Assembly (NCBI RefSeq): GCF_003019035.1
Contig: NZ_CP027447.1
From: Escherichia coli
GTDB lineage: Bacteria > Pseudomonadota > Gammaproteobacteria > Enterobacterales > Enterobacteriaceae
Length of the DNA stretch: 64,000 bases
Direction: 5' to 3' (one strand)
Part shown: positions 1-64,000 of the stretch, piece after piece
Layout of the letters: each line of letters starts with the position of its first letter
How positions within the stretch are numbered: position 1 is the first letter of the stretch
Position numbers and translations under genes: made by a program
Notes under the pieces: model-generated
Told to the model about the DNA's origin: nothing
What the model saw: the letters and a program-made list of their open reading frames with translations, nothing else
Databases searched by the model: none

Positions 1-12
1 GTTGCGGGTTTT

Positions 13-735
13 TTAAAAAGGAAAATGAATCAGCTCAACGTCATCCGCCGTGACTTTTACCATTGAACCTTCCGTATGCCAGGCACCCAGCACGACGCGA
101 AAAGCAGGTTGCTGATTGGCGATAAGTTCATGTACCGCCGGGCGATGGGTATGTCCGTGGATCAGCCATTGCACCTGATGTTTTTCCATCGCACTGACCA
201 CCGCGTTTTGGTTAACGTCCATGATCGCCAGCGATTTACTGCTGTTGGCTTCTTTGCTGTTCGCTCGCATTCGCGCGGCAATGCGTTTACGCACAAACAA
301 CGGCAGGGCGAGGAATAGCGTTTGCAGCCAGGGTTTGTGGACTTTGGCGCGAAAAGCCTGATAACCGGCGTCATCGGTGCACAGCGTGTCGCCATGCATA
401 ATCAATACCCGGCGACCATACAGTTCGAGCACCTTTTCTTCCGGCAATAACGTCATGCCGCTTTCACGGGCAAAGCGTTTGCCGAGCAGAAAATCACGGT
501 TGCCATGAATGAAATAACAGGGAACGCCGGAATCGGACACCGCTTTGATCGCTGCCGCCATCTGGCGATGGAGTGGGTTGGGATCGTCGTCGCCAATCCA
601 CGCTTCAAACAGATCGCCAAGAATATACAGCGCGTCGGCATTGCGGGCCTCCCCCGCTAAAAATCGCAGAAAACCGGCGGTGATCGCCGGTTCTTCCACG
701 CAGAGATGAAGATCTGCAATAAAGAGTGTCGCCAC
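13..735 (-). CDS. lpxH: UDP-2,3-diacylglucosamine pyrophosphatase LpxH
   Basis: 240-aa ORF with calcineurin-like metallophosphatase motifs (GDLFE...GNRD...GHTH); full-length match to recalled E. coli LpxH; conserved position beside ppiB. Confidence 0.93.
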
Positions 736-737
736 GA

Positions 738-1232
738 TTACTCGCTAACGGTCACGCTTTCAATGATAACGTCTTCTTTTGGCACGTCCTGGTGCATACC
801 GCTACGACCGGTTGCCACACCTTTGATTTTGTCTACCACGTCCATGCCTTCAACCACTTCAGCAAATACGCAGTAGCCCCAACCTTGCAGGCTTTCGCCA
901 GAGAAGTTCAGGAAGTCGTTATCAACCACGTTGATGAAGAACTGTGCAGTTGCAGAGTGCGGTGCCTGAGTACGGGCCATTGCCAGCGTACCACGGGTAT
1001 TTTTCAGACCGTTGTTGGCTTCGTTTTTGATCGGGTCTTTGGTGGCTTTTTGCTTCATGCCCGGTTCAAAACCGCCGCCCTGAATCATAAAGCCGTTGAT
1101 AACACGGTGGAAAATGGTGTTGTTGTAAAAACCTTCGCGGCAGTAGTCCAGGAAGTTTTTAACTGTTTCAGGTGCTTTATCGTCAAAAGTTTTGATGACA
1201 ATATCGCCGTGATTGGTGTGGAAAGTAACCAT
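738..1232 (-). CDS. ppiB: peptidyl-prolyl cis-trans isomerase B (cyclophilin)
   Basis: 164-aa ORF starting [27 protein letters not shown], cyclophilin signature; conserved synteny. Confidence 0.95.
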
Positions 1233-1405
1233 TTTTGCATCCTGTTCCGTTTGATTGGTGCTTCAACCCGGTTCGGGTCATATATAGGGTGGTGTTATAG
1301 CATAACCGCACGATCGGATCATCACGCAATGTATGCTGATTCGCGCGGGAAATATGGGTATTATACGCAACTCAATTACCCACACATGTCTAAACGGAAT
1401 CTTCG

Positions 1406-2791
1406 ATGCTAAAAATCTTCAATACTCTGACACGCCAAAAAGAGGAATTTAAGCCTATTCACGCCGGGGAAGTCGGCATGTACGTGTGTGGAATCACCGT
1501 TTACGATCTCTGTCATATCGGTCACGGGCGTACCTTTGTTGCCTTTGACGTGGTTGCGCGCTATCTGCGTTTCCTCGGCTATAAGCTGAAGTATGTGCGC
1601 AACATTACCGATATCGACGACAAAATCATCAAACGCGCCAATGAAAATGGCGAAAGCTTTGTGGCGCTGGTGGATCGCATGATCGACGAAATGCATAAAG
1701 ATTTTGATGCGTTGAACATTTTGCGCCCGGATATGGAGCCGCGCGCGACGCACCATATCGCAGAAATTATTGAACTCACTGAACAACTGATCGCCAAAGG
1801 TCACGCTTATGTGGCGGACAACGGCGACGTGATGTTCGACGTACCGACCGATCCGACCTATGGCGTGCTGTCGCGTCAGGATCTCGACCAGCTGCAGGCA
1901 GGCGCGCGCGTTGACGTGGTCGACGACAAACGCAACCCGATGGACTTCGTTCTGTGGAAGATGTCGAAAGAGGGCGAACCGAGCTGGCCGTCTCCGTGGG
2001 GCGCGGGCCGTCCTGGCTGGCACATTGAGTGTTCGGCAATGAACTGCAAACAGTTGGGTAACCACTTTGATATCCACGGCGGCGGTTCTGACCTGATGTT
2101 CCCGCACCACGAGAACGAAATCGCGCAGTCCACCTGTGCCCATGATGGCCAGTATGTGAACTACTGGATGCACTCGGGGATGGTGATGGTTGACCGCGAG
2201 AAGATGTCCAAATCGCTGGGTAACTTCTTTACCGTGCGCGATGTGCTGAAATACTACGACGCGGAAACCGTGCGTTACTTCCTGATGTCGGGGCACTATC
2301 GCAGCCAGCTGAACTATAGCGAAGAGAACCTGAAGCAGGCGCGTGCGGCGCTGGAGCGTCTCTACACTGCGCTGCGCGGCACAGATAAAACTGTTGCGCC
2401 TGCCGGTGGCGAAGCGTTTGAAGCGCGCTTTATTGAAGCGATGGACGACGATTTCAACACCCCGGAAGCCTATTCCGTGCTGTTTGATATGGCGCGTGAA
2501 GTGAACCGTCTGAAAGCAGAAGATATGGCAGCGGCGAATGCAATGGCATCTCACCTGCGTAAACTTTCCGCCGTATTGGGCCTGCTGGAGCAAGAACCGG
2601 AAGCGTTCCTGCAAAGCGGAGCGCAGGCAGACGACAGCGAAGTGGCTGAGATTGAAGCGTTAATTCAACAGCGTCTGGATGCCCGTAAAGCGAAAGACTG
2701 GGCGGCGGCAGATGCGGCACGTGACCGTCTTAACGAGATGGGGATCGTGCTGGAAGATGGCCCGCAAGGGACCACCTGGCGTCGTAAGTAA
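1406..2791 (+). CDS. cysS: cysteinyl-tRNA synthetase
   Basis: 461-aa ORF with class I aaRS HIGH (CHIGHGRT) and KMSKS motifs. Confidence 0.96.
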
Positions 2792-2801
2792 TTGCGCTAT
2801 T

Positions 2802-2827
2802 GCCGGATGCGAGTTTTCGCATCCGGT
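2802..2827. terminator. REP-like inverted repeat / bidirectional terminator hairpin between cysS and ybcI
   Basis: gccggatgcg-agtttt-cgcatccgg perfect stem immediately after cysS stop and abutting the ybcI stop on the other strand. Confidence 0.5.
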
Positions 2828-3348
2828 TATCGTCTGCGCCACCACAACATTCCCATCAGTAGCATCCCCGGCAACCACACCCAGATCAATTCAGAAATAA
2901 TCACCTTGTGCCCGTACGGCGTGGTGTAACGAGACAATGCAAACGGCGCGACTTTGATCACCTGCCAGGGAGCGAAAAAGCGTTCATCTGACCACGGCCA
3001 CAGCCAGCCAACCCCTTTACCGCCAGTGGTTACCGAATCCAGCAAGCTGTGCGATAGCAACGAGACGGTTAAAAACAGCCAGCAGCGAATCAGCCCAGCC
3101 CTGAACCATCGACGTCCAATCAGCACACATAACAGCGGGACAACAAACGCAAACACCAGCGAATGGGTAAACCCGCGATGACCAAAAACATTGCCGTAAG
3201 CAACGCCAAATTTAAACGACAATACGTCGGCATCAGGCAGCATCGCCAGGACGATTCCGGCAAATAACAGGCGCGGAGGGATGACTTTTGAACCCAACCC
3301 TAAACCAATGCAAAGGGGAACGGCGGCGTGCGTAATAACGGTTGGCAT
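2827..3348 (-). CDS. ybcI: inner-membrane metal-dependent hydrolase family protein YbcI
   Basis: 173-aa hydrophobic ORF; conserved position between cysS and ybcJ. Confidence 0.85.
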   Translation of the reverse strand: MPTVITHAAVPLCIGLGLGSKVIPPRLLFAGIVLAMLPDADVLSFKFGVAYGNVFGHRGFTHSLVFAFVVPLLCVLIGRRWFRAGLIRCWLFLTVSLLSHSLLDSVTTGGKGVGWLWPWSDERFFAPWQVIKVAPFALSRYTTPYGHKVIISELIWVWLPGMLLMGMLWWRRR

Positions 3349-3455
3349 GATGGTCGCTTCGGCAAAATGTCGATGCTATCAGCATGGATGAACGGGGCGT
3401 AGAGGGCAACAGTCTGAAAAGAGAACCGGCCTGTTGTTACAGGCCGGGAAAGGGA

Positions 3456-3668
3456 TCAGGCAACAACCTGTACGCTGTGACCTGCAAAACTCACTGTCTG
3501 CCCGGCGACGATTTTGCAGCGTTTGCGCGTTTCAACCGCACCGTCGACTTTCACCTGGCCTTCGGCAATCGCGATTTTCGCCTGCGCGCCGCTTTCGCTC
3601 CAGCCTTCCAGTTTCAGCAAGTCGCACAGCTCAACGTGCGGATGTTTACCTAAAGAAAATGTCGCCAT
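3456..3668 (-). CDS. ybcJ: S4-like RNA-binding protein YbcJ
   Basis: 70-aa product from MATFSLGKHPHVELCDLL...; start trimmed from the 88-aa track ORF to the recognised N-terminus; directly upstream of folD. Confidence 0.8.
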   Translation of the reverse strand: MATFSLGKHPHVELCDLLKLEGWSESGAQAKIAIAEGQVKVDGAVETRKRCKIVAGQTVSFAGHSVQVVA

Positions 3669-3669
3669 G

Positions 3670-4536
3670 TTACTCACCCTGTGGATCATGATATTCAACG
3701 CACGCCTGTAGCGTGTTTTCAATCAGCGTGGCAACCGTCATCGGGCCAACGCCGCCCGGAACAGGCGTAATGTATGAGGCGCGTTTAGCCGCGTCTTCAA
3801 ACACGACGTCGCCCACAACTTTGCCATTTTCCAGACGGTTGATGCCGACATCAATCACAATTGCGCCTTCTTTGATCCAGTCACCAGGAATAAAGCCCGG
3901 CTTGCCGACGGCAACGATCAGTAGATCGGCATTTTCTACGTGGTGACGCAGATTTTTAGTGAAACGGTGAGTCACGGTGGTGGTGCAACCTGCCAGTAGC
4001 AGTTCCATGCTCATCGGGCGGCCAACGATATTCGATGCGCCAATCACCACGGCGTTGAGGCCGAAGGTATCAATGTTGTAACGCTCAAGCAGCGTGACAA
4101 TACCGCGCGGGGTGCAGGGACGCAGACGCGGCGCGCGCTGGCACAGGCGACCGACGTTATAAGGATGGAAACCGTCTACGTCTTTGTCCGGGTGTATACG
4201 TTCCAGCACTTTGACGTTATCAATACCCGCCGGTAACGGCAGTTGAACCAGAATGCCATCAATGGTGTTGTCGGCATTCAGCGTATCGATAAGCTCCAGC
4301 AGCTCCGCTTCGCTGGTGGTTTCCGGGAGGTCATAAGAGCGGGAGACGAACCCGACTTCTTCACAAGCCTTGCGTTTGCTTGCGACATAAATTTGCGATG
4401 CAGGGTTACTACCCACCAGCACAACGGCCAGTCCTGGTGCCCGCAGTCCGGCTGCAATACGCGCCTGAACTTTTTGAGCAACTTCAGAGCGCACCTGCTG
4501 CGCAATCGTTTTACCGTCAATAATCTTTGCTGCCAT
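3670..4536 (-). CDS. folD: bifunctional methylene-THF dehydrogenase / methenyl-THF cyclohydrolase
   Basis: 288-aa [22 protein letters not shown]..., full-length FolD. Confidence 0.96.
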
Positions 4537-5007
4537 CAGAGAGAGGATTCCATCTGTTACGTAGGTCGAAGGGGATGCGCCTATTTTGTCAGAAGCGGGG
4601 CGCGCTGTCAGGTTTCGTTTCAGATTTATCGCGTGAAGCGACCTCTTGCGAAGGTGAGGCGCACCGTCGCTGAGATTGAAAGCTTCATTTTTCGTCCATG
4701 ATGACGTTGTAAATCTGGAACTGATTTATTTCCTTGTCTAAGGATTAAGATAATTTAAGAAATACCTGACAATATAAAAAGAATTTTCAGCCTGGTAATT
4801 TACCGCTTCAGGTCTATATTTGTGTTGAATATATTTTGCGCGGAAATATTCATCTAACGGGGCTCTCTATTTTTTAGAATAGAGTGCATATTTTCAATTA
4901 AGACATTCTTAGAGGATAAAAAGGAATTTTACTACTATCAGTGTCTTAAATAAAGTAATCGGTTATATACGGATGTGGAGTCGATAAATGAGATTGAAGG
5001 AATATAT

Positions 5008-5550
5008 ATGAAATTAAGATTTATTTCGTCTGCGCTGGCCGCCGCACTATTCGCCGCTACGGGTAGTTATGCTGCCGTTGTAGATGGCGGTACAATTCAC
5101 TTTGAAGGCGAACTGGTGAATGCTGCCTGTTCAGTGAATACTGACTCGGCAGACCAGGTTGTCACACTCGGTCAATATCGTACCGATATTTTCAATGCTG
5201 TTGGTAATACCTCTGCATTAATTCCATTCACTATACAGTTGAACGACTGCGATCCTGTCGTTGCCGCTAATGCTGCCGTTGCATTTTCTGGTCAGGCGGA
5301 TGCAATCAATGATAATTTATTGGCCATTGCATCCAGTACTAATACAACAACAGCAACGGGTGTCGGTATTGAAATACTTGATAATACATCCGCAATTCTC
5401 AAACCTGATGGGAATAGCTTCTCAACCAACCAGAACTTGATCCCCGGGACCAACGTTCTTCATTTTTCTGCACGTTATAAAGGCACCGGTACAAGTGCAT
5501 CAGCAGGGCAAGCAAATGCTGACGCGACTTTTATTATGAGATACGAATAA
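5008..5550 (+). CDS. sfmA: type 1-like fimbrial major subunit SfmA
   Basis: 180-aa product with signal peptide [22 protein letters not shown] and fimbrillin C-terminus; start moved to ATG at 5008. Confidence 0.88.
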
Positions 5551-5768
5551 TCAAAACCACGTTGTTTTGAATTATATATCACGTCTTATAACAAAGTAAT
5601 GTACCGGTTGTCTGAAGCGGTATGGTGGCAATGTAAATCGAAATCACGTTCACTTTGTATCATGCCGCTTTATTAAATGAAAAGGGAATGATGTGTGTAA
5701 GAAACCAAAGCAATCATTTCTTTATACTCCTTATTTTTGCCGTCAGGAATACACAAGGCGTATTAACT

Positions 5769-6461
5769 ATGATGACTAAAATAAAGTTATTGATGCTCAT
5801 TATATTTTATTTAATCATTTCGACCAGCGCCCATGCTGCCGGAGGGATCGCATTAGGTGCCACGCGTATTATTTATCCCGCTGATGCTAAACAGACTGCG
5901 GTATGGATTAGAAATAGCCATACCAATGAGCGCTTTCTGGTCAATTCGTGGATTGAAAACAGCAGCGGTGTAAAAGAAAAGTCATTCATCATTACACCGC
6001 CACTGTTTGTTAGTGAACCCAAAAGCGAAAATACTTTGCGTATTATTTACACCGGTCCACCGCTGGCGGCAGATCGTGAGTCTCTGTTCTGGATGAATGT
6101 TAAGACGATCCCTTCGGTAGATAAAAATGCATTGAACGGCAGGAATGTTTTGCAACTGGCGATTTTATCGCGCATGAAATTATTTCTCCGTCCAATTCAA
6201 TTACAAGAATTACCCGCAGAAGCGCCGGACACACTCAAGTTTTCGCGATCCGGTAACTATATCAATGTTCATAATCCATCACCTTTTTATGTCACCCTGG
6301 TTAACTTGCAAGTGGGCAGCCAAAAACTGGGGAATGCTATGGCTGCACCCAGAGTTAATTCACAAATTCCCTTACCCTCAGGAGTGCAGGGAAAGCTGAA
6401 ATTTCAGACCGTTAATGATTATGGTTCAGTAACCCCGGTCAGAGAAGTGAACTTAAACTAA
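5769..6461 (+). CDS. sfmC: periplasmic fimbrial chaperone SfmC
   Basis: 230-aa PapD-like chaperone starting [13 protein letters not shown] with signal peptide; start trimmed from the longer track ORF. Confidence 0.88.
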
Positions 6462-6491
6462 CCGAATCATCTGACAATATCAGAGCTAATT

Positions 6492-9101
6492 ATGAAAATA
6501 CCCACTACTACGGATATTCCGCAGAGGTATACCTGGTGTCTGGCCGGAATTTGTTATTCATCTCTTGCCATTTTACCCTCCTTTTTAAGCTATGCGGAAA
6601 GTTATTTCAACCCGGCATTTTTATTAGAGAATGGCACATCCGTTGCTGATTTATCGCGCTTTGAGAGAGGTAATCATCAACCTGCGGGCGTGTATCGGGT
6701 GGATCTCTGGCGTAATGATGAGTTCATTGGTTCACAGGATATCGTATTTGAATCGACGACAGTAAATACAGGTGATAAATCAGGTGGGTTAATGCCTTGT
6801 TTTAACCAGGCACTCCTTGAACGAATTGGCCTTAATAGCAGTGCATTCCCCGAGTTAGCCCAGCAGCAAAATAATAAATGCATTAATTTACTGAAAGCTG
6901 TACCTGATGCCACAATTAACTTTGATTTTGCAGCGATGCGCCTGAACATCACTATTCCTCAGATAGCGTTGTTGAGTAGCGCTCACGGTTACATTCCGCC
7001 TGAAGAGTGGGATGAAGGTATTCCTGCTTTACTCCTGAATTATAATTTCACCGGTAACAGAGGTAATGGTAACGATAGCTATTTTTTTAGTGAACTCAGC
7101 GGGATTAATATTGGCCCGTGGCGTTTACGCAACAATGGTTCCTGGAACTATTTTCGCGGAAATGGATATCATTCAGAACAGTGGAATAATATTGGCACCT
7201 GGGTACAGCGCGCCATTATTCCGCTGAAAAGTGAACTGGTAATGGGAGACGGTAATACAGGGAGTGATATTTTCGATGGCGTTGGATTTCGAGGTGTACG
7301 GCTTTATTCTTCCGATAATATGTATCCTGATAGCCAGCAGGGGTTTGCTCCAACGGTACGTGGGATTGCCCGTACGGCGGCCCAGCTAACGATTCGGCAA
7401 AATGGTTTTATTATCTATCAAAGCTATGTTTCCCCCGGCGCTTTTGAAATTACAGATTTGCACCCGACATCTTCAAATGGCGATCTGGACGTCACCATCG
7501 ACGAGCGCGATGGTAATCAGCAGAATTACACGATTCCGTATTCAACAGTGCCAATTTTACAACGCGAAGGGCGTTTCAAATTTGACCTGACGGCGGGCGA
7601 TTTTCGTAGCGGTAATAGTCAGCAATCGTCGCCTTTCTTTTTTCAGGGCACGGCACTCGGCGGTTTACCACAGGAATTTACTGCCTACGGCGGGACGCAA
7701 TTATCTGCCAATTACACCGCCTTTTTGTTAGGGCTGGGGCGCAACCTCGGGAACTGGGGCGCAGTGTCGCTGGATGTAACGCATGCGCGCAGTCAGTTAG
7801 CCGACGACAGTCGTCATGAGGGGGATTCCATTCGCTTCCTCTATGCGAAATCAATGAACACTTTCGGCACCAATTTTCAGTTAATGGGTTACCGCTATTC
7901 GACACAAGGTTTTTATACCCTTGATGATGTTGCGTATCGTCGAATGGAGGGGTACGAATATGATTACGATTATGACGGTGAGCATCGCGATGAACCGATA
8001 ATCGTGAATTACCACAATTTACGCTTTAGTCGTAAAGACCGTTTGCAGTTAAATATTTCACAATCACTTAATGACTTTGGCTCGCTTTATATTTCTGGTA
8101 CCCATCAAAAATACTGGAATACTTCGGATTCAGATACCTGGTATCAGGTGGGGTATACCAGCAGCTGGGTTGGCATCAGTTATTCACTCTCATTTTCGTG
8201 GAATGAATCTGTAGGGATCCCCGATAACGAACGTATTGTCGGACTTAATGTTTCAGTGCCTTTCAATGTTCTGACCAAACGTCGCTACACCCGGGAAAAT
8301 GCGCTCGACCGCGCTTATGCCTCCTTTAACGCCAACCGTAACAGCAACGGGCAAAATAGCTGGCTGGCAGGCGTTGGTGGGACCTTACTGGAAGGCCACA
8401 ACCTGAGTTATCACGTAAGCCAGGGCGATACCTCGAATAATGGGTATACGGGCAGCGCCACGGCAAACTGGCAGGCCGCTTACGGTACGCTGGGGGTCGG
8501 GTATAACTACGACCGCGATCAACATGACGTTAACTGGCAGCTGTCTGGCGGTGTGGTCGGGCATGAAAATGGTATAACGCTGAGCCAGCCTTTAGGGGAT
8601 ACCAATGTTTTGATTAAAGCGCCAGGCGCAGGCGGTGTACGCATTGAAAATCAAACTGGAATTTTAACCGACTGGCGCGGCTATGCGGTGATGCCGTATG
8701 CCACGGTTTATCGGTATAACCGTATCGCGCTTGATACCAATACGATGGGGAATTCCATCGATGTTGAAAAAAATATTAGCAGCGTTGTGCCGACGCAAGG
8801 CGCATTGGTTCGTGCCAATTTTGATACCCGCATAGGCGTGCGGGCGCTCATTACCGTTACCCAGGGCGGAAAACCGGTGCCGTTTGGATCACTGGTACGG
8901 GAAAACAGTACCGGAATAACCAGTATGGTGGGTGATGACGGGCAAGTTTATTTAAGCGGTGCGCCATTGTCTGGTGAATTACTGGTTCAGTGGGGAGACG
9001 GCGCGAACTCACGCTGCATTGCGCACTATGTATTGCCGAAGCAAAGCTTACAGCAAGCCGTCACTGTTATTTCGGCAGTTTGCACACATCCTGGCTCATA
9101 A
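6492..9101 (+). CDS. sfmD: fimbrial outer-membrane usher SfmD
   Basis: 869-aa usher-sized ORF in chaperone-usher operon context. Confidence 0.9.
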
Positions 9102-9113
9102 AGGAAATTATCA

Positions 9114-10121
9114 ATGAAGATAATCTGCAGATTATTATTGGCAATGGCATGTTTGTGTCTAGCAAACATATCCTGGGCTACTGTTTGTGCAAATAGTACT
9201 GGCGTAGCAGAAGATGAACACTATGATCTCTCAAATGTCTTTAATAGCACCAATAACCAGCTAGGCCAGATTGTTGTTTTACCGGAAAAATCCGGCTGGG
9301 TAGGTGTATCAGCAATTTGTCCACCCGGCACGCTGGTGAATTATACATACCGTAGTTATGTCACCAACTTTATTGTTCAGGAAACTATCGATAATTATAA
9401 ATATATGCAATTAAATGATTATCTATTAGGTGCGATGAGTCTGGTTGATAGCGTGATGGATATTCAATTCCCCCCGCAAAATTATATTCGTATGGGAACA
9501 GATCCTAACGTTTCGCAAAACCTTCCGTTCGGGGTGATGGATTCTCGTTTGATATTTCGTTTAAAGGTTATTCGTCCCTTTATTAACATGGTGGAGATCC
9601 CCAGACAGGTGATGTTTACCGTGTATGTGACATCAACGCCTAACGATCCGTTGGTTACACCTGTTTATACCATTAGTTTTGGTGGCCGGGTTGAAGTACC
9701 GCAAAACTGCGAATTAAATGCCGGGCAAATTGTTGAATTTGATTTTGGTGATATCGGCGCATCGTTATTTAGTGCGGCAGGGCCGGGGAATCGACCAGCT
9801 GGTGTCATGCCGCAAACCAAGAGCATTGCGATCAAATGTACGAATGTTGCTGCGCAGGCTTATTTAACAATGCGTCTGGAAGCCAGTGCCGTTTCTGGTC
9901 AGGCGATGGTGTCGGACAATCAGGATTTAGGTTTTATTGTGGCCGATCAGAACGATACGCCGATCACGCCTAACGATCTCAATAGCGTTATTCCTTTCCG
10001 TCTGGATGCAGCTGCGGCAGCCAATGTCACACTTCGCGCCTGGCCTATCAGTATTACCGGTCAAAAACCGACCGAAGGGCCGTTTAGCGCGCTGGGGTAT
10101 TTACGCGTCGATTATCAATGA
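9114..10121 (+). CDS. sfmH: fimbrial adhesin-like subunit SfmH
   Basis: 335-aa ORF with signal peptide after the usher gene; FimH-like position. Confidence 0.8.
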   Translation: MKIICRLLLAMACLCLANISWATVCANSTGVAEDEHYDLSNVFNSTNNQLGQIVVLPEKSGWVGVSAICPPGTLVNYTYRSYVTNFIVQETIDNYKYMQLNDYLLGAMSLVDSVMDIQFPPQNYIRMGTDPNVSQNLPFGVMDSRLIFRLKVIRPFINMVEIPRQVMFTVYVTSTPNDPLVTPVYTISFGGRVEVPQNCELNAGQIVEFDFGDIGASLFSAAGPGNRPAGVMPQTKSIAIKCTNVAAQAYLTMRLEASAVSGQAMVSDNQDLGFIVADQNDTPITPNDLNSVIPFRLDAAAAANVTLRAWPISITGQKPTEGPFSALGYLRVDYQ

Positions 10122-10131
10122 GGTACGGAGA

Positions 10132-10647
10132 ATGAGAAGAGTACTCTTTAGCTGTTTCTGCGGGCTACTGTGGAGTTCCAGTGGATGGGCAGTTGACCCT
10201 TTAGGAACGATTAATATCAATTTGCACGGTAACGTTGTTGATTTCTCCTGTACCGTAAACACAGCGGATAAGGATAAGACGGTAGATTTAGGCAGATGGC
10301 CTACGACACAATTACTGAGCGCTGGCGATACCACGGCACTCGTCCCTTTTAGCCTGCGGCTGGAGGGATGTCCTCCGGGTTCAGTTGCGATTTTATTTAC
10401 GGGAACGCCGGCATCTGATGCCAACCTGCTGGCTCTGGATGATCCCGCAATGGCACAAACCGTCGCCATCGAATTACGTAATAGCGATCGCTCCCGGCTC
10501 GCACTGGGGGAGGCGAGCTCGACTGAGGAAGTTGATGCAAATGGCAATGTCACACTAAACTTTTTTGCCAATTATCGAGCGTTAGCCAGCGGTGTTCAGC
10601 CTGGTGTGGCGAAAGCGGATGCGATATTTATGATCAATTATAATTAA
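10132..10647 (+). CDS. sfmF: fimbrial minor subunit SfmF
   Basis: 171-aa product starting MRRVLFSCFCGLLWSSSGWA (signal peptide); ATG at 10132 preceded by GGAG; track ORF 9937.. is an upstream in-frame extension. Confidence 0.85.
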   Translation: MRRVLFSCFCGLLWSSSGWAVDPLGTININLHGNVVDFSCTVNTADKDKTVDLGRWPTTQLLSAGDTTALVPFSLRLEGCPPGSVAILFTGTPASDANLLALDDPAMAQTVAIELRNSDRSRLALGEASSTEEVDANGNVTLNFFANYRALASGVQPGVAKADAIFMINYN

Positions 10648-10649
10648 TA

Positions 10650-11282
10650 TTATATTAATTCATATAATTTGGCGTAGTCGATAAGCTCTACAATTGAATG
10701 CAAACCTAGCTTGCCATAAATATTAGATTTATGTGCACTAACTGTTTTATTGCTAAGTAATAACTTATCGGCAATTTCTTTATTAGATAATCCGCTAACC
10801 AGATAACGTAATATGGTTACTTCACGATTAGATAGCACAGTGACCGTTGAACTATTCGTACTACATTTATTGCTTTTTATATAGTTGAGCGTTTCGCTGG
10901 GAAAAAAAGTGTATCCGGAGAGAATCATCTGAACGGCATGAAAAATATCATTCTGATCATTGCATTTACTGACAAAACCGTTAGCACCAGCTTGTATCGC
11001 TCTGCCAGCATAAAAGCATTCTGATTTCGATGATAAAAATAATACTTTCACTGTACTCTGAATTTGTTTGATCCTTTTTAGGAAGGTAAAACCGTCTGTA
11101 CCGGGCAAGTCTATATCCATAATGATTAAATCAACAGGACGGGTTCGGAGATAATCGATGGTTATGCGGTAATCATCCGTTTTCAGGACAATCTGCAATT
11201 CACTGTTTTTTTGCAACAGAACTTCAATAGACATTCTGATGATAGGATGAGTATCCATAATGATCACCGACGTTGGTTTCAT
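10650..11282 (-). CDS. fimZ: LuxR/NarL-family response regulator FimZ
   Basis: 210-aa product from MKPTSVIIMDTHPII; receiver domain plus C-terminal LuxR helix-turn-helix; contains AGA/AGG arginine codons. Confidence 0.9.
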   Translation of the reverse strand: MKPTSVIIMDTHPIIRMSIEVLLQKNSELQIVLKTDDYRITIDYLRTRPVDLIIMDIDLPGTDGFTFLKRIKQIQSTVKVLFLSSKSECFYAGRAIQAGANGFVSKCNDQNDIFHAVQMILSGYTFFPSETLNYIKSNKCSTNSSTVTVLSNREVTILRYLVSGLSNKEIADKLLLSNKTVSAHKSNIYGKLGLHSIVELIDYAKLYELI

Positions 11283-11464
11283 AGTTACCAGTCTCATTGG
11301 ATCGGACAATTTTCCGTTAGGGCGGTAAATTGTACTTGATACATGAAAATACGGGTTTTCCTGATTCAGACGCGCAGCGGTGTGCGTTTGTTTGCCGCTA
11401 TAACGAAATAAATCAGAAAATCAGACGCGGTCGTTCACTTGTTCAGCAACCAGATCAAAAGCCA

Positions 11465-11492
11465 TTGACTCAGCAAGGGTTGACCGTATAAT
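11465..11492 (+). promoter_or_regulatory. candidate sigma70 promoter for argU
   Basis: TTGACT, 16-bp spacer, TATAAT located about 30 bp upstream of the tRNA 5' end. Confidence 0.55.
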
Positions 11493-11523
11493 TCACGCGA
11501 TTACACCGCATTGCGGTATCAAC

Positions 11524-11600
11524 GCGCCCTTAGCTCAGTTGGATAGAGCAACGACCTTCTAAGTCGTGGGCCGCAGGTTCGAATCCTGCAGGGCGCGCCA
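11524..11600 (+). tRNA. argU: tRNA-Arg (anticodon UCU)
   Basis: 77-nt sequence GCGCCCTTAGCTCAGTTGGATAGAGCAACGACCTTCTAAGTCGTGGGCCGCAGGTTCGAATCCTGCAGGGCGCGCCA with TCT anticodon loop and encoded CCA end. Confidence 0.95.
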
Positions 11601-11644
11601 TTTCTTCTTCATTTAATCCCGTCTTATCCGTTCCGCTTTGCTCT

Positions 11645-12406
11645 TCACCACATCACTTTTTGTCGCTGTTTGGCGAGATAATTCAACGGTGTCAGGCCGT
11701 AAAACGCCTTAAAAACAGAGATAAAGTACGACGTGCTGCTATAGCCACATAATTGCGCCACCTGAGTGATATTTTTGTTATCCATCAATAACATCTGTAC
11801 GGCGTAACGCATACGACACTCTGTGACAATCTGGCTATAGCTGGTATTTTCGTTTTTTAATTTCTTTTTGAGCAGGCTGGGGCTTAAACATAGCGAACTG
11901 GCGACAATTCGCAGATTCCAGTAATGCTGAATATCGCTTTGAATAATGCGGCAGACGCTGTCGCGGACGCTGCTGCGTAAGATATACATCAGTAGGGCAA
12001 TAAACCGCGATTGCTCAAGAAAGTTAGACAATACGGTAAAAAGCAATGCGCGCGTCAACTCCGCTTCGCAGGGTTTGCTGGGTTGCTGCTTGCTGTGGTT
12101 GGCGGCTAGCCGGAACACTTCCGGTGTACGGCTATGACAAGCGATAACCGGGGTTGCCAGCCGCGACCAGGGCTTTATACAGGTTAAGTTCTTATTTAAA
12201 AACAACAGATAATCGTTGATGATGTTACGGTTGATGTGGGTGATTAATACGTGATTTAACGTTGAGAGTTCAATGACGTTATTGTTGCACGCGAAGGCGG
12301 CCAGGTAGTTTTTCGGAAGGGTAAACGTAGCATGGTTATTGACGCTTACCTCTACCTCTTTTTCGGTCAGGATCACCACGCAAGGTTCACTGCTGCTCAA
12401 TTGCAT
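11645..12406 (-). CDS. envY: AraC-family transcriptional regulator EnvY
   Basis: 253-aa ORF with C-terminal AraC-type helix-turn-helix; full-length match to recalled EnvY. Confidence 0.85.
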   Translation of the reverse strand: MQLSSSEPCVVILTEKEVEVSVNNHATFTLPKNYLAAFACNNNVIELSTLNHVLITHINRNIINDYLLFLNKNLTCIKPWSRLATPVIACHSRTPEVFRLAANHSKQQPSKPCEAELTRALLFTVLSNFLEQSRFIALLMYILRSSVRDSVCRIIQSDIQHYWNLRIVASSLCLSPSLLKKKLKNENTSYSQIVTECRMRYAVQMLLMDNKNITQVAQLCGYSSTSYFISVFKAFYGLTPLNYLAKQRQKVMW

Positions 12407-12588
12407 TTCGCACTCCTCAGATATCAGAAACTCCGCTCAAAGGATCTATGCTTCCTGCATGAGTGATCGGCCCGTTCGCCGATAACGATCTTCTTTCTTT
12501 AGCACGCTTTTTAGCAATTAATCTTGATGGAATTCTGACGAGAGCGAAAGAGGTAAGCCAGGTCGTACCCGACTTACCTGGAGGAGAT

Positions 12589-13479
12589 TTAATACTCGAG
12601 AATGCCGTGCGCGACGGGCAAATAGCGCAGAGAGAAATAGAGCGTGTCTTTACCGCAAGAGGAACGTTTCGCTAACAGCGAGGCAATTTCTGCGTCCGGT
12701 TTCGGTTTCGCTGTAAAGGTTTTGCCTTTGCCGGCGACAAACAGTTCATAAACAATGCCGCTTGCTGGGGCGGAGCTTTGGCAATCGGCGCTGGCCTGTA
12801 GATAACGTTCACGCTGTTCAGCGGTCAGTTTATCCACGCCGCTGCCATCCTGTACCCAGACATTAACGCCGGTTGCTTTAACGTGTTCCAGCAGTTGGCG
12901 ATAGCCATCGGGCGACATGTTTCCGGCGAAAAAACTACTGATATAAACCGGTTTTGCTGAAACATCGCTAATCAACCGCTGCGCGTTGTTTAACCATGTT
13001 AGCAAAGGCTGACGGGCGGCTTCGCTGCGCCAGTTCAGGTCGTCAATTTCCGCGCTGATGTACCAGCCATCCGGCGTTACGCCAGGTACGGCGCTCCATA
13101 ATCTGGCTTGCTGGAGATCGGCAGCCAGCAGGCGGTTAAGATAGCTTTCCAGCGCTGCAGACGACTGTTTCTGGTGCATAAAAAATTCCGGATCGGCATT
13201 CAGCCCGACAATCAGCTTCAGGCCAGCCTGTTGCGCAGCTGCGGCACGCTTAAACAATAACGCGTGCTGTTCTGGCTGGGTGAATGCATCGCCGTAACGA
13301 GTCCATTGCAAAACCAGGGTATCGAAGCCTTGCAAACGTAACTGACTCATCAGCCCCTGCCACTGGGTATCGGTAACCTGACTATCACGGTTTTGTGGTT
13401 GCCAGATAATACCTTTCATCGCAAAGGAAAAAGGGCTGACCAAAAGCAGTGTCAGCAATACGAAAATGAACTTACGCAT
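12589..13479 (-). CDS. ybcH: DUF4434-family protein YbcH
   Basis: 296-aa secreted protein, conserved neighbour directly downstream of nfrA. Confidence 0.85.
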   Translation of the reverse strand: MRKFIFVLLTLLLVSPFSFAMKGIIWQPQNRDSQVTDTQWQGLMSQLRLQGFDTLVLQWTRYGDAFTQPEQHALLFKRAAAAQQAGLKLIVGLNADPEFFMHQKQSSAALESYLNRLLAADLQQARLWSAVPGVTPDGWYISAEIDDLNWRSEAARQPLLTWLNNAQRLISDVSAKPVYISSFFAGNMSPDGYRQLLEHVKATGVNVWVQDGSGVDKLTAEQRERYLQASADCQSSAPASGIVYELFVAGKGKTFTAKPKPDAEIASLLAKRSSCGKDTLYFSLRYLPVAHGILEY

Positions 13480-16452
13480 TTACCAGTGCACTCCAATGGT
13501 GAGAAACGCATTGTTGCGCTCTCCGTTACGTTGATTAATCGCCTTAAAGGTATGTTGATACTCGACGCCGAGACTGACTTTGTGCGGCCAGGCGTCGTAG
13601 TGCGTCTCGCCGGTCCAGATATTCCAGCGGACCCCGACACCGCCAAGCTGCGCGCCCTGAGTGCCTTTATCACGATAGCCGTTGTCCTGAACGTGAGCGT
13701 AAGGCTCAATAGTCTGTCCGTTAGCTACCTTCTGATGCCAGCTGACGCGATAATCTGCCGTCCACGCCTGAATATCCTGGCGGATATATTGCGCTGCATC
13801 GAGGTACAGGTTTTGGGCAAACCAGCCTGAACCGTTCGGGTGCCATTCGTCGCTGTATTTGCCGCCATTAAAGAATGAGGCGCTGGCGCGCAGCATGGTA
13901 TCGGATGCGCCATTTTGCCCGTTCAGCGGCAACTGCTGTTCGACGGCGAGGAAAAAGATCTGATCGCGCAGCGGCTTCCAGCGCAGACCGGTGCCGGACA
14001 TCGGATTTTTCACCGGCATCATCACCCCGTTTTCTCCAGTATCGGCAAATACACGGCTGTAAACCGAGAGCAGGTCGCCTTCCAGCAGCATATTGCGTCC
14101 GATGCGATACTCGGCTTCCAGTTGCCCGTAGCTACGATAGCTTTTCCCTGGCGCTGCGCCGCCGACATTATTGTTAGCGGTACTCATTGCGCCGGAACGC
14201 AAGCCGATAGAAGAATCGAAACTGAACGTCCAGCGGCGACCGACCTCCTCATGCAGACGGCGGAAATTGAAGCGTTGCTGATTTTGCTCTGGGGTCAGTG
14301 GGGTTATCAGCGCCTGATTATCAATGTCATCAATCACCAGCCGGGCGTAGTGCTGCGTCGCAGGCATGTCATCCAGACGCTGGTTCACGTAGGCCAGTTG
14401 TCGGATAAGTGCCGGATCGTCCGGTAGCCCTTTATGCGCCTGTTCGAGCATTTCCCGCGACTGTGCGATATCACCGCTATCCCACAAGGCGTAACCGAGC
14501 GCTGCCTGGGTGTTGCTATTATTCGGTTCCAGTTCCAGCGCGGCGCGCAAATCACTCACCGCCGCCGGGACATTATGACGTTGGCGATAAATTGTCGCCC
14601 GCGCAACGTAAGCGTTGGCAGAAGGCGCAATATTGATTGAGCGCGTGAGATCGTTCAGTGCGAGTTCCGGCTGACCAGGAATGTAACGTTGCGCATGCAG
14701 CCACCAGTAGAGGGCATTGTTTCCCAGCCCACGTTGTTCTGCCTGCTGAAGCCAGCGATCGCGAGCCGCACCATTTCCTGCCGCCTGGGCGGTATTGGCA
14801 GCAGCAAGCAGATCCTCATTGCTCATGTCGTGAAGACTGATTTTCTGCCAGGCCGCCAGTGCGGTGGCGTAGTCCTCAACCTGATACGCCTGATAGGCTA
14901 CCGCACGATGTTGCCAGGCGTTCGGTTGTCGTTGTTCGGCCTGAAGCCATGCATACAACGCCACACCGGGTAGCGTGTCCCGATAACACTTTGCCAGACG
15001 GTTCCAGGCGGCGGCATCGTAGGAAGGCGACATATCGCCCAGCAAGCGAACTATTGCCGGGCAATTATCTGCAATACCCGGCAACTGACTTTGCCACTGA
15101 CGTTGCTCCGCCAGCGGTAAAGGTTTCGATAAAATCGCCACCTTCGCCGGCGTTGCCAGGTAAGGATGACTTTCCAGCAGAGACGCCAGTCGCGCCATTA
15201 ACGTCTGGCTGACACGCGCATCGCCCTGGAAAGGATAGCGTTGCAGCAATAAATCGGCAGCTTCGCGTGACTGCTCGTTCTGCATCAGTTGCCAGGTCAG
15301 TTGATCCAGGCGGGTAAGATTTGCCGGTTCTTGCTGATACAGCAATCGTGCCAGACGCAGAGCTTCAGCCTTGTTATGGGTCGCTACGCTAACGGTATAA
15401 CGCTCCTCAAGCATTTCATTGGCGGGGAGGGTGGCGAGCAGTTTTTGCGCTGCGTCGTACTGACCTTCTTTTAACAGCACCGGTAGCGTCGCGCCAACAA
15501 CATACTGGCGGTTATCGGCAAACTGTACCGTATAATTCGCCAACGCCTGAACGGGGTTGACGCTGTATTTAGATAACAGATAGAGCCAACTTTTCTCTTG
15601 TGCGTCCGTGGTAAACAGCGGCTTATTTTCAATGAGATAATGCTGGAGGCGCGCTTTTTCGCCACGATAAGCCAGCGCGGTCGCGTAAGTAATATATGAC
15701 TGAGGATCGGTGAAGATCCCCTGTGATTGCAGCGCCAGGATCCGATCATCCAGCTGCGCGGCAAGAAGCACGTCAAACCACTGACGGCGTTCTGCCGCGC
15801 TTAATGTGTTCTGCTGGCGTGCTTCATTATATAGCGTATCTGCCTGGGACCATTGTTTCAGGTAGATTGCGCGTTGCAGCAGATCGGTTCGCAACGTTTT
15901 TCCTTCCGGCGATGCAGCAAACGTCGCATCGTTTAGTTGCGCTCTGGCGACAGGTAATTGTGCCAGCCGCAGGGCATTCTGCCCGACTTCACTGCGACAA
16001 CGCAGGGTCGGCGCAGCGTCGCACGCTTTTTGCTGGGCAAGCAGTTCTTCAACAGTCGTAACGCTTTTCACTTCAACTGGAATAGCCGCCAGACTGCGCT
16101 CAAGTCGGGCATCTCCTGGGTGACGTTTCAGTTGATCCTCAAGCAACAGCCGCGCCCGGTCATCATGACCAAAATGGCGATAGGCTTCCGCAAGGTATAA
16201 AGTCAGCGGAATATTATCCGGCACCTGCTGGTGTATATATTCAAATTCGCGGATGGCGGTTGCTTCGTCGTTATTTTTCTGTGCCTTCAGCGCCTTGTCG
16301 AGACGGGGATAAATAACGAAATGGCGATAATCGCTCAGCCCCAGCTCTTCTGCGCTGGTGCCGATATTGTCTGCGAGTGCGCTGGTACTCAATAAAGACG
16401 TCAGCAGTAAACCAGACCATCCGATGACGCGATTAAGGTTATTCTCCTTCAT
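13480..16452 (-). CDS. nfrA: bacteriophage N4 adsorption protein A (outer-membrane TPR protein)
   Basis: 990-aa product from MKENNLNRVIGWSG... with signal peptide; start trimmed from the 997-aa track ORF. Confidence 0.9.
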   Translation of the reverse strand: MKENNLNRVIGWSGLLLTSLLSTSALADNIGTSAEELGLSDYRHFVIYPRLDKALKAQKNNDEATAIREFEYIHQQVPDNIPLTLYLAEAYRHFGHDDRARLLLEDQLKRHPGDARLERSLAAIPVEVKSVTTVEELLAQQKACDAAPTLRCRSEVGQNALRLAQLPVARAQLNDATFAASPEGKTLRTDLLQRAIYLKQWSQADTLYNEARQQNTLSAAERRQWFDVLLAAQLDDRILALQSQGIFTDPQSYITYATALAYRGEKARLQHYLIENKPLFTTDAQEKSWLYLLSKYSVNPVQALANYTVQFADNRQYVVGATLPVLLKEGQYDAAQKLLATLPANEMLEERYTVSVATHNKAEALRLARLLYQQEPANLTRLDQLTWQLMQNEQSREAADLLLQRYPFQGDARVSQTLMARLASLLESHPYLATPAKVAILSKPLPLAEQRQWQSQLPGIADNCPAIVRLLGDMSPSYDAAAWNRLAKCYRDTLPGVALYAWLQAEQRQPNAWQHRAVAYQAYQVEDYATALAAWQKISLHDMSNEDLLAAANTAQAAGNGAARDRWLQQAEQRGLGNNALYWWLHAQRYIPGQPELALNDLTRSINIAPSANAYVARATIYRQRHNVPAAVSDLRAALELEPNNSNTQAALGYALWDSGDIAQSREMLEQAHKGLPDDPALIRQLAYVNQRLDDMPATQHYARLVIDDIDNQALITPLTPEQNQQRFNFRRLHEEVGRRWTFSFDSSIGLRSGAMSTANNNVGGAAPGKSYRSYGQLEAEYRIGRNMLLEGDLLSVYSRVFADTGENGVMMPVKNPMSGTGLRWKPLRDQIFFLAVEQQLPLNGQNGASDTMLRASASFFNGGKYSDEWHPNGSGWFAQNLYLDAAQYIRQDIQAWTADYRVSWHQKVANGQTIEPYAHVQDNGYRDKGTQGAQLGGVGVRWNIWTGETHYDAWPHKVSLGVEYQHTFKAINQRNGERNNAFLTIGVHW

Positions 16453-18676
16453 TTTCGGACTCCAGTTGCGCAACCTTTTCTGTGTTTAAACCTGCTTTGA
16501 GTAATAGTGATTGCATCGAAACTTGTAATTCGCGTTGAATTGTCAGAACGCGATCCAACGTTTCCTGGCTGATAACGCCTTCGGTGACCAAAAACTTGCC
16601 GAGCGGCAGAGAACTGCGTTCATGGCGCAATAACAACACGTTAATTGCTGAACGATTAATATGACCGAGCGTGGTCAGTATTTCGGCGAACAGGAACTGA
16701 TGCGGCACATATTGCCGCCAGATTTCACCGGCCTGCTGTTCCGTGAGCCACTGATGCTGAACCGCATTGTACAACATTGCCCGCGGATCGTGACCGCGTC
16801 GGCGCGCATACCAGTGGCGTAACCCCGTGACAATTTGTCCCCGCAGAACAATGACGTAACGCACTTTGCGTCCGACTTTACGCGTCAGGGCCGCCAGCGA
16901 AACCGGGTCAATACCATCTTCACTGCCGACAATTAACTCATCATTTTCCAGACGCAGCGGCAGCACTGCATAATGCAGCGCCACGGAGGCCGGCATCTCG
17001 GCAATCAGTGATGAAGGGATCTGCCAGGCGTCGATCGACTCCCACGCCACGCCGTTTTGCTCTGCCAGCGCCTGTGCCAGCTGCTCGGCGCTAATCAGCC
17101 CCTGCATCAGCATTGAACCGCCAAGGCGTAGACCTTCGACGCGATTACGCAGTGCTGTATCGAGTTGTTCTTCAGTGATGACCTGATTTTCCAGCAGAAT
17201 TTGACCTAACGGGCGCAACGAGCGGGTATCGCCAGTCACGCTGGGGAAGTCATGCGTTGTTTTATCCCACGCCACGCGACGTGGATCGCCGTGTTGAAGT
17301 ACCTGTTTTAACGCGCGCCAGTTGGCCATGAAGTTAATCAGGTTGCCCCAGAAAAGACGCAGGACAGATAGTAGCCCCTGCGTCAGGCCGTAGTAGCCAG
17401 TGACGAAAATCACCCGCTGCACGATGCGGTTAACCATCAAGCCAAAGTTTAGCCACAGCAGGGTCATTAACCATGCGCTGCCGCTGAAAATAGAAAGGAA
17501 ATGCCAGGCATCGGGCCACAAACTTTCATACGCCAGTAACAGCAAAAGCTGGATCATCACCAGCATCGCGAGGAAGCTGACAAAGTTACTGATTGCCCCT
17601 TTGCGGTCGCGCCAGAGAAAGTAGTTCAGCGTCAGGCTGGAGGTCCATTTGTGGGTTTTAAAGCCCTGGAAAACAATGCCGATGATCCAGCGAGATTTTT
17701 GTCGAACCGCCGTCGAAAAGGTATCGGGGAAATATTCGCGCACGCAGATCATGTTTGACGTCCGCGCGTGCTGTAAAAATTTACGCTGCTCGCGTTCTTT
17801 GGCTTCGTCCACCACCGGAAAACGGACAAAAATTTCCGTCATACCTTTTTCTTTCAGGCGGAAACCAATGTCGTAATCTTCAGTAAGACTCTGCACGTCG
17901 AAAGCAATACCGTCACCGTCAGCTAACAGTGCGGTCACGGCGCGGCGGCTGAAACAAGTACCGACACCTGCGCTGGGCACCTGTCCGGCGAGGGCTTCAC
18001 GCACCGGAACATCTTTGCCATGCAGTTCTGAAAACTCATCAATGTAAGTCATGCTGGTGAAGTGCGTCCATTCGCGTTCGAATGGGTATACCGGGATCTG
18101 AATCAGATCTTTACGCTCGACCAGATAGTTGAACAGACGCAATTCCATCGGTGAAATTACGTCTTCGGCGTCATGCAGAATAAAACCAGCAAAAGCGAAA
18201 TTGGCGCTACGCTCAAACTGGGTGATGGCGTCCAGCACGTTGTTCAGGCAGTCGGCTTTGCTGGTGGGGCCAGGACGCGCGCAGACTACCTTATGCACGT
18301 TTGGGAAGCGAGCGCACACTTCGTCAACATCACGCTGAGTATCGGGGTCGTTGGGGTAGGTGCCAACAAAGATATGATAGTTTTCATAGTCGAGCGTGGT
18401 CGCCGCCAGCTCGGCCATATTGCCGATGACGCCCGTTTCATTCCACGCCGGAACCATAATCGCTAACGGTTTTTCATCTGGTTTATACAGTTCGCGGTAA
18501 CTCATTCGCGGGTAGCGGCGATAAACACTCAACTTGCGTTTAATGCGGCGTACCCAGTAGACGACATCAATAAAAAAATCGTCCAGCCCGCTGATGAACA
18601 TGATGACCGCTAACGTTATCGCGATTACTTTTAAGCCATATAGCCAGGTTGCAAAAACATCAAGAAGCCAGTCCAC
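16439..18676 (-). CDS. nfrB: bacteriophage N4 adsorption protein B (inner-membrane glycosyltransferase)
   Basis: 745-aa ORF, membrane N-terminus plus GT2-like domain; overlaps the nfrA start (operon). Confidence 0.92.
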   Translation of the reverse strand: MDWLLDVFATWLYGLKVIAITLAVIMFISGLDDFFIDVVYWVRRIKRKLSVYRRYPRMSYRELYKPDEKPLAIMVPAWNETGVIGNMAELAATTLDYENYHIFVGTYPNDPDTQRDVDEVCARFPNVHKVVCARPGPTSKADCLNNVLDAITQFERSANFAFAGFILHDAEDVISPMELRLFNYLVERKDLIQIPVYPFEREWTHFTSMTYIDEFSELHGKDVPVREALAGQVPSAGVGTCFSRRAVTALLADGDGIAFDVQSLTEDYDIGFRLKEKGMTEIFVRFPVVDEAKEREQRKFLQHARTSNMICVREYFPDTFSTAVRQKSRWIIGIVFQGFKTHKWTSSLTLNYFLWRDRKGAISNFVSFLAMLVMIQLLLLLAYESLWPDAWHFLSIFSGSAWLMTLLWLNFGLMVNRIVQRVIFVTGYYGLTQGLLSVLRLFWGNLINFMANWRALKQVLQHGDPRRVAWDKTTHDFPSVTGDTRSLRPLGQILLENQVITEEQLDTALRNRVEGLRLGGSMLMQGLISAEQLAQALAEQNGVAWESIDAWQIPSSLIAEMPASVALHYAVLPLRLENDELIVGSEDGIDPVSLAALTRKVGRKVRYVIVLRGQIVTGLRHWYARRRGHDPRAMLYNAVQHQWLTEQQAGEIWRQYVPHQFLFAEILTTLGHINRSAINVLLLRHERSSLPLGKFLVTEGVISQETLDRVLTIQRELQVSMQSLLLKAGLNTEKVAQLESENEGE

Positions 18677-18855
18677 ACAAAAACCTTACATTAACGCTGG
18701 TTATGTTTAGGGTGGCGTATATTAAAGTTTTTTATGAATTGTGACAGCTTTTTATCATTAATAGGTAGGATTATTGCGGCACGTTATTTTTACACTGGTT
18801 ATAAAAGTTGCCGATTGCGTAGAATGTAGACAAAAGCGTGGTGTCAAGGAGGGGA

Positions 18856-20160
18856 GGGTAACGCAGGGAAAGATTACGAAAGCCCGCTCCCCGCAAGGAC
18901 TGACGCCAGATAGTTTCTGTCCATGGCTGCTTTTCGCATCTTACGTCTTAACCCTGCCTTGAATACCTTATCATTCGTCAAAATATTAATAGCGATGTGC
19001 CGTATCCCTGAAAATAATTCTGCTGCATTTCCTCTTCTTATTTTGCAGTCGTCTTCATTCATTACCACGTCCAGACGCCAGTGCAGCTTATTCTCCACGT
19101 GCCAGTGGTTTCGGATTGCTGTGGCGAACTTCTCTGCGGTTAAATCAGCAGAACTGATATAATATCTGACCGTCATTTCGGGCTCTTTCTTTTGTTCTGC
19201 TATTATTGACCGAAAGGAGACTGCCACGCATAATTTCTTCAGACCTTTCCATTCAAACGTGAAATCAATAAGTTCATCAGGGACATCGCAAACAATGTGA
19301 AGACGGATTTCTTCTCTGCCGTGACTCTTTTCACTCATTGCGTAACTGTCATGCTCTGGATTATTTAATTCTTTCAGCGGAAATTTTTCCTCGAAGGCTT
19401 TATTTAGCCGCCCCTGGTTTCCTTTTACAGCGAATAAATAATCACCTCCCTGTTTTTGTATCTTCTCTGCAATATCTTTCTGGCAACCCATCGCATCAGT
19501 TGTGATGATTTTTCCTTTAATATCCAGCATGTTAAGAAGTTCTTGGATAGCTGTAATCTCATTGGATTTCTCATCCGTCCTGATCTGTCCGATGACCAGA
19601 CTATGCATTGTTGAGAACGCACTAATGACATGAATCGCTCCCTTGCGGCGACTCTTGTCATAAGAGTGCCGGAGCGTTTTTCCATCAATTGCAATGACGC
19701 CTTTATCATCTGAAGAATGGCAGTCACGCATCCAGTTAATAAAGCACTCGTGAAATTTTGCAGGACTGATACAGGATACAACTCTGGCAATGGTATCGTG
19801 AACAGGAATACCATTTTCAAAATCACCATATTGCTTCAAAAAATCGAGATGTGTTTCCCCAAAATCCTCTATATCTTCCCAGCCTTCTGCACCAGAAATA
19901 ACGGCACAAATAGTCAACAGTAGAATATCCGACAATTTATGTTCCACTTTCCAGGCTTGTCTGTACTCGGGAATAACAGAAATATGTTCTATCAATTTTT
20001 TAAGTACCATTTTGTTCTCCTTAATTATGTAAGGAGTATTTGATCATGTATAAGCAATAAAAAACAGCTTCAGGTAATGAGGAATATCTCAATTTTTAAA
20101 CATAAAATGCGAATTATTTAGTACAAAAAAGCAGCGTTACGTGATCTTTCCCTGTGTAAT
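18856..20160 (-). mobile_element. H-repeat / ISAs1-family insertion sequence (about 1.3 kb)
   Basis: Contains the 378-aa H-repeat-associated transposase; imperfect terminal inverted repeats centred on CAGGGAAAGAT (18861-18878 versus reverse complement of 20139-20156, 15/17 identical); boundaries approximate to about 5 bp. Confidence 0.75.
18874..20010 (-). CDS. ISAs1-family (H-repeat-associated, YhhI-like) transposase
   Basis: 378-aa [53 protein letters not shown]...; near-identical to the recalled E. coli H-rpt protein family. Confidence 0.9.
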
Positions 20161-20834
20161 CCCCCAGCTAAATCATGAACTTTTTGAGCCATTTTACTTA
20201 ATTCAGGGCAGGCTCCTAAACCTAATGGATCTGTGAAGCAACACGGATTCAGCACATAACCATAAGTGTTTAGTCCACCCAATACACCCAGGGGGTCACT
20301 CACCAGATACATCCCGGTCTCCGGCTCGTAGTACCGGAACCGGTTATAGCACAGCCCTGACTCCGCATCCCGCCACTGCCCCGCATACAGCAGACCGGGG
20401 TCCGCTTCTGCGTCTCGCTCCCCGCGCGGGTCCGGGTAGTCCCTGTCTGCGCTGACGCTGAGTGCCAGCCCCCACAGGCTGGTCTGCTCCGCACGCCACA
20501 CCACGTTACCCTGACTGTTAAAGAGCATCACCGGGCGGCCTGTCAGGTCGCTTACCGCATGGCTGGTCCGCGTCACCCACTGCGGGGCCACGGACGGGTG
20601 CGGCTGCCGTACCCGGCTGAACTGCTGGCTTATCAGCTCAAAGCCGTTAAACACCAGGTACCGCACACTGTACAGTTTATCATCGCGGTATTCCCGGATT
20701 TCCGCAATAGTGTCGCCGTCCCACAGATATGTGATGCGGAGGGCTTTTTGTTTGCAGCGTTTCTCTGTCCGTCTGCCACTGGCGTCGTGGCAGTATTCCC
20801 ACTGCTCACCCCGGGCGCTGCGGTAGCCGATCAC
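20118..20834 (-). pseudogene. orphan rhs C-terminal fragment (last about 206 aa of Rhs core plus a truncated alternative tip)
   Basis: Homologous to residues about 1260-1470 of the upstream Rhs through the PxxxxDPxGL core end (DPLGL); no upstream ORF or canonical start; only about 19 native residues follow DPLGL before the reading frame runs into the IS terminal repeat. Confidence 0.7.
20217..20834. repeat. direct repeat copy 1 (rhs core 3' end, orphan copy)
   Basis: About 620 bp, high-identity copy of 21694-22311 visible in both nucleotide and protein alignment. Confidence 0.75.
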
Positions 20835-20863
20835 GGCTGTCGTGGCGGAACTTTATCTCTTTT

Positions 20864-21253
20864 TTATTTAATCCAGTAAGCTAATCTCTCACCAATCTTC
20901 AAATTTTCTCTTTTGTAATAAAATACAGTATCAAAGTTAATGGATATTTTTTTCGCAATAACTTTGAATTTCAATTCAAATTCCGAATAAAACTCTAATA
21001 CTAACATTTCACGAGCATTGTCAGTGCAACTTGATAGCTTAATAAACTCCTCATTAAGATCGCATGACCAGTCCATAACACCGCTAATATAGCATGGCGT
21101 GTCTATTATTATTTCCAGTGTGTGATAGTAAGAAAGGTCATCACTCCCGGAAATAATCAAGCGATTATGTTCATAAAGAAAAACTGAAAAATCCAACCAA
21201 CTTTCTTTCCAATTATGGTGCTTTATATCATTAATTATGTTTTGCTCACTCAT
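20864..21253 (-). CDS. candidate cognate immunity protein for the Rhs C-terminal toxin
   Basis: 129-aa AT-rich ORF; its ATG overlaps the rhs TGA stop in a 4-bp ATGA overlap; positional analogy to rhsI genes; no family recognised from sequence. Confidence 0.6.
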   Translation of the reverse strand: MSEQNIINDIKHHNWKESWLDFSVFLYEHNRLIISGSDDLSYYHTLEIIIDTPCYISGVMDWSCDLNEEFIKLSSCTDNAREMLVLEFYSEFELKFKVIAKKISINFDTVFYYKRENLKIGERLAYWIK

Positions 21254-24200
21254 GGAATAGTTCCTGTAGGCAATGGTATATGAGTATCATTTGCAGCTCC
21301 TGGATTATAATTCGGACTTTTAGTTTTCAAATCAGATGTATGATGCCAACTGCCATCAGGAGAACCATACTCCCAACCATAGCCTTGATTAGTCGCAGGA
21401 TTTGTTCCACTTTGGCTTCTACCAATCCTATATATGGGGCCATTGGCAGAATTACTCCCTGCTGGAGCAGTAGGGTTTACATCATGAGCCCTTACTTCAT
21501 ATTTATAATTTCCGACGGTGAATTTTTCTTTAAATTTTATAGGGTAGTTATGCCCAGACAAGCCTTGCCGATGTAAAGCATAATTTAACACATCCTGCGG
21601 TGAGGTATTTTTAATTGCTTGATGCGCTTGTGCTGCTGTCATACCTTGAGAACGATTGTATTTATACCAATCATACATCACAGGACATATAGCTAATCCC
21701 AAAGGATCAACATACCCCAGCGGATTAGGCACATACCGGTAAGTCTGCTCACCCCCCAGCAACCCCAGTGGATCACTCACCAGGTACATCCCGGTTTCCG
21801 GCTCGTAATACCGGAACCGGTTATAGCACAGCCCCGATTCCGCATCCTGCCACTGCCCCGCATACAGCAGGCCGGGGTCGGCTTCCGGGTCCAGCTCCCC
21901 GCGCGGGTCCGGGTAGCCGGTGTCTGCGGGCAGGCTGAGTGCCAGCCCCCACAGGCTGGTCTGCCCCGGTCGCCAGACGGTTTTACCTTCACTGTTAAAG
22001 AGCACCAGCGGACGGCCCGTCAGGTCGCTCACCGCATGATTCGTTCGCGTCACCCACTGCGGGGCCACGGACGGATGCGGCTGCCGTACCCGGCTGAACT
22101 GCTGACTCAGCAGCTCAAAGCCGTTAAACACCAGGTGCCGTACGCTGTACAGTTTATCATCCCGGTATTCCCGCATTTCCGCAATACTGTCGCCGTCCCA
22201 CAGATACGTAAAACGGATTTTCTTCCGGTCGCAGCGTTTTTCCGTCCGCCTGCCGCTGGCGTCGTGGCGGTATTCCCACTGCTCACCCTGTGCGCTGCAA
22301 TACCCGGTCAGCTGGTCCCGGCTGTCCCACCGGAACCGCTCTGTTTCCGGGCGGTAGCCGTCACGGTGTCTGGTGCGGCTGACCATCCGGCCTGCGGCGT
22401 CATAGCTGTAGTCTGTGTTTCCGGTCTGTTTCAGCCGGTGGCCGCGCTGATACATGTCAGTATCCACGCTTATCCGGTGCCTGCCCGCCGACTGCGCCTT
22501 CAGGTAGCCACAACTGTCATAGCCATAGGACTCATCGCCTTCGCCATAGCCCAGCCCGGTGCCTGAGGCTGTCACCGCCGTGACCTGGCCGTTCCGGTCC
22601 AGCCGGTACTCCCGCCGTGTTTCCCGTCCGTAGTCTTCCCGGCTGGTGACAGCCGACATATTGCCCGCGCTGTCGTAACGGTACTCCCGCACCAGTGAGG
22701 GGAGCAGTCCGCCCCATGTGGCTTCCGCCGGGAAAAGTCCGGCGCGCTGGCTGGTAAGCTGACCGGCTGCATTCCAGCCCTGCTCACAGGCAAAACCCCG
22801 GTTACTGTGCCGGAGCACTTCACGTCCTGCCTCATCACGGCTGAACGTCAGCGTCTCATCCCCCGGCAGGATAACCTCCGTCAGTTCTCCGGCGGCGTTG
22901 TAGCGGTAGGTGGTTTTCAGCAGGGATTCACCGGGGTGTCTGTCGCGTTCATCTTCCGGTGGCAGGATACAGCGGATGACGGTGTGTTCATCGGGGTGGT
23001 GGTATTCAATGGCCCGTCGGCCCTGAGTGGTGACATTCACCCGCCCGCGTTCGTCATAGCCGGTGCGCTGTGATGTACCGTCCGGGCTGAAGATACCCGT
23101 CAGCCTGCCGGATTTGTCATAGGCATACTGCGTTTTGCCTTCCGGCGAGATGACTTCTGCCAGGCGGCCTGCGGCGTCCCGGCTGTAGAGGATAGTTTCC
23201 TCCAGGCCGTTAACCCTGGCGGTACAAAGGCCATCGGCGTCATAGCGGTAACGCCAGACCACGCCGCCCCAGTCACGCTCTTCCGTCACCCGTCCACAGT
23301 TGTCCAGAATATAACGGTATGACTCGCCCTGCGGATTGATGACTTCTGTCAGTTGCAGCGTGTCTTTATCGTAGCGGTACTGCCAGCGGTGGCCTTCACC
23401 GTCCGTTCGCGCCACCGGCAAATCGAACGGGCCGTATTCCATCGTCCAGACAACGCCGTTGCCGTCCGTCCAGGCCAGCAGGTTGCCGTGGCGGTCATAG
23501 CGAAATCCTTCCGCGCCGGTGCCAGTGCGTTCAAGGCCGCTCAGTTTATGGTGCTGCTGCCACCGTAACCGCACTGACTGACCGCCGGGGCCGCGCATCT
23601 TCACCGGCAGGTCGTGACCGCTGTATTCGGTGTGGTGTTCACGGCCCATCACGTCGGTGAGTGTTTCCGGCCGGTTGTGGTGGTCGTACTCTATGCCCAG
23701 ACGCCGTTCATCCTGGCGGAATATCCCCGACAGCAGCCCCTGCGGCGTGTACGCCAGCCGGGTCTCTTCGCCCTGTGGCGACACCAGACTTACCGGCAGG
23801 CCGCGTTCATCACACTGCTGCGTCCACATCTGCCCGGCAGGGTCGGTGATGTTGCTGAGCAGGCCGCGCTCATCATAGCAGTACTGCCACTCCGCACCGT
23901 CTGCCGCCGTGTAACGGCTTAACTGACCGTGTGCGGCGTTGTATTCAAACTTCTCCACCCGCCCGGCAGGGGAGTGGCGGGCCAGCAGGTGATGGAATTC
24001 ATCCCATTCATACATGGTGGTGCTGCCGTCCGGCGCTGCTTCCCGCAGAATATTGCCGTCAGGATCATAGTAATAACGGTGAATGCCCTTGCCGTCCGTC
24101 ACGGTGGTGCAGCCGTCACCATAGTCCAGCGTGGCGTTGTAATAGCCCTCCGCCCCGGTGACGGTCACGCACCGGCCCTGTGCATCGTAGGTGAAACGGC

Positions 24201-26103
24201 TCCACGTCTGGTCGTTATCGGACCAGCGGATGATCCGGTCCGCAGCGTCGTACTCATAAAACAGGTGGTAGTCCAGCCGCGCATCCGCTTCTGTCAGCCG
24301 CCCCCGCGCATCCTGTTCGTAGGTCGCCAGCATCTGTATGCCGTTATCCGTACGGTGAATGGCTTTCAGGTAGCCGCTGGCATGGTACGTCAGTTTAAGC
24401 CGGATCCCGTCGGTGTGACTGACACCCATGATGCGGTACTGGCTGTCGCGCTCAAACGTGATGCGGTTGCTGGCGGTGTCGCTCATCCCGCCCAGCATGT
24501 ACATCCGGTCTGCGGGGCTGTGTGCCAGACGGTCATCGCAGGTATCGTCAGTCACCGGGTGGCGCAGGCGCATTCCCGGAAAGGCGTCATAAAAGAAGCG
24601 GCTGCTCAGTGCATCACGGTCGAACAGCTCCAGGTAATCGTCGCGGCGGCGCAGAATGTACTGGGCGTGATACGGGTTAACCGCCGTATCACTGTCACCG
24701 TCGAAGGCAAATCTCAGCGTGGTTCCCTGGCTGATGATATCCACCCGGTTTCCCTGTTCACGCACCCAGGCGTATTCGCTCCAGGAGTCGCTCCAGCCCA
24801 CGCCCGTCAGACCATGCAGCGGCAGTACAGAACTGTGGAAACGGGTGAAGGAGAGGGGGAGTGTCTGGCCCAGCGTAAAGTCGGTACGTTCGTCGCAGTA
24901 TGCGCCGGTTACCGGATCGACAGGATCTGTTACCCATCTGATGACTTTATTGGCAATACTTTTTAACGACTTACCTGTTTTCCCCAGCAACGCGCCGAGC
25001 TTTGCCCCCAGCAGCTTCCCGCTTTTCCCCAGCAGGTTTCCCAGTTTGCCGAGTTTCGCCAGATTCCCCAGTTTTCCCAGCAGTCCCGCGGGCGGCAGAA
25101 GATAGCTGGCTATCGTTATTCCCCCCAGGATCATTCTCTGCCACGGCGGGAACTCCGGCTGGATATCCAGATAGGTCACCTGTTCACCGCCAATAAAGAC
25201 GTCCGGCGAACCTTCCACGATTGCCGCGCTGCACTCCAGTTTGTCCCCTTTGCGTGCGGCAGTCTGATTGTTGATAAAGACGTTGCTGCTGCCCTGGGCT
25301 ATCCTCGGTGGTTTGTTCTCCTTGTCGCAGAGCGCCGTGTCCTCACCGGCTTCCGGGAAATCCACGTCTTTTTTGATTTCGCCACGCCCGCCCACCATGG
25401 TGGCAAACTCCATTAATACCGGACCGGCGGGAAACAGAAGCGATGCGCCGGCGCTGACGCGATCCATAATACCGGCATTGCTGTCCGTCAGGGTGATAAC
25501 AGCGTTCCCCCAGGCCTTCGCCAGTGGTACTGCTTTTTCCGCTGCCGATTCAAGCAGGTCAGTGGCAATATCACCCCATGAGGGTTCCCCCTGTGGTGGA
25601 GAGGGTATTGCTTCAGTCAGGGGAGGAGGGGGAAGGGTGACGGCGGCCCTGGCAGCGGGCTTTCCGTTAATGTTTACATTTTTAGAACCAGTATTGATGG
25701 CCCCGTCCGTGTCACAAAAACTGTTTATCCATGATTCAAGCTGGTTCTGTTTCTCCTCCACATAATCACTCGCCTTATAGCTGGCATACATCAGCGCAGG
25801 CACCAGAACCAGCGCATAAGGGCCGGTGGCACAGGCGGCCATAATCAGGCAACCTTCTGCGATGGTCACTATCGCCCCCAGCACGGCCCCTGCCAGCGCC
25901 CCCAAAAAACTCTTGTGCTGAATTTCATCGCCCAGCCTGGCTGCGGGGGGGCCAGACTTTTTTGATGCCAACATCTGTGCAATGGCTTTGTCGTTGGCTG
26001 CCCGTTTCATCTGGCTGGCGACCATCGCCTGCTGTGACAGCATTCGCATTGCCAGCGTACCGCCTGCGGTCGCTCCCTGTGGCCCGCCTGGTCCTTCACT
26101 CAT
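21250..26103 (-). CDS. rhs: prePAAR/PAAR-domain Rhs-family polymorphic toxin (T6SS effector) with variable C-terminal toxin tip
   Basis: 1617-aa ORF: N-terminal AARLGDEIQH (prePAAR-like AARxxDxxxH), hydrophobic helices, PAAR-like segment (ARKGDKLECSAAIVEGSPDVFIGG), long YD/Rhs repeat region, core terminating at DPLGL, then a 147-aa low-GC tip. Confidence 0.9.
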   Translation of the reverse strand: MSEGPGGPQGATAGGTLAMRMLSQQAMVASQMKRAANDKAIAQMLASKKSGPPAARLGDEIQHKSFLGALAGAVLGAIVTIAEGCLIMAACATGPYALVLVPALMYASYKASDYVEEKQNQLESWINSFCDTDGAINTGSKNVNINGKPAARAAVTLPPPPLTEAIPSPPQGEPSWGDIATDLLESAAEKAVPLAKAWGNAVITLTDSNAGIMDRVSAGASLLFPAGPVLMEFATMVGGRGEIKKDVDFPEAGEDTALCDKENKPPRIAQGSSNVFINNQTAARKGDKLECSAAIVEGSPDVFIGGEQVTYLDIQPEFPPWQRMILGGITIASYLLPPAGLLGKLGNLAKLGKLGNLLGKSGKLLGAKLGALLGKTGKSLKSIANKVIRWVTDPVDPVTGAYCDERTDFTLGQTLPLSFTRFHSSVLPLHGLTGVGWSDSWSEYAWVREQGNRVDIISQGTTLRFAFDGDSDTAVNPYHAQYILRRRDDYLELFDRDALSSRFFYDAFPGMRLRHPVTDDTCDDRLAHSPADRMYMLGGMSDTASNRITFERDSQYRIMGVSHTDGIRLKLTYHASGYLKAIHRTDNGIQMLATYEQDARGRLTEADARLDYHLFYEYDAADRIIRWSDNDQTWSRFTYDAQGRCVTVTGAEGYYNATLDYGDGCTTVTDGKGIHRYYYDPDGNILREAAPDGSTTMYEWDEFHHLLARHSPAGRVEKFEYNAAHGQLSRYTAADGAEWQYCYDERGLLSNITDPAGQMWTQQCDERGLPVSLVSPQGEETRLAYTPQGLLSGIFRQDERRLGIEYDHHNRPETLTDVMGREHHTEYSGHDLPVKMRGPGGQSVRLRWQQHHKLSGLERTGTGAEGFRYDRHGNLLAWTDGNGVVWTMEYGPFDLPVARTDGEGHRWQYRYDKDTLQLTEVINPQGESYRYILDNCGRVTEERDWGGVVWRYRYDADGLCTARVNGLEETILYSRDAAGRLAEVISPEGKTQYAYDKSGRLTGIFSPDGTSQRTGYDERGRVNVTTQGRRAIEYHHPDEHTVIRCILPPEDERDRHPGESLLKTTYRYNAAGELTEVILPGDETLTFSRDEAGREVLRHSNRGFACEQGWNAAGQLTSQRAGLFPAEATWGGLLPSLVREYRYDSAGNMSAVTSREDYGRETRREYRLDRNGQVTAVTASGTGLGYGEGDESYGYDSCGYLKAQSAGRHRISVDTDMYQRGHRLKQTGNTDYSYDAAGRMVSRTRHRDGYRPETERFRWDSRDQLTGYCSAQGEQWEYRHDASGRRTEKRCDRKKIRFTYLWDGDSIAEMREYRDDKLYSVRHLVFNGFELLSQQFSRVRQPHPSVAPQWVTRTNHAVSDLTGRPLVLFNSEGKTVWRPGQTSLWGLALSLPADTGYPDPRGELDPEADPGLLYAGQWQDAESGLCYNRFRYYEPETGMYLVSDPLGLLGGEQTYRYVPNPLGYVDPLGLAICPVMYDWYKYNRSQGMTAAQAHQAIKNTSPQDVLNYALHRQGLSGHNYPIKFKEKFTVGNYKYEVRAHDVNPTAPAGSNSANGPIYRIGRSQSGTNPATNQGYGWEYGSPDGSWHHTSDLKTKSPNYNPGAANDTHIPLPTGTIP
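21253..21693 (-). other. Rhs C-terminal toxin domain (147 aa after DPLGL); candidate WHH/HNH-type nuclease
   Basis: Abrupt drop in GC content after the DPLGL junction; motif GSWHHTSD...NYNPGAAN...THIP near the C-terminus resembles the His-His...Asn...His arrangement of HNH/EndoVII-fold toxin domains. Confidence 0.45.
21694..22311. repeat. direct repeat copy 2 (rhs core 3' end, main gene)
   Basis: Homologous to 20217-20834; substrate for homologous recombination that would swap toxin tips. Confidence 0.75.
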
Positions 26104-26122
26104 GTGTTATCCCTCGTTTATG

Positions 26123-26584
26123 TCAGCGCGGCTGGTCCTTTTGGATGTCATTCTCCGGTGGCAACGGGGTGAAGCTCTTTATCACCTCCAGCAGCATCGT
26201 CTTTTGACTGTTCTTCAGGGATAAGGAGGTGCTGAAAGTGAAGGTCAGCAGCGTATCTCCACGCCGCTGGAATACGGCTATCTGGCTAATCCGCCCCTGA
26301 TTCCCTTCATCTTCCGGACCGTTCCAGGAATAATCCAGCAGCCAGGCCGGGGCCTCTGCCAGAGTGATTTCCCGGCAGGCATGTTCGGTGTACCCATCAA
26401 GTTTGCCCTGGTACAGCGCCAGCGTTTCCTGGTACAGCTCTGGTGTCAGGGTTCCCTGTGGAACGGCTTCGCGGGTAATGACCAGGTTGATGCCACTGTT
26501 ATCTGTGGACACCAGGACCTGCATTGACTGATCCTGCCATTGAGACGGCAGTTGAATGTGGCCTTCATTAAAAGTGAACTGCAT
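26123..26584 (-). CDS. DUF1795 / Eag-family effector-associated chaperone
   Basis: 153-aa ORF between vgrG and the prePAAR-Rhs gene, tightly spaced; size and position typical of EagR-type chaperones. Confidence 0.75.
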   Translation of the reverse strand: MQFTFNEGHIQLPSQWQDQSMQVLVSTDNSGINLVITREAVPQGTLTPELYQETLALYQGKLDGYTEHACREITLAEAPAWLLDYSWNGPEDEGNQGRISQIAVFQRRGDTLLTFTFSTSLSLKNSQKTMLLEVIKSFTPLPPENDIQKDQPR

Positions 26585-26611
26585 AAAATACTCCCTGTTA
26601 ATCTGAGTGAA

Positions 26612-28513
26612 TCAGTTGATGAAAACAGAACCGCCCACGATGGTGATGCCATCCTTCGACAGCCTGATTACCGTCGATTCCCCGACCTGTAGCTGTATGC
26701 CATCCGGCGTCAGCGCAATTTTGCTTTCCTCCACGGCCAGCAAAATTTCCTTAATCGCCGTATAAGCCTGTATACCGTCGCCTTCGCCACCATTGTTTAC
26801 AGCGTCAACATGCACCGAACCGGCAATCGTGCCTCTGTCCTGAAAGACATCCTCAGATAAAGACCCTTTCAGTACTCCGGTGATCTTGTGGCCTTTTTCC
26901 ACCGTAAGAAGGCGGTTACCTTCCTGGATCGTGACCGTCTGGTCATTTTTTACGGTTTCGCGGTGATCGTGTTTTACGGTGGTGGTACGGTCGTTGAGCA
27001 CTTCGGTATCCATGTTCTTCTGCGCGTGGATGTAGACCTGTTCTCTCCCTGTCGCATCATCAAACTTCAGCTCATTAAATCCGCTGCCCATGTACGTTTT
27101 GGAGCGGATGGTCATCTGCGTCTTTGTTCCCGGCAGGCTGCCGGGGGTGCGGTTTTCCTGGTGGTAGGTGCGCCCCATAATGATCGGCTGGTCCGGATCG
27201 CCGTTGAGGAAGTCTACAATCACTTCCTGACCCACACGCGGTATCGCCAGGTGGCCAAAACCGGTGCCTGCCCACGCCTGTGCCACACGGATCCAGCACG
27301 AACTGTCTTGGTCTGCCGGGTTATAACGGTCCCAGTTGAACTTCACCCGCACGCGACCATGTTCGTCGCAGAAGATTTCCTCGCCTGCCGGTCCTGTCAC
27401 GACAGCGCTCTGCGGGCCGTCGACCAGCGGTTTCAGCAACGGCTGTGGTCGCCATGTTCTGTCTGCCGGGATCACCGCAAAATGGTTCTCCAGCGCCGTC
27501 CCCGCTCCCTGCCGTCCTGGCACCGCCTGTGGCTGTTCGCCGTGCAGTTCACTTGCCACCACCTGCCATTCCCGGTTCAGGTTCGCCTGCGGATGCCCCG
27601 TCAGCACAATTCGTCGTCCCGGCCATATCTCCGGCGAGCGACTCATTCCCCGCGCGGTTTCTGCATTGTTTCGCCAGCCGTCCATCTGCCAGCGGGCAAA
27701 GTTCTGCCCGTGGGCACCCTTGAAACGTCCGGGGTAGTCATACACTTCATACTGCGTGCGCTGGTAGTCCTGGTGCTGGCCTTCCTGTTCAAAACGTCCG
27801 GCCCAGCCGGGGCGTTTAAAGGTGTAGTCTTTGGTCACCACGGAAGAAGGGCGGATTTGTGCGCTGTAGCGGAACTGGCTGATGCAGAGGGTGCTCACCT
27901 CGGTACGGGTGTTCGGGTTCCATGGGATTTCAAAAGATTCGGGCAGATGGCGGACTGTGTCGCACAGCACCAGGCTCTGGTCGGTACTTTTGTAAGCATG
28001 CTCCTCATAAAAGAAGATGCCTTCCTCCGCCGCCATCCGGCACAGGAAATCGTAATCAGTCTCACCGTACTGGACACAAAACTCACGGGAAGGATGCGGC
28101 TCGCTGAACAGCGGACTCCATTCGGTCACCCCGTTTTCCTGCAACATCGTGCCGAGGATGCTTTTGATGTCCTCGTTCTGGAAGATACGGAAGTTCTGGC
28201 GCAGACCGGCACGCCACAGCGGCGGGTGCACCTTCATGCTGTACAGCATCTGGTTTTTGTCGTTCTCCCCCAGTTCAAACCAGGTCACCACGCCTTTCAC
28301 CCGGCGCTGTACTTCATCGCCCTGCCATATCGTCAGGTAGGCCATTTTGTCCAGCACCTGCGCAAATTCAAGGGAGAGAAACTGCTGGCTGACCAGGGAG
28401 AGATCGAGGGAAAAGAGCGAAGAGAGTGACTGGTTCAGATGAAAGGAAACCACCGCAAAAGCATCCGGCGGCAGGCCGTCCACTTCCAGTGTGAAACGTA
28501 ATCCGGTTGACAT
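26612..28513 (-). CDS. vgrG: type VI secretion spike protein VgrG
   Basis: 633-aa ORF starting MSTGLRFTLEVDGLPPDAF... with gp27/gp5-like regions and a C-terminal beta-helix-like segment; canonical VgrG N-terminus. Confidence 0.9.
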   Translation of the reverse strand: MSTGLRFTLEVDGLPPDAFAVVSFHLNQSLSSLFSLDLSLVSQQFLSLEFAQVLDKMAYLTIWQGDEVQRRVKGVVTWFELGENDKNQMLYSMKVHPPLWRAGLRQNFRIFQNEDIKSILGTMLQENGVTEWSPLFSEPHPSREFCVQYGETDYDFLCRMAAEEGIFFYEEHAYKSTDQSLVLCDTVRHLPESFEIPWNPNTRTEVSTLCISQFRYSAQIRPSSVVTKDYTFKRPGWAGRFEQEGQHQDYQRTQYEVYDYPGRFKGAHGQNFARWQMDGWRNNAETARGMSRSPEIWPGRRIVLTGHPQANLNREWQVVASELHGEQPQAVPGRQGAGTALENHFAVIPADRTWRPQPLLKPLVDGPQSAVVTGPAGEEIFCDEHGRVRVKFNWDRYNPADQDSSCWIRVAQAWAGTGFGHLAIPRVGQEVIVDFLNGDPDQPIIMGRTYHQENRTPGSLPGTKTQMTIRSKTYMGSGFNELKFDDATGREQVYIHAQKNMDTEVLNDRTTTVKHDHRETVKNDQTVTIQEGNRLLTVEKGHKITGVLKGSLSEDVFQDRGTIAGSVHVDAVNNGGEGDGIQAYTAIKEILLAVEESKIALTPDGIQLQVGESTVIRLSKDGITIVGGSVFIN

Positions 28514-29249
28514 AGCAACCTCCAGTAAAATGAATAATGATCCGTACCGTACAACTGCGGATAATGTGATAAGCGGGACGACTTCAGACGTTATTAGGGA
28601 AGGAACAGAAAATGCTATGGTTATGTGAGAATTTTGTTTAAATATTACTTTACAGAAACGGGTGTCTGTTCAGTCAAAAAAATAATCACAAGCTCAACCT
28701 CTTGTTTCTTGGCGTTATTCAGGACAGGTACGCATATCACAACGAGTAACAAAAACGCAAAGTTAAACCAATATTCATAATATATTTTTATTCACAGCAA
28801 TAAATAATCCAATTAACATTATTAAAATGAATGATTGCATAAGAAATATATGCTACCGCTCCACCCTGATAACATGATCTGCACATTGCACATCTTAACG
28901 TTGTTAAATACTGGCTCAATAGTGGATATTTTAAATTAGGAATTTATCAAATTCACTTGATAAATAGATTGAGTGAATAATATAACAATTAATGATGATT
29001 AATCGCGATTAAATTATTCATTGCTTTATATGATAGATGGCTTGTTTATAACGATGAAAATTTAGAAAGGGCATTGTGATCTACAATTGGAAGAAACACA
29101 GATTTAACTAAGTTTCATATACAAACATCTCGTGAAACTTTGAAAAATAAAAGCCTTCGATATTTCATATGTTTAATAAGTTTTTCTCTAATTTGTTGAT
29201 CAACAATACCAGGAGGTGATGCACCACGCCCTGAATTTGAACTTAATAA

Positions 29250-30698
29250 TCACTCTCTCTCCGGCAGCATAATCACAAACCTTGACCCCCGCGCATCTGA
29301 CGTTACTGCAACCGTGCCTTTATGCGCGACAACAATTGATTTCACTATCGCCAGCCCAATGCCGCTACCTTCGCCTTTTCGCTGGCGGGAAGGATCAACG
29401 CGGTAGAAACGGTCAAACAATCGCGGTAAGTGTTCGGGCGCAATGGGCGTACCGGGGTTTTCGACGGAAACTTGCACCTGGTGATCGACCGTCTGGCAGC
29501 GCACAACAATTGCCTCTCCGGGTGGCGTATAACGCAGGGCGTTCGAAAGCAGGTTGCTTAACGCCCGACGCAACATCAGCGGATCGCCCGCAACCTGACA
29601 CTCGTCACCAACAAACCGCAACTCCACGCCGCGATCTTCCGCTAACGCCTCGAAAAAATCGAACACTTTGCCGACTTCATCCGCCAGGTTGAGCATTTTC
29701 TTTTCGGGGATTAACTGGTTGTTATCGGCCTGAGCGAGAAACAGCATATCGCTGACCATTTTCGCCATTCGAGTCAGCTCTTCGAGATTAGAGTAGAGCA
29801 CATCTTCCAGCTCCTTCTGACTGCGCGACTGGCTGAGGGCGATTTCCGTTTGCGTTATGAGATTCGTAATCGGCGTGCGAATTTCGTGAGCGATATCCGC
29901 TGAGAAATTGGACTGGCGGGTAAAGACATCCTCGATACGCTCGATCATATGGTTGAACGACAGCACCAGTTGTTCGAGTTCAATGGGCACGGTCTGTGGA
30001 TCGAGGCGAACGTCGAGATCTTTCGAGGTAATGTTCTGGATTTGACGGCTGACGCTGCGAATTGGCGCGTGGCCTTTATGTACCGCCAGCAGCACGATAA
30101 AGACGATCAGGATGCTGATGATCGATGCGGTCATAATAAGTTTATTCATCAAATCATTTATGTAATGAAGATGAAAATCGATCGAAAGCGCGATGTAGAG
30201 CGTATAAATCGGTTTGCCGTCCACCAACGGGCCAACCGGCAAGTTAATCATCCGCCAGTTGCTGTGTTCCATATGCCCGTGACCGTGGCCTGGCATCATA
30301 ATCGTCGGGCCGGAAAGGAGATACACCTCGCCACCCTGAGCGTCTTTATCGGGTATGGCGTCACGCGTAAACTCGCGGATATCCGGCGCACCGGGGGAGT
30401 GATACACCGTTTTGCCGTGGCTATCTGCCAGGGAAATCAACACGTTGGAATAACCACTGACGATATCTTCCAGCGTCATTAAGCGTCGGGCTTGCGTCTC
30501 GTCAGGATGATTAAGTACCCGTTCAAGGGTGGCGCTAATTTCTTTTAAATCATTAATATCCTGCTCGGCAAAATGCACTTTCACTGAGTGGATCATGATC
30601 CATGCAAAGGCGAAAAACGCCGCGATGGTGGCCAGGCTGATAAAAAAGGTCAGACGGGTTGCCAGCGAAAACGGGCGCTGAAATGGCTTACTGACCAT
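29250..30698 (-). CDS. cusS: copper/silver sensor histidine kinase CusS
   Basis: [19 protein letters not shown]... with HisKA/HATPase regions; overlaps the cusR stop. Confidence 0.93.
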
Positions 30699-31371
30699 CC
30701 GGCACCTCAAGCATATAGCCCACGCCGCGCACGGTCTGAATCAGCTTCGGCTCAAAGTCGTTGTCGATTTTGCCGCGTAGCCGCTTCACCGCCACATCAA
30801 TGGCGTTAGTGTCGCTGTCGAAATTCATGTCCCACACCTGCGAGGCGATAAGCGAGCGGGGCAGCACTTCACCCTGATGGCGGAGGAAAAACTCCAGCAA
30901 AGTAAATTCTTTACTGGTCAACGTGATGCGCGTGCCGCTACGGGTGACTTTGCGGCTGACGAGATCGACCATCAGATCGGCAACCTGAAACTGACTTTCG
31001 ATAATCACCGCCGCCCCGCGCCGCAGTAGAGTGCGCACCCGCGCCAGCAGTTCAGCAAAAGCGAACGGCTTAACCAGATAGTCATCCGCCCCCAACTCCA
31101 GCCCCTTGACGCGATGTTCAATGGTGCCAAGCGCGGTAAGCAACAGAATCGGCATCCCCTTATTGGCGGAACGCAACATGCGCACGATATCCCAGCCGTT
31201 CACGTCCGGCAGCATAATATCGAGGATTATCAGATCATAATCACCGGTCATCGCCAGATGGTAGCCATTCAGCCCGTTGTCGGCCAAATCGACCACAAAA
31301 CCGGCTTCGGTTAACCCTTTGGTCAAGTATTCTCCGGTTTTCTTTTCATCTTCGACAATCAACAGTTTCAT
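30688..31371 (-). CDS. cusR: copper/silver response regulator CusR (OmpR family)
   Basis: 227-aa [23 protein letters not shown]...; receiver plus winged-helix domain. Confidence 0.95.
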
Positions 31372-31436
31372 ATTTCCTCCGCATGTTGCCCGGGCAATTC
31401 TAGAGTAGCGGGATCAGATGGCAATCGCTTATTGGC

Positions 31437-31458
31437 AAAATGACAATTTTGTCATTTT
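31437..31458. promoter_or_regulatory. CusR box in the cusR-cusC divergent intergenic region
   Basis: Perfect palindrome AAAATGACAA-TT-TTGTCATTTT between divergent cusR and cusC. Confidence 0.8.
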
Positions 31459-31527
31459 CCTGTCACCGGAAAATCAGAGCCTGGCGAGTAAAGTTGGCGG
31501 CATAAAATCACCAGAAATTATGAGCCT

Positions 31528-32916
31528 ATGTCTCCTTGTAAACTTCTGCCATTTTGTGTGGCCCTTGCGCTAACCGGTTGTTCACTGGCACCGGATTATC
31601 AGCGTCCGGCAATGCCCGTGCCGCAGCAGTTCTCACTCAGCCAGAACGGCCTGGTTAACGCAGCAGATAACTACCAGAACGCGGGCTGGCGCACCTTTTT
31701 TGTTGATAATCAGGTGAAGACGCTGATTAGCGAGGCGTTGGTGAATAACCGGGATTTACGCATGGCGGCGCTGAAAGTGCAGGAGGCACGGGCGCAATAT
31801 CGTCTGACCGATGCCGACCGCTACCCACAGCTCAATGGCGAGGGCAGCGGCAGCTGGAGCGGTAATCTTAAAGGGAATACCGCCACGACACGGGAGTTTT
31901 CGACCGGCCTTAACGCCAGCTTTGACCTCGATTTTTTCGGGCGCTTAAAGAACATGAGCGAAGCCGAGCGTCAAAATTATTTAGCTACTGAGGAAGCTCA
32001 GCGCGCGGTGCATATTCTGCTGGTTTCTAATGTCGCGCAAAGCTATTTCAATCAGCAACTGGCGTATGCGCAATTGCAAATAGCCGAAGAAACGCTGCGT
32101 AATTATCAGCAGTCATATGCATTTGTCGAAAAACAACTGTTGACCGGTAGCAGCAATGTTCTGGCGCTAGAACAGGCTCGCGGGGTGATAGAAAGTACCC
32201 GCAGCGACATCGCTAAACGTCAGGGGGAACTGGCGCAGGCGAATAATGCATTGCAACTGTTATTGGGAAGCTACGGCAAGCTGCCGCAAGCGCAGACAGT
32301 AAACAGCGACAGCCTGCAAAGCGTTAAATTACCGGCGGGCTTGTCGTCGCAAATCTTATTGCAGCGCCCTGATATTATGGAAGCTGAACACGCGTTAATG
32401 GCGGCTAATGCCAATATTGGCGCTGCACGCGCGGCATTTTTCCCGTCTATCAGCCTGACCAGCGGAATATCGACCGCCAGTAGCGATCTGTCGTCATTAT
32501 TTAACGCCAGCAGCGGGATGTGGAATTTTATACCCAAAATTGAGATCCCCATTTTTAATGCCGGACGCAACCAGGCCAATCTGGATATCGCCGAAATTCG
32601 CCAGCAGCAGTCGGTGGTGAATTATGAACAGAAAATCCAGAATGCCTTTAAAGAAGTGGCAGATGCGCTGGCATTACGTCAAAGCCTGAACGATCAAATC
32701 AGCGCCCAGCAGCGTTATCTGGCATCGCTGAAAATTACTTTGCAACGGGCGCGGGCATTATATCAGCACGGCGCAGTAAGTTATCTGGAAGTGCTGGATG
32801 CCGAGCGTTCTTTATTTGCAACCCGACAAACTTTACTTGACCTGAATTATGCCCGTCAGGTTAACGAAATTTCTTTATATACCGCCTTAGGGGCGGTTGG
32901 CAGCAATAATTTTTAA
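31528..32916 (+). CDS. cusC: outer-membrane efflux channel CusC (lipoprotein)
   Basis: 462-aa ORF with lipobox LTGC; TolC-like family; cus operon context. Confidence 0.93.
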   Translation: MSPCKLLPFCVALALTGCSLAPDYQRPAMPVPQQFSLSQNGLVNAADNYQNAGWRTFFVDNQVKTLISEALVNNRDLRMAALKVQEARAQYRLTDADRYPQLNGEGSGSWSGNLKGNTATTREFSTGLNASFDLDFFGRLKNMSEAERQNYLATEEAQRAVHILLVSNVAQSYFNQQLAYAQLQIAEETLRNYQQSYAFVEKQLLTGSSNVLALEQARGVIESTRSDIAKRQGELAQANNALQLLLGSYGKLPQAQTVNSDSLQSVKLPAGLSSQILLQRPDIMEAEHALMAANANIGAARAAFFPSISLTSGISTASSDLSSLFNASSGMWNFIPKIEIPIFNAGRNQANLDIAEIRQQQSVVNYEQKIQNAFKEVADALALRQSLNDQISAQQRYLASLKITLQRARALYQHGAVSYLEVLDAERSLFATRQTLLDLNYARQVNEISLYTALGAVGSNNF

Positions 32917-32932
32917 CTCCAGGAGAGAATAA

Positions 32933-33265
32933 ATGAAAAAAGCACTGCAAGTCGCAATGTTTAGTCTGTTTACCGTTATTGGCTTTAATGCCCAGGCTAA
33001 CGAACATCATCATGAAACCATGAGCGAAGCACAACCACAGGTTATTAGCGCCACTGGCGTGGTAAAAGGTGTTGATCTGGAAAGCAAAAAAATCACCATC
33101 CATCACGATCCGATTGCTGCCGTGAACTGGCCGGAGATGACCATGCGCTTTACCATCACCCCGCAGACGAAAATGAGCGAAATTAAAACCGGCGACAAAG
33201 TGGCGTTTAATTTTGTCCAGCAGGGCAACCTTTCTTTATTACAGGATATTAAAGTCAGCCAGTAA
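32933..33265 (+). CDS. cusF: periplasmic copper chaperone CusF
   Basis: 110-aa ORF with signal peptide and His/Met/Trp metal-site residues. Confidence 0.93.
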   Translation: MKKALQVAMFSLFTVIGFNAQANEHHHETMSEAQPQVISATGVVKGVDLESKKITIHHDPIAAVNWPEMTMRFTITPQTKMSEIKTGDKVAFNFVQQGNLSLLQDIKVSQ

Positions 33266-33280
33266 CCCAGGTTTAATGAG

Positions 33281-34504
33281 ATGAAAAAAATCGCGCTTAT
33301 TATCGGCAGCATGATTGCGGGCGGTATTATTTCTGCGGCAGGTTTTACCTGGTTTGCAAAGGCTGAACCGCCCGCAGAAAAAACGCCGACCGCAGAACGT
33401 AAAATCTTATTCTGGTACGACCCGATGTATCCCAATACGCGGTTCGATAAACCAGGTAAATCGCCGTTTATGGATATGGATCTGGTGCCGAAATATGCCG
33501 ATGAAGAGAGTTCTGCGTCTGGTGTACGCATTGACCCGACCCAGACGCAGAATCTGGGGGTGAAAACGGCGACCGTCACGCGCGGGCCGCTGACTTTTGC
33601 CCAGAGTTTCCCGGCGAATGTCAGTTACAACGAGTATCAGTATGCCATTGTGCAGGCTCGCGCTGCCGGGTTTATCGATAAGGTGTATCCGCTTACCGTG
33701 GGCGATAAAGTACAAAAGGGCACACCGCTTCTCGACCTGACCATTCCCGACTGGGTGGAAGCGCAGAGTGAGTATTTACTGCTGCGCGAAACCGGCGGTA
33801 CGGCGACCCAGACTGAAGGCATTCTTGAGCGGCTGAGACTGGCGGGAATGCCGGAGGCGGATATTCGCCGCCTGATCGCCACGCAAAAAATCCAGACTCG
33901 CTTTACGCTCAAAGCGCCCATTGATGGCGTGATCACCGCGTTTGATCTGCGCGCGGGAATGAATATCGCCAAAGATAACGTGGTCGCGAAAATTCAGGGT
34001 ATGGACCCGGTGTGGGTCACTGCTGCGATCCCGGAGTCCATCGCCTGGCTGGTGAAAGATGCCTCGCAGTTTACCCTCACCGTTCCGGCGCGACCGGATA
34101 AAACACTCACCATTCGCAAATGGACCCTGCTACCCGGCGTGGATGCCGCGACCCGCACGCTGCAACTGCGTCTGGAAGTCGACAACGCCGACGAGGCGCT
34201 AAAACCGGGCATGAACGCCTGGTTGCAACTCAATACCGCCAGCGAACCGATGCTGCTCATTCCGTCACAGGCGCTGATTGATACCGGCAACGAACAGCGG
34301 GTGATTACCGTTGATGCTGACGGGCGCTTTGTACCGAAACTCGTTGCCGTTTTCCAGGCATCGCAAGGCGTCACCGCGTTACGCTCTGGTCTGGCGGAAG
34401 GTGAAAAGGTGGTTTCCAGCGGCCTGTTCCTGATTGATTCTGAAGCCAATATTTCTGGCGCACTGGAGCGGATGCGCTCTGAAAGTGCTACCCATGCGCA
34501 TTGA
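33281..34504 (+). CDS. cusB: membrane fusion protein CusB
   Basis: 407-aa periplasmic adaptor-family ORF. Confidence 0.93.
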   Translation: MKKIALIIGSMIAGGIISAAGFTWFAKAEPPAEKTPTAERKILFWYDPMYPNTRFDKPGKSPFMDMDLVPKYADEESSASGVRIDPTQTQNLGVKTATVTRGPLTFAQSFPANVSYNEYQYAIVQARAAGFIDKVYPLTVGDKVQKGTPLLDLTIPDWVEAQSEYLLLRETGGTATQTEGILERLRLAGMPEADIRRLIATQKIQTRFTLKAPIDGVITAFDLRAGMNIAKDNVVAKIQGMDPVWVTAAIPESIAWLVKDASQFTLTVPARPDKTLTIRKWTLLPGVDAATRTLQLRLEVDNADEALKPGMNAWLQLNTASEPMLLIPSQALIDTGNEQRVITVDADGRFVPKLVAVFQASQGVTALRSGLAEGEKVVSSGLFLIDSEANISGALERMRSESATHAH

Positions 34505-34515
34505 GGGAATAGCCA

Positions 34516-37500
34516 ATGATTGAATGGATTATTCGTCGCTCGGTGGCGAACCGTTTTCTGGTGCTGATGGGCGCGTTGTTTCTGAGCATCTGGGGCACCT
34601 GGACCATCATTAACACGCCAGTGGATGCACTGCCGGATCTCTCTGATGTACAGGTGATTATTAAAACCAGCTATCCCGGTCAGGCACCGCAAATCGTTGA
34701 AAATCAGGTGACTTATCCGCTAACCACCACCATGTTGTCGGTGCCTGGCGCGAAGACTGTGCGCGGTTTCTCGCAGTTTGGCGACTCTTATGTGTATGTC
34801 ATTTTCGAAGATGGCACCGATCCGTACTGGGCGCGCTCGCGGGTGCTGGAGTACCTCAACCAGGTACAGGGTAAGCTGCCTGCGGGAGTCAGCGCCGAGC
34901 TGGGGCCAGATGCCACGGGTGTTGGCTGGATCTATGAATATGCACTGGTGGATCGCAGCGGTAAGCACGATCTGGCCGATTTACGCTCATTGCAGGACTG
35001 GTTTCTCAAATATGAGCTAAAAACCATCCCTGACGTTGCGGAAGTGGCGTCGGTGGGCGGTGTGGTGAAAGAGTATCAGGTGGTTATCGATCCTCAGCGC
35101 CTGGCGCAGTATGGCATCAGTCTCGCCGAAGTAAAAAGCGCGCTGGATGCTTCAAACCAGGAAGCGGGCGGTTCGTCGATCGAACTGGCGGAAGCGGAAT
35201 ATATGGTGCGCGCCAGCGGATATCTGCAAACGCTCGACGACTTTAATCACATCGTTTTAAAAGCCAGTGAAAATGGCGTGCCCGTTTATCTGCGTGATGT
35301 TGCGAAGGTCCAGGTTGGCCCGGAGATGCGCCGGGGCATTGCCGAACTGAACGGCGAAGGCGAAGTGGCGGGCGGGGTGGTGATCCTGCGTTCCGGCAAA
35401 AACGCCCGTGAAGTGATCGCTGCCGTGAAGGACAAACTGGAAACGCTGAAAAGCAGTCTGCCGGAAGGCGTGGAGATAGTTACAACATACGATCGCAGCC
35501 AGCTCATTGACCGCGCCATTGACAACCTCAGTGGCAAGTTGCTGGAAGAGTTTATTGTGGTGGCGGTAGTCTGTGCGCTGTTTCTCTGGCATGTGCGCTC
35601 GGCGCTGGTGGCGATTATTTCGTTGCCGCTGGGGTTGTGTATTGCTTTTATTGTCATGCACTTTCAGGGACTGAACGCCAATATTATGTCGTTGGGTGGC
35701 ATTGCGATTGCCGTCGGGGCGATGGTCGATGCCGCTATCGTCATGATCGAGAATGCGCATAAACGGCTGGAAGAGTGGCAGCACCAGCATCCTGACGCCA
35801 CGCTGGATAATAAAACGCGCTGGCAGGTGATCACCGAAGCATCTGTTGAAGTGGGTCCGGCGCTGTTTATCAGTCTGCTGATTATCACGCTGTCGTTTAT
35901 CCCGATCTTCACCCTGGAAGGGCAGGAAGGTCGTCTGTTTGGCCCGCTGGCGTTCACCAAAACCTATGCGATGGCGGGCGCGGCGCTACTGGCGATCGTA
36001 GTGATCCCGATCCTGATGGGCTACTGGATCCGTGGCAAAATTCCGCCGGAAAGCAGTAACCCGCTCAATCGCTTTTTGATTCGTGTTTATCATCCGCTGT
36101 TGCTGAAAGTACTGCACTGGCCGAAAACCACGCTGTTGGTGGCAGCGCTTTCGGTGCTGACGGTTCTCTGGCCGCTCAATAAAGTTGGCGGGGAATTTTT
36201 ACCGCAGATCAATGAAGGCGACTTGTTGTATATGCCATCGACGCTGCCGGGGATTTCCGCAGCAGAGGCGGCGAGTATGCTGCAAAAAACCGACAAGCTG
36301 ATTATGAGCGTACCGGAAGTGGCGCGGGTATTTGGCAAAACCGGGAAAGCGGAAACCGCCACCGATTCTGCTCCGCTGGAGATGGTAGAAACGACTATTC
36401 AGCTTAAGCCGCAGGATCAGTGGCGGCCTGGCATGACGATGGACAAAATCATTGAGGAACTGGATAACACCGTGCGGCTGCCGGGGCTGGCGAATCTGTG
36501 GGTGCCGCCAATTCGTAACCGTATCGATATGCTCTCAACCGGCATTAAAAGCCCTATCGGCATTAAAGTTTCCGGCACTGTGCTGGCGGATATCGACACG
36601 ATGGCGGAGCAAATTGAAGAAGTGGCGCGAACGGTGCCAGGCGTGGCTTCTGCGCTTGCTGAGCGTCTGGAAGGTGGGCGCTATATCAACGTTGAGATTA
36701 ACCGTGAAAAAGCCGCGCGTTACGGTATGACGGTGGCGGATGTGCAGTTGTTTGTGACTTCTGCGGTGGGCGGGGCGATGGTTGGCGAAACGGTGGAAGG
36801 GATTGCCCGTTATCCAATTAATCTGCGTTATCCGCAAAGCTGGCGCGATAGCCCGCAGGCACTGCGCCAGTTGCCGATCCTCACGCCGATGAAGCAGCAA
36901 ATCACCCTGGCAGACGTGGCCGACGTTAAAGTCTCTACCGGACCGTCGATGCTGAAAACCGAGAATGCGCGCCCGACGAGCTGGATTTATATCGATGCCC
37001 GCGATCGTGACATGGTGTCGGTGGTTCACGATCTGCAAAAAGCGATAGCTGAAAAAGTGCAGTTAAAACCGGGCACCAGCGTGGCATTCTCCGGGCAGTT
37101 CGAGCTACTGGAGCGCGCCAACCATAAGCTGAAACTGATGGTGCCGATGACGCTGATGATCATCTTCGTGCTGTTATATCTGGCGTTCCGTCGGGTGGGC
37201 GAAGCGTTGCTGATTATCAGCAGCGTACCGTTTGCGCTGGTGGGCGGCATCTGGTTGCTGTGGTGGATGGGCTTTCATCTTTCCGTGGCAACGGGCACCG
37301 GTTTTATCGCCCTTGCGGGGGTCGCCGCCGAATTTGGCGTGGTGATGCTGATGTATTTACGTCACGCCATAGAGGCCGAGCCGTCGTTGAATAATCCGCA
37401 AACATTCAGCGAGCAGAAGCTGGATGAGGCGTTATATCACGGCGCGGTACTGCGCGTGCGCCCGAAAGCGATGACGGTGGCGGTGATTATCGCTGGTCTG

Positions 37501-37659
37501 CTGCCGATTCTGTGGGGAACAGGAGCAGGGTCAGAGGTGATGAGCCGGATTGCCGCGCCGATGATTGGCGGCATGATCACCGCACCTTTGCTATCGCTGT
37601 TTATTATCCCGGCGGCGTATAAGCTGATGTGGCTGCACCGACACCGGGTACGGAAATAA
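34516..37659 (+). CDS. cusA: RND copper/silver efflux pump CusA
   Basis: 1047-aa RND transporter with 12 predicted TM segments. Confidence 0.96.
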
Positions 37660-37760
37660 AAGCAGGATACCCCGTTTAACCGTGTGGATTGTGTCTTGCG
37701 ACGATGGGCACTAAATGTTAAAAGGTGCCCCTCAACAAAAAAGACACACAGGGGAAAGGC

Positions 37761-39137
37761 GTGAAAAACGCGTCAACCGTATCGGAAGATACTGCGTCGA
37801 ATCAAGAGCCGACGCTTCATCGCGGATTACATAACCGTCATATTCAACTGATTGCGCTGGGTGGCGCAATTGGTACTGGTCTGTTTCTTGGCATTGGCCC
37901 GGCGATTCAGATGGCGGGTCCGGCTGTATTGCTGGGCTACGGCGTCGCCGGGATCATCGCTTTCCTGATTATGCGCCAGCTTGGCGAAATGGTGGTTGAG
38001 GAGCCGGTATCCGGTTCATTTGCCCACTTTGCCTATAAATACTGGGGACCGTTTGCGGGCTTCCTCTCTGGCTGGAACTACTGGGTAATGTTCGTGCTGG
38101 TGGGAATGGCAGAGCTGACCGCTGCGGGCATCTATATGCAGTACTGGTTCCCGGATGTTCCAACGTGGATTTGGGCTGCCGCCTTCTTTATTATCATCAA
38201 CGCCGTTAACCTGGTGAACGTGCGCTTATATGGCGAAACCGAGTTCTGGTTTGCGCTGATTAAAGTGCTGGCGATCATCGGTATGATCGGCTTTGGCCTG
38301 TGGCTGCTGTTTTCTGGGCACGGCGGCGAGAAAGCCAGTATCGATAACCTCTGGCGCTACGGTGGTTTTTTTGCCACCGGCTGGAATGGGCTGATTTTGT
38401 CGCTGGCGGTGATTATGTTCTCCTTCGGCGGGCTGGAGCTGATTGGGATTACTGCCGCTGAAGCGCGCGCTCCGGAAAAAAGCATCCCGAAAGCAGTGAA
38501 TCAGGTGGTGTATCGCATCCTGCTGTTTTATATCGGTTCACTGGTGGTTTTACTGGCACTCTATCCGTGGGTGGAAGTGAAATCCAACAGTAGCCCGTTT
38601 GTGATGATTTTCCATAATCTCGACAGCAACGTGGTAGCCTCTGCGCTGAACTTCGTCATTCTGGTAGCATCATTATCGGTGTATAACAGCGGGGTTTACT
38701 CTAACAGCCGCATGCTGTTTGGCCTTTCTGTGCAGGGTAATGCGCCGAAGTTTTTGACTCGCGTCAGCCGTCGCGGTGTGCCGATTAACTCGCTGATGCT
38801 TTCCGGAGCGATCACTTCGCTGGTGGTGTTAATCAACTATCTGCTGCCGCAAAAAGCGTTTGGTCTGCTGATGGCGCTGGTGGTAGCAACGCTGCTGTTG
38901 AACTGGATTATGATCTGCCTGGCGCATCTTCGTTTTCGTGCTGCGATGCGACGTCAGGGACGTGAAACACAGTTTAAGGCGCTGCTTTATCCGTTCGGCA
39001 ACTATCTCTGCATTGCCTTCCTCGGCATGATTTTGCTGCTGATGTGCACGATGGATGATATGCGCTTGTCAGCGATTCTGCTGCCGGTGTGGATTGTATT
39101 CCTGTTTGTAGCATTTAAAACGCTGCGTCGGAAATAA
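37761..39137 (+). CDS. pheP: phenylalanine-specific permease PheP
   Basis: 458-aa APC-family permease from GTG at 37761 (VKNASTVSEDTASNQEP...); the track ORF begins at an upstream in-frame GTG. Confidence 0.92.
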   Translation: MKNASTVSEDTASNQEPTLHRGLHNRHIQLIALGGAIGTGLFLGIGPAIQMAGPAVLLGYGVAGIIAFLIMRQLGEMVVEEPVSGSFAHFAYKYWGPFAGFLSGWNYWVMFVLVGMAELTAAGIYMQYWFPDVPTWIWAAAFFIIINAVNLVNVRLYGETEFWFALIKVLAIIGMIGFGLWLLFSGHGGEKASIDNLWRYGGFFATGWNGLILSLAVIMFSFGGLELIGITAAEARAPEKSIPKAVNQVVYRILLFYIGSLVVLLALYPWVEVKSNSSPFVMIFHNLDSNVVASALNFVILVASLSVYNSGVYSNSRMLFGLSVQGNAPKFLTRVSRRGVPINSLMLSGAITSLVVLINYLLPQKAFGLLMALVVATLLLNWIMICLAHLRFRAAMRRQGRETQFKALLYPFGNYLCIAFLGMILLLMCTMDDMRLSAILLPVWIVFLFVAFKTLRRK

Positions 39138-39168
39138 GGCATTCACGCTACATCCGACAAAACGATGT

Positions 39169-39202
39169 CCGCTCTCATCCATTCGATGAGAGCGGTTTTT
39201 TT
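39169..39202. terminator. bidirectional rho-independent terminator between pheP and ybdG
   Basis: Stem ccgctctcatc / gatgagagcgg followed by a run of seven T; sits between convergent genes. Confidence 0.7.
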
Positions 39203-39204
39203 AA

Positions 39205-40500
<1,296 letters not shown>

Positions 40501-40559
40501 TTATGCAAATCAGGAGAATCTGAGGGGAAATAGCCGGGCAGATGCCCGGCAAGAGAGAA

Positions 40560-41213
40560 TTACACTTCGGTTAAGGTGATGTTTTGCGGCAGACGAGATT
40601 TCGGCAGCGTAGCGTTAAAATCTTCAACGCTGTGATGTCCCACCGGAACAACCACCAGACTGGTGTAGCCTTTCTCTTTCAGACCAAATTCTGCATCGAG
40701 GATTGCGGCGTCAAAACCTTCGATGGGTACCGCGTCCAGACCCAGCGCTGCAACGCCGAGCAGGAAGTTACCGACGTTGAGATAAACCTGTTTTGCCATC
40801 CACTCTGCATCATCATGCAGATCTTTACGGTGCATATCGGCGAAGAACTTGCGACCTTTATCGTTCGCGGCTTTCGCTTCCGGCGTGGCAAAGCGGCCAT
40901 CGGCATCTTCCTGGTCAACAACCAGCTTCAGCCAGGCATCGTCCATCGCGGTTTTTGCACAGAACACCACGACGTGCGAGGCATCAAGCATTTTACGCTC
41001 GTTGAACACGTAATTACCGGCAGCGGATTTGGCAACACGCGCTTTACCTTCTTCCGTGCTGGCAACAATAAAATGCCACGGCTGGGAGTTGGTGCTGGAT
41101 GGGCTGTATTGCAGTAGCGTTTTGATCTGCTCGGCCTGTTCCGGGGTAAGTTTTTTGCTGGCATCAAATGCCTTAGTGGAATGACGCTTTAAGGCGACAG
41201 AAATGATATCCAT
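40560..41213 (-). CDS. nfsB: oxygen-insensitive NAD(P)H nitroreductase NfsB
   Basis: 217-aa product [23 protein letters not shown]...; start trimmed from the 234-aa track ORF. Confidence 0.93.
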
Positions 41214-41306
41214 AAAGACTCCATGTGAAAGTAATTTTGCGTGCCAGCAGATTACAAGGTTCAACGAGAAATGGTAAGCGAGAAAAATGCGCTATAGATT
41301 TCCGCT

Positions 41307-41675
41307 TTAGCCTGGACGCACTCTTTTTTGATCGCGTTTAGCCAGACCATCAACCACCAGATTCCACGAATCGTTGATCAGATCGCTAAGTAACGCTTCG
41401 GAGATTTCCTCGCCGGGATACACTGAAATCCAGTGCTTTTTATTCATGTGATATCCTGGCTTAATGCTCGGGTATATCTGCTGATTTAACAGGGATTTTT
41501 GTGGATCGGACTTCAGATTGATAAAGGGGACGCCGCGCAGCTCCGACGACAGCATAAAAATCTTGCCGCCAATTTTAAAAACATCGAACTCCGGGCCAAA
41601 AGGCCAGCAAAGCTCGACAAAGGGTAACTCAAGGGCCAGGCGTTTCGCCGTTTCGTGCAGTGATTGCTTATCCAT
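41307..41675 (-). CDS. ybdF: uncharacterised protein YbdF
   Basis: 122-aa product from [19 protein letters not shown]...; conserved neighbour of nfsB. Confidence 0.85.
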
Positions 41676-41739
41676 AAACGTTCCTTTAGGCGAAGGAGAA
41701 TAAGCAAAGTATGCCGCGAAGTTCGGCGATAATCGACGT

Positions 41740-41988
41740 TTAATCCGCCAGCGAGAACCAGCGTCGCCAGATAAAGCGCAGAACAAAATACTCAATAGCG
41801 CCCAGCACTAAAAACCACAGACAAAACAATAAAGTGTAAAACTGGCTAAGATCCATCAGATGGAACATGGTCACCAGTTTTTGTGCCAGCGTCAGCCCCA
41901 GTGCGGGGGCGGGAAGCAGCAGGCAAGAGAGGAAAGCCATCAGCAAAATGCCTGCTGCGGTGGTCAAGGTTTCTAAAGGGTGTTTCAT
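41740..41988 (-). CDS. ybdJ: small inner-membrane protein YbdJ
   Basis: 82-aa ORF with two hydrophobic helices. Confidence 0.8.
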
Positions 41989-42053
41989 AACATTGTTAAA
42001 TGTAAGTTAAAACACCATTGTCAGGGATATTCTTCTGTAAGGCAATTCCCGGC

Positions 42054-43181
<1,128 letters not shown>

Positions 43182-43623
43182 TTATGTTGGCGTTTTCTAT
43201 TCAGTATAGAAGTGGGAGCGACTGGGCGAGATGCGGAAGTTCTGGAATATTTCTTTTTTTGGTGATGGTGAACTGATTGTGAGTGAAGCAATTTAGCTAC
43301 TTTTTCAATGTGGCAAGTTATGGCACAGCTGGCTGGTGGCGAAGAATTTTGACGATTGAGGCATGCAGAAAAAACGGGCTCAGCTTCAGTTGATCAAATG
43401 GGGAGTGAGAAGTCCGAAACAGGATTCACTGTATAAATAAACAGCTATTTTGCTGAGGAAGCGTAAGATAACGGCGGGTGCCTGAAGCTTTCCGGTTTCA
43501 GGTTAACTCTGAGGTCTGGAAAGATGAAGCCCCAGGACGATATTTCTATCAACCCTGGGGCTGCCACTCCAAACCCGAACAATTTGGATGGTAGTCCCTT
43601 CTTCGCATGGAGGCAATATAAAC

Positions 43624-43776
43624 ATGCTGACGAAATATGCCCTTGTGGCAGTCATAGTGCTGTGTTTAACGGTGCTGGGATTTACGCTTCTGGTCGGCGA
43701 CTCGCTGTGTGAGTTTACGGTGAAGGAACGTAATATTGAGTTTAAGGCTGTTCTCGCTTACGAACCGAAGAAGTAG
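43624..43776 (+). CDS. hokE: Hok-family type I toxin HokE
   Basis: 50-aa product [50 protein letters not shown]; an overlapping upstream frame (43524..43712) is consistent with a mok-like leader ORF. Confidence 0.85.
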
Positions 43777-43897
43777 CCGTTGTGCGGGGAGCAATCCCCG
43801 CATATCCGGTTGTCAGGTCAGGATGGTAAGGCACCTGCTTTACACTTTCGCCCGTGGTCAGTGATGGCTGCGGGCGAATCGTACCAGATGTTGTCAA

Positions 43898-44518
43898 TTA
43901 ATCGTGTTGGCACAGCGTTATGACTATTTTTTCTTTTATCTGCCAGTGCACAGCAAACTGCTCATCCTCTAGTCGAATGATGATCTGCTGTTTATTCCAG
44001 CTAATTATCTGATAATCCAGAAAACCTTGAGCGGCCTGTATCTTGCTTGCCTTAAATGCGCTTTCTTTGGCGGAAAATGCCAGTGTCAGCGCCAGAGAAA
44101 AGGTTAAACCGCATTCTGCGAGTCGCTCGTGTTCTGCTGGTGTAATAATGTTGTCTGTCAATTCTCTTGCGGTTTGTACAGAGAAAATCTCTTCGATATC
44201 AATGCCAATCGGTTGACGAGATACCACGGCTAATGCCGTAGTCCCACAGTGACTAATGCTGCCGTATACCCCCGCAGGCCACACAGGTTGGCGTAGCTCG
44301 CCGATTGCGGGCACACATTTATAGCCATATTCCCGCAGCGCATAAACTGCAGCGATCCGTCCGGCTAAATGCTCTGTTTTACGTTTACGTCCAGCGTGTT
44401 GCAGTTGCGCGTAGTGTGGCAGCCAGAGTAAATCCTGCTCACAAAAACTCGCCGGATCAAACTCAACAAAATGCAGCGTATGTCCTACAAAGGGGAGGGC
44501 GGTATGCGTAGTTTTCAT
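43898..44518 (-). CDS. entD: enterobactin synthase phosphopantetheinyl transferase EntD
   Basis: 206-aa product from MKTTHTALPFVGHTLHFVEF...; an alternative upstream ATG (MVDM) lies at 44527. Confidence 0.88.
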   Translation of the reverse strand: MKTTHTALPFVGHTLHFVEFDPASFCEQDLLWLPHYAQLQHAGRKRKTEHLAGRIAAVYALREYGYKCVPAIGELRQPVWPAGVYGSISHCGTTALAVVSRQPIGIDIEEIFSVQTARELTDNIITPAEHERLAECGLTFSLALTLAFSAKESAFKASKIQAAQGFLDYQIISWNKQQIIIRLEDEQFAVHWQIKEKIVITLCQHD

Positions 44519-44555
44519 GTCGACCATATTAGAGACTGATGACAAACGCAAAACT

Positions 44556-44655
44556 GCCTGATGCGCTACGCTTATCAGGCCTACGTGGTCCTGCAATATA
44601 TTGAATTGGCAAGATTTTTGTAGGCCGGATAAGGCGTTCACGCCGCATCCGGCGT
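44556..44655. repeat. REP/BIME element (two inverted REP units) between entD and fepA
   Basis: gcctgatgcgctacgcttatcaggcctac and gtaggccggataaggcgttcacgccgcatccggc, canonical REP palindromes. Confidence 0.8.
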
Positions 44656-44692
44656 GAACGACGCGCACTTTGTCAACAATCTGACGTTAGCA

Positions 44693-46933
44693 TCAGAAGT
44701 GAGTATTAATGCTCATATACCACGTACGTCCCGGCTCGTTATAGGTATACGCGCCGGCACCGGCGATATAGTTGGCTCCTGCCAGATCGCCCGTGGTCTG
44801 GGCATTACCTGCACGCCACAAACGTTTGTCGAACAGGTTGTCCACGCCGCCGGTCAGACTGACATTCTTCGTCACATCCCAGGTCGCGCTCAGACCCACA
44901 ATGCTGTAAGGACTAATTTCTTTGGTTTCCGGGCCAACCGCTGGCTGACCTTTATAGTTGTATTTTTTCGGCTGCTGCTTGCCGTACCAGGTGAAGGTCG
45001 TTTGCATCGACAAATCTTCCCGTGCCTGCCAGCTCAGCGTTGAGTTCAACGTATATTCCGGGATGATCGACAAACGGTCGCCCGTGGTTTTGTTTTCACT
45101 CTTCAGCATATAAGTGATGTTATTGGTCCACATCACCGTTTCGCTAACCGGTACGTTTAACGATCCTTCCAGACCTTCAACCACCGCTTTCGGCACGTTA
45201 TCCCACTGATAGAGATCGGTGCCGACTGCGTTTTGCCCTACAGCCACATAGCCCGCTTCAATCTTATTGCGATAATCGTTACGGAACCAGGTGACGCCCG
45301 CCAGCCAGCCGTCGCGTTTGAACTCCAGACCAATCTCCTTGTTGATACTGGTTTCCGCTTTCAGGTCATCATTACCTTGCAGATAGCAGCCGCCCGCGCT
45401 GGCATAGCAACCCTGACCTTTACTGTAGAGAATGTAGTTCGGGTTAGTCTGGTACAGGCTCGGCGCTTTATAAGCACGGGCGATGCCCATTTTCAGCGTG
45501 AAGTCATCGCCTAAACCTTGCGATATGTTCAGCGCCGGGCTCCAGTTATTGCCGACTATACTGTGATGATCGAAACGCAGCCCCGGCGTTACGATGGTGC
45601 TGTCAGTCAGCTCCATGTTGTTTTCGGCAAACAGCGAGAAAATTTCTGCTTTTGAATACGGGCTACGGTCGGTGGCACTCACACCATCAATAGCGCCGCC
45701 GGTGTTCGTCCCGGTCAGCGCCTGGGTATTGGAACTCAAGTCCTTCATCCGCTGCTGATTCCACTCCGTACCCAGCGTCAGCGTCTGGTTAACGAGGAAA
45801 TCAATCGGCAGGTTAACTTCGCTATGCAGCATCACGTCATCGAGATCGATATCGACGAAATCCTGTGTCGCTTTTTCGTTAAATTTCCCTTCGGTACCGC
45901 CCGCCAGACCTTCCGGAATACGCGAGTTACGGGTGTGTTCGTACTGCACCCAGTTGCTGGTGGTCACGCCGTTATCCCAGCCACCGTTCCAGGTCAGCGC
46001 GTAGTTCTGGCGATACAGGCGGTTGGTTTCATCGCCATATTTCGAGCGAGTGTAAGCGTCAGAGTTGGTGTTCTGGGTATCGCCCGCATACAGGTTACCC
46101 TGGCGGCTGTAACCCGCTTCCAGTTCCAGCGATTGCAATGGTGCGAAGTCCCAGCGCACCACGCCGTTAATATCTTTATTGATCACCCCTTCGCGCCCGG
46201 CTGGTAACGTCGTGGCATACGTTCCGGCACGCGCGGACTGATGGCCTTGGTTGATATCCCACGCGTCAGCCTGGGTTTTGTCGAGGTTGCCATACAAGCG
46301 GAAGCTGAATTCGTCGCCCAGCGGACCGGTCAGGCTGAAGTTGGTGCGTTTGGTGGCACCTTCCTCTTTATGTTCTGGCGCATTGAAATAAGCATCCCAG
46401 GAGCCGTGCCACTCACCACTGCCTTTTTTGGTAATGATGTTAACCACGCCGCCCGCCGCGCCGTTGCCATAACGCGCAGCTGCCGGACCACGCAGAACTT
46501 CAATACGTTCAATCATTTCAGGTGGCACCCAGGAGGTATCACCACGGGTATCGCGCTCACCACGCCAGCCCTGACGCACCGAATTACGGCTGCTTACTGG
46601 CTTGCCGTCAATCAAAATCAGCGTGTTTTCCGGACCCATGCCGCGAATATCAATCTGGCGGTTATTACCACGCTGACCACTGGTGGAGTTACCGGTCAGG
46701 TTAACGCCTGGCATGGTACGGATGATCTCCGACACATCGCGGGCAACTGGGTTTTTGCGGATTTCATCTGCGGTGATGGTCGAAACGCCAGGCGCCTGTA
46801 AGTTCTGCTCAGCGGCGGTAACGACAATGGTATCGTCATGTGAAACAGGAGTATCGGTTGGCTCTTGTGCCTGTGCTACCCCATAAATCCCCAGATTGAC
46901 CAACAAGGCCAGGGAATGAATCTTCTTGTTCAT
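44693..46933 (-). CDS. fepA: TonB-dependent ferric enterobactin outer-membrane receptor FepA
   Basis: 746-aa product from MNKKIHSLALLVNLGIYGVAQA (signal peptide); TonB box and C-terminal aromatic residue. Confidence 0.95.
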   Translation of the reverse strand: MNKKIHSLALLVNLGIYGVAQAQEPTDTPVSHDDTIVVTAAEQNLQAPGVSTITADEIRKNPVARDVSEIIRTMPGVNLTGNSTSGQRGNNRQIDIRGMGPENTLILIDGKPVSSRNSVRQGWRGERDTRGDTSWVPPEMIERIEVLRGPAAARYGNGAAGGVVNIITKKGSGEWHGSWDAYFNAPEHKEEGATKRTNFSLTGPLGDEFSFRLYGNLDKTQADAWDINQGHQSARAGTYATTLPAGREGVINKDINGVVRWDFAPLQSLELEAGYSRQGNLYAGDTQNTNSDAYTRSKYGDETNRLYRQNYALTWNGGWDNGVTTSNWVQYEHTRNSRIPEGLAGGTEGKFNEKATQDFVDIDLDDVMLHSEVNLPIDFLVNQTLTLGTEWNQQRMKDLSSNTQALTGTNTGGAIDGVSATDRSPYSKAEIFSLFAENNMELTDSTIVTPGLRFDHHSIVGNNWSPALNISQGLGDDFTLKMGIARAYKAPSLYQTNPNYILYSKGQGCYASAGGCYLQGNDDLKAETSINKEIGLEFKRDGWLAGVTWFRNDYRNKIEAGYVAVGQNAVGTDLYQWDNVPKAVVEGLEGSLNVPVSETVMWTNNITYMLKSENKTTGDRLSIIPEYTLNSTLSWQAREDLSMQTTFTWYGKQQPKKYNYKGQPAVGPETKEISPYSIVGLSATWDVTKNVSLTGGVDNLFDKRLWRAGNAQTTGDLAGANYIAGAGAYTYNEPGRTWYMSINTHF

Positions 46934-47089
46934 TGTTTTATTCCTGCATTTTTGCCACGAATTGCAACTGTCGGGCATGGTCGTCATCAATACGACGCAC
47001 CCCGCTACCGCGAAAACCTTTGATCCTGAAAGACACGCAGTGCAGTTGGTTAATTAATGTCCGCGCTTCCCACGGCGCGCCATTACGCT

Positions 47090-47125
47090 ATTGCAAATGC
47101 AAATAGTTATCAATAATATTATCAA
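47090..47125. promoter_or_regulatory. Fur-box-like AT-rich operator in the fepA-fes divergent promoter region
   Basis: aatagttatcaataatattatc resembles the GATAATGATAATCATTATC consensus; sits between divergent iron-uptake genes. Confidence 0.5.
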
Positions 47126-47175
47126 TATATTTCTGCAATCAATAAAAAATTGCACAGTAAACATGGGGTTATGGT

Positions 47176-48378
47176 GTGACGGCGTTAAAAGTAGGAAGTG
47201 AGAGCTGGTGGCAGTCGAAACATGGCCCGGAATGGCAGCGTCTGAATGACGAAATGTTTGAGGTCACTTTCTGGTGGCGTGATCCCCAAGGTTCTGAAGA
47301 ATACTCGACGATAAAGCGCGTATGGGTCTACATCACTGGTGTGACCGATCACCATCAGAACAGCCAGCCCCAGTCGATGCAGCGAATTGCAGGCACCAAC
47401 GTCTGGCAGTGGACGACACAGCTCAATGCCAACTGGCGCGGCAGCTACTGCTTTATTCCCACCGAACGCGATGACATTTTTTCTGCACCATCCCCCGATC
47501 GCCTCGAATTACGTGAAGGCTGGCGAAAACTATTACCCCAGGCGATAGCCGATCCGCTGAATCCACAAAGCTGGAAAGGCGGGCGAGGGCACGCTGTTTC
47601 TGCACTCGAAATGCCGCAAGCGTCTCTGCAACCGGGATGGGATTGTCCGCAAGCGCCAGAAACGCCTGCCAAAGAAATTATCTGGAAAAGTGAACGGTTG
47701 AAAAATTCACGCCGTGTATGGATTTTTACCACCGGCGATGCAACAGCAGAAGAACGCCCGCTGGCAGTTTTGCTTGATGGTGAATTTTGGGCGCAGAGTA
47801 TGCCCGTCTGGCCTGCGCTAACTTCGCTGACCCATCGTCGGCAACTTCCTCCCGCCGTGTATGTGTTGATCGATGCTATCGACACCACGCACCGCGCCCA
47901 CGAACTGCCGTGTAATGCGGATTTCTGGCTGGCAGTACAGCAAGAGTTATTACCCCTGGTGAAAGCTATTGCCTCTTTTAGCGATCGCGCCGATCGCACC
48001 GTGGTCGCCGGGCAGAGTTTTGGTGGGCTTTCCGCGCTGTATGCCGGACTGCACTGGCCTGAACGCTTTGGCTGTGTATTAAGCCAGTCAGGATCGTACT
48101 GGTGGCCGCATCGGGGCGGGCAGCAAGAAGGTGCTTTACTTGAGCAACTTAAAGCTGGTCAAGTTAGTGCCGAAGGTCTGCGCATTGTGCTGGAAGCGGG
48201 TATTCGCGAGCCGATGATCATGCGGGCCAATCAGGCGCTGTATGCGCAATTACACCCCATAAAAGAATCCATTTTCTGGCGTCAGGTTGACGGCGGACAT
48301 GATGCGCTTTGTTGGCGCGGTGGCTTGATGCAGGGGCTAATCGACCTCTGGCAACCACTTTTCCATGACAGGAGTTGA
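47176..48378 (+). CDS. fes: enterochelin esterase Fes
   Basis: 400-aa ORF from GTG (MTALKVGSESWWQSKHGPEW...). Confidence 0.9.
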   Translation: MTALKVGSESWWQSKHGPEWQRLNDEMFEVTFWWRDPQGSEEYSTIKRVWVYITGVTDHHQNSQPQSMQRIAGTNVWQWTTQLNANWRGSYCFIPTERDDIFSAPSPDRLELREGWRKLLPQAIADPLNPQSWKGGRGHAVSALEMPQASLQPGWDCPQAPETPAKEIIWKSERLKNSRRVWIFTTGDATAEERPLAVLLDGEFWAQSMPVWPALTSLTHRRQLPPAVYVLIDAIDTTHRAHELPCNADFWLAVQQELLPLVKAIASFSDRADRTVVAGQSFGGLSALYAGLHWPERFGCVLSQSGSYWWPHRGGQQEGALLEQLKAGQVSAEGLRIVLEAGIREPMIMRANQALYAQLHPIKESIFWRQVDGGHDALCWRGGLMQGLIDLWQPLFHDRS

Positions 48379-48380
48379 AT

Positions 48381-48599
48381 ATGGCATTCAGTAATCCCTT
48401 CGATGATCCGCAGGGAGCGTTTTACATTTTGCGCAATGCGCAGGGGCAATTCAGTCTGTGGCCGCAACAATGCCTCTTACCGGCAGGCTGGGACATTGTG
48501 TGTCAGCCGCAGTCACAAGAGTCCTGCCAGCAGTGGCTGGAAGTCCACTGGCGTACTCTGACACCGGCGAATTTCACCCAGTTGCAGGAGGCACAATGA
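48381..48599 (+). CDS. ybdZ: MbtH-like protein YbdZ
   Basis: 72-aa MAFSNPFDDPQGAFYILRNAQGQFSLWP...; its stop overlaps the entF start (ATGA). Confidence 0.9.
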   Translation: MAFSNPFDDPQGAFYILRNAQGQFSLWPQQCLLPAGWDIVCQPQSQESCQQWLEVHWRTLTPANFTQLQEAQ

Positions 48600-51500
48600 G
48601 CCAGCATTTACCTTTGGTCGCCGCACAGCCCGGCATCTGGATGGCAGAAAAACTGTCGGATTTACCCTCCGCCTGGAGCGTGGCGCATTACGTTGAGTTA
48701 ACCGGAGAGGTTGATGCGCCATTACTGGCCCGCGCGGTGGTTGCCGGATTAGCGCAAGCAGATACGCTGCGGATGCGTTTTACGGAAGATAACGGCGAAG
48801 TCTGGCAGTGGGTCGATGATGCGCTGACGTTCGAACTGCCAGAAATTATCGACCTGCGAACCAACATTGATCCGCACGGTACTGCGCGGGCATTAATGCA
48901 GGCGGATTTGCAACAAGATCTGCGCGTCGATAGCGGTAAACCACTGGTCTTTCATCAGTTGATACAGGTGGCGGATAACCGCTGGTACTGGTATCAGCGT
49001 TATCACCATTTGCTGGTCGATGGCTTCAGTTTCCCGGCCATTACCCGCCAGATCGCCAATATTTACTGCGCATGGCTGCGTGGCGAACCAACGCCTGCTT
49101 CGCCGTTTACGCCTTTCGCTGATGTAGTGGAAGAGTACCAGCAATACCGCGAAAGCGAAGCCTGGCAGCGTGATGCGGCATTCTGGGCGGAACAGCGTCG
49201 TCAATTGCCGCCGCCCGCGTCACTTTCTCCGGCACCTTTACCGGGGCGCAGCGCCTCGGCAGATATTCTACGCCTGAAACTGGAATTTACCGACGGGGAA
49301 TTCCGCCAGTTGGCTACGCAACTTTCAGGTGTGCAGCGTACCGATTTAGCCCTTGCGCTGGCGGCTTTGTGGCTGGGGCGATTGTGCAACCGCATGGACT
49401 ACGCTGCCGGATTTATCTTTATGCGTCGACTGGGCTCGGCGGCGCTGACGGCTACCGGACCCGTGCTCAACGTTTTGCCGTTGGGTATTCATATTGCGGC
49501 GCAAGAAACGCTGCCGGAACTGGCTACCCGACTGGCGGCTCAACTGAAAAAAATGCGTCGCCATCAACGTTACGATGCCGAACAAATTGTCCGTGACAGC
49601 GGGCGAGCGGCAGGTGATGAACCGCTGTTTGGTCCGGTACTCAATATCAAGGTATTTGATTACCAACTGGATATTCCTGATGTTCAGGCACAAACCCATA
49701 CCCTGGCTACCGGTCCGGTTAATGACCTTGAGCTGGCCCTGTTCCCGGATGAACACGGTGATTTGAGTATTGAGATCATCGCCAATAAACAGCGTTACGC
49801 TGAGCCAACGTTAATCCAGCATGCTGAACGCCTGAAAATGCTGATTGCCCAGTTCGCCGCGGATCCGGCGCTGTTGTGCGGCGATGTCGATATTATGCTG
49901 CCAGGTGAATATGTGCAGCTGGCGCAGATCAACGCCACTCAGGTTGAGATTCCAGAAACCACGCTGAGCGCGCTGGTGGCAGAAAAAGCGGCAAAAACAC
50001 CGGATGCTCCGGCGCTGGCAGATGCGCGCTACCAGTTCAGCTATCGGGAAATGCGCGAGCAGGTAGTGGCGCTGGCAAATCTCCTGCGTGAGCGTGGCGT
50101 TAAACCGGGCGACAGCGTAGCGGTGGCGCTACCGCGCTCGGTCTTTTTGACTCTGGCGCTACATGCAATTGTTGAGGCTGGTGCGGCCTGGTTACCGCTG
50201 GATACCGGCTATCCGGACGATCGCCTGAAAATGATGCTGGAAGATGCGCGTCCGTCGCTGTTAATCACCACCGACGATCAACTGCCGCGCTTTAGCGATA
50301 TCCCCAATTTAACCAGCCTTTGCTATAACGCCCCGCTTACACCGCAGGGCAGTGCGCCGCTGAAACTTTCACAACCGCACCACACGGCTTATATCATCTT
50401 TACCTCTGGCTCCACCGGCAGGCCGAAAGGGGTAATGGTCGGGCAGACGGCTATCGTTAACCGCCTGCTTTGGATGCAAAACCACTACCCGCTTACAGGC
50501 GAAGATGTCGTTGCCCAAAAAACGCCGTGCAGTTTTGATGTCTCGGTGTGGGAGTTTTTCTGGCCGTTTATTGCCGGGGCTAAACTGGTGATGGCTGAAC
50601 CGGAAGCGCACCGCGACCCGCTCGCTATGCAGCAATTCTTTGCCGAATATGGTGTAACGACCACGCACTTTGTGCCGTCGATGCTGGCGGCATTTGTTGC
50701 ATCGCTGACGCCGCAAACCGCTCGTCAGAATTGCGCGACGTTGAAACAGGTTTTCTGTAGTGGTGAGGCCTTACCGGCTGATTTATGCCGCGAATGGCAA
50801 CAGTTAACCGGCGCGCCGTTGCATAATCTATATGGCCCGACGGAAGCGGCGGTAGATGTCAGTTGGTATCCGGCTTTTGGCGAGGAACTGGCAGAGGTGC
50901 GCGGCAGCAGTGTGCCGATTGGTTATCCGGTGTGGAATACGGGCCTGCGCATTCTCGATGCGATGATGCATCCGGTGCCGCCGGGTGTGGCGGGAGATCT
51001 CTATCTCACCGGTATTCAACTGGCGCAGGGGTATCTTGGACGACCCGATCTGACCGCCAGCCGCTTTATTGCCGATCCTTTTGCCCCAGGTGAACGGATG
51101 TACCGTACCGGCGATGTGGCCCGCTGGCTGGATAACGGCGCAGTGGAGTACCTCGGGCGCAGTGACGATCAGCTAAAAATTCGCGGGCAGCGTATCGAAC
51201 TGGGCGAAATTGATCGCGTGATGCAGGCGCTGCCGGATGTCGAACAAGCCGTTACCCACGCCTGTGTGATTAACCAGGCGGCAGCCACTGGTGGTGATGC
51301 GCGTCAGTTGGTGGGCTATCTGGTGTCGCAATCAGGTCTGCCGTTGGATACCAGCGCATTACAGGCGCAGCTTCGTGAAACATTGCCACCACATATGGTA
51401 CCGGTGGTTCTGCTGCAACTTCCACAGTTACCACTTAGCGCCAACGGCAAGCTGGATCGCAAAGCCTTACCGTTGCCTGAACTGAAGGCACAAGCGCCGG

Positions 51501-52477
51501 GGCGTGCGCCGAAAGCGGGCAGTGAAACGATTATCGCCGCGGCATTCTCGTCGTTGCTGGGTTGTGACGTGCAGGATGCCGATGCTGATTTCTTTGCGCT
51601 TGGCGGTCATTCGCTACTGGCAATGAAACTGGCAGCGCAGTTAAGTCGGCAGTTTGCCCGTCAGGTGACGCCGGGTCAGGTGATGGTTGCGTCAACTGTC
51701 GCCAAACTGTCAACGATTATTGATGGTGAAGAAGACAGCACCCAGCGCATGGGATTCGAAGCCATTCTGCCGTTGCGTGAAGGTAATGGCCCGACGCTGT
51801 TTTGTTTCCATCCGGCCTCCGGTTTTGCCTGGCAGTTCAGCGTGCTCTCGCGTTATCTCGATCCACAATGGTCGATTATCGGCATTCAGTCGCCGCGCCC
51901 TCATGGCCCCATGCAGACGGCGGCAAACCTGGATGAAGTCTGCGAAGCGCATCTGGCAACGTTACTTGAACAACAACCGCACGGCCCATATTACCTGCTG
52001 GGTTATTCACTTGGCGGTACGCTGGCGCAGGGTATTGCGGCGCGGCTGCGTGCCCGTGGCGAACAGGTGGCATTTCTTGGCTTGCTGGATACCTGGCCGC
52101 CAGAAACGCAAAACTGGCAGGAAAAAGAGGCTAATGGCCTGGACCCGGAAGTGCTGGCGGAGATTAACCGCGAGCGCGAGGCCTTCCTGGCGGCACAGCA
52201 GGGAAGTACTTCAACGGAGTTGTTTACCACCATTGAAGGCAACTACGCTGATGCTGTGCGCCTGCTGACGACTGCTCATAGCGTACCGTTTGAAGGTAAA
52301 GCGACGCTGTTTGTTGCTGAACGCACGCTTCAGGAAGGTATGAATCCCGAACGCGCCTGGTCGCCGTGGATTACGGAGCTGGATATCTATCGTCAGGATT
52401 GTGCGCATGTGGATATTATCTCGCCGATGGCGTTTGAAAAAATAGGGCCGATTATTCGTGCGACGCTAAATAAGTAA
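48596..52477 (+). CDS. entF: enterobactin non-ribosomal peptide synthetase EntF (C-A-PCP-TE)
   Basis: 1293-aa product from MSQHLPLVAAQPGIWMAEKL; adenylation-domain core motifs, PCP motif (GGHSLLAM) and thioesterase GYSLGG. Confidence 0.95.
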   Translation: MSQHLPLVAAQPGIWMAEKLSDLPSAWSVAHYVELTGEVDAPLLARAVVAGLAQADTLRMRFTEDNGEVWQWVDDALTFELPEIIDLRTNIDPHGTARALMQADLQQDLRVDSGKPLVFHQLIQVADNRWYWYQRYHHLLVDGFSFPAITRQIANIYCAWLRGEPTPASPFTPFADVVEEYQQYRESEAWQRDAAFWAEQRRQLPPPASLSPAPLPGRSASADILRLKLEFTDGEFRQLATQLSGVQRTDLALALAALWLGRLCNRMDYAAGFIFMRRLGSAALTATGPVLNVLPLGIHIAAQETLPELATRLAAQLKKMRRHQRYDAEQIVRDSGRAAGDEPLFGPVLNIKVFDYQLDIPDVQAQTHTLATGPVNDLELALFPDEHGDLSIEIIANKQRYAEPTLIQHAERLKMLIAQFAADPALLCGDVDIMLPGEYVQLAQINATQVEIPETTLSALVAEKAAKTPDAPALADARYQFSYREMREQVVALANLLRERGVKPGDSVAVALPRSVFLTLALHAIVEAGAAWLPLDTGYPDDRLKMMLEDARPSLLITTDDQLPRFSDIPNLTSLCYNAPLTPQGSAPLKLSQPHHTAYIIFTSGSTGRPKGVMVGQTAIVNRLLWMQNHYPLTGEDVVAQKTPCSFDVSVWEFFWPFIAGAKLVMAEPEAHRDPLAMQQFFAEYGVTTTHFVPSMLAAFVASLTPQTARQNCATLKQVFCSGEALPADLCREWQQLTGAPLHNLYGPTEAAVDVSWYPAFGEELAEVRGSSVPIGYPVWNTGLRILDAMMHPVPPGVAGDLYLTGIQLAQGYLGRPDLTASRFIADPFAPGERMYRTGDVARWLDNGAVEYLGRSDDQLKIRGQRIELGEIDRVMQALPDVEQAVTHACVINQAAATGGDARQLVGYLVSQSGLPLDTSALQAQLRETLPPHMVPVVLLQLPQLPLSANGKLDRKALPLPELKAQAPGRAPKAGSETIIAAAFSSLLGCDVQDADADFFALGGHSLLAMKLAAQLSRQFARQVTPGQVMVASTVAKLSTIIDGEEDSTQRMGFEAILPLREGNGPTLFCFHPASGFAWQFSVLSRYLDPQWSIIGIQSPRPHGPMQTAANLDEVCEAHLATLLEQQPHGPYYLLGYSLGGTLAQGIAARLRARGEQVAFLGLLDTWPPETQNWQEKEANGLDPEVLAEINREREAFLAAQQGSTSTELFTTIEGNYADAVRLLTTAHSVPFEGKATLFVAERTLQEGMNPERAWSPWITELDIYRQDCAHVDIISPMAFEKIGPIIRATLNK

Positions 52478-52691
52478 ATTTATATTATCTATAAACCCAT
52501 AATTACAATAAATGATTATGGGTTTATTATTTATTTAATTTATCAATTTAACGGATATTTCTCTGAAATAGAGTGAATGTTGCATTCAGTGGGAGGAATT
52601 TACAAACTTCAGCTTCGGATAAATCTCACCAACTGGTAAAGTGGGGGCCGTGGAGATTTACTCTTATTGGACCCATTTCAGGTTATATCGC

Positions 52692-53825
52692 ATGTCATCA
52701 CTGAATATTAAACAGGGAAGTGACGCTCATTTTCCCGAGTATCCTCTGGCGTCGCCCAGTAATAATGAAATTGATTTACTTAATCTAATCGACGTTTTAT
52801 GGCGGGCAAAAAAAACGGTCATGGCGGTCGTTTTTGCGTTTGCCTGCACAGGATTGCTGATCTCTTTCATCCTGCCGCAAAAATGGACCAGCTCCGCCGT
52901 CATTACTCCCGCAGAGGCTATTCAGTGGCAGGACCTGGAGAAAAACTTTACTAAACTGCGCGTTCTGGATCTTGATGTTAATCTCGATCGTAATGGAGTA
53001 TTTAATCTATTTATCAAGAAGTTTCAGTCTATTAGCTTACTGGAAGAGTACCTGCGCTCATCACCTTATGTGATGGACCAATTAAAAGAGGCGAAAATCG
53101 ACGAACTGGATTTGCATCGCGCTATCGTCGCATTGAGCGAAAAAATGAAAGCGGTTGATGACAATGCCAGTAAGAAAAAAGATGAACCGTCACTGTATAC
53201 CTCCTGGACGCTAAGTTTCACCGCGCCAACCAGTGAAGAGGCGCAGACCGTTTTGAGCGGGTATATCGATTATATCTCTGCGTTGGTGGTGAAAGAGTCG
53301 CTAGAAAACGTCCGTAATAAACTGGAGATCAAAACCCAGTTTGAAAAAGAAAAACTGGCTCAGGATCGCATTAAAACGAAAAATCAACTTGATGCAAACA
53401 TTCAGCGCCTCAATTATTCACTCGACATTGCCAACGCGGCAGGAATTAAAAAGCCCGTATACAGTAATGGTCAGGCCGTTAAAGATGACCCCGATTTCTC
53501 TATTTCTCTCGGTGCAGACGGTATTGAACGCAAACTGGAAATTGAAAAAGCGGTTACTGACGTTGCGGAATTGAACGGTGAATTACGTAATCGTCAGTAT
53601 CTTGTTGAGCAGCTAACAAAAGCAAATATCAACGATGTGAATTTTACACCGTTTAAATATCAGTTAAGACCGTCATTGCCAGTGAAAAAAGACGGTCCGG
53701 GTAAGGCGATTATTGTGATCCTTTCTGCGATGATCGGCGGGATGGTGGCTTGTGGTGGCGTGCTGTTGCGCCATGCGATGGCATCCAGAAAACAGGATGC
53801 CGTGATGGAAGAGCACTTAGTTTAA
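52692..53825 (+). CDS. fepE: polysaccharide co-polymerase (Wzz-like) FepE
   Basis: 377-aa product from MSSLNIKQGSDAHFPEYPLASP... Confidence 0.9.
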   Translation: MSSLNIKQGSDAHFPEYPLASPSNNEIDLLNLIDVLWRAKKTVMAVVFAFACTGLLISFILPQKWTSSAVITPAEAIQWQDLEKNFTKLRVLDLDVNLDRNGVFNLFIKKFQSISLLEEYLRSSPYVMDQLKEAKIDELDLHRAIVALSEKMKAVDDNASKKKDEPSLYTSWTLSFTAPTSEEAQTVLSGYIDYISALVVKESLENVRNKLEIKTQFEKEKLAQDRIKTKNQLDANIQRLNYSLDIANAAGIKKPVYSNGQAVKDDPDFSISLGADGIERKLEIEKAVTDVAELNGELRNRQYLVEQLTKANINDVNFTPFKYQLRPSLPVKKDGPGKAIIVILSAMIGGMVACGGVLLRHAMASRKQDAVMEEHLV

Positions 53826-54637
53826 ATCTTGGCAGTTGAAGGTGCCGTTCGTCCGAGCGGCACCACGAGCGGAGTTCCGGCTACCGGATCGTCAATAATC
53901 ATGCAGCGCAGACCATAAATGCGCTCGATCAATTCAGCAGTGACAATCTCCTTCGGCGCTCCCTGAGCAACAATTTTCCCTTCCCGCAATGCAATCAAAT
54001 GGCTGGCGTAACGACAGGCCTGATTAAGATCGTGCAGCACCGCCGCCAGGGTATAGCCTTTCTCGCGGTTCAGTTCGCTTAACAGTTCCAGCAAATCAAT
54101 CTGATGACTGATATCCAGCCAGGTCGTGGGTTCATCGAGCAGCATAATCGCCGTTTCCTGGGCCAGCACCATCGCGATCCACGCTCGCTGGCGTTGTCCG
54201 CCAGAAAGGGTATCCACGCTTTGATCTGCCAGATGGGTGATTCCCGTGGCCTGCATCGCTTTTGTGACTGCCTCTTCATCTTCTTTCCGCCAGCGGGTAA
54301 ACAGCGGTTGATGCGGATAACGCCCACGCGCCACCAGCTCCTGCACGGTGATATCGCCCGGCGTGGTAGCATTTTGCGCCAACAGACCAATCCGCCGGGC
54401 AACTTCTTTACTGGCGTAATGTTGAATGTGCTCGCCATCCAGCCAGACATGCCCGTGAGCAGGCGTCATCAGGCGGCTTAAAGTACGCAGTAAAGTGGAT
54501 TTACCGCAGCCATTTGGCCCGATAATTGCCGTGAAGTGACCATCAGGTATTTCTACAGTCAGATTCTCCGCAACGGTATATTTGCCATATCCGAGGGTTA
54601 ACTGTTCGCCACGCAAACGGGCTACTGATTCGGTCAT
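53822..54637 (-). CDS. fepC: ferric enterobactin ABC transporter ATP-binding protein FepC
   Basis: 271-aa product MTESVARLRGEQLTLGYG... with Walker A GPNGCGKST and ABC signature LSGGQRQR. Confidence 0.93.
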   Translation of the reverse strand: MTESVARLRGEQLTLGYGKYTVAENLTVEIPDGHFTAIIGPNGCGKSTLLRTLSRLMTPAHGHVWLDGEHIQHYASKEVARRIGLLAQNATTPGDITVQELVARGRYPHQPLFTRWRKEDEEAVTKAMQATGITHLADQSVDTLSGGQRQRAWIAMVLAQETAIMLLDEPTTWLDISHQIDLLELLSELNREKGYTLAAVLHDLNQACRYASHLIALREGKIVAQGAPKEIVTAELIERIYGLRCMIIDDPVAGTPLVVPLGRTAPSTAKI

Positions 54638-55626
54638 TTTTTGCGAGACTCCTGAATTAACAAGACGATAAGGTAAATACCGCCGAGGCTGACGGTAACG
54701 ACGCCAACCGGAAGTTGATACGGCATAAACAGTTGTTGGGCGCAGAGATCGGCCGCCAGTAATAACAACGCCCCGCACAGCGCCGCCTGGGTCAGCCCCC
54801 AGCGAGCGGTGCCGCTAATGCGGCGGGCAATGTGTGGCGCGACTAAAGCAATAAAGGAAATCGGCCCCGCCAGGGCAGTGGCAGCTGCGGTAAGCACTAC
54901 GGCGACCAGCATCATTAACAGCCGCGAACGTTCGACGCTGACGCCCAGCGCACATGCGGTATCATCGCCCATTTCCAGCAAGCGCATTCGCCGCACCAGC
55001 AAGGCGGCGGCAATGAGCATCAATATAATGATGGGTGCGGAAGGCGAGGTTTTTGCCCACGTCAGGCCGTTGAGCGATCCGGCATTCCACAAACCCGCTG
55101 TTAGCGCCGTTTCTAAAGACGCTTTCAGCAACAGCCAGGTATTAAAGGCCACCAGCATGGCGCGAACACCGATACCGATAATAATCAACCGAAAGGTGTC
55201 GATACCGTTACGCCAGGCGAGCAGCCAGACCAGCAGCGAGGTGACAATACCCCCCGCCATTGCTGCCAGCGCGATAGCCGTCAGATCCTGACCAAACAGC
55301 ACCATCGCCACCAGTACGCCGCTCCACGCCCCGGTGTTAAAGCCCATTACGTCAGGGCTGCCGAGCGGGTTACGCATCAGCGACTGAAAAATCGCGCCGC
55401 TGACGCCCAGTGCCGCGCCAATCAACAGCGCCATCAGCACGCGTGGTAAACGCCATTCGGTGACCACCTTCGTCATACTGCGCGGCGCATCGCCCATCAG
55501 AGCGGCGAATACCTGCGAGGTTTCCAGCGTGACGGCACCGCTACGTAATCCCCAGATACCTGCAACCACACAGGCGGAAATCAGCAGCAAACAGGTGATG
55601 AGTAATCGGCGAGAGACGTAAATCAT
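54634..55626 (-). CDS. fepG: ferric enterobactin ABC transporter permease FepG
   Basis: 330-aa polytopic membrane ORF, FecCD family. Confidence 0.93.
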   Translation of the reverse strand: MIYVSRRLLITCLLLISACVVAGIWGLRSGAVTLETSQVFAALMGDAPRSMTKVVTEWRLPRVLMALLIGAALGVSGAIFQSLMRNPLGSPDVMGFNTGAWSGVLVAMVLFGQDLTAIALAAMAGGIVTSLLVWLLAWRNGIDTFRLIIIGIGVRAMLVAFNTWLLLKASLETALTAGLWNAGSLNGLTWAKTSPSAPIIILMLIAAALLVRRMRLLEMGDDTACALGVSVERSRLLMMLVAVVLTAAATALAGPISFIALVAPHIARRISGTARWGLTQAALCGALLLLAADLCAQQLFMPYQLPVGVVTVSLGGIYLIVLLIQESRKK

Positions 55627-56627
55627 GCACCACCTCGCGTTTTACGTCGCACGAGGAAGATCAGCACCGGTGCACCAATAAACGCACTGACCACAGAAAC
55701 GCGCAGCTCGCCGGGCACAATCACCCGCCCGATGATATCGGCAAACAGCAGCAGGGCAGGGGTAGCAAGTAGCGTGACGGGCAGCGACCAGCGATGATCG
55801 GCACCCACCAGCCAGCGCGCCATATGCGGCATCATCAGGCCAATAAAGGCAATCGGGCCAACTACCGCCGTCGCACTACCACAAAGCACGGTAATCGCCA
55901 GCAGGCCAATTAACTGCGTCCGTGCCACGCGACTACCCAGCGCCGTCGCGGTGTCGCTGCCGAGGCTTAAACTATTCAGCGCGCGGCTCAGTAATAGCGC
56001 GGTTGCTCCGGCGATCAGCACTGGGATCAGCACCACTTTTAAGGTGTGCAGATTACGAATATCCAGCGAACCGGCTTGCCAGAAACGCAACTGATCGTAG
56101 ACGTCAGGGTTGAGCAGGGCGATGCCGCTGGTCAGCCCTTCAAGCACCGCCGCCAGCGCCACGCCCGCCAGGGTTAAACGCACCGGACTTAACTGCCCGC
56201 CGCCCTGGCTGCCGGTAAAGGCAACAATCAACGAGGCCACCAGCGCCCCGGCGAAGGCCATCGCCAGTTGTTCCTGCGCGGATGAGTAACCAAACAGCGC
56301 AGCACCCAGCACAATGGCAAAGCTGGCTCCGGCGTTCACACCAAGCAAGCCGGGGTCGGCAAGTGGGTTTCGGGTGAGGGTTTGCATCAACGCCCCGGCA
56401 AGGCCAAGCGCACCGCCGGCCAGTAAACCGGCAAGGGTGCGCGGCAGTCGCGCGTCGAGCACGATGGTGCAGTCGGCGCTCTGGCAGGTGCCGGAGAGGG
56501 CCTCCAGCACTACGGAAGCGGGGAGTGATTTTGCCCCAATGAGCAGGCTTAATGCCGTCGCGATAATCAGTAATAACAGCAATCCGGGCACGGCAATGGC
56601 GCGTGTCACGGCAACAGAACCAGACAT
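55623..56627 (-). CDS. fepD: ferric enterobactin ABC transporter permease FepD
   Basis: 334-aa product from MSGSVAVTRAIAVPGLLLL... Confidence 0.92.
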   Translation of the reverse strand: MSGSVAVTRAIAVPGLLLLLIIATALSLLIGAKSLPASVVLEALSGTCQSADCTIVLDARLPRTLAGLLAGGALGLAGALMQTLTRNPLADPGLLGVNAGASFAIVLGAALFGYSSAQEQLAMAFAGALVASLIVAFTGSQGGGQLSPVRLTLAGVALAAVLEGLTSGIALLNPDVYDQLRFWQAGSLDIRNLHTLKVVLIPVLIAGATALLLSRALNSLSLGSDTATALGSRVARTQLIGLLAITVLCGSATAVVGPIAFIGLMMPHMARWLVGADHRWSLPVTLLATPALLLFADIIGRVIVPGELRVSVVSAFIGAPVLIFLVRRKTRGGA

Positions 56628-56639
56628 ACGAACTTCCAT

Positions 56640-56665
56640 GATAATGAAATTAATTATCGTTATCG
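56640..56665. promoter_or_regulatory. Fur-box-like operator in the fepD-entS divergent region
   Basis: gataatgaaattaattatcgttatc resembles the Fur consensus. Confidence 0.5.
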
Positions 56666-56737
56666 ATCTTATTTGGATATGTTAGCATGTGCAGCCCAAG
56701 AATAGGTATTTAAAATATTTGATGGCAAGGCATTGTA

Positions 56738-57988
56738 ATGAATAAACAATCCTGGCTGCTTAACCTCAGCCTGTTGAAAACGCACCCGGCGTTTCGCGCA
56801 GTATTCCTCGCTCGTTTTATCTCAATTGTGTCTCTGGGCTTGCTCGGCGTCGCGGTGCCGGTGCAGATCCAGATGATGACGCATTCTACCTGGCAGGTGG
56901 GGCTTTCGGTGACGCTGACCGGCGGCGCGATGTTTGTTGGCCTGATGGTCGGCGGTGTGCTGGCGGATCGCTATGAACGCAAAAAAGTGATTTTGCTGGC
57001 GCGCGGCACCTGTGGCATTGGCTTCATTGGACTGTGCCTGAACGCGCTGCTGCCGGAGCCGTCATTGCTGGCAATCTATTTACTTGGTTTATGGGATGGT
57101 TTTTTCGCATCGCTTGGCGTTACGGCGCTACTGGCGGCGACACCTGCACTGGTAGGGCGTGAAAACTTAATGCAGGCCGGGGCGATCACCATGTTGACCG
57201 TGCGTCTGGGATCGGTGATTTCGCCCATGATTGGCGGTTTATTGCTGGCGACCGGAGGCGTAGCCTGGAACTACGGACTGGCGGCGGCGGGCACGTTTAT
57301 TACCTTGCTACCGTTGTTAAGCCTTCCGGCGTTGCCACCACCGCCGCAGCCGCGTGAGCATCCGTTGAAATCATTACTGGCAGGATTTCGTTTTCTACTC
57401 GCCAGCCCGCTGGTGGGAGGGATTGCGTTGCTGGGTGGTTTATTGACGATGGCGAGCGCGGTGCGGGTCCTGTATCCGGCGATGGCTGACAACTGGCAGA
57501 TGTCGGCGGCACAGATTGGTTTTCTCTATGCGGCGATTCCGCTCGGCGCGGCTATTGGCGCGTTAACCAGCGGGAAGCTGGCACATAGCGCGCGACCAGG
57601 GTTATTGATGCTGCTCTCCACGCTGGGATCGTTCCTCGCCATTGGTCTGTTTGGCCTGATGCCGATGTGGATTTTAGGCGTGGTTTGTCTGGCGCTGTTC
57701 GGCTGGCTGAGCGCGGTCAGCTCACTGCTGCAATATACAATGCTGCAAACGCAAACCCCGGAAGCGATGTTAGGGCGGATTAACGGTTTGTGGACGGCGC
57801 AAAACGTGACGGGCGATGCCATAGGCGCGGCGCTGCTGGGCGGTTTGGGAGCGATGATGACACCGGTTGCTTCCGCAAGCGCGAGCGGTTTTGGTTTGTT
57901 GATTATCGGCGTGTTGTTATTGCTGGTGCTGGTGGAGTTGCGACGTTTTCGCCAGACGCCGCCGCAGATGACAGCGTCCGACAGTTAA
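56738..57988 (+). CDS. entS: enterobactin exporter EntS (MFS)
   Basis: 416-aa 12-[35 protein letters not shown]... Confidence 0.93.
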
Positions 57989-57991
57989 TGC

Positions 57992-58948
57992 TTAAAACAG
58001 CGCCTTAAGTCGTTCCAGCACTTGCATGGCGCTGTAGTAATCCAGGCGGAACGTCTCGGTTCCCAGCGCATAAACCTGCTTGTTTTGTACTGCAGGCAGG
58101 TGCGCGAGCAGTGGATTGGCATAAATCGCATCGGCATCTTTCTGATCACCAGCGAACAGGAATAGTGAATCGCCATTTAACCCTGCAGCCAGATTTTCTC
58201 CACCAAGCTGAATGATGTCATGGCGTTTGCCCTGGCTTTGGCTGGCGTTTAACCCTGCGGGCAATTTCGCCAACGTAAAGCCGAGTTGTTCCAGCATCTG
58301 CCCTTGTGCTGATTCCGGCGTCCAGAGATTGGCACTGTGTGCAGCGGCGGTATAGACAATGGCAGTGACCGGCTGCGGCGGTAATTTGATTTGCTCTTTC
58401 GCCGCCGCCAGTTGCTTATCAAACTGCGCAATCCGCTCTGCCGCTTGTTTCTCATGCCCGGTAATTTCGCCAAGCTGCGTTAACAGCGACTGCCAGCTTT
58501 TGTCGTCGTAATTGATGATTAATGTTGGGGCGATGGTAGAAAGCTGATCGTACAGCGCCAGCGCCGAATCCCCGCCGGTTGCGCTAATTAAAATCAGATC
58601 CGGCATTTGCGCGGCAACGGCTTCTGCACTCGGTTCGCCGATATAGAGCCGTTGCAGTTTGCGTTCTTTCGCCACCTTGCTCCACTGGCGTAAAAAGCCC
58701 TGGTCATCCGCGACGCGGTTATTTGGCGTGGTCGCGCCGCTGGCGATCACCGGAGCATCAATCGCCAGCAGTGAGCCGGTCAGGGTGACGCTGGTGGAAA
58801 CTATACGCTGCGGCTGGCTTTCCAGGGTATGAGTGCCACGGCTGTCAGTAATCTGACGCGGCCAGTCGGCGGCCTGAACTGCGGCTATTCCTGAAAGCAA
58901 AAGTCCTGTTAATAGAAGGGCGTTGCGGTAGAGCGGGGCGAGTCTCAC
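57992..58948 (-). CDS. fepB: periplasmic ferric enterobactin-binding protein FepB
   Basis: 318-aa ORF with signal peptide [26 protein letters not shown]. Confidence 0.93.
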
Positions 58949-59088
58949 AAGTCAGCTTCCTGTTATTAATGAAGTTAATGCTTCTCATTTTCATTGTAAC
59001 CACAAACAGATGCAACCCCGAGTTGCAGATTGCGTTATCTCAAGAGTTGACATAGTGCGCGTTTGCTTTTAGGTTAGCGACCGAAAAT

Positions 59089-59107
59089 ATAAATGATAAT
59101 CATTATT
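59089..59107. promoter_or_regulatory. Fur box in the fepB-entC divergent promoter
   Basis: ATAAATGATAATCATTATT matches 15 of 19 positions of GATAATGATAATCATTATC, about 30 bp upstream of the entC start. Confidence 0.75.
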
Positions 59108-59136
59108 AAAGCCTTTATCATTTTGTGGAGGATGAT

Positions 59137-60312
<1,176 letters not shown>

Positions 60313-60321
60313 GGAGCGAGG

Positions 60322-61932
60322 ATGAGCATTCCATTCACCCGCTGGCCGGAAGAGTTTGCCCGTCGCTATCGGGAAAAAGGCTACTGGCAGGATTTGCCGC
60401 TGACCGACATTCTGACTCGCCACGCTGCGAGTGACAGCATCGCGGTTATCGACGGCGAGCGGCAGTTGAGTTACCGGGAGCTGAATCAGGCGGCGGATAA
60501 CCTCGCCTGTAGTTTGCGCCGTCAGGGCATTAAACTTGGTGAAACCGCGCTGGTACAACTGGGTAACGTCGCTGAACTTTACATTACCTTTTTCGCGCTG
60601 CTGAAACTGGGCGTTGCGCCGGTGCTGGCGCTGTTCAGCCATCAGCGTAGTGAACTGAACGCCTATGCCAGCCAGATTGAACCGGCGTTACTGATTGCCG
60701 ATCGCCAACATGCGCTATTTAGCGGGGATGATTTCCTCAACACATTTGTTGCAGAGCATTCTTCCATTCGCGTGGTGCAGCTGCTCAACGACAGCGGTGA
60801 GCATAACTTGCAGGATGCGATTAACCATCCGGCTGAGGATTTTACTGCCACACCGTCACCTGCCGATGAAGTGGCCTATTTTCAGCTTTCCGGCGGCACC
60901 ACCGGCACTCCGAAACTGATCCCGCGCACTCACAATGACTATTACTACAGCGTACGTCGTAGCGTCGAGATTTGTCAGTTCACGCAACAGACACGCTACC
61001 TGTGCGCGATCCCGGCGGCTCATAACTACGCCATGAGTTCACCGGGATCGTTGGGGGTATTTCTCGCTGGCGGCACTGTCGTTCTGGCTGCCGATCCTAG
61101 CGCCACGCTTTGCTTCCCATTGATTGAAAAACATCAGGTGAACGTCACCGCGCTGGTGCCACCGGCAGTCAGCCTGTGGTTGCAGGCGCTGACCGAAGGT
61201 GAAAGCCGGGCGCAGCTTGCCTCGCTGAAACTGTTGCAGGTCGGCGGCGCACGTCTTTCTGCCACCCTTGCGGCGCGTATTCCCGCTGAGATTGGCTGCC
61301 AGTTGCAGCAGGTGTTTGGCATGGCGGAAGGGCTGGTGAACTACACCCGACTTGATGATAGCGCGGAGAAAATTATCCATACCCAGGGTTACCCAATGTG
61401 TCCGGACGATGAAGTGTGGGTTGCCGATGCCGAAGGAAATCCACTGCCGCAAGGGGAAGTTGGACGCCTGATGACCCGCGGTCCGTACACCTTCCGTGGC
61501 TATTACAAAAGCCCGCAGCACAATGCCAGCGCCTTTGATGCCAACGGTTTTTACTGTTCCGGCGATCTGATCTCTATTGATCCAGAGGGGTACATCACCG
61601 TGCAGGGGCGCGAGAAAGATCAGATCAACCGTGGCGGTGAGAAGATCGCTGCCGAAGAGATCGAAAACCTGCTGCTGCGCCACCCGGCGGTGATCTACGC
61701 CGCACTGGTGAGCATGGAAGATGAGCTGATGGGCGAAAAAAGCTGTGCTTATCTGGTGGTAAAAGAGCCGCTGCGCGCGGTGCAGGTGCGTCGTTTCCTG
61801 CGTGAACAGGGTATTGCCGAATTTAAATTACCGGATCGCGTGGAGTGTGTGGATTCACTTCCGCTGACGGCGGTCGGGAAAGTCGATAAAAAACAATTAC
61901 GTCAGTGGCTGGCGTCACGCGCATCAGCCTGA
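60322..61932 (+). CDS. entE: 2,3-dihydroxybenzoate-AMP ligase EntE
   Basis: 536-aa adenylate-forming enzyme with an AMP-binding-type motif. Confidence 0.95.
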
Positions 61933-61945
61933 AGGAGAGAACACG

Positions 61946-62802
61946 ATGGCTATTCCAAAATTACAGGCTTACGCACTGCCGGAGTCTCACGATATTCCTA
62001 AGAATAAAGTCGACTGGGCCTTTGAACCGCAACGTGCCGCGTTGTTAATCCATGATATGCAGGACTATTTTGTCAGCTTCTGGGGTGAGAACTGCCCGAT
62101 GATGGAGCAGGTGATCGCGAATATTGCGGCACTACGCGACTACTGCAAACAGCACAATATCCCGGTTTATTACACCGCCCAGCCGAAAGAGCAGAGCGAT
62201 GAAGATCGGGCGCTGTTGAATGATATGTGGGGGCCAGGCCTGACCCGTTCGCCGGAACAGCAAAAGGTGGTGGATCGCCTGACGCCAGATGCCGACGACA
62301 CGGTGCTGGTGAAGTGGCGCTACAGCGCGTTTCATCGTTCCCCGCTGGAGCAAATGCTCAAAGAGAGTGGACGTAACCAGCTGATTATTACCGGGGTATA
62401 TGCCCACATTGGCTGTATGACCACCGCAACGGACGCATTTATGCGCGATATTAAACCGTTTATGGTGGCAGATGCGCTGGCCGATTTCAGCCGTGACGAG
62501 CATTTGATGTCGCTGAAATATGTGGCCGGACGTTCTGGTCGGGTGGTGATGACCGAAGAATTGCTGCCAGCACCTATCCCCGCCAGCAAAGCGGCGCTGC
62601 GTGAGGTGATCCTGCCGTTGCTGGACGAGTCCGATGAACCGTTCGATGACGACAACCTGATCGACTACGGTCTGGATTCGGTGCGGATGATGGCGCTGGC
62701 GGCGCGCTGGCGCAAAGTGCATGGCGATATCGACTTTGTCATGCTGGCGAAAAACCCGACCATCGACGCCTGGTGGAAGCTACTTTCCCGCGAGGTGAAA
62801 TA

Positions 62803-62803
<1 letters not shown>
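61946..62803 (+). CDS. entB: isochorismatase / aryl carrier protein EntB
   Basis: 285-aa ORF: N-terminal isochorismatase domain plus C-terminal carrier domain (GLDSVRMM). Confidence 0.95.
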
Positions 62804-63965
<1,162 letters not shown>

Positions 63966-64000
63966 ACCCGACAGAATTATATGAGATTGCAGGAAAACTC

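Follow-up and report, generated by a model that had tools for sequence, protein, structure and literature searches.

The closest described system to the fimZ-argU locus of Escherichia coli is the fim cluster of Salmonella, in which the tRNA gene fimU lies among the fimbrial regulatory genes and the regulator that depends on it is FimY. According to the accounts that reviews (PMC6527747, PMC11316696) give of Swenson 1994 and Tinker & Clegg 2001, loss of fimU in Salmonella affects only FimY, and recoding of the first three AGA/AGG (hereafter AGR) codons of fimY restores both FimY and fimbriation. Salmonella fimY carries AGG7, AGA9 and AGA14, together with AGA94 and AGA222, and Salmonella fimZ carries three AGA codons, at positions 16, 94 and 97.

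Two further systems bear on the question. The tRNA encoded by leuX modulates FimB in uropathogenic E. coli (Ritter 1997, as cited in later papers); like the arrangement considered here, it has a minor tRNA acting on a fimbrial regulator via rare codons, but the tRNA and the codon (UUG) are different, the fimbrial system is another one, and the effect is experimentally demonstrated. The EcoVIII restriction endonuclease (PMC6456624) resembles FimZ in that codons read by argU, AGA and AGG, occur in an AT-rich gene with the look of horizontal transfer, but throttling in that case requires AGR codons that are clustered or in tandem close to the start; fimZ has none, and within the locus only sfmF does.

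For E. coli itself, Garcia-Contreras et al. 2008 (PLoS One 3:e2394, PMC2408971) noted fimZ and argU as neighbours, drew the parallel to Salmonella fimU/FimY and proposed a link between argU and fimZ. Their Table S4 gives 2 AGA and 1 AGG codons in E. coli fimZ (0.3 and 0.16 expected) and 6 ATA codons (1.6 expected). The same paper reports Hha bound at argU as well as at fimZ, and argU repressed 5.6-fold when Hha is induced; Hha also represses the rare tRNA gene proL and binds ileX and ileY, all at other loci. The rare-codon counts of fimZ, its adjacency to argU and the idea of argU tuning are therefore already known. That paper includes no control for gene composition, no orthologs, no fimY deletion and no test of FimZ translation.

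fimZ and argU form a divergent pair beside the sfm operon

The window, that is, the whole stretch of 64,000 nucleotides analysed, contains fimZ on the minus strand (10650-11282, 210 codons), which by open reading frame and annotation encodes a NarL/FixJ-type response regulator. The DNA at 9000-13500 matches that of E. coli strain SCU-301 at 100% identity. The identity of FimZ was confirmed by the NCBIfam equivalog model NF007403 (447 bits, above its cutoff of 271, over residues 1-210) and by the Pfam domains Response_reg (PF00072, receiver) and GerE (PF00196, LuxR/GerE HTH). Assignment of the start codon to the ATG at 11282 fits both a conserved Shine-Dalgarno (SD) sequence and a gapless alignment of the orthologs; in the aligned upstream regions the SD-like element is TGAGA (11292-11296, minus strand), which reads TGAGG in other genera. 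An in-frame ATG at 11297 (ATG AGA ...) would give fimZ a fourth AGR codon, at position 2, and was ruled out as the true start since the conserved SD and all ortholog N-termini match ATG 11282. The gene has a GC content of 35.5% and a GC3 of 34.8%, and the 400-base composition windows over it (10400-11199) are at 43% and 38% GC. In the window, fimZ converges on the fimF, fimH, usher and chaperone genes of a Salmonella-type fim cluster, namely the sfmA-sfmC-sfmD-sfmH-sfmF fimbrial operon (5008-10647, plus strand).

ARAGORN found a single tRNA over the whole 64-kb window, a tRNA-Arg with anticodon UCU that reads AGA/AGG (11524-11600, plus strand, 77 nt), annotated as tRNA-Arg in RefSeq. At 100% identity this gene, argU, matches the tRNA-Arg that is annotated across E. 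coli genomes, where its median is one copy per genome, and it differs from the fim-linked tRNA at no position in E. albertii and at 3 of 77 in Salmonella fimU. As in the fimU paradigm, the tRNA-Arg(UCU) gene of E. coli is physically within the fim regulatory cluster. The first-pass annotation had placed argU about 240 bp downstream of fimZ. The distance was right, being 241 bp from the fimZ ATG to the 5' end of the tRNA (11283-11523), but the orientation was not: the two genes are head-to-head, with argU upstream of the fimZ start and on the opposite strand. A promoter-like site for argU, TTGACT-16 nt-TATAAT (11465-11492, plus strand), matches the consensus at 11 of 12 positions. A scan of the 241-bp gap on the minus strand returned no sigma-70-like promoter for fimZ at the scan threshold, and alignment of the region with the DNA upstream of Salmonella fimZ gave nothing beyond about 20 nt. 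The other direct neighbour of argU is envY (11645-12406, minus strand), 44 bp away.

The Escherichia locus as a probable remnant of a larger regulatory module

Orthologs of fimZ were gathered by protein search together with their encoding contigs, and by a metagenome scan with alignment. The loci compared were those of E. albertii, Salmonella, Citrobacter koseri, Cedecea, Kosakonia, Buttiauxella, Scandinavium, Lelliottia, Huaxiibacter, Dryocola, a relative of Enterobacter ludwigii and about ten metagenomic lineages. A scan of genome contigs with a single FimZ protein was discarded as a source of orthologs: E. albertii was its only true ortholog, and its remaining matches, at 26-39% identity, belonged to generic response regulators of the LuxR family.

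The convergent arrangement of fimZ and the fim structural genes is also found, among loci with called genes, in Salmonella, Citrobacter, Cedecea, Kosakonia, Buttiauxella, Scandinavium, Lelliottia and Dryocola. Outside Escherichia, wherever the tRNA was found it was a tRNA-Arg(UCU) divergent from fimZ and 1.7-3.1 kb upstream of it. The intervening DNA is filled by fimY in the loci with called genes, and in several by fimW and/or an EAL phosphodiesterase gene; these are the genes that sit in other genera where E. coli has the 241-bp region. The fim-linked tRNA was missing from the fetched flank in Cedecea, a Cedecea-like metagenomic lineage (L090), Buttiauxella and Dryocola, and was present in every other locus with enough flank. 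Dryocola is, besides, the only sampled lineage with CGC at fimZ codon 16.

In E. coli and E. albertii the fimZ-tRNA gap measures just 241-256 bp, a close spacing unique to Escherichia, and the DNA 5' of the fimZ ribosome-binding site is no longer alignable with that of other genera. A blastn search of 5,426 complete E. coli genomes with the fimW-stm0551-fimY DNA of Salmonella found nothing. These observations agree with Kisiela et al. 2013 (PMC3604780), who show sfm and tRNA-Arg of E. coli to be orthologous by position to Salmonella fim, and the adjacency of fimZ and argU is inherited synteny. The Escherichia locus can accordingly be described as a deletion derivative that has lost fimY, fimW and the phosphodiesterase gene.

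The steps leading to this arrangement were probably these. An ancestral, Salmonella-like type-1 module had tRNA-Arg(UCU) (fimU = argU) divergent from fimW, the EAL phosphodiesterase gene, fimY and fimZ, the order seen in most relatives, with this row of regulators converging on the structural operon. The Escherichia lineage then deleted about 2-3 kb comprising fimW, the phosphodiesterase gene and fimY, and so brought fimZ and argU to face each other over 241 bp. The tight juxtaposition of the two genes is thus a by-product of the loss of the middle of the module.

The first-pass annotation had also likened the locus to fimU-dependent control in Salmonella. As far as gene content goes the comparison rests on true orthology, the sfm-fimZ-argU set corresponding to Salmonella fimAICDHF-fimZ-fimY-stm0551-fimW-fimU, with nearly the same tRNA, the same fimZ and structural operon and AGR codons in the regulators of both. 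As a parallel in regulation it falls short, because the fimU-dependent regulator of Salmonella is FimY, and Escherichia has deleted fimY along with fimW and stm0551. Moreover, FimY has three AGR codons within its first 14, whereas those of E. coli fimZ are singles at 16, 70 and 94. We consider it likely that the E. coli locus is the Escherichia remnant of an ancestral enterobacterial fimbrial regulatory module in which the AGR codons of fimZ reflect composition and argU exerts no special tuning on FimZ beyond a possible weak effect.

The rare arginine codons of fimZ follow base composition

fimZ has eight arginine codons: AGA16 (11235-11237), AGG70 (11073-11075, within FLKRIKQ), AGA94 (11001-11003, within AGRAIQ), all on the minus strand, and three CGT, one CGC and one CGA. 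The first-pass annotation had counted at least three AGA/AGG codons, with AGA16 at 11235-11237; there are exactly three, and every coordinate it gave was correct. They are scattered singletons, and an N-terminal cluster is not present.

Background usage came from a 375-kb sample of this genome, made up of the window and five stretches of 50 kb each (239 ORFs). In this sample, which rests on mechanical ORF calls and stands for a part of the genome and not for its whole annotation, AGR makes up 6.3-6.6% of arginine codons, or 3.5-3.7 per 1000 codons. The 37.5% share in fimZ is about six times the sample mean (binomial P of at least 3 of 8 = 0.011) and ranks about 5th of 232 genes in the sample by AGR fraction. 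When the comparison is confined to genes with GC3 below 0.40 (sfm and fimZ excluded), 22 of 87 arginine codons are AGR (25%), and the 3 of 8 in fimZ no longer stand out (binomial P = 0.33, Fisher P = 0.43). Base composition alone predicts 49%, so that the 37.5% of fimZ falls under the expected value. Other AT-rich rare codons of fimZ are raised equally: 6 of its 23 isoleucine codons are ATA (background 8%), and it has 3 CTA and 9 TTA codons, as happens in further E. coli genes that are AT-rich and poorly expressed. The claim that AGA/AGG lies far above typical E. coli genes thus survives against the genome sample and fails against genes of matched GC3; likewise, the full codon count that had been proposed as a check puts fimZ above the genome average and shows no excess once composition is matched. 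The three AGA/AGG codons of fimZ are as predicted by its 35% GC composition, and the excess over the genome mean arises because the gene is AT-rich.

Proximity to argU is no guide to AGR usage. None of the 13 arginine codons of envY, taken as a control, is AGR, and 13 of 18 are AGR in hprR, which is megabases away on the chromosome; from these two genes, adjacency to argU and use of the codons that it reads are unrelated. Since the counts repeat the 2008 table, and base composition and inherited synteny explain the pattern, the observation of rare codons beside their cognate tRNA gene adds little by itself.

The sfm structural genes are also AGR-rich (14 of 84 arginine codons), and sfmF, which begins ATG AGA AGA, has at its codons 2-3 (10135-10140, plus strand) a tandem that is the sole clustered rare-arginine context in the locus. 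Early AGR codons were sought in the corresponding genes of other genera: AGR codons are absent from Salmonella fimF, fimH and fimC, and the sfmF tandem is not kept in fimF. The AGR richness of the sfm structural genes is E. coli-specific and not conserved, a pattern in keeping with compositional drift in a cluster that is poorly expressed, and not with a conserved regulatory design.

AGR is retained at codon 16 across genera

The conservation of the fimZ arginine codons was analysed in 22 distinct sequences, all below 97% nucleotide identity and with a third-position identity of about 0.40. At codon 16, AGA occurs in 15, AGG in 6 and CGC in 1 (Dryocola), giving AGR in 21 of 22; a 23rd copy, frameshifted and of metagenomic origin (L109), has AGA there as well, which brings the count to 22 of 23. 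Among orthologs with arginine at the position, AGR is found at codon 70 in 16 of 20, and is not conserved at codon 94 (6 of 22). At the remaining positions the figures are 5 of 22 for codon 153, 3 of 22 for codon 159, 1 of 22 for codon 46 and 0 of 14 for codon 39.

We set these counts against neutral expectation with a synonymous-only HKY model fitted on a neighbour-joining tree with use of the 83 invariant non-arginine columns, the synonymous tree length being about 14 substitutions per site. For codon 16, the probability of AGR in at least 21 of 22 tips was 0.02 at the whole-gene rate and 0.07 at the rate of codons 2-22, values to be read in light of the several arginine columns examined; for codon 70, the corresponding probability of retention was 0.13-0.18. 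The retention of AGR at codon 16 across genera, weakly significant as it is, hints at selection for that codon and is suggestive only. AGR was lost at codon 16 in 1 of 4 lineages without a linked tRNA and in 0 of 19 with one, a difference that is not significant.

The surroundings of codon 16 are themselves slowly changing. The synonymous tree length of codons 2-22 is 7.0, about half the 15.4 of the rest of fimZ, and within the block of low synonymous change at codons 5-20 several codons are near-fixed, including CCT13 (21 of 22), TCG18 (20 of 22) and the rare ATA19 (18 of 22). Most fimZ orthologs outside Escherichia have at codons 13-20 (+38 to +58) an imperfect palindrome, CTATYG-N9-CGATAG, with AGR16 in its 9-nt spacer. 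Across 18 distinct sequences, 92% of the cells of the 6+2 bp inverted repeat are paired, and at codon 14 the change between C and U preserves a C-G or U-G pair. A search of these 18 sequences for compensatory double changes found none and hence no covariation support. In E. coli and E. albertii the palindrome is disrupted, and in Salmonella, Kosakonia and Buttiauxella it contains one mismatch; AGR16 is kept in all of them. A different pairing, in which an upstream TCTGAGG would sequester the SD by pairing with the codon 13-16 stretch CC...TCAGA, was rejected: it did not appear in MFE folds of single sequences, and its upstream half is missing from Escherichia.

A possible dependence of FimZ on argU

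One rival reading is that FimZ synthesis is limited by tRNA-Arg(UCU), so that argU abundance, varying with growth rate or Hha repression, would tune FimZ and then sfm, in analogy with fimU-FimY; the first-pass annotation suggested tuning of sfm by argU, and a link of this kind was proposed in 2008. This reading draws on the three AGR codons among eight, one of them inside the first 25 codons, on the retention of AGR16 in 22 of 23 lineages and of AGR70 in 16 of 20, on the linkage of tRNA and fim genes across many genera, on the binding and repression of argU by Hha that accompanied the original proposal (PMC2408971), and on the AGR-rich sfm genes with their tandem in sfmF. Were argU to gate FimZ, the growth-state-dependent level of a minor tRNA and Hha/H-NS silencing would be tied to a cryptic E. 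coli fimbria, and the Salmonella fimU paradigm would extend to the master regulator. Several points speak against it: AT-richness suffices to explain the AGR frequency, the statistical support for conservation is weak (P 0.02-0.07), the richness of the structural genes is confined to E. coli, and the known target, fimY, is gone. Salmonella FimZ, too, is encoded with three AGA codons, yet in the review accounts cited above only FimY is affected by the loss of fimU. A single AGR codon seldom limits the translation of a chromosomal gene that is weakly expressed. Because the AGR codons of fimZ are isolated and a FimY-type N-terminal cluster is absent, the supply of argU probably has no more than a weak effect on FimZ synthesis, and we regard tuning of the fimU-FimY kind as unlikely. 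A variant with a longer history would have FimZ, the master activator, as an ancient client of the fim-linked tRNA, marked by AGR at codon 16 and largely at codon 70, kept among Enterobacteriaceae despite near-saturated synonymous divergence and alongside a conserved tRNA linkage. E. coli would then keep, after the loss of FimY, a stripped-down tRNA-sensing circuit running from argU through FimZ to sfm, with the AGA-AGA of sfmF codons 2-3 as another sensitive step. Such an ancient relationship is decidedly doubtful.

The retention of AGR16 may also have nothing to do with codon rarity, the codon being kept because it lies within an element conserved at the nucleotide level, inside the first ~60 nt of the ORF; this could be a hairpin in the mRNA or, as DNA, an operator bound by a dimeric regulator. 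The halved synonymous rate of codons 2-22, the near-fixation of CCT13, TCG18 and ATA19, the 92% pairing with its pairing-neutral variation at codon 14 and the location of AGR16 inside the spacer all point this way, and the conserved palindrome with reduced synonymous change near the start of fimZ outside Escherichia is a useful result in itself. Covariation support is absent, spacer or loop positions need no constraint, and AGR16 stays in the five genera or species where the repeat is lost or mismatched, so we think an element of this kind quite improbable as the cause. Since E. coli and E. albertii are without the palindrome but retain AGR16, the codon-rarity and nucleotide-element readings are inseparable in this dataset. 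The influence could, finally, run in the opposite direction: the deletion would have put the argU promoter about 180 bp from AT-rich fimZ, which is probably bound by H-NS/Hha, and spread of silencing or coupling of the divergent promoters would let fimZ DNA act on argU. The enrichment of Hha at argU and fimZ and the 5.6-fold repression of argU (PMC2408971), the low GC of fimZ and of the composition windows over it, the strong predicted argU promoter and the close spacing peculiar to Escherichia are consistent with such an effect; that Hha also represses proL and binds ileX and ileY in the same study (PMC2408971) argues that adjacency to fimZ is not required, and we consider this reading very improbable. 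Our preferred reading remains that of a deletion remnant with compositional AGR codons. Within it, the retention of AGR16 possibly leaves FimZ with a modest dependence on argU, and some regulatory coupling in E. coli is possible given the binding of both argU and fimZ by Hha (PMC2408971).

A conserved element in the 5′ region of fimZ

The fimbrial regulator gene fimZ (window 10650-11282, minus strand) is annotated to start at the ATG at 11282, and the sequence upstream of it (window 11283-11309) holds two further in-frame candidates, an ATG at 11297, which is directly followed by AGA, and a TTG at 11309. Conservation across the aligned sequences supports the ATG at 11282 as the real start.

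Most fimZ orthologs outside Escherichia conserve an imperfect palindrome or hairpin, CTATYG-N9-CGATAG, over codons 13-20. In L088, a fimZ-bearing locus outside Escherichia, it lies at 5038-5058, corresponding to +38 to +58 of the gene in most of these orthologs. The synonymous rate of the 5′ block holding the palindrome is about half that of the remaining gene, and the near-fixed codons CCT13 and TCG18 and the rare ATA19 are accounted for by the palindrome spanning them. Covariation was sought in the palindrome across the compared orthologs and none was seen. The element may act as a structure in the mRNA or as an operator in the DNA. The palindrome is disrupted in E. coli, where the homologous stretch is window 11225-11245, and in E. 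albertii; both species also lack fimW and fimY.

Rare arginine codons and linkage to argU

Among the sampled orthologs, CGC replaces AGA or AGG (AGR) at fimZ codon 16 only in Dryocola, whose locus (L177) has no tRNA-Arg(UCU) within 4 kb upstream of fimZ. Cedecea and Buttiauxella keep AGA16, although the linked tRNA is absent.

The E. coli gene sfmF opens with ATG AGA AGA (window 10132-10140), placing tandem rare arginine codons at positions 2-3, and further early AGR codons occur in sfmA (AGA4), sfmH (AGA6) and sfmD (AGG12). These early sfm codons are specific to E. coli and are missing from Salmonella fimF, fimH and fimC.

Elsewhere in the same strain, AGA and AGG make up 13 of the 18 arginine codons of hprR and 10/27 in hprS, as its ORF is called (L004 45935-47964); AGR use in both far exceeds that in fimZ, and neither gene is linked to argU. 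The ISAs1/Rhs/VgrG region that lies downstream of nfrB (window 18874-20528 and 20000-28000) likewise holds AGR-rich called ORFs, including one at 18874-20010 (9 of 21 arginine codons); RefSeq places frameshifted RHS and transposase pseudogenes there.

The argU flank

The argU site carries neither a DLP12-type prophage nor appY or ompT (window 11601-12406), and 44 bp separate the 3′ end of the tRNA from envY. Among 5,424 complete E. coli genomes, only 2,388 have window 9000-13500 contiguous, a count that would fit insertions being common at argU in the others.

Follow-up and report, generated by a model that had tools for sequence, protein, structure and literature searches.

Positions 11556-11602 of the window, the 64,000-nucleotide stretch of Escherichia coli DNA analysed here (contig NZ_CP027447.1), very probably form an unoccupied attachment site (attB) for lambdoid phages of the DLP12/IntD-integrase type. 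The assignment is based on sequence comparison with occupied chromosomes and free phages, and it places the site across the 3' end of an intact argU tRNA gene that is followed, after a short chromosomal spacer, by the convergent gene envY. An empty argU attB is already described in the literature, and it is very common and ordinary. The features of the locus are as follows.

10650-11282, minus strand: fimZ, left neighbour of argU (tblastn and NCBIfam)
11465-11492, plus strand: promoter-like site upstream of argU, TTGACT / 16-nt spacer / TATAAT (11 of 12 consensus matches)
11524-11600, plus strand: argU, tRNA-Arg(UCU), intact (ARAGORN, Rfam RF00005, K-12 alignment)
11556-11602, plus strand: putative attB core (O) of 47 bp, also present in K-12 attL, K-12 attR and phage attP
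11603-11644, no strand assigned: B' arm, the argU-envY spacer, of chromosomal origin (alignment)
11645-12406, minus strand: envY, AraC-family regulator, convergent with argU (253-aa open reading frame, K-12 identity, RefSeq)
12589-13479, minus strand: ybcH, right-hand context, followed by nfrA and nfrB (NCBIfam PRK09936, 520 bits)

argU and its chromosomal neighbours

The only tRNA gene detected by ARAGORN in the 64-kb window was argU, encoding tRNA-Arg with the anticodon TCT, and this call was backed by the Rfam tRNA family (72.1 bits; gathering score, 29). In the alignments, the gene was identical to K-12 argU base for base over its whole length. A promoter-like site of the same composition, TTGACT-16-TATAAT, lies upstream of argU in K-12 at an offset equal to that in the window, and we infer that it acts as the argU promoter.

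The stop codon of envY occupies 11645-11647, so that the converging genes are separated by 44 bp (11601-11644); the sequence-only reading had placed the tRNA 3' end at 11600 and the envY stop at 11645, with a gap of about 45 bp, which agrees with these values. The predicted product is identical to K-12 EnvY (b0566) at 251 of 253 residues (99.2%), the differences being I77V and K111R, and identical DNA in strain IMT16316 is annotated as envY by RefSeq. Among the NCBIfam models, matches were obtained to the AraC-family proteins GadX, YdeO and AraC, all under their equivalog cutoffs. Length, near-identity and the right-hand neighbours ybcH and nfrA all agree in indicating that this open reading frame is the orthologue of K-12 EnvY. 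EnvY is a putative thermoregulator of porins; what was seen here is its AraC-family homology.

To the left, K-12 FimZ aligned by tblastn with 210 of 210 residues identical at 11282-10653, and the FimZ equivalog model scored 447 bits (cutoff 271), which puts argU in its conserved place on the chromosome, after the sfm operon and fimZ. On the right-hand side, the ybcH product was 98% identical to K-12 YbcH. The adjoining nfrA gene is intact in the window (997-aa open reading frame, 13480-16473, minus strand; NCBIfam PRK09782, 1891 bits). In IMT16316, a strain 99.6% identical to the window over the first 24 kb, the orthologue has an internal stop and is annotated as a pseudogene.

The attachment core and its arms

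The window was aligned with K-12 attL, K-12 attR and the free phages Kati and Lambda_2G7b. A single invariant block of 47 bp, CTTCTAAGTCGTGGGCCGCAGGTTCGAATCCTGCAGGGCGCGCCATT, was common to all five and corresponds to window positions 11556-11602. As read from the tRNA secondary structure, the block starts at the first base of the anticodon loop, and it ends 2 nt beyond the CCA at the tRNA 3' end, thus overlapping the 3' 45 nt of argU. Its start also agrees with that of the annotated DLP12 feature in K-12 (564755). A 47-bp duplication at argU has been reported for DLP12 and for PP_SE11-1, a prophage of 50.4 kb at argU in strain SE11 (PMC6379469, PMC2608844).

Outside the core, the five sequences fell into complementary groups. 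Left of it, the 5' half of the tRNA (arm B) is present in the window and attL and is replaced by phage sequence (arm P) in attR and the phages; on the right-hand side, the window and attR continue through the chromosomal spacer into envY (arm B'), and attL and the phages lead toward the integrase gene (arm P'). The layouts are B-O-B' for the window, B-O-P' for K-12 attL, P-O-B' for K-12 attR and P-O-P' for Kati and 2G7b. This exchange of arms is as expected for attB, attP, attL and attR, and reproduces the classic pattern in which B-O-B' and P-O-P' give B-O-P' ... P-O-B'.

Comparison with the occupied site of K-12

In K-12 MG1655 (NC_000913.3), argU lies at 564723-564799, the cryptic prophage DLP12 at 564755-586056 and envY at 586147-586908, which bears out the gene order given in the sequence-only reading, with DLP12 between argU and envY. 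Attachment of DLP12 at argU goes back to Lindsey, Mullin & Walker 1989, as cited in PMC6379469. The K-12 site has the same tRNA gene, the same 47-bp core and the same outer flanks as the window (fimZ-argU on the left, envY-ybcH-nfrA on the right). It differs in being recombined and occupied, with attL and attR enclosing the 21.3-kb cryptic prophage, which begins with intD, continues through lambdoid genes disrupted by IS elements and ends in appY and ompT; the window represents the unrecombined attB.

By megablast, positions 1-1802 of the K-12 stretch matched window 9802-11602, and positions 23055-29001 matched window 11553-17498. The left and right flank matches share nothing in the window but the att core, some 50 bp at the tRNA 3' end, and the window is thus the sequence expected for an unrecombined site. 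Together, the five-way alignment and this mapping of the K-12 flanks support the proposal, made from the sequence alone, that the chromosome carries an empty argU attachment site.

A prophage-free junction could also be the scar of an illegitimate or homologous deletion that took out a prophage together with some flanking DNA. Deletions are known at the locus: strain A13 has lost envY, BL21-AI matches the argU side only, and argU is truncated in WB61. In the window, however, the tRNA is complete, the core is matched at 47 of 47 positions, no phage-derived base is present, and the B' arm continues into an intact envY as it does to the right of K-12 attR. From 11603 onward there is no P or P' sequence, and in comparison with other empty sites no chromosomal bases are missing. 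The only homologous deletion that would fit is one between the 47-bp att repeats, which would be indistinguishable from excision, and we regard a deletion scar as very improbable.

Search for prophage remnants in the window

The core is single-copy in the window: no second copy was found in the 64 kb with 30-mer and 17-mer fragments, allowing three mismatches. A repeat search of 11300-12000 with a 6-nt seed returned just chance-level pairs of 9-19 nt, and a partial direct repeat of the tRNA 3' end was found neither in 11601-11650 nor in the whole window. With K-12 queries, tblastn gave no match to IntD or OmpT in the window (best E > 3), and AppY matched its paralogue EnvY alone. DLP12 DNA had no megablast match anywhere in the window. 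These searches uphold the claim that integrase and att-repeat remnants are missing here, and the absence of a DLP12-type prophage and of ompT is to be read as a property of the 64-kb window, not of the whole genome.

The window and the annotated IMT16316 genome are collinear from purE to cstA, and the IMT16316 annotation contains no phage genes in that span. The composition profile around the argU site showed just the ordinary low GC of fimZ and intergenic DNA. A prophage remnant or att scar at argU was considered and rejected, given the lack of a repeat, IntD or OmpT and a spacer that is B' and not P': positions 11603-11644 align, with a few SNPs and a 1-bp indel, to the DNA right of K-12 attR and not to phage P'.

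Phages and prophages that use the site

Seventeen records of the phage collection contained the core, 14 from Escherichia phages and three from Salmonella phages. The carriers include Kati, Turner, 2G7b, ev243 and the PhiR series, with 47 of 47 positions matched in Kati, Turner and PhiR68_2; Salmonella SEN22 and BIS08P22 matched at 94%. In 2G7b and Kati, the core lies between an omptin gene (ompT) and an integrase gene of 1164 nt, and the arms of Kati matched the inner flanks of K-12 at 99.7% on the attR side (appY-ompT) and 99.3% on the attL side (intD-xis). By these sequence matches, phages using the argU site circulate today. Their attP shares the common core with the window and has phage arms as flanks, and is accordingly the partner site and not the same site.

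The gene order in the free phages is appY-ompT-attP-int. Since ompT and appY are carried by free phages inside the att bounds, they are phage cargo and not separate genes. The sequence-only description of the K-12 locus as DLP12 "and associated genes" is therefore right about the prophage, while appY and ompT belong to the att-bounded element and are not additional to it. AppY, the phage-borne regulator, was found to be a paralogue of EnvY (44% identity over 96 aa; window 11669-11956, minus strand), and lysogens would thus have two related AraC-family genes flanking ompT, one from the phage and one chromosomal.

Full-length argU prophages or "PAI-argU" islands share the insertion point, the 47-nt duplication and ompT at the right end (PMC2608844, PMC7545054); they are occupied sites of various sizes, including PP_SE11-1 (50.4 kb), IHE3034 (50 kb), S88 (38 kb) and strain 2016C-3878, whereas the window is without any such DNA. 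NMEC strains have been described with argU-linked ompT islands (PMC7545054). The occupants examined ranged from 3.5-kb remnants up to prophages of about 50 kb.

Frequency of empty and occupied sites

Population counts were made on 5,426 complete E. coli genomes.

Uninterrupted argU-envY junction: 2,521 genomes (46.5%)
argU followed by a DLP12-type integrase: 2,875 genomes (53%)
K-12-type ompT-attR-envY junction: 1,592 genomes (29%)

An empty argU site is thus not unusual, being found in 46% of complete E. coli genomes. Subtraction of the third count from the second gives about 1,283 genomes (about 24%) that keep the integrase side without the K-12-type junction on the envY side. The empty and integrase-adjacent states cover all but about 30 genomes, so that the argU "hotspot" is served essentially by one integrase type in this collection. 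The counts, 46% empty, 29% with both junctions and about 24% with the integrase side only, provide a reference for the dynamics of the argU site. In a sample of evenly spaced rows, eight of 40 (about one fifth of the sampled genomes) matched the argU side only, with the left flank at about 94% identity.

The B-O-B' arrangement of the window is the one shared with the 2,521 genomes, among them O157:H7 EDL933, LY180, C122, IMT16316 and SCU-301. Other empty E. coli junctions were 98.4-100% identical to the window and differed by SNPs and spacer indels of 1-2 bp only. The closest relative, SCU-301, has an empty junction and aligned over 24 kb as one unbroken segment at 99.9% identity. This recurrence bears on the concern that a real prophage had been dropped or collapsed in assembly. 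Prophage-rich regions are sometimes misassembled, which lends the idea general but no specific support; against it, 2,521 independent complete genomes, including SCU-301 and O157:H7 EDL933, show the same junction, and the likelihood of an artefact is next to negligible.

A scan of 100,044 species genomes for the junction of the tRNA end with the B' arm gave one match, in a 3.5-kb contig of a "Collinsella sp." MAG (JAIJJM010000316.1, locus L008). There, 155 bp at one end matched at 96.8% identity, corresponding to the att core and the 3' end of envY, and the rest was unmatched; the contig is most likely an attR junction from E. coli that was binned wrongly.

True remnants at argU, from which the window differs in having none, are exemplified by A13 and WB61. 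A13 illustrates the genomes with the integrase side only, and is the one genome inspected among those that match the argU side alone. Fragments of int and of a tail-fibre gene lie there with a methyltransferase gene and ompT ahead of ybcH, and envY and sfm-fimZ are absent. In this strain (locus L004, 11834-15735), folD is followed almost directly by argU, and the short int...ompT remnant is fused to ybcH.

History of the empty site

WB61, a very close relative, is 99.1-99.7% identical to the window over the same region, shares its Rhs island and carries a decayed lambdoid remnant of about 7 kb at argU (NZ_CP020025.1, locus L009, 3025-10151), with lambdoid tail genes and no int or ompT, followed by an intact attR core and envY. 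Its argU is cut off after the equivalent of window position 11573, and ARAGORN reported no tRNA there. If real, this arrangement leaves WB61 without argU at the native locus; Ns near attR make the assembly quality doubtful.

One account of the window is that a DLP12-type prophage was formerly present in the lineage and was excised precisely, rather than never having been there. Occupancy varies among very close relatives, as the remnant in WB61 illustrates, DLP12 excision in K-12 is reported to be inducible (PMC4632033), and site-specific excision would regenerate exactly the observed sequence. A never-occupied site, however, would give an identical sequence, and the window fits both histories equally. 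The WB61 remnant, moreover, records the lysogenisation of a sister lineage and not of the window's own, and with int missing and argU truncated it is itself incapable of precise excision. We regard precise curing as less likely than not. Because excision leaves no scar, a never-used site and a cured one would look alike in the window, and the identification of 11556-11602 as an empty attB stands for either history.

Proposed integration at argU

The recombination chemistry, the crossover point and the present-day competence of the argU site are proposed here from established knowledge of integration at tRNA genes. A tyrosine integrase of the IntD type would recombine attP with attB inside the shared core, with the crossover probably close to the anticodon loop, at the start of the identity block. 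The phage-borne copy would restore the tRNA gene at attL, beside int, and a 3' fragment of the tRNA would remain at attR, beside ompT and envY. With no such event in the present chromosome, argU runs directly into native DNA, with the convergent envY 44 bp on. Site-specific excision would be scarless. The attB in the window is clean and unoccupied, and presumably usable.

The attB of phage lambda sits between gal and bio, with an intergenic core of 15 bp. The argU site resembles it in having a core shared with attP, a tyrosine integrase and predicted scarless excision; it differs in that the identity block is 47 bp, as opposed to 15 bp, and lies within a tRNA gene, which the phage copy would restore, and not in intergenic DNA.

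For the strain, the finding matters little beyond annotation, as one that lacks a DLP12-family prophage at argU. It is consequently without the ompT copy, appY and other cargo that such an element brings to the locus, and lambdoid phages that carry ompT and are in circulation would still find a perfect target there.

Possible transcription from argU into envY

No terminator-like site was found in the argU-envY spacer, nor was one found immediately downstream of argU in K-12. The predicted RNA fold of the spacer was not significant (z = 0.95), and an Rfam search of the spacer, at gathering thresholds and at E <= 1, returned the tRNA alone and one spurious antisense match. Given the strong promoter predicted for argU, the convergence over 44 bp and the lack of a recognisable intrinsic terminator, read-through onto envY could occur. 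It is, even so, improbable that such read-through acts on envY in empty strains, by antisense transcription or collision interference, with occupancy altering envY expression. If it did, integration would move envY 21-50 kb off and put ompT beside it, envY expression would change, and occupancy would have a regulatory effect beyond gene cargo.

Other features of the window

Relative to strains 2016C-3878 and A13, the window contains an insertion of about 10.4 kb between nfrB and cusS (18819-29268). At this position IMT16316 is annotated with an ISAs1 transposase and, besides an Rhs fragment, a 4.85-kb gene for an Rhs core protein, with a small open reading frame downstream of it; a DcrB-like protein and a VgrG are annotated as well. 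The island, which resembles a type VI secretion effector island, is the only mobile DNA in the purE-cstA span of that strain.

Two further RNA families were matched in Rfam searches of the window, the sok antitoxin RNA (79 bits; 43476-43632, plus strand) and the sRNA ES036 (42 bits; 44577-44618, minus strand), and both adjoin the hokE toxin gene annotated in IMT16316.

Follow-up and report, generated by a model that had tools for sequence, protein, structure and literature searches.

Probable loss of an orphan Rhs deaminase cassette by an IS-associated deletion at the ISEc1 of the Escherichia coli cusS-nfrB island

Results

Layout of the Rhs island between cusS and nfrB

The DNA analysed here is a stretch of 64,000 nucleotides from E. 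coli (the window), and a 3-kb query taken from it was 100% identical to the chromosome of E. coli strain FDAARGOS_497. Between cusS and nfrB the window carries an Rhs island whose genes follow one another on the minus strand in the order cusS, vgrG, a DcrB-like gene, a PAAR-Rhs effector gene, a 129-aa ORF, an orphan rhs fragment, a copy of ISEc1 and nfrB (Table 1), the last of which encodes a c-di-GMP-activated glycosyltransferase. In the island-free O145 strain RM12367-C1, cusS lies just 149 bp from nfrB, and this Rhs locus is also empty in K-12. The nfrB/cusS interval is listed among the conserved Rhs loci as 'locus 4' (Jackson et al. 2009, Table 3; PMC2935791). Pfam assigns the PAAR_motif, DUF6531, RHS_repeat and Ntox30 domains to the main Rhs protein of the window. 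The product of the 129-aa ORF matched no family in Pfam or NCBIfam and is presumed to be an immunity protein of an undescribed family, and an Rfam scan of positions 18000-21500 gave no matches.

Table 1. Features of the window from nfrB to the main rhs gene
Feature	Position	Strand	Description	Evidence
nfrB	16439-18676	-	Intact, 745 aa; backbone gene flanking the island	ORF list and RefSeq annotation of FDAARGOS_497
Native nfrB-cusS intergenic DNA	18677-18818		142 of the 149 bp of the island-free form kept	Alignment with the empty site of O145 RM12367-C1; megablast match stops at 18818
Remnant of the nfrB-proximal island terminus, 45 bp	18819-18863		Absent at the empty site	Alignment and junction strings
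ISEc1 (H-repeat; ISAs1 family)	18864-20154	-	1291 bp	K-12 yhhI/ydcC copies align exactly here
ISAs1-family DDE transposase	18874-20010	-	378 aa, full length; co-directional with nfrB	NF033564, PF13808 and PF01609
Orphan toxin-domain remnant	20155-20216	-	20 codons plus 2 nt, GACPELSKMAQKVHDLAGGL(H)	Translation, intact homologues, PF24174
Orphan rhs core fragment	20217-20834	-	Ends in DPLGL	Alignment to main rhs; TIGR03696 and NF041261 matches; annotation
129-aa ORF	20864-21253	-	Directly downstream of main rhs; presumed to confer immunity to the main Ntox30 toxin	ORF list; role inferred from position
Main PAAR-Rhs effector gene	21250-26103	-	1617 aa, Ntox30 C-terminal toxin; downstream of vgrG and the DcrB-like gene	Pfam and annotation

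At the other edge of the island, the cusS-side boundary (29250-29285) falls within the final cusS codons, and the C-terminus of CusS differs there from the ...RFVITLPA end of the island-free strain, so that the C-terminus of this sensor kinase has been rewritten by the island. By annotation, positions ~1-8600 of the window hold Lambda-like prophage tail genes (L, C40 peptidase, tail assembly, J, Lom and tail fibres), which lie upstream of appY-ompT-envY-ybcH-nfrA.

Identity and exact ends of ISEc1

An insertion sequence is counted as an isoform of a reference element at a nucleotide identity of at least 95%, and members of the ISAs1 family, as characterised in ISfinder, are ~1.2-1.5 kb long with imperfect terminal inverted repeats that start with CAGGG. 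ISEc1 copies from elsewhere (yhhI in K-12 and ydcC in other strains) aligned to positions 18864-20154 with ~97% identity over 1291 bp, with 35-39 differences between the window element and the individual reference copies. The termini of the element are CAGGG...CCCTG (CAGGGAAAGAT... at one end and ...ATCTTTCCCTG at the other), and the imperfect inverted repeats at 18864-18888 and 20130-20154 match at 19 of 25 positions and at 16 of the first 18. The transposase scored 415 bits against the NF033564 (transpos_ISAs1) profile, for which the cutoff is 70, and covered 314 of its 314 positions; it also matched PF13808 and PF01609. By every one of these measures of identity, the window element is ISEc1.

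The ends were fixed independently by a copy of ISEc1 that splits tssA, a T6SS gene, in E. coli strain d1-58 (NZ_CP187961.1; 1501-2791 of locus L015). This copy is flanked on both sides by a perfect 10-bp direct repeat, GTCAACTGAC (gtcaactgac), and since it ends at CAGGG/CCCTG, so does ISEc1. A second fix came from an uninterrupted copy of the orphan toxin, whose homology to the window ends at 20155. The earlier note on this DNA had recognised the insertion sequence and had suggested that its ends be defined by alignment to reference copies and that a target-site duplication be sought. Alignment to the ISEc1 copies placed the ends within a few bases of the note's own positions (~18856 and ~20160), which lie 6-8 bp too far out, and the distance from the left end to the nfrB start codon at 18676, given as about 180 bp, measures 187 bp from the corrected end. 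As for the duplication, the window copy has none (its 10-bp flanks are gagggtaacg and tgtaatcccc), in contrast to the perfect 10 bp at tssA of d1-58. The missing duplication reflects the rearranged history of the window copy and not the identity of the element.

Repeat finding had extended the inverted repeat outward by 11 bp (18853-20165), and this extension was rejected as part of the insertion sequence, because the d1-58 control and the K-12 copies end at CAGGG/CCCTG and the flanks are uninterrupted in other strains; the extra 11 bp are host sequence. The two host flanks, 18853-18863 (GGAGGGTAACG) and 20155-20165 (GGGGGATTACA), resemble each other in inverted orientation with 7 of 11 positions matched (binomial p ~0.008, calculated by hand), which could reflect either a weak target preference of ISEc1 or chance. 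When ~20 junction flanks were compared by eye for a target consensus, a faint and unconvincing recurrence of (G)ATTAAC/ATTACA was seen, several other junctions having ATTAAC-like sequence at their ends.

The orphan rhs reading frame runs into ISEc1

The orphan ORF (20118-20834, minus strand; 238 aa) reads across the end of the insertion sequence, and its segment 20118-20240 (minus strand) translates to CFTDPLGLGACPELSKMAQKVHDLAGGLHRERSRNAAFLY followed by a stop codon. Position 20154, where the IS ends, supplies the third base of a His codon, and the tail encoded by the IS consists of 11 codons and a stop (RERSRNAAFLY). The earlier note had correctly placed the IS end within this ORF and had attributed about the last 13 codons to IS sequence; the tail is shorter than that because the L and H that precede it are native toxin residues (S. 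boydii reads ...AGGLHAPDL). Upstream of the toxin remnant, the orphan core aligned with the 3' core of the main rhs gene over ~590 bp at ~85-90% identity and ended in ...CFTDPLGL, so that the partial core and DPxGL motif of an rhs tip are both present, together with a TIGR03696 match. A complete toxin domain after DPxGL is not, since the window keeps 21 of 138 residues, including 13 of the 117-residue stretch that PF24174 matches in the intact homologue described below, and the remnant lacks the catalytic HAE and PCxxC motifs. A cognate immunity gene immediately downstream is also absent, as the insertion sequence adjoins the remnant directly. The loss of the toxin remainder and immunity gene, which the earlier note had pointed out, was thus borne out: homology breaks at the IS end and nothing of either is found on its other side. 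RefSeq annotates the orphan fragment as a pseudogene without either terminus; the orphan is a dead stub, a relic rather than a toxin.

Exactly the same tip/IS junction was found in 82 complete E. coli genomes, ST648 strains among them, and therefore it is not an assembly artefact. In a set of 5426 complete E. coli genomes, all 82 that carry the tip end at the same nucleotide, each at one place only, and the remainder of the toxin occurs in none (0/5426).

An intact deaminase orphan at the same locus in Shigella boydii

The 42-aa tip peptide gave no match in a word-indexed protein search, but an exhaustive HMMER search with the tip recovered the intact toxin, a 151-aa protein (P0001) that is 100% identical to the tip over the shared 31 residues. 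P0001 continues with ...AGGLHAPDLRAIRN..., includes HAE and PCPHC motifs and matches the MsddA-like deaminase family PF24174 with E=1.7e-28; the members of its cluster are Shigella boydii proteins. On the strength of these matches, the lost orphan toxin is identified as an MsddA-like deaminase, of which P0001 and P0003 are intact forms. In S. boydii CP119446.1 and related assemblies, the cusS-nfrB locus likewise houses the module, with its toxin intact. The gene order there, pieced together from two loci (L019 and L021), begins with cusS, vgrG and a DcrB-like gene, followed by a PAAR-Rhs gene with a TNT toxin and a 79-aa ORF, then by the intact deaminase orphan and a 182-aa ORF (the presumed immunity gene), then by a second Rhs-core orphan with a Tox-MPTase4 (metallopeptidase) toxin and two small ORFs, and finally by ISEc1 and nfrB. 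The intact toxin and the 182-aa ORF occupy positions 10001-10948 of L019 (CP119446.1), and the product of this ORF has only a weak DUF416 match. None of the 5426 complete E. coli genomes carries the 182-aa ORF.

Homology with the window stops between positions 10038 and 10039 of L019 and resumes at the IS end at 13911. Against the S. boydii array, the window thus shows two gaps, each flush with an IS terminus: one of 3872 bp at the 20154 end and one of 71 bp at the 18864 end. The S. boydii array is a relative of the window island and not its direct ancestor (its main toxin is TNT and not Ntox30, and its orphan core is shorter), so that these figures give the DNA loss in the window lineage with some uncertainty.

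ISEc1 is a resident of the nfrB-proximal end of the island

Alignment with the empty site of RM12367-C1 placed the junction between backbone and island between 18818 and 18819. The 45 bp that follow (18819-18863) are island DNA and are present in every island-bearing strain examined. In strains WR14-2, NCTC9113, Res13, SS17, M10, RM13322 and LR-64-1 and in two S. boydii assemblies (L019 and L021), a further 71 bp lie between the 45-bp segment and the insertion sequence, and with this junction ISEc1 occupies the nfrB-proximal position in ~2284 of 5426 complete E. coli genomes (~42%). The junction without the 71 bp is also found in strain EE72d, where the flank carries several SNPs, the IS is 3.7% divergent and the cusS-side flank is wholly different. 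Given the 45-bp segment, the wide occurrence and the EE72d junction, the insertion sequence is neither the island boundary nor specific to one lineage at this site; ISEc1 is a long-standing, terminal component of the island and no recent arrival. Of the earlier proposal that an IS-associated deletion forms the left island boundary, the deletion stands, with gaps flush with the IS, while the boundary does not, as 45 bp of island DNA lie beyond the element. No outgroup was found that shows the 71-bp form to be ancestral, and a scan of genome contigs with an island-terminal 19-mer for an IS-free island in other species gave no match.

Variation on the cusS side of ISEc1

While the nfrB-side junction is nearly invariant (two alleles), the nine ISEc1 copies compared at the nfrB locus of E. 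coli are followed, right after CCCTG, by at least seven different sequences; the S. boydii flank is of the WR14-2 type. Several of these cusS-side flanks are 3'-truncated genes, namely the main PAAR-Rhs gene in RM13322, an Rhs core fragment in M10, an Rhs fragment in NCTC9113 and partial ORFs in WR14-2, EE72d and S. boydii. The IS copies at the nfrB locus are mosaic and differ from one another by 2-4%, and the variants in the last ~25 bp of the cusS-side IS end track the type of junction. At the first variable site the window copy has a base of its own (CAGGGA, where every other copy at the nfrB locus reads CAGGGC). Its end on the cusS side is that of the ydcC and FY10 copies and not that of the resident copy of S. 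boydii and WR14-2, and over its first 300 bp it is no closer to any other copy than to the resident ones at the nfrB locus. In EE72d, two solitary ISEc1 terminal repeats (9370-9394 and 9681-9705 of locus L012) stand in the orphan array beside truncated PAAR/Rhs fragments; these are relics of earlier IS insertions and deletions.

Origin of the truncation

Deletion of the DNA next to an insertion sequence, or recombination between two copies in the same orientation, is textbook behaviour of IS1, IS26, IS903 and others. Such deletions leave DNA missing flush with the IS termini, the IS itself kept, its target duplication lost and a series of variants that share one flank, and the window locus has all of these: the comparator DNA is missing flush with both termini, there is no duplication, the IS is of full length and the variants are one-sided. 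Together these are the standard signature of an IS-associated deletion. We consider it very probable that an IS-dependent rearrangement removed all DNA between the resident ISEc1 and codon 21 of the deaminase toxin of the first orphan. In the window lineage, ISEc1 would have been resident at the island end before the truncation, and, by comparison with the S. boydii array, ~3.9 kb would have been lost, comprising the toxin remainder, the presumed immunity gene of 182 aa, and the second, metallopeptidase orphan with its accessory ORFs; on the nfrB side another 71 bp would have gone. What is left is a dead orphan stub that is read for 11 codons into the IS before it stops; no function is gained, and a silent toxin/immunity cassette is lost.

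Two molecular routes may have led to this structure, and we infer the route from a comparison that both fit about equally well. By the first, the deaminase gene would have received a second copy of ISEc1 by transposition, which later recombined with the resident one; by the second, one IS end would have transposed intramolecularly and deleted the adjacent DNA in doing so. The mosaic structure of the IS speaks mildly for the first route, IS-IS recombination, and suggests a hybrid element, but does not decide between the two, because gene conversion takes place among the copies. To our knowledge, the transposition chemistry of the ISAs1 family is uncharacterised, and the deletion cannot be assigned to a route for this reason as well. 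An intermediate, with the IS in an otherwise complete deaminase gene and a 10-bp duplication, would carry the signature ...ATCTTKCCCTG together with GGGGATTACA and TGCGCCAGATC, and none was found in the 5426 complete E. coli genomes or in a metagenome scan. In the metagenome scan, an 18-mer located just past the breakpoint gave 33 matches, all of them chance (flanks ~25% identical), and a scan of genome contigs with a 25-mer of the uninterrupted target gave no match. The earlier note had described the element as inserted into the orphan tip. Such an insertion is one possible history among others: ISEc1 stands at this nfrB-proximal position in ~2284 genomes, and its other flank varies between lineages.

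Alternatives to deletion from the resident copy were weighed against the same evidence. A new ISEc1 could have inserted into the deaminase gene, after which a single leftward deletion swept away everything from the toxin remainder through the immunity gene, the further orphan and the resident IS to the 71 bp, and stopped 45 bp from the island edge. One insertion and one deletion would then account for both flush gaps, and the unique CAGGGA and the cusS-side end of the ydcC/FY10 type would be those of the newcomer. However, EE72d has the identical 71-bp-deleted junction next to a different cusS flank and a divergent IS, and therefore this junction is either older than the toxin truncation or the product of two separate events at one nucleotide; a wholly new element is also disfavoured by the start of the window IS, whose first 300 bp are no further from the resident copies than from any other. 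We regard this history as somewhat unlikely. Less probable still, and in our judgement clearly unlikely, is that homologous recombination brought in the truncated orphan together with the cusS-side portion of the IS as one block, with the IS and the Rhs core as anchors. Such an import would suit the mosaic IS copies and the change of the cusS-side IS-end variant with flank type across lineages, and the Rhs core and the IS do provide long homologies on either side of the cassettes. Against it, no second locus with the junction exists in the 5426 genomes, each of the 82 carrying it in one place only, and an import merely shifts the original truncation to a donor strain.

Position of the IS end relative to nfrB transcription

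The earlier note had also raised an influence of the outward-facing IS end on nfrB transcription, a suggestion for which we found no sequence support. In its fullest form, the nfrB-facing end would alter nfrB expression through an outward promoter or read-through from the transposase gene, and the arrangement would be maintained for that effect. The transposase gene, the orphan, the rhs operon and nfrB do lie on the same strand, no terminator-like site is predicted between the transposase stop codon and nfrB, and a perfect TTGACA (-35 hexamer) at 18841-18846 (minus strand), in the 45-bp remnant, points to nfrB. This hexamer has no acceptable -10 element at a spacing of 16-18 nt, and the promoter scan passed it over. 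The scan called no promoter-like site at the IS end or close to it, its 5 hits comparing with 5.3 in shuffled controls, and the terminator-like predictions near the IS end were also no more numerous than in shuffled controls. Because most of the native upstream DNA is kept (142 of 149 bp), the native nfrB promoter region is probably intact, and island-free strains already have a co-directional gene, cusS, ending 149 bp upstream. Moreover, nfrB is a pseudogene in several IS-bearing strains, which argues against selection for the arrangement. Overall, we hold an effect of this kind to be very unlikely. In three of ten other island-bearing E. coli strains sampled, nfrB is frameshifted or has an internal stop (L005 1702-3374, L011 1181-3374 and L012 3646-5883), which suggests recurrent loss of the N4-receptor polysaccharide pathway.

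Finally, it is hardly credible that the orphan was a short stub from the outset and that the IS simply inserted into its tip without any DNA being lost: nothing speaks for this except that the IS end falls within the ORF, whereas the 10-bp duplication that ISEc1 makes, as in d1-58, is missing, the toxin and its downstream ORF are intact at the same locus in S. boydii, and homology breaks exactly at the IS end with no remainder beyond the element.

Discussion

H-repeats were reportedly described by Zhao et al. in 1993 and by Hill et al. in 1994 as components of the K-12 Rhs elements distal to the core extensions. The H-repeats of K-12 RhsB and RhsE (yhhI and ydcC) are the same 1291-bp element as the window copy, ~97% identical to it and with the same 378-aa ISAs1-family transposase, and they have the same placement, at the distal end of an Rhs element past the core extension and the orphan ORFs and co-directional with rhs. 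The RhsB copy of K-12 (yhhI) and the ydcC copy of EcPF18 are also without target duplications, like the window copy. The window copy differs from those of K-12 in standing at another Rhs locus, cusS-nfrB, and against a truncated deaminase toxin. Intact homologues of the tip belong with the MsddA-like/SsdA-type deaminase toxins (PF24174), matching the family and containing HAE and PCxxC, whereas the window tip keeps no catalytic motif.

The island occupies the chromosomal position of locus 4 in the C-terminal displacement model and shares the architecture described there, in which vestigial C-terminal tips that keep partial core and DPxGL stand behind a full-length rhs gene (Jackson et al. 2009; PMC2935791). 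In contrast to the displacement model, in which a new tip displaces the old one, it was an insertion sequence that cut the distal tip here; the main text of that paper does not use the terms 'insertion sequence', 'transposase' and 'H-rpt'. The association of H-repeats with Rhs elements is noted in the E. coli W genome paper, according to which transposition of the H-repeat had not been observed experimentally (PMC3032704). Against that statement, the tssA copy of d1-58 with its 10-bp duplication is natural evidence that the H-repeat transposes.

In essence, the window case is an ordinary, lineage-specific variant in the structure of a known island, a routine IS-associated deletion that involves no novel type of element; both the H-repeats as parts of Rhs elements and Rhs locus 4 were known before. 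What a RefSeq-style reading takes for a 238-aa 'orphan ORF' is a dead stub whose tail is encoded by the IS, and the lineage of 82 genomes has lost a silent deaminase toxin/immunity cassette that is still present in S. boydii at the same locus. The practical weight of this loss is small, and the current understanding of Rhs systems, ISAs1 elements and nfrB is unchanged by the finding.

A broader reading, which we put forward tentatively and hold to be rather doubtful, is that ISEc1/H-repeat serves as a fixed 'end-cap' of Rhs orphan arrays, pruning cassettes flush with its ends, and also as a portable homology anchor for the exchange of toxin/immunity modules. This reading fits because the nfrB-side junction, in its two alleles, is shared by ~42% of genomes, whereas the cusS side takes its many forms, each with its own IS-end variant. 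If true, it would explain the association of H-repeats with Rhs elements, which has stood unexplained for 30 years. The locus itself offers a clean natural series of an insertion sequence eroding a polymorphic-toxin cassette array, and as such is usable for studying how orphan arrays are trimmed.

Follow-up and report, generated by a model that had tools for sequence, protein, structure and literature searches.

About 10.45 kb of DNA (~18819-29271) separate nfrB (16439-18676, left flank) from cusS (29250-30710, right flank) in the window, the 64-kb stretch of Escherichia coli DNA analyzed here, versus 149 bp in K-12 MG1655. Homology to K-12 stops at ~18818 and picks up again at ~29272 in window coordinates. 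The flanks are collinear and K-12 lacks the cassette at this junction, as expected for a genomic island. The right junction falls within the last cusS codons, so the C-terminus of CusS (its last 10 residues) reads differently from the ...RFVITLPA of K-12. All six ORFs of the island lie on the minus strand. Gene re-calling returned exactly the ORF coordinates, strands, flanking genes and 4-bp overlap of a first-pass annotation of this DNA, which had already described the cassette as an insertion absent from K-12, with a low-GC, polymorphic tip on its Rhs protein. The GC mosaic is evident, with ~60% in the Rhs core, 36% in the tip and adjacent small ORF, and 28–33% in the stretch upstream of vgrG.

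The island opens with the latter region, an AT-rich, non-coding leader between cusS and vgrG (28514-29271, minus strand), presumed to be the promoter region. ORFs reaching 60 aa are absent from it, no Rfam family matches, and scans for small ORFs, promoters and terminators found nothing beyond chance; a single weak minus-strand match to a sigma-70 promoter (28872-28845) is no exception. The leader is conserved together with vgrG and the following eag gene in 2248 genomes. The vgrG gene (26612-28513, minus strand; 633 aa) is an orphan vgrG of the VgrGO1 type. The protein is a full-length VgrG (TssI) spike, scoring 625 bits against TIGR03361 (cut-off 186; E-value 8.6e-188) and 442 bits against TIGR01646 (cut-off 122; 2.9e-132). 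Its nearest solved structure is VgrG1 of P. aeruginosa (4MTK, 3.4e-94), C-terminal residues 561–633 match 3WIT (1.3e-37), and the exact sequence occurs on at least 1000 public contigs. Between vgrG and rhs lies a gene for a 153 aa chaperone of the EagR type (26123-26584, minus strand), matched over its full length by Pfam DcrB (PF08786, 1.7e-27, residues 7–137) and similar to EagT6 (6XRF, 1.1e-5). In databases it is named DcrB-related protein or DUF1795 domain-containing protein. Gene position and the presence of a transmembrane (TM) region in the adjacent Rhs agree with an Eag chaperone.

The rhs gene (21250-26103, minus strand) is intact, a 4854-nt ORF encoding 1617 aa. The delivery part (aa 1–1470; 21694-26103, minus strand) has the modular order prePAAR, TM, PAAR, DUF6531 plug, YD shell. 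The prePAAR motif AARLGDEIQH (aa 54–63; Pfam prePAAR_I, 5.1e-5) conforms to AARxxDxxxH, and is followed by the TM region (aa 63–107) and by a PAAR domain split into two segments (aa 132–152 and 266–310; Pfam PAAR, 4.5e-9), the arrangement of class I prePAAR proteins. A hydrophobic helix (aa 324–343) comes after PAAR, then an N-terminal cleavage motif, D393|PVDPVTG, the DUF6531 plug (Pfam, 7.9e-13) and YD repeats (2.8e-68). The shell ends in the Rhs-associated core (Rhs_assc_core, 2.4e-18) with DPLGL motifs at aa 1444 and 1466, 17 residues apart, as in Rhs1 (PMC8636562). A variable tip follows, as in class I Rhs proteins, and GC falls from 60% to 36% at this point. HMM searches thus support the first-pass assignments of VgrG, the DUF1795/Eag protein and the prePAAR-TM-PAAR Rhs, as those of the orphan rhs fragment and the ISAs1 element described below.

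The tip (aa 1471–1617, 147 aa; 21253-21693, minus strand) could not be assigned to a family in the first-pass annotation, but does have one: it matches Pfam Ntox30 (PF15532) with an i-Evalue of 5.7e-11, over model positions 29–103 of 103, and its close homologues are named polymorphic toxin type 30 domain-containing protein. Ntox30 domains carry an RxH, R and THIP signature, and have been predicted to be metal-independent RNases that rely on conserved His and Arg (Zhang et al. 2012, PMC3482391). The signature is found in the tip as R68-A-H70, R89/R92 and T137-H138-I139-P140 (tip numbering), with R68, R92 and H138 invariant among 61 tip homologues. The tip is thus an Ntox30 domain, and most likely a nuclease. 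Two giant Bacteroidota proteins, with 15–21 apparent stretches matching the N-terminal helices of the tip, were rejected as spurious, because the score sums weak matches to unrelated adhesin repeats of the type YxITASGYxSxNYTIxY.

The gene directly downstream (20864-21253, minus strand; 129 aa) overlaps the rhs stop by 4 bp and is the candidate cognate immunity gene. Across genera, its homologues directly follow the toxin gene. In Citrobacter sedlakii the homologue adjoins an Ntox30 gene with a likewise 4-bp overlap, and toxin and immunity homologues were found on contigs of equal size. For this protein the first-pass verdict of no assignable family holds, as it has no Pfam match even at E ≤10, and no NCBIfam or PADLOC match. 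The 129-aa partner is a conserved Enterobacterales family missing from Pfam and NCBIfam. PADLOC matched no anti-phage defence model to tip, immunity protein or chaperone, and PDB sequence searches with tip and immunity protein, whether as single sequences or as profiles, found no match.

Further downstream, an rhs 3' core fragment (20155-20834, minus strand; Rhs_assc_core, 1e-19) is followed by ~21 codons from the start of another tip. The corresponding ORF (20118-20834, minus strand) extends 36 nt into an insertion sequence. The fragment is 83–86% identical to the matching core of the main rhs, and PGAP, which names most island parts correctly, labels it in reference genomes as an incomplete RHS pseudogene. 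The residual ~21 tip codons are found in 82 complete E. coli genomes, by a query ending at the IS junction; the equivalent orphan of strain M10 has a different tip. The fragment is what remains of a former tip that recombination displaced and ISEc1 then truncated, and is non-functional as a toxin. The insertion sequence belongs to the ISAs1 family (ISEc1, or H-repeat; minus strand), as denoted by an intact 378 aa transposase (18874-20010, minus strand; NF033564 transpos_ISAs1, 1.4e-124) and by imperfect terminal inverted repeats (18853-18888 and 20130-20165). Over 1292 bp it shares 97.8% identity with the M10 copy of ISEc1. Its identity had been recognized in the first pass; the ends, set there at ~18856 and 20160, were slightly off, and lie at 18863 and 20154 by homology to the M10 copy, or at 18853 and 20165 if the outer extent of the repeats is taken.

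The head of the island (leader plus vgrG-eag) is present in 2248 of the 5426 complete E. coli genomes (~41%), and 2326 have the K-12-like empty nfrB-cusS junction. The exact Ntox30 tip with its immunity gene is found in 120 (~2%), including clinical lineages of the ST648 type. The exact 1617-aa Rhs is already in NCBI. The 90%-identity cluster of this Rhs also holds variants with a metallopeptidase tip, the same kind of domain as the Rhs-CT1 of Ma. The nfrB-cusS interval is rhs "position 4", clade IV, of Jackson et al. 2009 (Table 3, PMC2935791), and vgrGO1-eagR-rhs-ct-cti modules of E. coli were, according to reviews, described by Ma et al. 2017 (Environ Microbiol 19:345). The insertion relative to K-12 stands, but the pan-genome check does not bear out a rare acquisition, since two fifths of complete genomes carry the head and the site was named in 2009. 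The island is real but ordinary, an already catalogued accessory island of E. coli with module class, site and sequences known. We hold with high confidence that it represents the position 4 rhs locus carrying a vgrG-eagR-rhs-immunity module of the kind described by Ma and coworkers, the T6SS firing and toxin-immunity mechanism proposed below included.

No T6SS core genes reside within the 64-kb window, as noted in the first pass. SCU-301, whose flanks are 99.99% identical to those of the window, has a complete T6SS cluster (aspV) ~340 kb from the island, and over its residues 1–426 the island VgrG shares 84% identity with the VgrG of that cluster. Secondary sources citing Ma 2017 disagree on which apparatus fires modules of this kind, T6SS1 or T6SS2. 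Onto the observed domain content, motifs, locus, distribution and toxin-immunity linkage across genera, a course of secretion, cleavage, toxicity and neutralization can be projected from homology to Photorhabdus Rhs1, P. protegens RhsA and P. aeruginosa Tse6. An EagR dimer would shield the N-terminal TM helices of Rhs, and prePAAR-PAAR would form the cap at the tip of the trimer made by VgrG from the neighboring gene. The loaded spike would be fired into a neighboring Gram-negative cell by a T6SS whose genes lie elsewhere in the genome. The YD shell would enclose the 147-residue tip, which aspartyl autoproteolysis after the second DPLGL would free (predicted cut L1470/A1471), a second cut being predicted at D393|P394; both autoproteolysis and T6SS-dependent export are proposed by analogy with Rhs1 (PMC8636562). 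The freed Ntox30 tip would most likely act as a nuclease, a metal-independent RNase according to the literature prediction, and the 129-aa product of the overlapping gene would bind and neutralize it in producing and kin cells.

The module may work as proposed, and the tip be instead a metal-dependent DNase related to PT7 of Bacillus cereus, a Firmicutes LXG/T7SS toxin shown by experiment to be a Mg-dependent DNase. The structure model of the 129-aa protein resembles PIM7, the immunity protein of PT7, at the fold level only. Fold searches with the predicted tip returned no solved structural relative, no sequence or profile similarity to PT7(Bc)-PIM7(Bc) (8OWU) is detectable, and conserved residues differ. 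We consider this activity unlikely, and regard distant structural kinship between the two toxin-immunity pairs as an equally tentative proposal. If true, Ntox30 would be a metal-dependent DNase of PT7 fold, connecting a T7SS toxin family of Gram-positives with an Rhs tip delivered by a Gram-negative T6SS, and the 129-aa protein would found a new immunity family in Pfam.

A decaying locus is conceivable too, with an unsecreted Rhs and no current function, kept by drift or because the immunity gene protects against kin firing Ntox30. Close inspection of two reference genomes, SCU-301 and ST648, showed an rhs annotated with a frameshift in each, and SCU-301 also has an immunity ORF cut down to 93 aa. 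The orphan module of the window has been destroyed by the IS, and its array is shorter than those of strains M10 and 15A, where the same head, Ntox30 tip and immunity gene precede longer orphan arrays at nfrB-cusS. Orphan immunity copies without toxin occur in E. fergusonii and Pectobacterium. The reference frameshifts, however, sit among 17–28 gap openings across the aligned region of these indel-rich assemblies, which suggests assembly error, and the first-pass reading of an intact rhs is borne out for the window. Some carriers may be inactive through rhs frameshifts, judging from the annotations. But all four window genes are intact, including a 4854-nt ORF that would probably have closed in the absence of selection. 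The same 1617-aa protein is encoded on 26 public contigs, M10 and 15A have copies annotated as intact, and the near-identical SCU-301 genome has a complete T6SS. A relic is improbable. Least credible is that Rhs acts inside the producer as a growth regulator of the type II toxin-antitoxin sort, as reported for the Salmonella Typhimurium rhs orphan (PMC7043789) and as the 4-bp gene overlap might suggest, since vgrG, eagR, prePAAR-PAAR and TM helices, needless for such a role, are intact and co-conserved in thousands of genomes, and the orphan in the window has lost its toxin domain.

With module class, site and sequences already known, the discovery value of the island is small. Its modest practical value lies in the biochemistry of the tip and in an immunity family missing from annotation databases (Pfam, NCBIfam), the addition of which would improve the annotation of orphan immunity arrays. 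Reviews citing Ma 2017 list CT1, CT3 and CT5 as the tips tested experimentally, Ntox30 not being among these, and the searchable literature yielded no experiment on this tip-immunity pair. The Ntox30 tip, present in ~2% of complete E. coli genomes, with a predicted activity and a fold without solved relative, is a cheap biochemical target.

Comparison with known systems places the island closest to the vgrGO1 modules of Ma 2017 and position 4 of Jackson. Species, site and gene order are the same, VgrG, Eag and Rhs shell fall in the same 90%-identity clusters, and downstream orphan tips and H-repeat IS are alike. There is no structural difference; the window allele has an Ntox30 tip, and a single IS-truncated fragment is all that is left of its orphan array. 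Like the Pfam Ntox30 domains (PF15532; PMC3482391), the tip is C-terminal to RHS repeats and T6SS-associated. In contrast to the Pfam entry, which gives no immunity family, it has a conserved 129-aa partner here and in other Enterobacterales. VgrG-EagR-Rhs1(Tre23)-Tri23 of Photorhabdus laumondii (7PQ5; PMC8636562) shares with the island the prePAAR-TMD-PAAR-postPAAR N-terminus, the YD shell, the D|PV cleavage motif, two DPLGL motifs 17 residues apart (Rhs1 is cleaved after the second), EagR and a dedicated VgrG, and the Rhs1 match spans residues 253–1471 of the window Rhs (1.4e-257). The tip of Rhs1, in contrast, is the rRNA ADP-ribosyltransferase Tre23, and the Rhs1 genes reside inside a T6SS cluster, whereas vgrG-eagR-rhs-immunity of the window form an orphan island.

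Between nfrB (16439-18676) and cusS (29250-30710), six ORFs lie on the minus strand of the window, and every coordinate given in the first-pass annotation was matched exactly. They encode an ISAs1 transposase (18874-20010), a fragment of the 3' end of rhs (20118-20834), a 129-aa product (20864-21253), an Rhs protein of 1617 aa (21250-26103), a 153-aa product (26123-26584) and a VgrG of 633 aa (26612-28513). The 129-aa ORF and the rhs stop codon share a 4-bp overlap. GC content is mosaic, being about 60% in the Rhs core, 36% in the tip (the C-terminal 147 aa of Rhs) and the 129-aa ORF, and 28-33% in the non-coding 0.75-kb stretch separating vgrG from cusS. The cassette had been described as missing from K-12, and only 149 bp indeed separate nfrB from cusS in MG1655. 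According to BLAST and pairwise alignment, homology to K-12 stops at about 18818 and restarts at about 29272, so that about 10.45 kb of DNA is additional. On the right, the junction lies within the final cusS codons (29250-29275); the CusS C-terminus is 3 residues longer than that of K-12 (RFVITLPA), and features a T to M change.

HMM searches back the assignment of the island proteins to the VgrG, DUF1795/Eag, PAAR and Rhs families. VgrG matches TIGR03361 (8.6e-188), and the 153-aa protein, which resembles EagT6, is a DcrB/DUF1795 domain over its full length (1.7e-27). In Rhs, Pfam prePAAR_I, PAAR and DUF6531 are matched at the N-terminus, and YD repeats and the Rhs-associated core in the body. 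Motif mapping located in Rhs the prePAAR motif AARLGDEIQH (aa 54-63), a hydrophobic region of 45 residues (aa 63-107), a post-PAAR hydrophobic helix (aa 324-343), the N-terminal cleavage signature DPVDPVTG, with the predicted cut after D393, and two DPLGL motifs (aa 1444 and 1466). The closest solved structure is Photorhabdus Tre23-Rhs1 (7PQ5, E 1.4e-257). The DPLGL motifs are spaced by 17 residues, exactly as in Photorhabdus Rhs1, where the cut comes after the second motif (PMC8636562). The released tip is predicted to span residues 1471-1617. We infer that Rhs is secreted and cleaved, and that the tip is active and neutralised by the 129-aa protein.

The toxin/immunity pair had been regarded as not assignable to a family. 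This holds for the 129-aa protein, which found no sequence match in Pfam, NCBIfam, PADLOC or PDB, but not for the tip, which matches Pfam Ntox30 (PF15532) at 5.7e-11. According to Zhang et al. 2012, Ntox30 domains have an all-beta fold in which RxH, R and THIP motifs are conserved, and are predicted to act as metal-independent RNases; the family is still entered as uncharacterised in a 2023 review. The signature is found in the tip as R68-A-H70, R89/R92 and T137-H138-I139-P140 (tip numbering). An exhaustive search retrieved 181 representative tip homologues, most with a matched stretch that ends at or close to the C-terminus. In an alignment of 61 of these sequences R68, R92, G106 and H138 are invariant, and H70, R89 and E108 nearly so.

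All 67 homologues of the 129-aa protein are labelled hypothetical. They reside in Kluyvera, Citrobacter, Yersinia, Lonsdalea, Kosakonia, Pectobacterium and Brenneria, and in E. fergusonii. Three kinds of gene context support the protein as a candidate immunity protein: the homologue shares 4 bp with the end of an Ntox30 gene in Citrobacter sedlakii, is grouped in arrays with known immunity genes (Imm45, SUKH, CdiI, Imm26) in Pectobacterium, and adjoins ISAs1 elements as an orphan in E. fergusonii.

E. fergusonii GCA_020035125.1 (locus L005, 8001-10215) carries two tandem homologues, of 140 and 129 aa, beside an ISAs1-type transposase. No Ntox30 toxin gene was called upstream of them, and they look like orphan immunity genes kept without the toxin. 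In Pectobacterium GCA_023508065.1 (locus L003, 1694-7541), short antisense ORFs matching SymE_toxin alternate with successive orphan immunity genes, and the interleaving recurs through the array containing the homologue.

The orphan fragment matches the Rhs-associated core (20155-20834, 1e-19), and is 83-86% identical to the corresponding part of the main rhs, a similarity that gives C-terminal displacement the homology it requires. Of the fragment's own tip, about 21 codons are all that is left ahead of the ISEc1 copy, which spans 18863-20154 by homology and 18853-20165 by inverted repeats. E. coli M10 and O111:H21 15A carry at the same locus the same vgrG-eag-rhs(Ntox30)-immunity head, with rhs intact at 4854 nt. 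Behind it come longer orphan arrays, in which Imm26 and an AHH toxin are encoded; the variable array is thus present in the window in reduced form.

Among 5426 complete E. coli genomes, the K-12-like empty junction was found in 2326 and the island head (eag, vgrG and leader) in 2248; in 942 the full 10.7-kb query is covered to 80% or more, and 120 have a single copy of the Ntox30 tip and immunity gene at 99% identity or more. Identical copies of the 1617-aa Rhs occur in 26 NCBI contigs; for VgrG, Eag and the immunity protein, identical sequences are on at least 1000 contigs each. Metallopeptidase-tipped variants belong to the same 90%-identity Rhs cluster. In strain SCU-301 and in an ST648 genome rhs is annotated as frameshifted; assembly error is the likelier cause, because 17-28 indels separate these assemblies from the window over the aligned region.

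The absence of T6SS core genes from the window was borne out by the annotation of its flanks. SCU-301, 99.99% identical to the window in the flanks, hosts a complete T6SS cluster about 340 kb off, at the aspV/dnaQ-fadE site, which is position 1 of Jackson et al. 2009 (PMC2935791). It includes tssA, B, C, E, F, G, H, J, K, L and M, along with tagH, vasI, vasL, two hcp, one vgrG and an RHS element. The island and cluster VgrGs are 84% identical over residues 1-426 and diverge thereafter, as would be expected if the spikes were interchangeable and differed in their cargo adaptors. The SCU-301 cluster (locus L012, 3,896,011-3,904,227) has, besides its vgrG, one more copy of ISEc1, a dsORF-e4 gene and a core protein of a classical RHS element that lacks PAAR, making a second Rhs/H-repeat association in that genome.

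Two backbone features were also observed. The argU tRNA-Arg gene (anticodon TCT) maps at 11524-11600; one end of the DLP12 prophage lies near argU in K-12, about 90 bp before envY, and no prophage is found there in the window and SCU-301, where envY is directly followed by the tRNA and then by fimZ/sfm fimbrial genes. In the right flank (44000-45500, by homology to 20713-21103 of reference locus L010), the type I toxin gene hokE is located between entD and ybdK, next to a small pseudogene carrying an internal stop; this is ordinary backbone unrelated to the island.

The first-pass description of the island is accurate, but the locus is a catalogued, very common E. coli accessory locus, already known both as site and as module. 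The nfrB-cusS interval is rhs "position 4", occupied by clade IV rhs (Jackson et al. 2009; PMC2935791). Reviews and a preprint citing Ma et al. 2017 enumerate ten E. coli tip types and present vgrGO1 and eagR/DUF1795, upstream of rhs-ct, as necessary for delivery; for Ntox30, Hespanhol et al. 2022 refer to that study.

Follow-up and report, generated by a model that had tools for sequence, protein, structure and literature searches.

The 64,000-nucleotide stretch of Escherichia coli contig NZ_CP027447.1 analysed here (the window) carries a truncated rhs fragment that is most likely (probability about 0.85) what remains of a "dissociated tip," now decayed, in the vgrG-rhs island at position 4 (nfrB-cusS) of E. 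coli. Part of an rhs 3' core, together with its toxin tip and presumably its immunity gene, would once have formed the working end of an rhs gene. Arrival of the present cassette of 3' core, Ntox30 tip, and immunity gene, by C-terminal displacement through recombination in shared core sequence, would have stranded this older module, now silent, beyond the main gene. The ISEc1 resident at the nfrB end would then have been the site of a rearrangement, most likely a deletion next to the IS, that removed everything past tip codon 20, any immunity gene included. With no target-site duplication around the IS and no intact parent tip found, this order, displacement first and IS-mediated deletion afterwards, is an inference. 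The relic is real and ordinary, and is already annotated and described.

Organization of the position-4 island

The island lies between nfrB and cusS, the rhs "position 4," and comparison with the empty site of K-12 bounds it at 18819-29271; the features described here are all on the minus strand. It begins with vgrG (26612..28513), a 633-aa open reading frame (ORF) for a type VI secretion spike protein, annotated at the identical RefSeq locus as "type VI secretion system tip protein VgrG." Between vgrG and rhs is a small accessory gene (26123..26584; 153-aa ORF; RefSeq "DcrB-related protein") whose position fits that of a putative Eag/DUF1795-type chaperone gene. The main rhs gene (21250..26103) codes for a full-length toxin of 1,617 aa, named "RHS repeat-associated core domain-containing protein" in RefSeq, with a literal PAAR motif near its N terminus, the Rhs core, a DPLGL motif, and a C-terminal toxin tip. 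Compared with the rhs that other E. coli carry at this locus, the core is 94 to 99% identical. The attached tip (21250..21693; 40% G+C) contains an Ntox30 toxin domain (Pfam PF15532, E = 1.6e-11), and an adjacent 129-aa ORF (20864..21253; RefSeq "hypothetical protein"; 31% G+C), which overlaps the rhs stop codon by 4 nt, is by its position the putative immunity gene of the main toxin.

The orphan (dissociated) 3'-core fragment (20217..20858) begins 5 nt past the stop codon of this immunity-like gene, in the same orientation as the main rhs. The orphan tip module proposed in the first-pass annotation agrees with the ORF map, which places the 3' core and tip downstream of a full rhs gene and an immunity-like gene. 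It closely resembles the displaced tips of Jackson et al. 2009 (BMC Genomics 10:584, PMC2935791), who assigned nfrB-cusS to position 4 (clade IV), used it as an example of tips displaced downstream (C-terminal displacement), and noted strains with tip-less core fragments. The locus is the same; the orphan lies downstream of an intact rhs in the same orientation, with a partial core whose hyperconserved DPxGL end is repeated from the upstream gene, followed by a nonhomologous low-G+C tip with no translational start; and other strains likewise end the array in tip-less core fragments. There are two departures: the cores in that study are "always identical," whereas the orphan core here shares 83.2% of nucleotides and 81.6% of amino acids with the attached core, short of near-identity, and its tip is cut to 20 codons by ISEc1.

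The direct repeat and decay of the orphan fragment

A repeat search of the window yielded a single family, with copies spaced 1477 nt apart: 20217-20834 in the orphan and 21694..22311 at the 3' end of the main core up to DPLGL. They align without gaps over 618 nt, with 514 of 618 nucleotides (83.2%) and 168 of 206 amino acids (81.6%) identical, far above chance. Identity is about 85 to 93% per 60-nt block across the first ~540 nt and falls to about 60% in the final ~78 nt between the two DPLG motifs, both of which lie inside the repeat; resemblance ends directly after DPLGL, where the repeat terminates. The longest exact run common to both copies is 31 nt, and the blockwise comparison contains no stretch of near-100% identity in the 618 nt. 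Homology reaches about 24 nt farther 5' (KFRHDSRD; 20835-20858), although an 8-nt deletion shifts these 8 codons out of frame. The direct repeat claimed in the first-pass annotation is thus borne out by both the repeat search and the gapless comparison, but "high identity" overstates a moderate 83.2% with exact runs of no more than 31 nt, and the extent given, 20217-20834, holds for the in-frame part while homology continues upstream with the frame lost. The peptides quoted there each lack one E (GEQWEY...), a trivial slip.

After DPLGL the orphan changes to a tip (GACPELSKMAQKVHDLAGGL) that differs from that of the main Rhs and has a G+C content of 42%, compared with 60% for the core. The tip remnant (20155..20216) comprises 20 codons and 2 nt and is cut by the left end of ISEc1 at 20154. 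No complete C-terminal toxin domain follows the orphan DPxGL, only these 20 codons, and no immunity gene follows the tip, since ISEc1, 45 bp, and the nfrB upstream region come next and leave no room. As ISEc1 cuts the tip and nfrB is directly beyond it, neither the toxin nor any immunity gene is left. The 238-aa ORF at 20118-20834 takes its final 12 codons and stop from ISEc1, and its GTG at 20834 is a merely mechanical start, sited at a frameshift inside homologous core sequence, with no Shine-Dalgarno sequence upstream and no ATG start. Promoter-like sites around the orphan are at chance level (5 found, 5.9 +/- 2.5 expected), and no terminator-like site was found between the ORF and the upstream minus-strand operon.

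Because it lacks a start, a ribosome-binding site, and a promoter of its own, is frameshifted at the 5' end, and runs into an IS at the 3' end, the fragment is predicted to be a pseudogene encoding neither toxin nor immunity protein. PGAP labels it a pseudogene, [quoted passage not shown] and nearly all RefSeq records annotate it so, two labeling it a CDS. Most of what had been proposed about its decay is retained: the absence of promoter and start codon, the switch to a different tip after DPLGL, and the loss of toxin and any cognate immunity; the truncation is also real, although at 20 codons and 2 nt rather than about 19 residues. An independent full protein with its own promoter and start, looked for as the opposite outcome, was not found. 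The suggested roles in tip switching or as an immunity island are inoperable here, since the tip is down to 20 codons and an immunity gene is absent. In this it is unlike the orphan rhs-CT/rhsI modules described by Poole et al. 2011 (PMC3150448) and the modules of Koskiniemi et al. 2014 (PMC3967940), who reported recombination between main and orphan copies; in Salmonella, homology upstream of DPxGL is the substrate (PMC3150448; PMC3967940). Like those modules, the orphan lies downstream of rhs and rhsI and keeps rhs coding sequence before DPxGL, but it has no toxin domain and no immunity gene and its homology to the main gene is much more diverged. Judged by its sequence, recombination could not arm it, nor could it confer immunity.

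ISEc1, sister lineages, and the search for a parent

The element that ends the array is ISEc1 (H-rpt, ISAs1 family; 18864..20154; 1,291 bp). Its size of about 1.29 kb, terminal inverted repeats (CAGGGAAAGATCACG and CGTAATCTTTCCCTG), single transposase ORF, and end-to-end match are those of ISEc1/H-rpt, and the yhhI and ydcC copies of K-12 and thousands of other genomes match exactly 18864-20154 at about 97% identity. The transposase gene is intact (18874-20010; 378 aa; RefSeq "ISAs1 family transposase"), and the boundary was set by comparison with copies in other genomic contexts of E. coli genomes. H-rpt elements were reportedly found inside K-12 Rhs elements by Hill and co-workers in the 1990s; examples in K-12 are yhhI adjoining rhsB and ybfD/ybfL in RhsC. 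Here also an rhs array has a 1,291-bp ISAs1-family element at its distal end, but the element directly truncates the orphan tip.

Beyond ISEc1, the final 45 bp of the island (18819..18863) precede K-12-type nfrB upstream sequence, as placed by alignment to the K-12 empty site. There is no target-site duplication around ISEc1, the flanks (...GGGGGATTACA and CGTTACCCTCC...) not being direct repeats, and the junctions therefore fit a deletion or rearrangement better than a simple insertion. Other E. coli lineages (R1, 1070/13, and O157:H7) also have this island, likewise with ISEc1 toward nfrB, and their arrays carry other orphan modules. The left IS junction differs in each sister lineage, falling in mid-core rhs fragments or noncoding DNA, and about 64 bp that adjoin the right side of the IS in other lineages (L003-L005) are missing here; both junctions are unique to this lineage. 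Relative to the sister lineages both flanks of ISEc1 appear to have suffered deletions, and because the sister left junctions all differ and the ~64 bp are missing, the comparison suggests that deletions beside the IS have recurred at this end of the island.

The structure is nearly unchanged in 82 of 5,426 complete E. coli genomes, with at least 99.9% identity over 5.2 kb in the four carriers checked, and the orphan tip DNA is confined to those 82. The database search with the tip start proposed in the first-pass annotation was run, and the intact toxin from which GACPELSKMAQKVHDLAGGL came was found in none of the collections searched. A word-indexed protein search with a 41-aa peptide of pre-tip and tip gave no candidate; degenerate back-translations of KMAQKVHDLAG and GACPELSKMA each had 0 matches in 100,044 species-representative genomes; megablast and sensitive blastn of the 5,426 E. 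coli genomes added nothing to the same 82 truncated copies; and an exact 24-mer in metagenomes matched 4 contigs, in all 4 of which ISEc1 follows the tip. The best match to the full ORF in protein searches is the same ORF, all others being at most 86% identical, and tblastn on plasmid records returned only generic Rhs pre-tip matches. The tips of P0007 (beginning NKGASLSKMMNSSSDLMG) and P0003 (beginning AFCPRMQKTLQKLTDKA) agree with that of the orphan at 7 to 9 of about 20 residues; they were rejected as parents, the stretch being too short and the DNA identity only about 43%. In contigs L006 and L009 the DNA on the right of the IS was considered as the missing remainder of the tip and rejected; it comes from the pptA/ydcC flank of an ISEc1 elsewhere in the chromosome, joined across IS copies either by misassembly or by inversion.

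Origin of the orphan core

The orphan core is only 83 to 88% identical to any other E. coli rhs and is equidistant from all of them, whereas the main-gene copy of the repeat is 94 to 98% identical to the same segment of other E. coli locus-4 rhs genes. The dN/dS between orphan and main copy is 0.21, and an open frame was kept in only 2% of neutral simulations, both of which argue that the core diverged while part of a functional gene; it would so have come from a diverged but once-functional rhs. Orphans of three other strains at this locus are 95 to 96% identical to their own main gene. With only 83% identity and no near-identical stretch of the kind that a recent single crossover with a circular intermediate would leave, displacement by the simple route is not demonstrated here; the module could be far older, or could have come by a different route.

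Such a route could be the introduction of a fragment from a more distant donor, for instance along with or next to ISEc1, or through illegitimate insertion beyond the immunity gene, so that the orphan was never attached to this rhs. The distance of its core from every E. coli rhs would be explained, as would its contrast with the usual displaced tips at the locus, the restriction of tip and pre-tip to the 82 carriers, and the two lineage-specific IS junctions. We nevertheless consider this unlikely: ISEc1 at the nfrB end is common to many lineages with unrelated orphan content and is thus an old resident and not a recent carrier, the orphan is oriented like the main gene and follows the immunity-like stop codon by 5 nt, as displaced tips do, and no donor was found. 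If the 3' end of the main gene itself had been duplicated locally in tandem and the copies had then diverged where they stood, this would account for two direct repeats of like orientation with a spacing of only 1477 nt, but such an origin is very improbable and was rejected, given the 17% difference, a dN/dS and open frame at odds with neutral decay, tips unrelated past DPLGL, and a main copy nearly identical to those of other strains beside an orphan equidistant from all.

Least credible is that the 238-aa ORF (20834-20118) is an independently expressed gene for an Rhs-core fragment with an IS-encoded tail. The frame is open, some gene callers predict it (P0001, 57 member sequences), two RefSeq records label it a CDS, and read-through from the upstream operon is possible where no terminator-like site intervenes; the missing start signals, chance-level promoter-like sites, GTG at a frameshift, 12 C-terminal residues of translated IS end, and PGAP pseudogene call in nearly all records led to its rejection.

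Recombination between the orphan and main copies would be rare on a substrate of 83% identity with exact runs of at most 31 nt, and could only delete the Ntox30 toxin and the immunity-like gene, leaving a toxin-less Rhs. None of the 82 complete genomes carrying the structure is a recombinant. Metagenome contig L009 (ERZ836939; 2.5x coverage) is a main/orphan mosaic that could be an assembly chimera, and we think it quite unlikely that it is real and that the repeat still recombines in natural E. coli populations to give a "disarmed" Rhs. If it were, the Ntox30 toxin/immunity pair would be deleted and Rhs would end in an IS-encoded tail, making the IS-truncated orphan an off-switch for a type VI secretion effector, and tip displacement would work across ~17% core divergence, against the near-identity rule of 2009.

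Beyond correct annotation the finding has little importance, and only the 17% divergence of the orphan core and the lack of an intact tip relative in the collections searched are mildly unusual. Its practical value is that the 238-aa ORF, a composite of rhs core and translated IS end, should be flagged as a pseudogene, so that strains with this island are credited at the locus with a single live effector-immunity pair (Ntox30) rather than two. At the same locus used to propose the tip-displacement model, it provides a clean and well-bounded case of an rhs toxin array that would have grown by tip displacement and eroded by IS-mediated deletion.

Setting and gene order of the island

The host is Escherichia coli, and the segment 18500-22400 occurs at 100% identity in 82 complete genomes, MS6198 and ECONIH1 among them. 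K-12 aligns as an empty site, with homology ending at 18818 and restarting at 29272, and the island therefore spans 18819-29271, with nfrB on one side and cusS on the other. Jackson et al. 2009 (PMC2935791) number the nfrB-cusS interval as rhs "position 4" and give it as the only clade IV locus that E. coli has. In our open reading frame map all genes relevant here are on the minus strand, in the order VgrG (633 aa, 26612-28513), an accessory gene (153 aa, 26123-26584), the main Rhs gene (1617 aa, 21250-26103), a putative immunity gene (a 129-aa AT-rich ORF overlapping the main Rhs stop codon, 20864-21253), the mechanical ORF of the orphan (238 aa, 20118-20834), the ISEc1 transposase gene (378 aa, 18874-20010), and nfrB (16439-18676), followed by nfrA. 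For the identical locus, RefSeq lists VgrG, DcrB-related protein, RHS core protein, and hypothetical protein, then marks the orphan as a pseudogene (an RHS repeat domain-containing protein lacking both termini), and ends with an ISAs1 transposase. Pfam Ntox30 (PF15532) is matched by the last 176 residues of the main Rhs at E = 1.6e-11. This live tip lies within 21250-21780 (minus strand); the 129-aa ORF after it is 31% G+C and unannotated, and the two form a candidate toxin-immunity pair.

The direct repeat and the origin of the orphan core

A repeat search of the window finds a single direct-repeat family, with a 1477-nt spacing. The orphan copy (20217-20834) and the main copy (21694-22311) align without gaps at 514 of 618 bases (83.2%) and 168 of 206 residues; the repeat of about 620 bp reported in the first-pass annotation is thus present, with its "high-identity" softened to 83%. 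Identity per 60-nt block is 85-93% for about 540 nt, drops to about 60% between the two DPLG motifs, and is gone directly past DPLGL, where the orphan does diverge into a different tip; the longest exact run common to both copies is 31 nt. Homology extends a further 8 codons upstream (KFRHDSRD in the orphan, FRWDSRD in the main gene), where the orphan codons are out of frame because of an 8-nt deletion; the "GTG start" at 20834 is thus a chance product of the frameshift. No Shine-Dalgarno sequence was found before this GTG, and promoter-like sites in 18600-21400 are at chance level (5 found versus 5.9 +/- 2.5 expected), bearing out the view that the orphan lacks a promoter and start of its own.

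At position 4, newly acquired tips displace attached tips downstream to give silent "dissociated" tips (Figure 5 of Jackson et al. 2009, PMC2935791), and some strains have a downstream core fragment without a tip (same source); orphan rhs-CT/rhsI modules were defined by Poole et al. 2011. The orphan core described here departs from the rule of the 2009 displacement model that cores are always identical. Against the position-4 rhs of other strains, the main 3' core (21754-22353) has an identity of 94-98%, whereas across 5344 non-carrier genomes no rhs exceeds 85-88% identity to the orphan core, and the best non-self matches of the orphan protein are ≤86% identical. In strains R1, 1070/13, and O157:H7 TT12A, the orphan and the main gene of the same strain share 95-96% identity. 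The dN/dS between orphan and main copies is 0.21, and the frame stays open in only 2% of simulations of 104 random substitutions. The divergence therefore built up while the gene was functional and is not the result of decay at its present site. Either the module is an incumbent tip of long standing or it derives from a diverged donor, and core divergence is the one point at which a simple displacement story is not demonstrated for it.

ISEc1 and truncation of the tip

Past DPLGL the orphan reads GACPELSKMAQKVHDLAGGL and then CAGGGAAAGATCACG..., the latter being the terminal inverted repeat of an insertion sequence. The ends of this element were fixed with 18753-20265 as a query against 5426 complete E. 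coli genomes. Copies lying in other, unrelated surroundings, yhhI and ydcC of K-12 among them, align to precisely query positions 112-1402, corresponding to 20154-18864; they are 1291 bp, about 97% identical, and annotated as ISEc1 of the ISAs1 family. ISEc1 is the classical H-rpt of Rhs elements. Its end at 20154 leaves a tip remnant of 20155-20216 (20 codons plus 2 nt) and makes the last 12 codons and stop of the 20118-20834 ORF translated IS end; the tip is indeed truncated early, at this length and not the about 19 residues proposed earlier. No target-site duplication flanks ISEc1 in the window. The 11 nt outside the canonical ends (18853-18863 and 20155-20165) are mutually complementary at 7 of 11 positions, lengthening the inverted repeat (binomial p of about 0.008, hand calculation), and the left flank GGATGTATA resembles that in strain 1070/13, GGGATTACA; both could reflect target-site preference or chance.

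R1, 1070/13, and O157:H7 TT12A share this island, again with ISEc1 on the nfrB side, but their arrays differ. R1 has a main rhs, an immunity gene, an orphan with a restriction-endonuclease-fold toxin, an immunity gene, and then fragments; O157:H7 has a main rhs, an immunity gene, an orphan with a zincin-like toxin, and an immunity gene; and 1070/13 has a main rhs with a zincin-like toxin, an immunity gene, and then a fragment. The left ISEc1 junction lies in mid-core rhs in R1 and 1070/13, in non-coding DNA in O157, and in the orphan tip in the window, and about 64 bp directly to the right of ISEc1 are kept in the three other lineages and missing here (18819-18870 versus 10293-10362 of L003, and the equivalent islands L004 and L005). 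These differing junctions and the missing 64 bp suggest that deletions next to the IS have recurred at the island's nfrB end, the mark of a long-resident IS that has repeatedly eroded its neighbors. An ISEc1-adjacent deletion would have removed the remainder of the orphan tip and its immunity gene.

Parent toxin, recombination, and status of the module

The search for an intact parent toxin proposed in the first-pass annotation finds none in genomes, metagenomes, or proteins. By megablast and sensitive blastn (E <= 10), orphan tip DNA occurs only in the 82 E. coli carriers, always truncated; degenerate patterns for two 10-11-residue tip stretches match nothing among 100,044 species-representative genomes; an exact 24-mer of the tip is present in four metagenome contigs, with ISEc1 after the tip in all; and protein searches with the orphan return the same ORF alone. 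Two E. coli tip families with 7-9 of about 20 residues in common with the orphan tip were rejected as not significant. A widespread E. coli rhs fragment (protein matches P0006, P0008, and P0012, with 346 member sequences for P0008) has the tip NKGASLSKMMNSSSDLMG, truncated about 18 residues past DPLGL and running into unrelated LRRQPQNFWRLYRGKDI and a stop; P0007 has the same tip at full length, and the fragment gives a second case of a tip cut short early.

Main and orphan copies recombine through homologous regions in Salmonella (Koskiniemi et al. 2014). There are no recombinants among the 82 complete carrier genomes, and four carriers checked over 5.2 kb have 1-2 substitutions relative to the window, one also with a 1-nt gap. 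Metagenome contig L009 (ERZ836939 NODE_17935, 2.5x coverage) is a main/orphan mosaic at positions 1-525, aligned to 20155-20834 and 21632-22311, with informative sites running as 24 main, 20 orphan, 7 main, a short alternation, and orphan to the end, followed beyond the repeat by the orphan tip and ISEc1. The mosaic could be a natural recombinant or gene conversion, or a chimera formed by graph assembly where the copies share k-mers. In L009 (1906-2496) and a second contig, L006 (1-10115), the right end of ISEc1 (18864) joins a pptA-yddH-nhoA flank and not nfrB; the pptA/ydcC flank belongs to the ydcC site at a different place in the chromosome, which in carrier strains holds a further ISEc1 copy. 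The join could come from misassembly between identical IS copies or from an inversion mediated by the IS. A third contig, L008 (PPYE01651591.1), matches this locus over 20076-23417 with an identity of about 100%, except that 22258-22529 (272 nt, main core) and 20390-20580 (191 nt, orphan) are absent; the gaps are either genuine deletions that shift the frame or artifacts of assembly.

The orphan is a real feature, and its first interpretation is supported, including the loss of the toxin and any immunity gene. Since 20 tip codons remain and there is no immunity gene, neither the tip switching nor the immunity-island role that had been raised is possible, and the orphan has no plausible current function. 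It is a known kind of relic at a known locus with an existing pseudogene annotation, and as such is already described.

Follow-up and report, generated by a model that had tools for sequence, protein, structure and literature searches.

A candidate immunity gene of the RhsI type adjoining the Ntox30 toxin tip of an Escherichia coli prePAAR-Rhs effector

Described toxin–immunity pairs and the architecture of the Rhs locus

The Rhs-CT/CTI toxin–immunity pairs of E. coli were catalogued by Ma et al. (2017, Environ Microbiol 19:345), whose work is considered here as it is described in PMC6730261 and PMC9635880. PMC9635880 names Ntox30 as one of the toxin domains that this catalogue includes, and in these descriptions the pairs subjected to experimental tests are CT1, CT3 and CT5 plus CTI5 only. 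The Ntox30 motifs (RxH, R and THIP) were defined by Zhang et al. (2012, PMC3482391), who predicted the domain to be a cytoplasm-acting, metal-independent, two-histidine endoRNase; in their table, the immunity protein column of the Ntox30 row is empty. A review of 2023 still classed Ntox30 as uncharacterised, and no assay of its activity was found in our literature search. Two structurally described immunity proteins are also relevant to the present locus. PIM7 (PDB 8OWU; bioRxiv 10.1101/2021.10.19.465003) is the immunity protein of PT7, an LXG-linked DNase toxin of Bacillus cereus; in vitro, PIM7 failed to block a PT7 mutant, which is the one comparable solved case. The second, 5V77 from Neisseria gonorrhoeae, has the double-sheet-layer immunity fold termed DSL-Imm (PMC9424270); the articles consulted here contained no biochemical data for 5V77 itself.

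We analysed a 64,000-nt stretch of the E. coli contig NZ_CP027447.1 (the window, to which all coordinates refer unless a locus is named). At 21250..26103 (-), the window encodes a full-length class I prePAAR-Rhs effector of 1617 aa, which contains prePAAR_I, a PAAR domain, YD repeats and an RHS core. The N-terminus matched prePAAR_I (PF25799) with an E-value of 1e-5 and carries the motif AARLGDEIQH, and the PAAR domain was detected with an E-value of 4.7e-10, under the curated cut-off. In residues 54-100 (25800..26103 (-)), the class I prePAAR motif is followed by glycine-zipper-like hydrophobic helices. Upstream of the rhs gene are a DcrB/DUF1795 (Eag-type) chaperone gene (26123..26584 (-); Pfam DcrB, E-value of 1.7e-27; "DcrB-related protein" in RefSeq) and a VgrG spike gene (26612..28513 (-); TIGR03361, E-value of 8.6e-188). 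[quoted passage not shown]

At its C-terminal end, the Rhs core closes with a DPLG-x18-DPLGL motif (residues 1444-1470; 21694..21774 (-)), and TIGR03696 (Rhs_assc_core) spans residues 1409-1470. The GC content falls exactly at this motif, where the GC-rich core (0.61-0.69) meets the AT-rich tip (0.37-0.44 in the last ~450 nt of rhs). By analogy with known Rhs proteins, the motif is presumed to be the site of self-cleavage. The 147 residues that follow (1471-1617; 21253..21693 (-)) constitute the toxin tip, which matched Ntox30 (Pfam PF15532) with an E-value of 1.6e-11. This tip bears the three Ntox30 motifs, RxH (as VRAH), R (as RIGR) and THIP, all of which are kept in alignment A4, and its AlphaFold model has a pLDDT of 90.2. 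An initial reading of the DNA letters (the sequence-only reading) had regarded the tip as a cytoplasmic nuclease, in agreement with its assignment to Ntox30, a predicted cytoplasm-acting nuclease (PMC3482391).

Directly 3' of the candidate immunity gene described below lies an orphan rhs fragment (20118..20834 (-); Rhs_assc_core, E-value of 1e-19; annotated as partial RHS), which has 32 codons only past its DPLGL motif. The end of the Rhs element is occupied by an ISAs1-family (H-repeat) transposase gene (18874..20010 (-)), identified from its ORF and annotation. In E. coli ST648 (NZ_CP008697), the gene order is cusS, vgrG, the DcrB-related gene, the RHS gene, WP_022645326.1, partial RHS, ISAs1, nfrB and nfrA. 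In E. coli strain 1500 (L060 4038..7129), the position of the window's fragment is taken by a longer series of orphan rhs fragments, each of which precedes a small ORF of its own (e.g., WP_001103752.1, 177 aa). The order vgrG, DUF1795 chaperone, PAAR-Rhs-CT and small immunity gene is that of the RhsI/CdiI systems and of the E. coli Rhs-CT/CTI pairs as they are described in the articles cited above, and in the latter, as here, orphan rhs fragments lie downstream.

The 129-codon gene at the rhs 3' end

The candidate rhsI-type immunity gene is a 129-codon ORF at 20864..21253 (-), stop codon included, and its 129-aa product begins with MSEQNIINDIKHHNWKESWLDFSVFLYEH (also given as MSEQNIINDIKHHNWKESW). 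By tblastn, it is 100% identical to the locus of ST648, where WP_022645326.1, a hypothetical protein encoded at the same position, is identical to its product. The sequence-only reading had given the ORF its right coordinates, and the minus strand is the sole addition to be made. It had also claimed that the ATG overlaps the rhs TGA by 4 bp. The plus-strand letters at 21250-21253 are "tcat", i.e., ATGA on the minus strand, so that the ATG of the candidate gene (21253-21251) does overlap the TGA of the Rhs ORF (21252-21250). We infer that this overlap would give translational coupling and that an AGGA sequence at 21262..21265 (-), located 8 nt 5' of the ATG within the 3' end of rhs, would function as a Shine-Dalgarno-like motif. 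A scan for promoters and terminators also detected a weak sigma-70-like site (TTGTCT-16-TAAAAT; 21561..21534 (-)) inside the coding region of the tip, ~280 nt 5' of the ATG. The region contains seven such sites against 3.5 +/- 1.8 expected, a bare enrichment in an AT-rich stretch; the site could allow toxin-independent expression of the candidate gene.

Two further descriptions in the sequence-only reading, strong AT-richness like that of the tip and a cytoplasmic appearance with neither signal peptide nor transmembrane segment, were borne out. The GC content of the ORF is 0.32-0.37, i.e., close to the range of the tip given above, and the protein has no hydrophobic segment or N-terminal hydrophobic stretch (maximum Kyte-Doolittle value of 0.84 in a 19-residue window, a heuristic measure). 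The protein has an acidic pI of 5.0, and the toxin tip a basic one of 9.2. When the 390 nt of the ORF were subjected to 2000 mononucleotide shuffles, an open frame of this length arose only once. Codon comparison with homologues yielded dN/dS values of 0.09-0.16 with dS of about 1 or saturated, and the substitution pattern identifies the ORF as a real gene under purifying selection. Between two E. coli alleles (20864..21253 and L060 7165..7554), four nucleotide differences were found, all nonsynonymous (H29Q, I48L, C54Y and S74G); four nonsynonymous against no synonymous changes do not, alone, amount to significant evidence of positive selection.

All database names for the product are "hypothetical" or "uncharacterized". 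That the protein has no recognisable family was likewise upheld when the profile searches were run. The Pfam search returned no matches even at E<=10, the NCBIfam search returned none, and the phmmer search of PDB sequences gave no match below an E-value of 0.66. No Imm family was matched in Pfam by 26 diverse members of the protein's own family, and a PDB sequence search with the profile of their alignment (A2) revealed no relation. Among the immunity families of Pfam and NCBIfam (Imm1-74, SUKH, CdiI and others), none fits. The protein would belong to the same functional class as the Imm families that Zhang et al. described (2012, PMC3482391) and follows the same discovery logic, i.e., a conserved gene 3' of a polymorphic toxin domain, but none of those families matches it; similarly, despite the shared gene order, its sequence is unrelated to those of the other RhsI/CdiI families. 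The protein showed no domain related to DNA binding or secretion, and no enzyme family resembled it by sequence or fold.

Linkage to Ntox30-like tips and distribution of the family

The sequence-only reading had proposed an immunity gene on the basis of position and had named co-occurrence of the ORF with the same tip in other genomes as a check. Among complete E. coli genomes, the DNA of the ORF was found in 120 of 5426 and that of the tip in 120 of 5426, once per genome each, and the joined 1-kb block containing both was present in 120 of 5426. The tip was at least 99% identical across all 120 genomes, and many complete E. coli chromosomes were 100% identical over the ORF and the surrounding 1-kb block. 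In comparison with C. sedlakii, dS was equal for the two genes (0.98 for the tip and 0.96 for the candidate immunity gene), and dN/dS was 0.08-0.16, with dN somewhat higher in the immunity gene. As judged from these substitution rates, this pattern fits a single module that is co-inherited and co-evolving.

Outside this set, 59 further loci were collected by exact-protein look-ups, a representative-genome scan and a metagenome scan. The representative-genome scan yielded 6 loci only; because alignment A2 was too variable for locus scanning, the scan was redone on metagenomes with a tighter alignment (A3), which yielded 40 loci. A word-indexed search for the tip returned only 10 clusters, and tip sequences were therefore drawn from the loci themselves, whose six-frame translations were searched with purpose-built HMMs of the immunity family and the tip. 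Lineages were defined as clusters at 90% identity; 28 had enough upstream DNA to be counted, and 4 more were left out. An Ntox30-like domain was located directly upstream on the same strand in 11 of the 28 assessable lineages, and none was found in the other 17. The linked lineages include Citrobacter, Pectobacterium and several metagenomic lineages, and their immunity homologues span 100% to ~31% identity to the query. The proposed immunity role is supported by this linkage and by the Ntox30 identity of the tip, and all of the computational checks named in the sequence-only reading favoured it.

In E. coli, C. sedlakii (L006), Pectobacterium (L010), L030, L012, L013, L054/55 and L059, the Ntox30-like domain ends 6-49 nt 5' of the immunity match. 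In L018/19, the distance is 293 nt because the toxin has a C-terminal extension, and the toxin stop is 22 nt 5' of the immunity ATG; the extension, which lies between the THIP motif and the immunity gene (L018 3..851, L019 2..709), comprises ~90 aa rich in Gly, Asn and Asp. The ATGA overlap is common to five lineages (E. coli, C. sedlakii, Pectobacterium L010, L030 and the distant L059), and spacers of 5-24 nt separate toxin and immunity gene in the remaining linked lineages. The tips are carried by full Rhs proteins, by orphan Rhs fragments (L012, with Ntox30 as its precomputed Pfam call) and by carriers of unknown type (L013, L018). A decayed tip stands beside an intact immunity gene in L002/3 (premature stop) and in L031 (frameshift). 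Decay of the tip while the immunity gene stays intact is the usual fate of orphan modules. As with RhsI proteins, the ORF follows the tip immediately on its 3' side, in the same orientation and in tight linkage, and the two co-occur elsewhere and move as a single variable AT-rich module.

The family extends well beyond these linked copies. Homologues at E<=1e-3 form 67 clusters, every one of which is full-length and belongs to Enterobacterales (Kluyvera, Citrobacter, Yersinia, Lonsdalea, Kosakonia, Pectobacterium, Brenneria and E. fergusonii), and the profile search recovered 292 representative clusters, of which 88 reached E<=1e-10. Across 26 diverse members (22-78% identity), H44, E47 and Y113 do not vary, and D39 and Y42 are nearly invariant; the best-conserved features are the D39-x2-Y-Y-H44-x2-E47 loop (DxxYYHxxE) and a C-terminal RENLxxGERLAxW tail. 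The 17 unlinked lineages consist of orphan copies or stand-alone genes, and the majority of the distant members are of the stand-alone, toxin-free type. Copies of the array type occur in P. parmentieri and in related Pectobacterium/Brenneria loci, with Imm45, SUKH, CdiI and Imm26 genes among their neighbours, and an array adjoining ISAs1 is present in E. fergusonii. The 14-kb locus of Pectobacterium parmentieri (L002/L003) is an orphan immunity array in which Imm45, SUKH, CdiI, Imm26 and the Ntox30-linked immunity family alternate with short antisense ORFs, which have matches to SymE_toxin in Pfam. Single genes were found among housekeeping genes in Budvicia, in the actinobacterium Embleya and on low-GC metagenomic contigs. 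No other toxin type directly abutting a family member was seen when the neighbours in unlinked loci were scanned by eye.

Several variants of the gene were also observed. In E. fergusonii (L004/L005 6600..9215), a toxin-free paralogue of 54% identity is 140 aa as called and 129 aa from its second ATG; flanked by other small ORFs that lack annotation and by an ISAs1 transposase, it has the look of an orphan-immunity islet, and the same paralogue is also present in some E. coli (P0040, P0050). The domain is C-terminal in larger proteins as well, which carry either an extra helical-looking N-terminal domain (P0124 and P0132, ~295 aa) or an N-terminal P-loop (GTHCSGKST) domain (P0195, 306 aa).

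Predicted fold, probable role and alternative explanations

The AlphaFold model of the immunity protein, built from 18 sequences, is moderately confident (mean pLDDT 81.6); in it, about nine strands come after an N-terminal helix. The model superposes significantly on the PIM7 / DSL-Imm (5V77-like) fold, which comprises an N-terminal helix and two beta-sheet layers. Neither PIM7 nor 5V77 was returned among the PDB matches at E<=10 of the phmmer search or of the A2 profile, and identity to 5V77 / DSL-Imm is 13%, with no sequence-level relation and with different toxin partners. The resemblance of the predicted structure to PIM7 and 5V77 is one of fold, and not one of demonstrated family membership. 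The C-terminal tail of the model has a pLDDT of 47-55; one may speculate that this segment becomes ordered only upon binding.

Considering the locus architecture, the conserved ORF, the ATGA junction, the co-inheritance with the tip and the predicted immunity-type fold, we consider it highly probable that the ORF encodes the cognate cytoplasmic RhsI-type immunity protein for the Ntox30 tip of the adjacent prePAAR-Rhs effector. In the mechanism that we propose, self-cleavage at DPLGL would free the tip inside the Rhs shell, as inferred from known Rhs proteins. Carried by the VgrG spike together with PAAR, and with the Eag chaperone helping, the tip would enter neighbouring cells and would act as a nuclease in the recipient cytoplasm. 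In producer and sibling cells, the basic tip would be bound 1:1 and blocked by the acidic immunity protein, which probably masks the active site in the way that PIM7 does on PT7. The ATGA overlap and the AGGA motif would couple synthesis, such that the immunity protein is made whenever the toxin is, and contacts may be made by the RENLxxGERLAxW tail and by the DxxYYHxxE loop. Some points stand against this explanation: the protein has no sequence link to a named immunity family, 17 of the 28 assessable lineages have no toxin next to the gene, the model is of moderate confidence, and the PIM7/PT7 result in vitro does not favour it. In addition, the invariant polar residues represent more conservation than is usual for a pure binder.

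Alternatively, the family might not consist primarily of 1:1 toxin binders but of broadly distributed protective or enzymatic proteins, which would, for instance, reverse or repair the damage caused by Ntox30-type toxins or would have been recruited from housekeeping functions; protection at this locus would then come from catalysis or from an action on the target, without sequestration of the toxin. The stand-alone occurrence of the family in 17 of 28 lineages, including Actinobacteria (L011) and low-GC contigs where the gene lies among housekeeping genes, and the fusions to other domains (P0124, P0132, P0195) point in this direction, as do the invariant H44, E47 and Y113 and the nearly invariant D39 and Y42. 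However, the modelled fold is that of non-enzymatic immunity proteins, no enzyme family was matched by sequence or by fold, and some homologues are situated in classical orphan-immunity arrays. Toxin-free orphan immunity genes are common in polymorphic toxin systems. We regard this alternative as unlikely. Since many of the 17 toxin-free lineages carry the gene among housekeeping genes in distant phyla, the wider family could nevertheless have another or an additional role.

The label "hypothetical protein" in all databases would also suit a passenger of the AT-rich cassette, for instance a regulator or an accessory delivery factor, whose position mimics that of an immunity gene and whose role is unrelated to the toxin. 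A passenger of this kind is very unlikely: the gene is linked to Ntox30-like tips over very divergent lineages and in three delivery contexts (full Rhs, orphan Rhs and non-Rhs carriers), the junction is conserved, the predicted fold is an immunity fold, and neither a DNA-binding nor a secretion-related domain was detected. Its small size and missing annotation could further suggest a chance open frame in AT-rich DNA from which no protein is made. This reading is excluded by the homologue clusters (67, and 292 by profile) and by the dN/dS of 0.09-0.16 at saturated dS; the shuffling result (1 in 2000) and the AlphaFold model also speak against it, and its probability is close to nil. The cognate immunity role remains our preferred explanation.

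What is described here is an ordinary Rhs toxin–immunity arrangement, of a kind already catalogued in E. coli (Ma et al. 2017, in the coverage reported for that work), and it leaves the known picture of how the Rhs system works unchanged. The novelty is modest and consists of an immunity family that has no database model, its placement in the Ntox30 slot, its predicted PIM7/DSL-Imm fold and its surprisingly widespread orphan copies. In practical terms, the family would allow T6SS effector–immunity pairs, and also the orphan-immunity genes of gut metagenomes, to be better annotated, and a defined toxin–antidote pair would be useful for testing what Ntox30 cleaves. As a whole, the analysis suggests a likely function for a gene that is labelled "hypothetical protein" in databases and is carried by ~2% of complete E. 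coli genomes. The family of this ORF would fill the empty immunity slot of Ntox30 in the Zhang 2012 catalogue and, as far as the structural model indicates, the immunity partner of Ntox30 would be assigned to the recently recognised PIM7/DSL-Imm fold.
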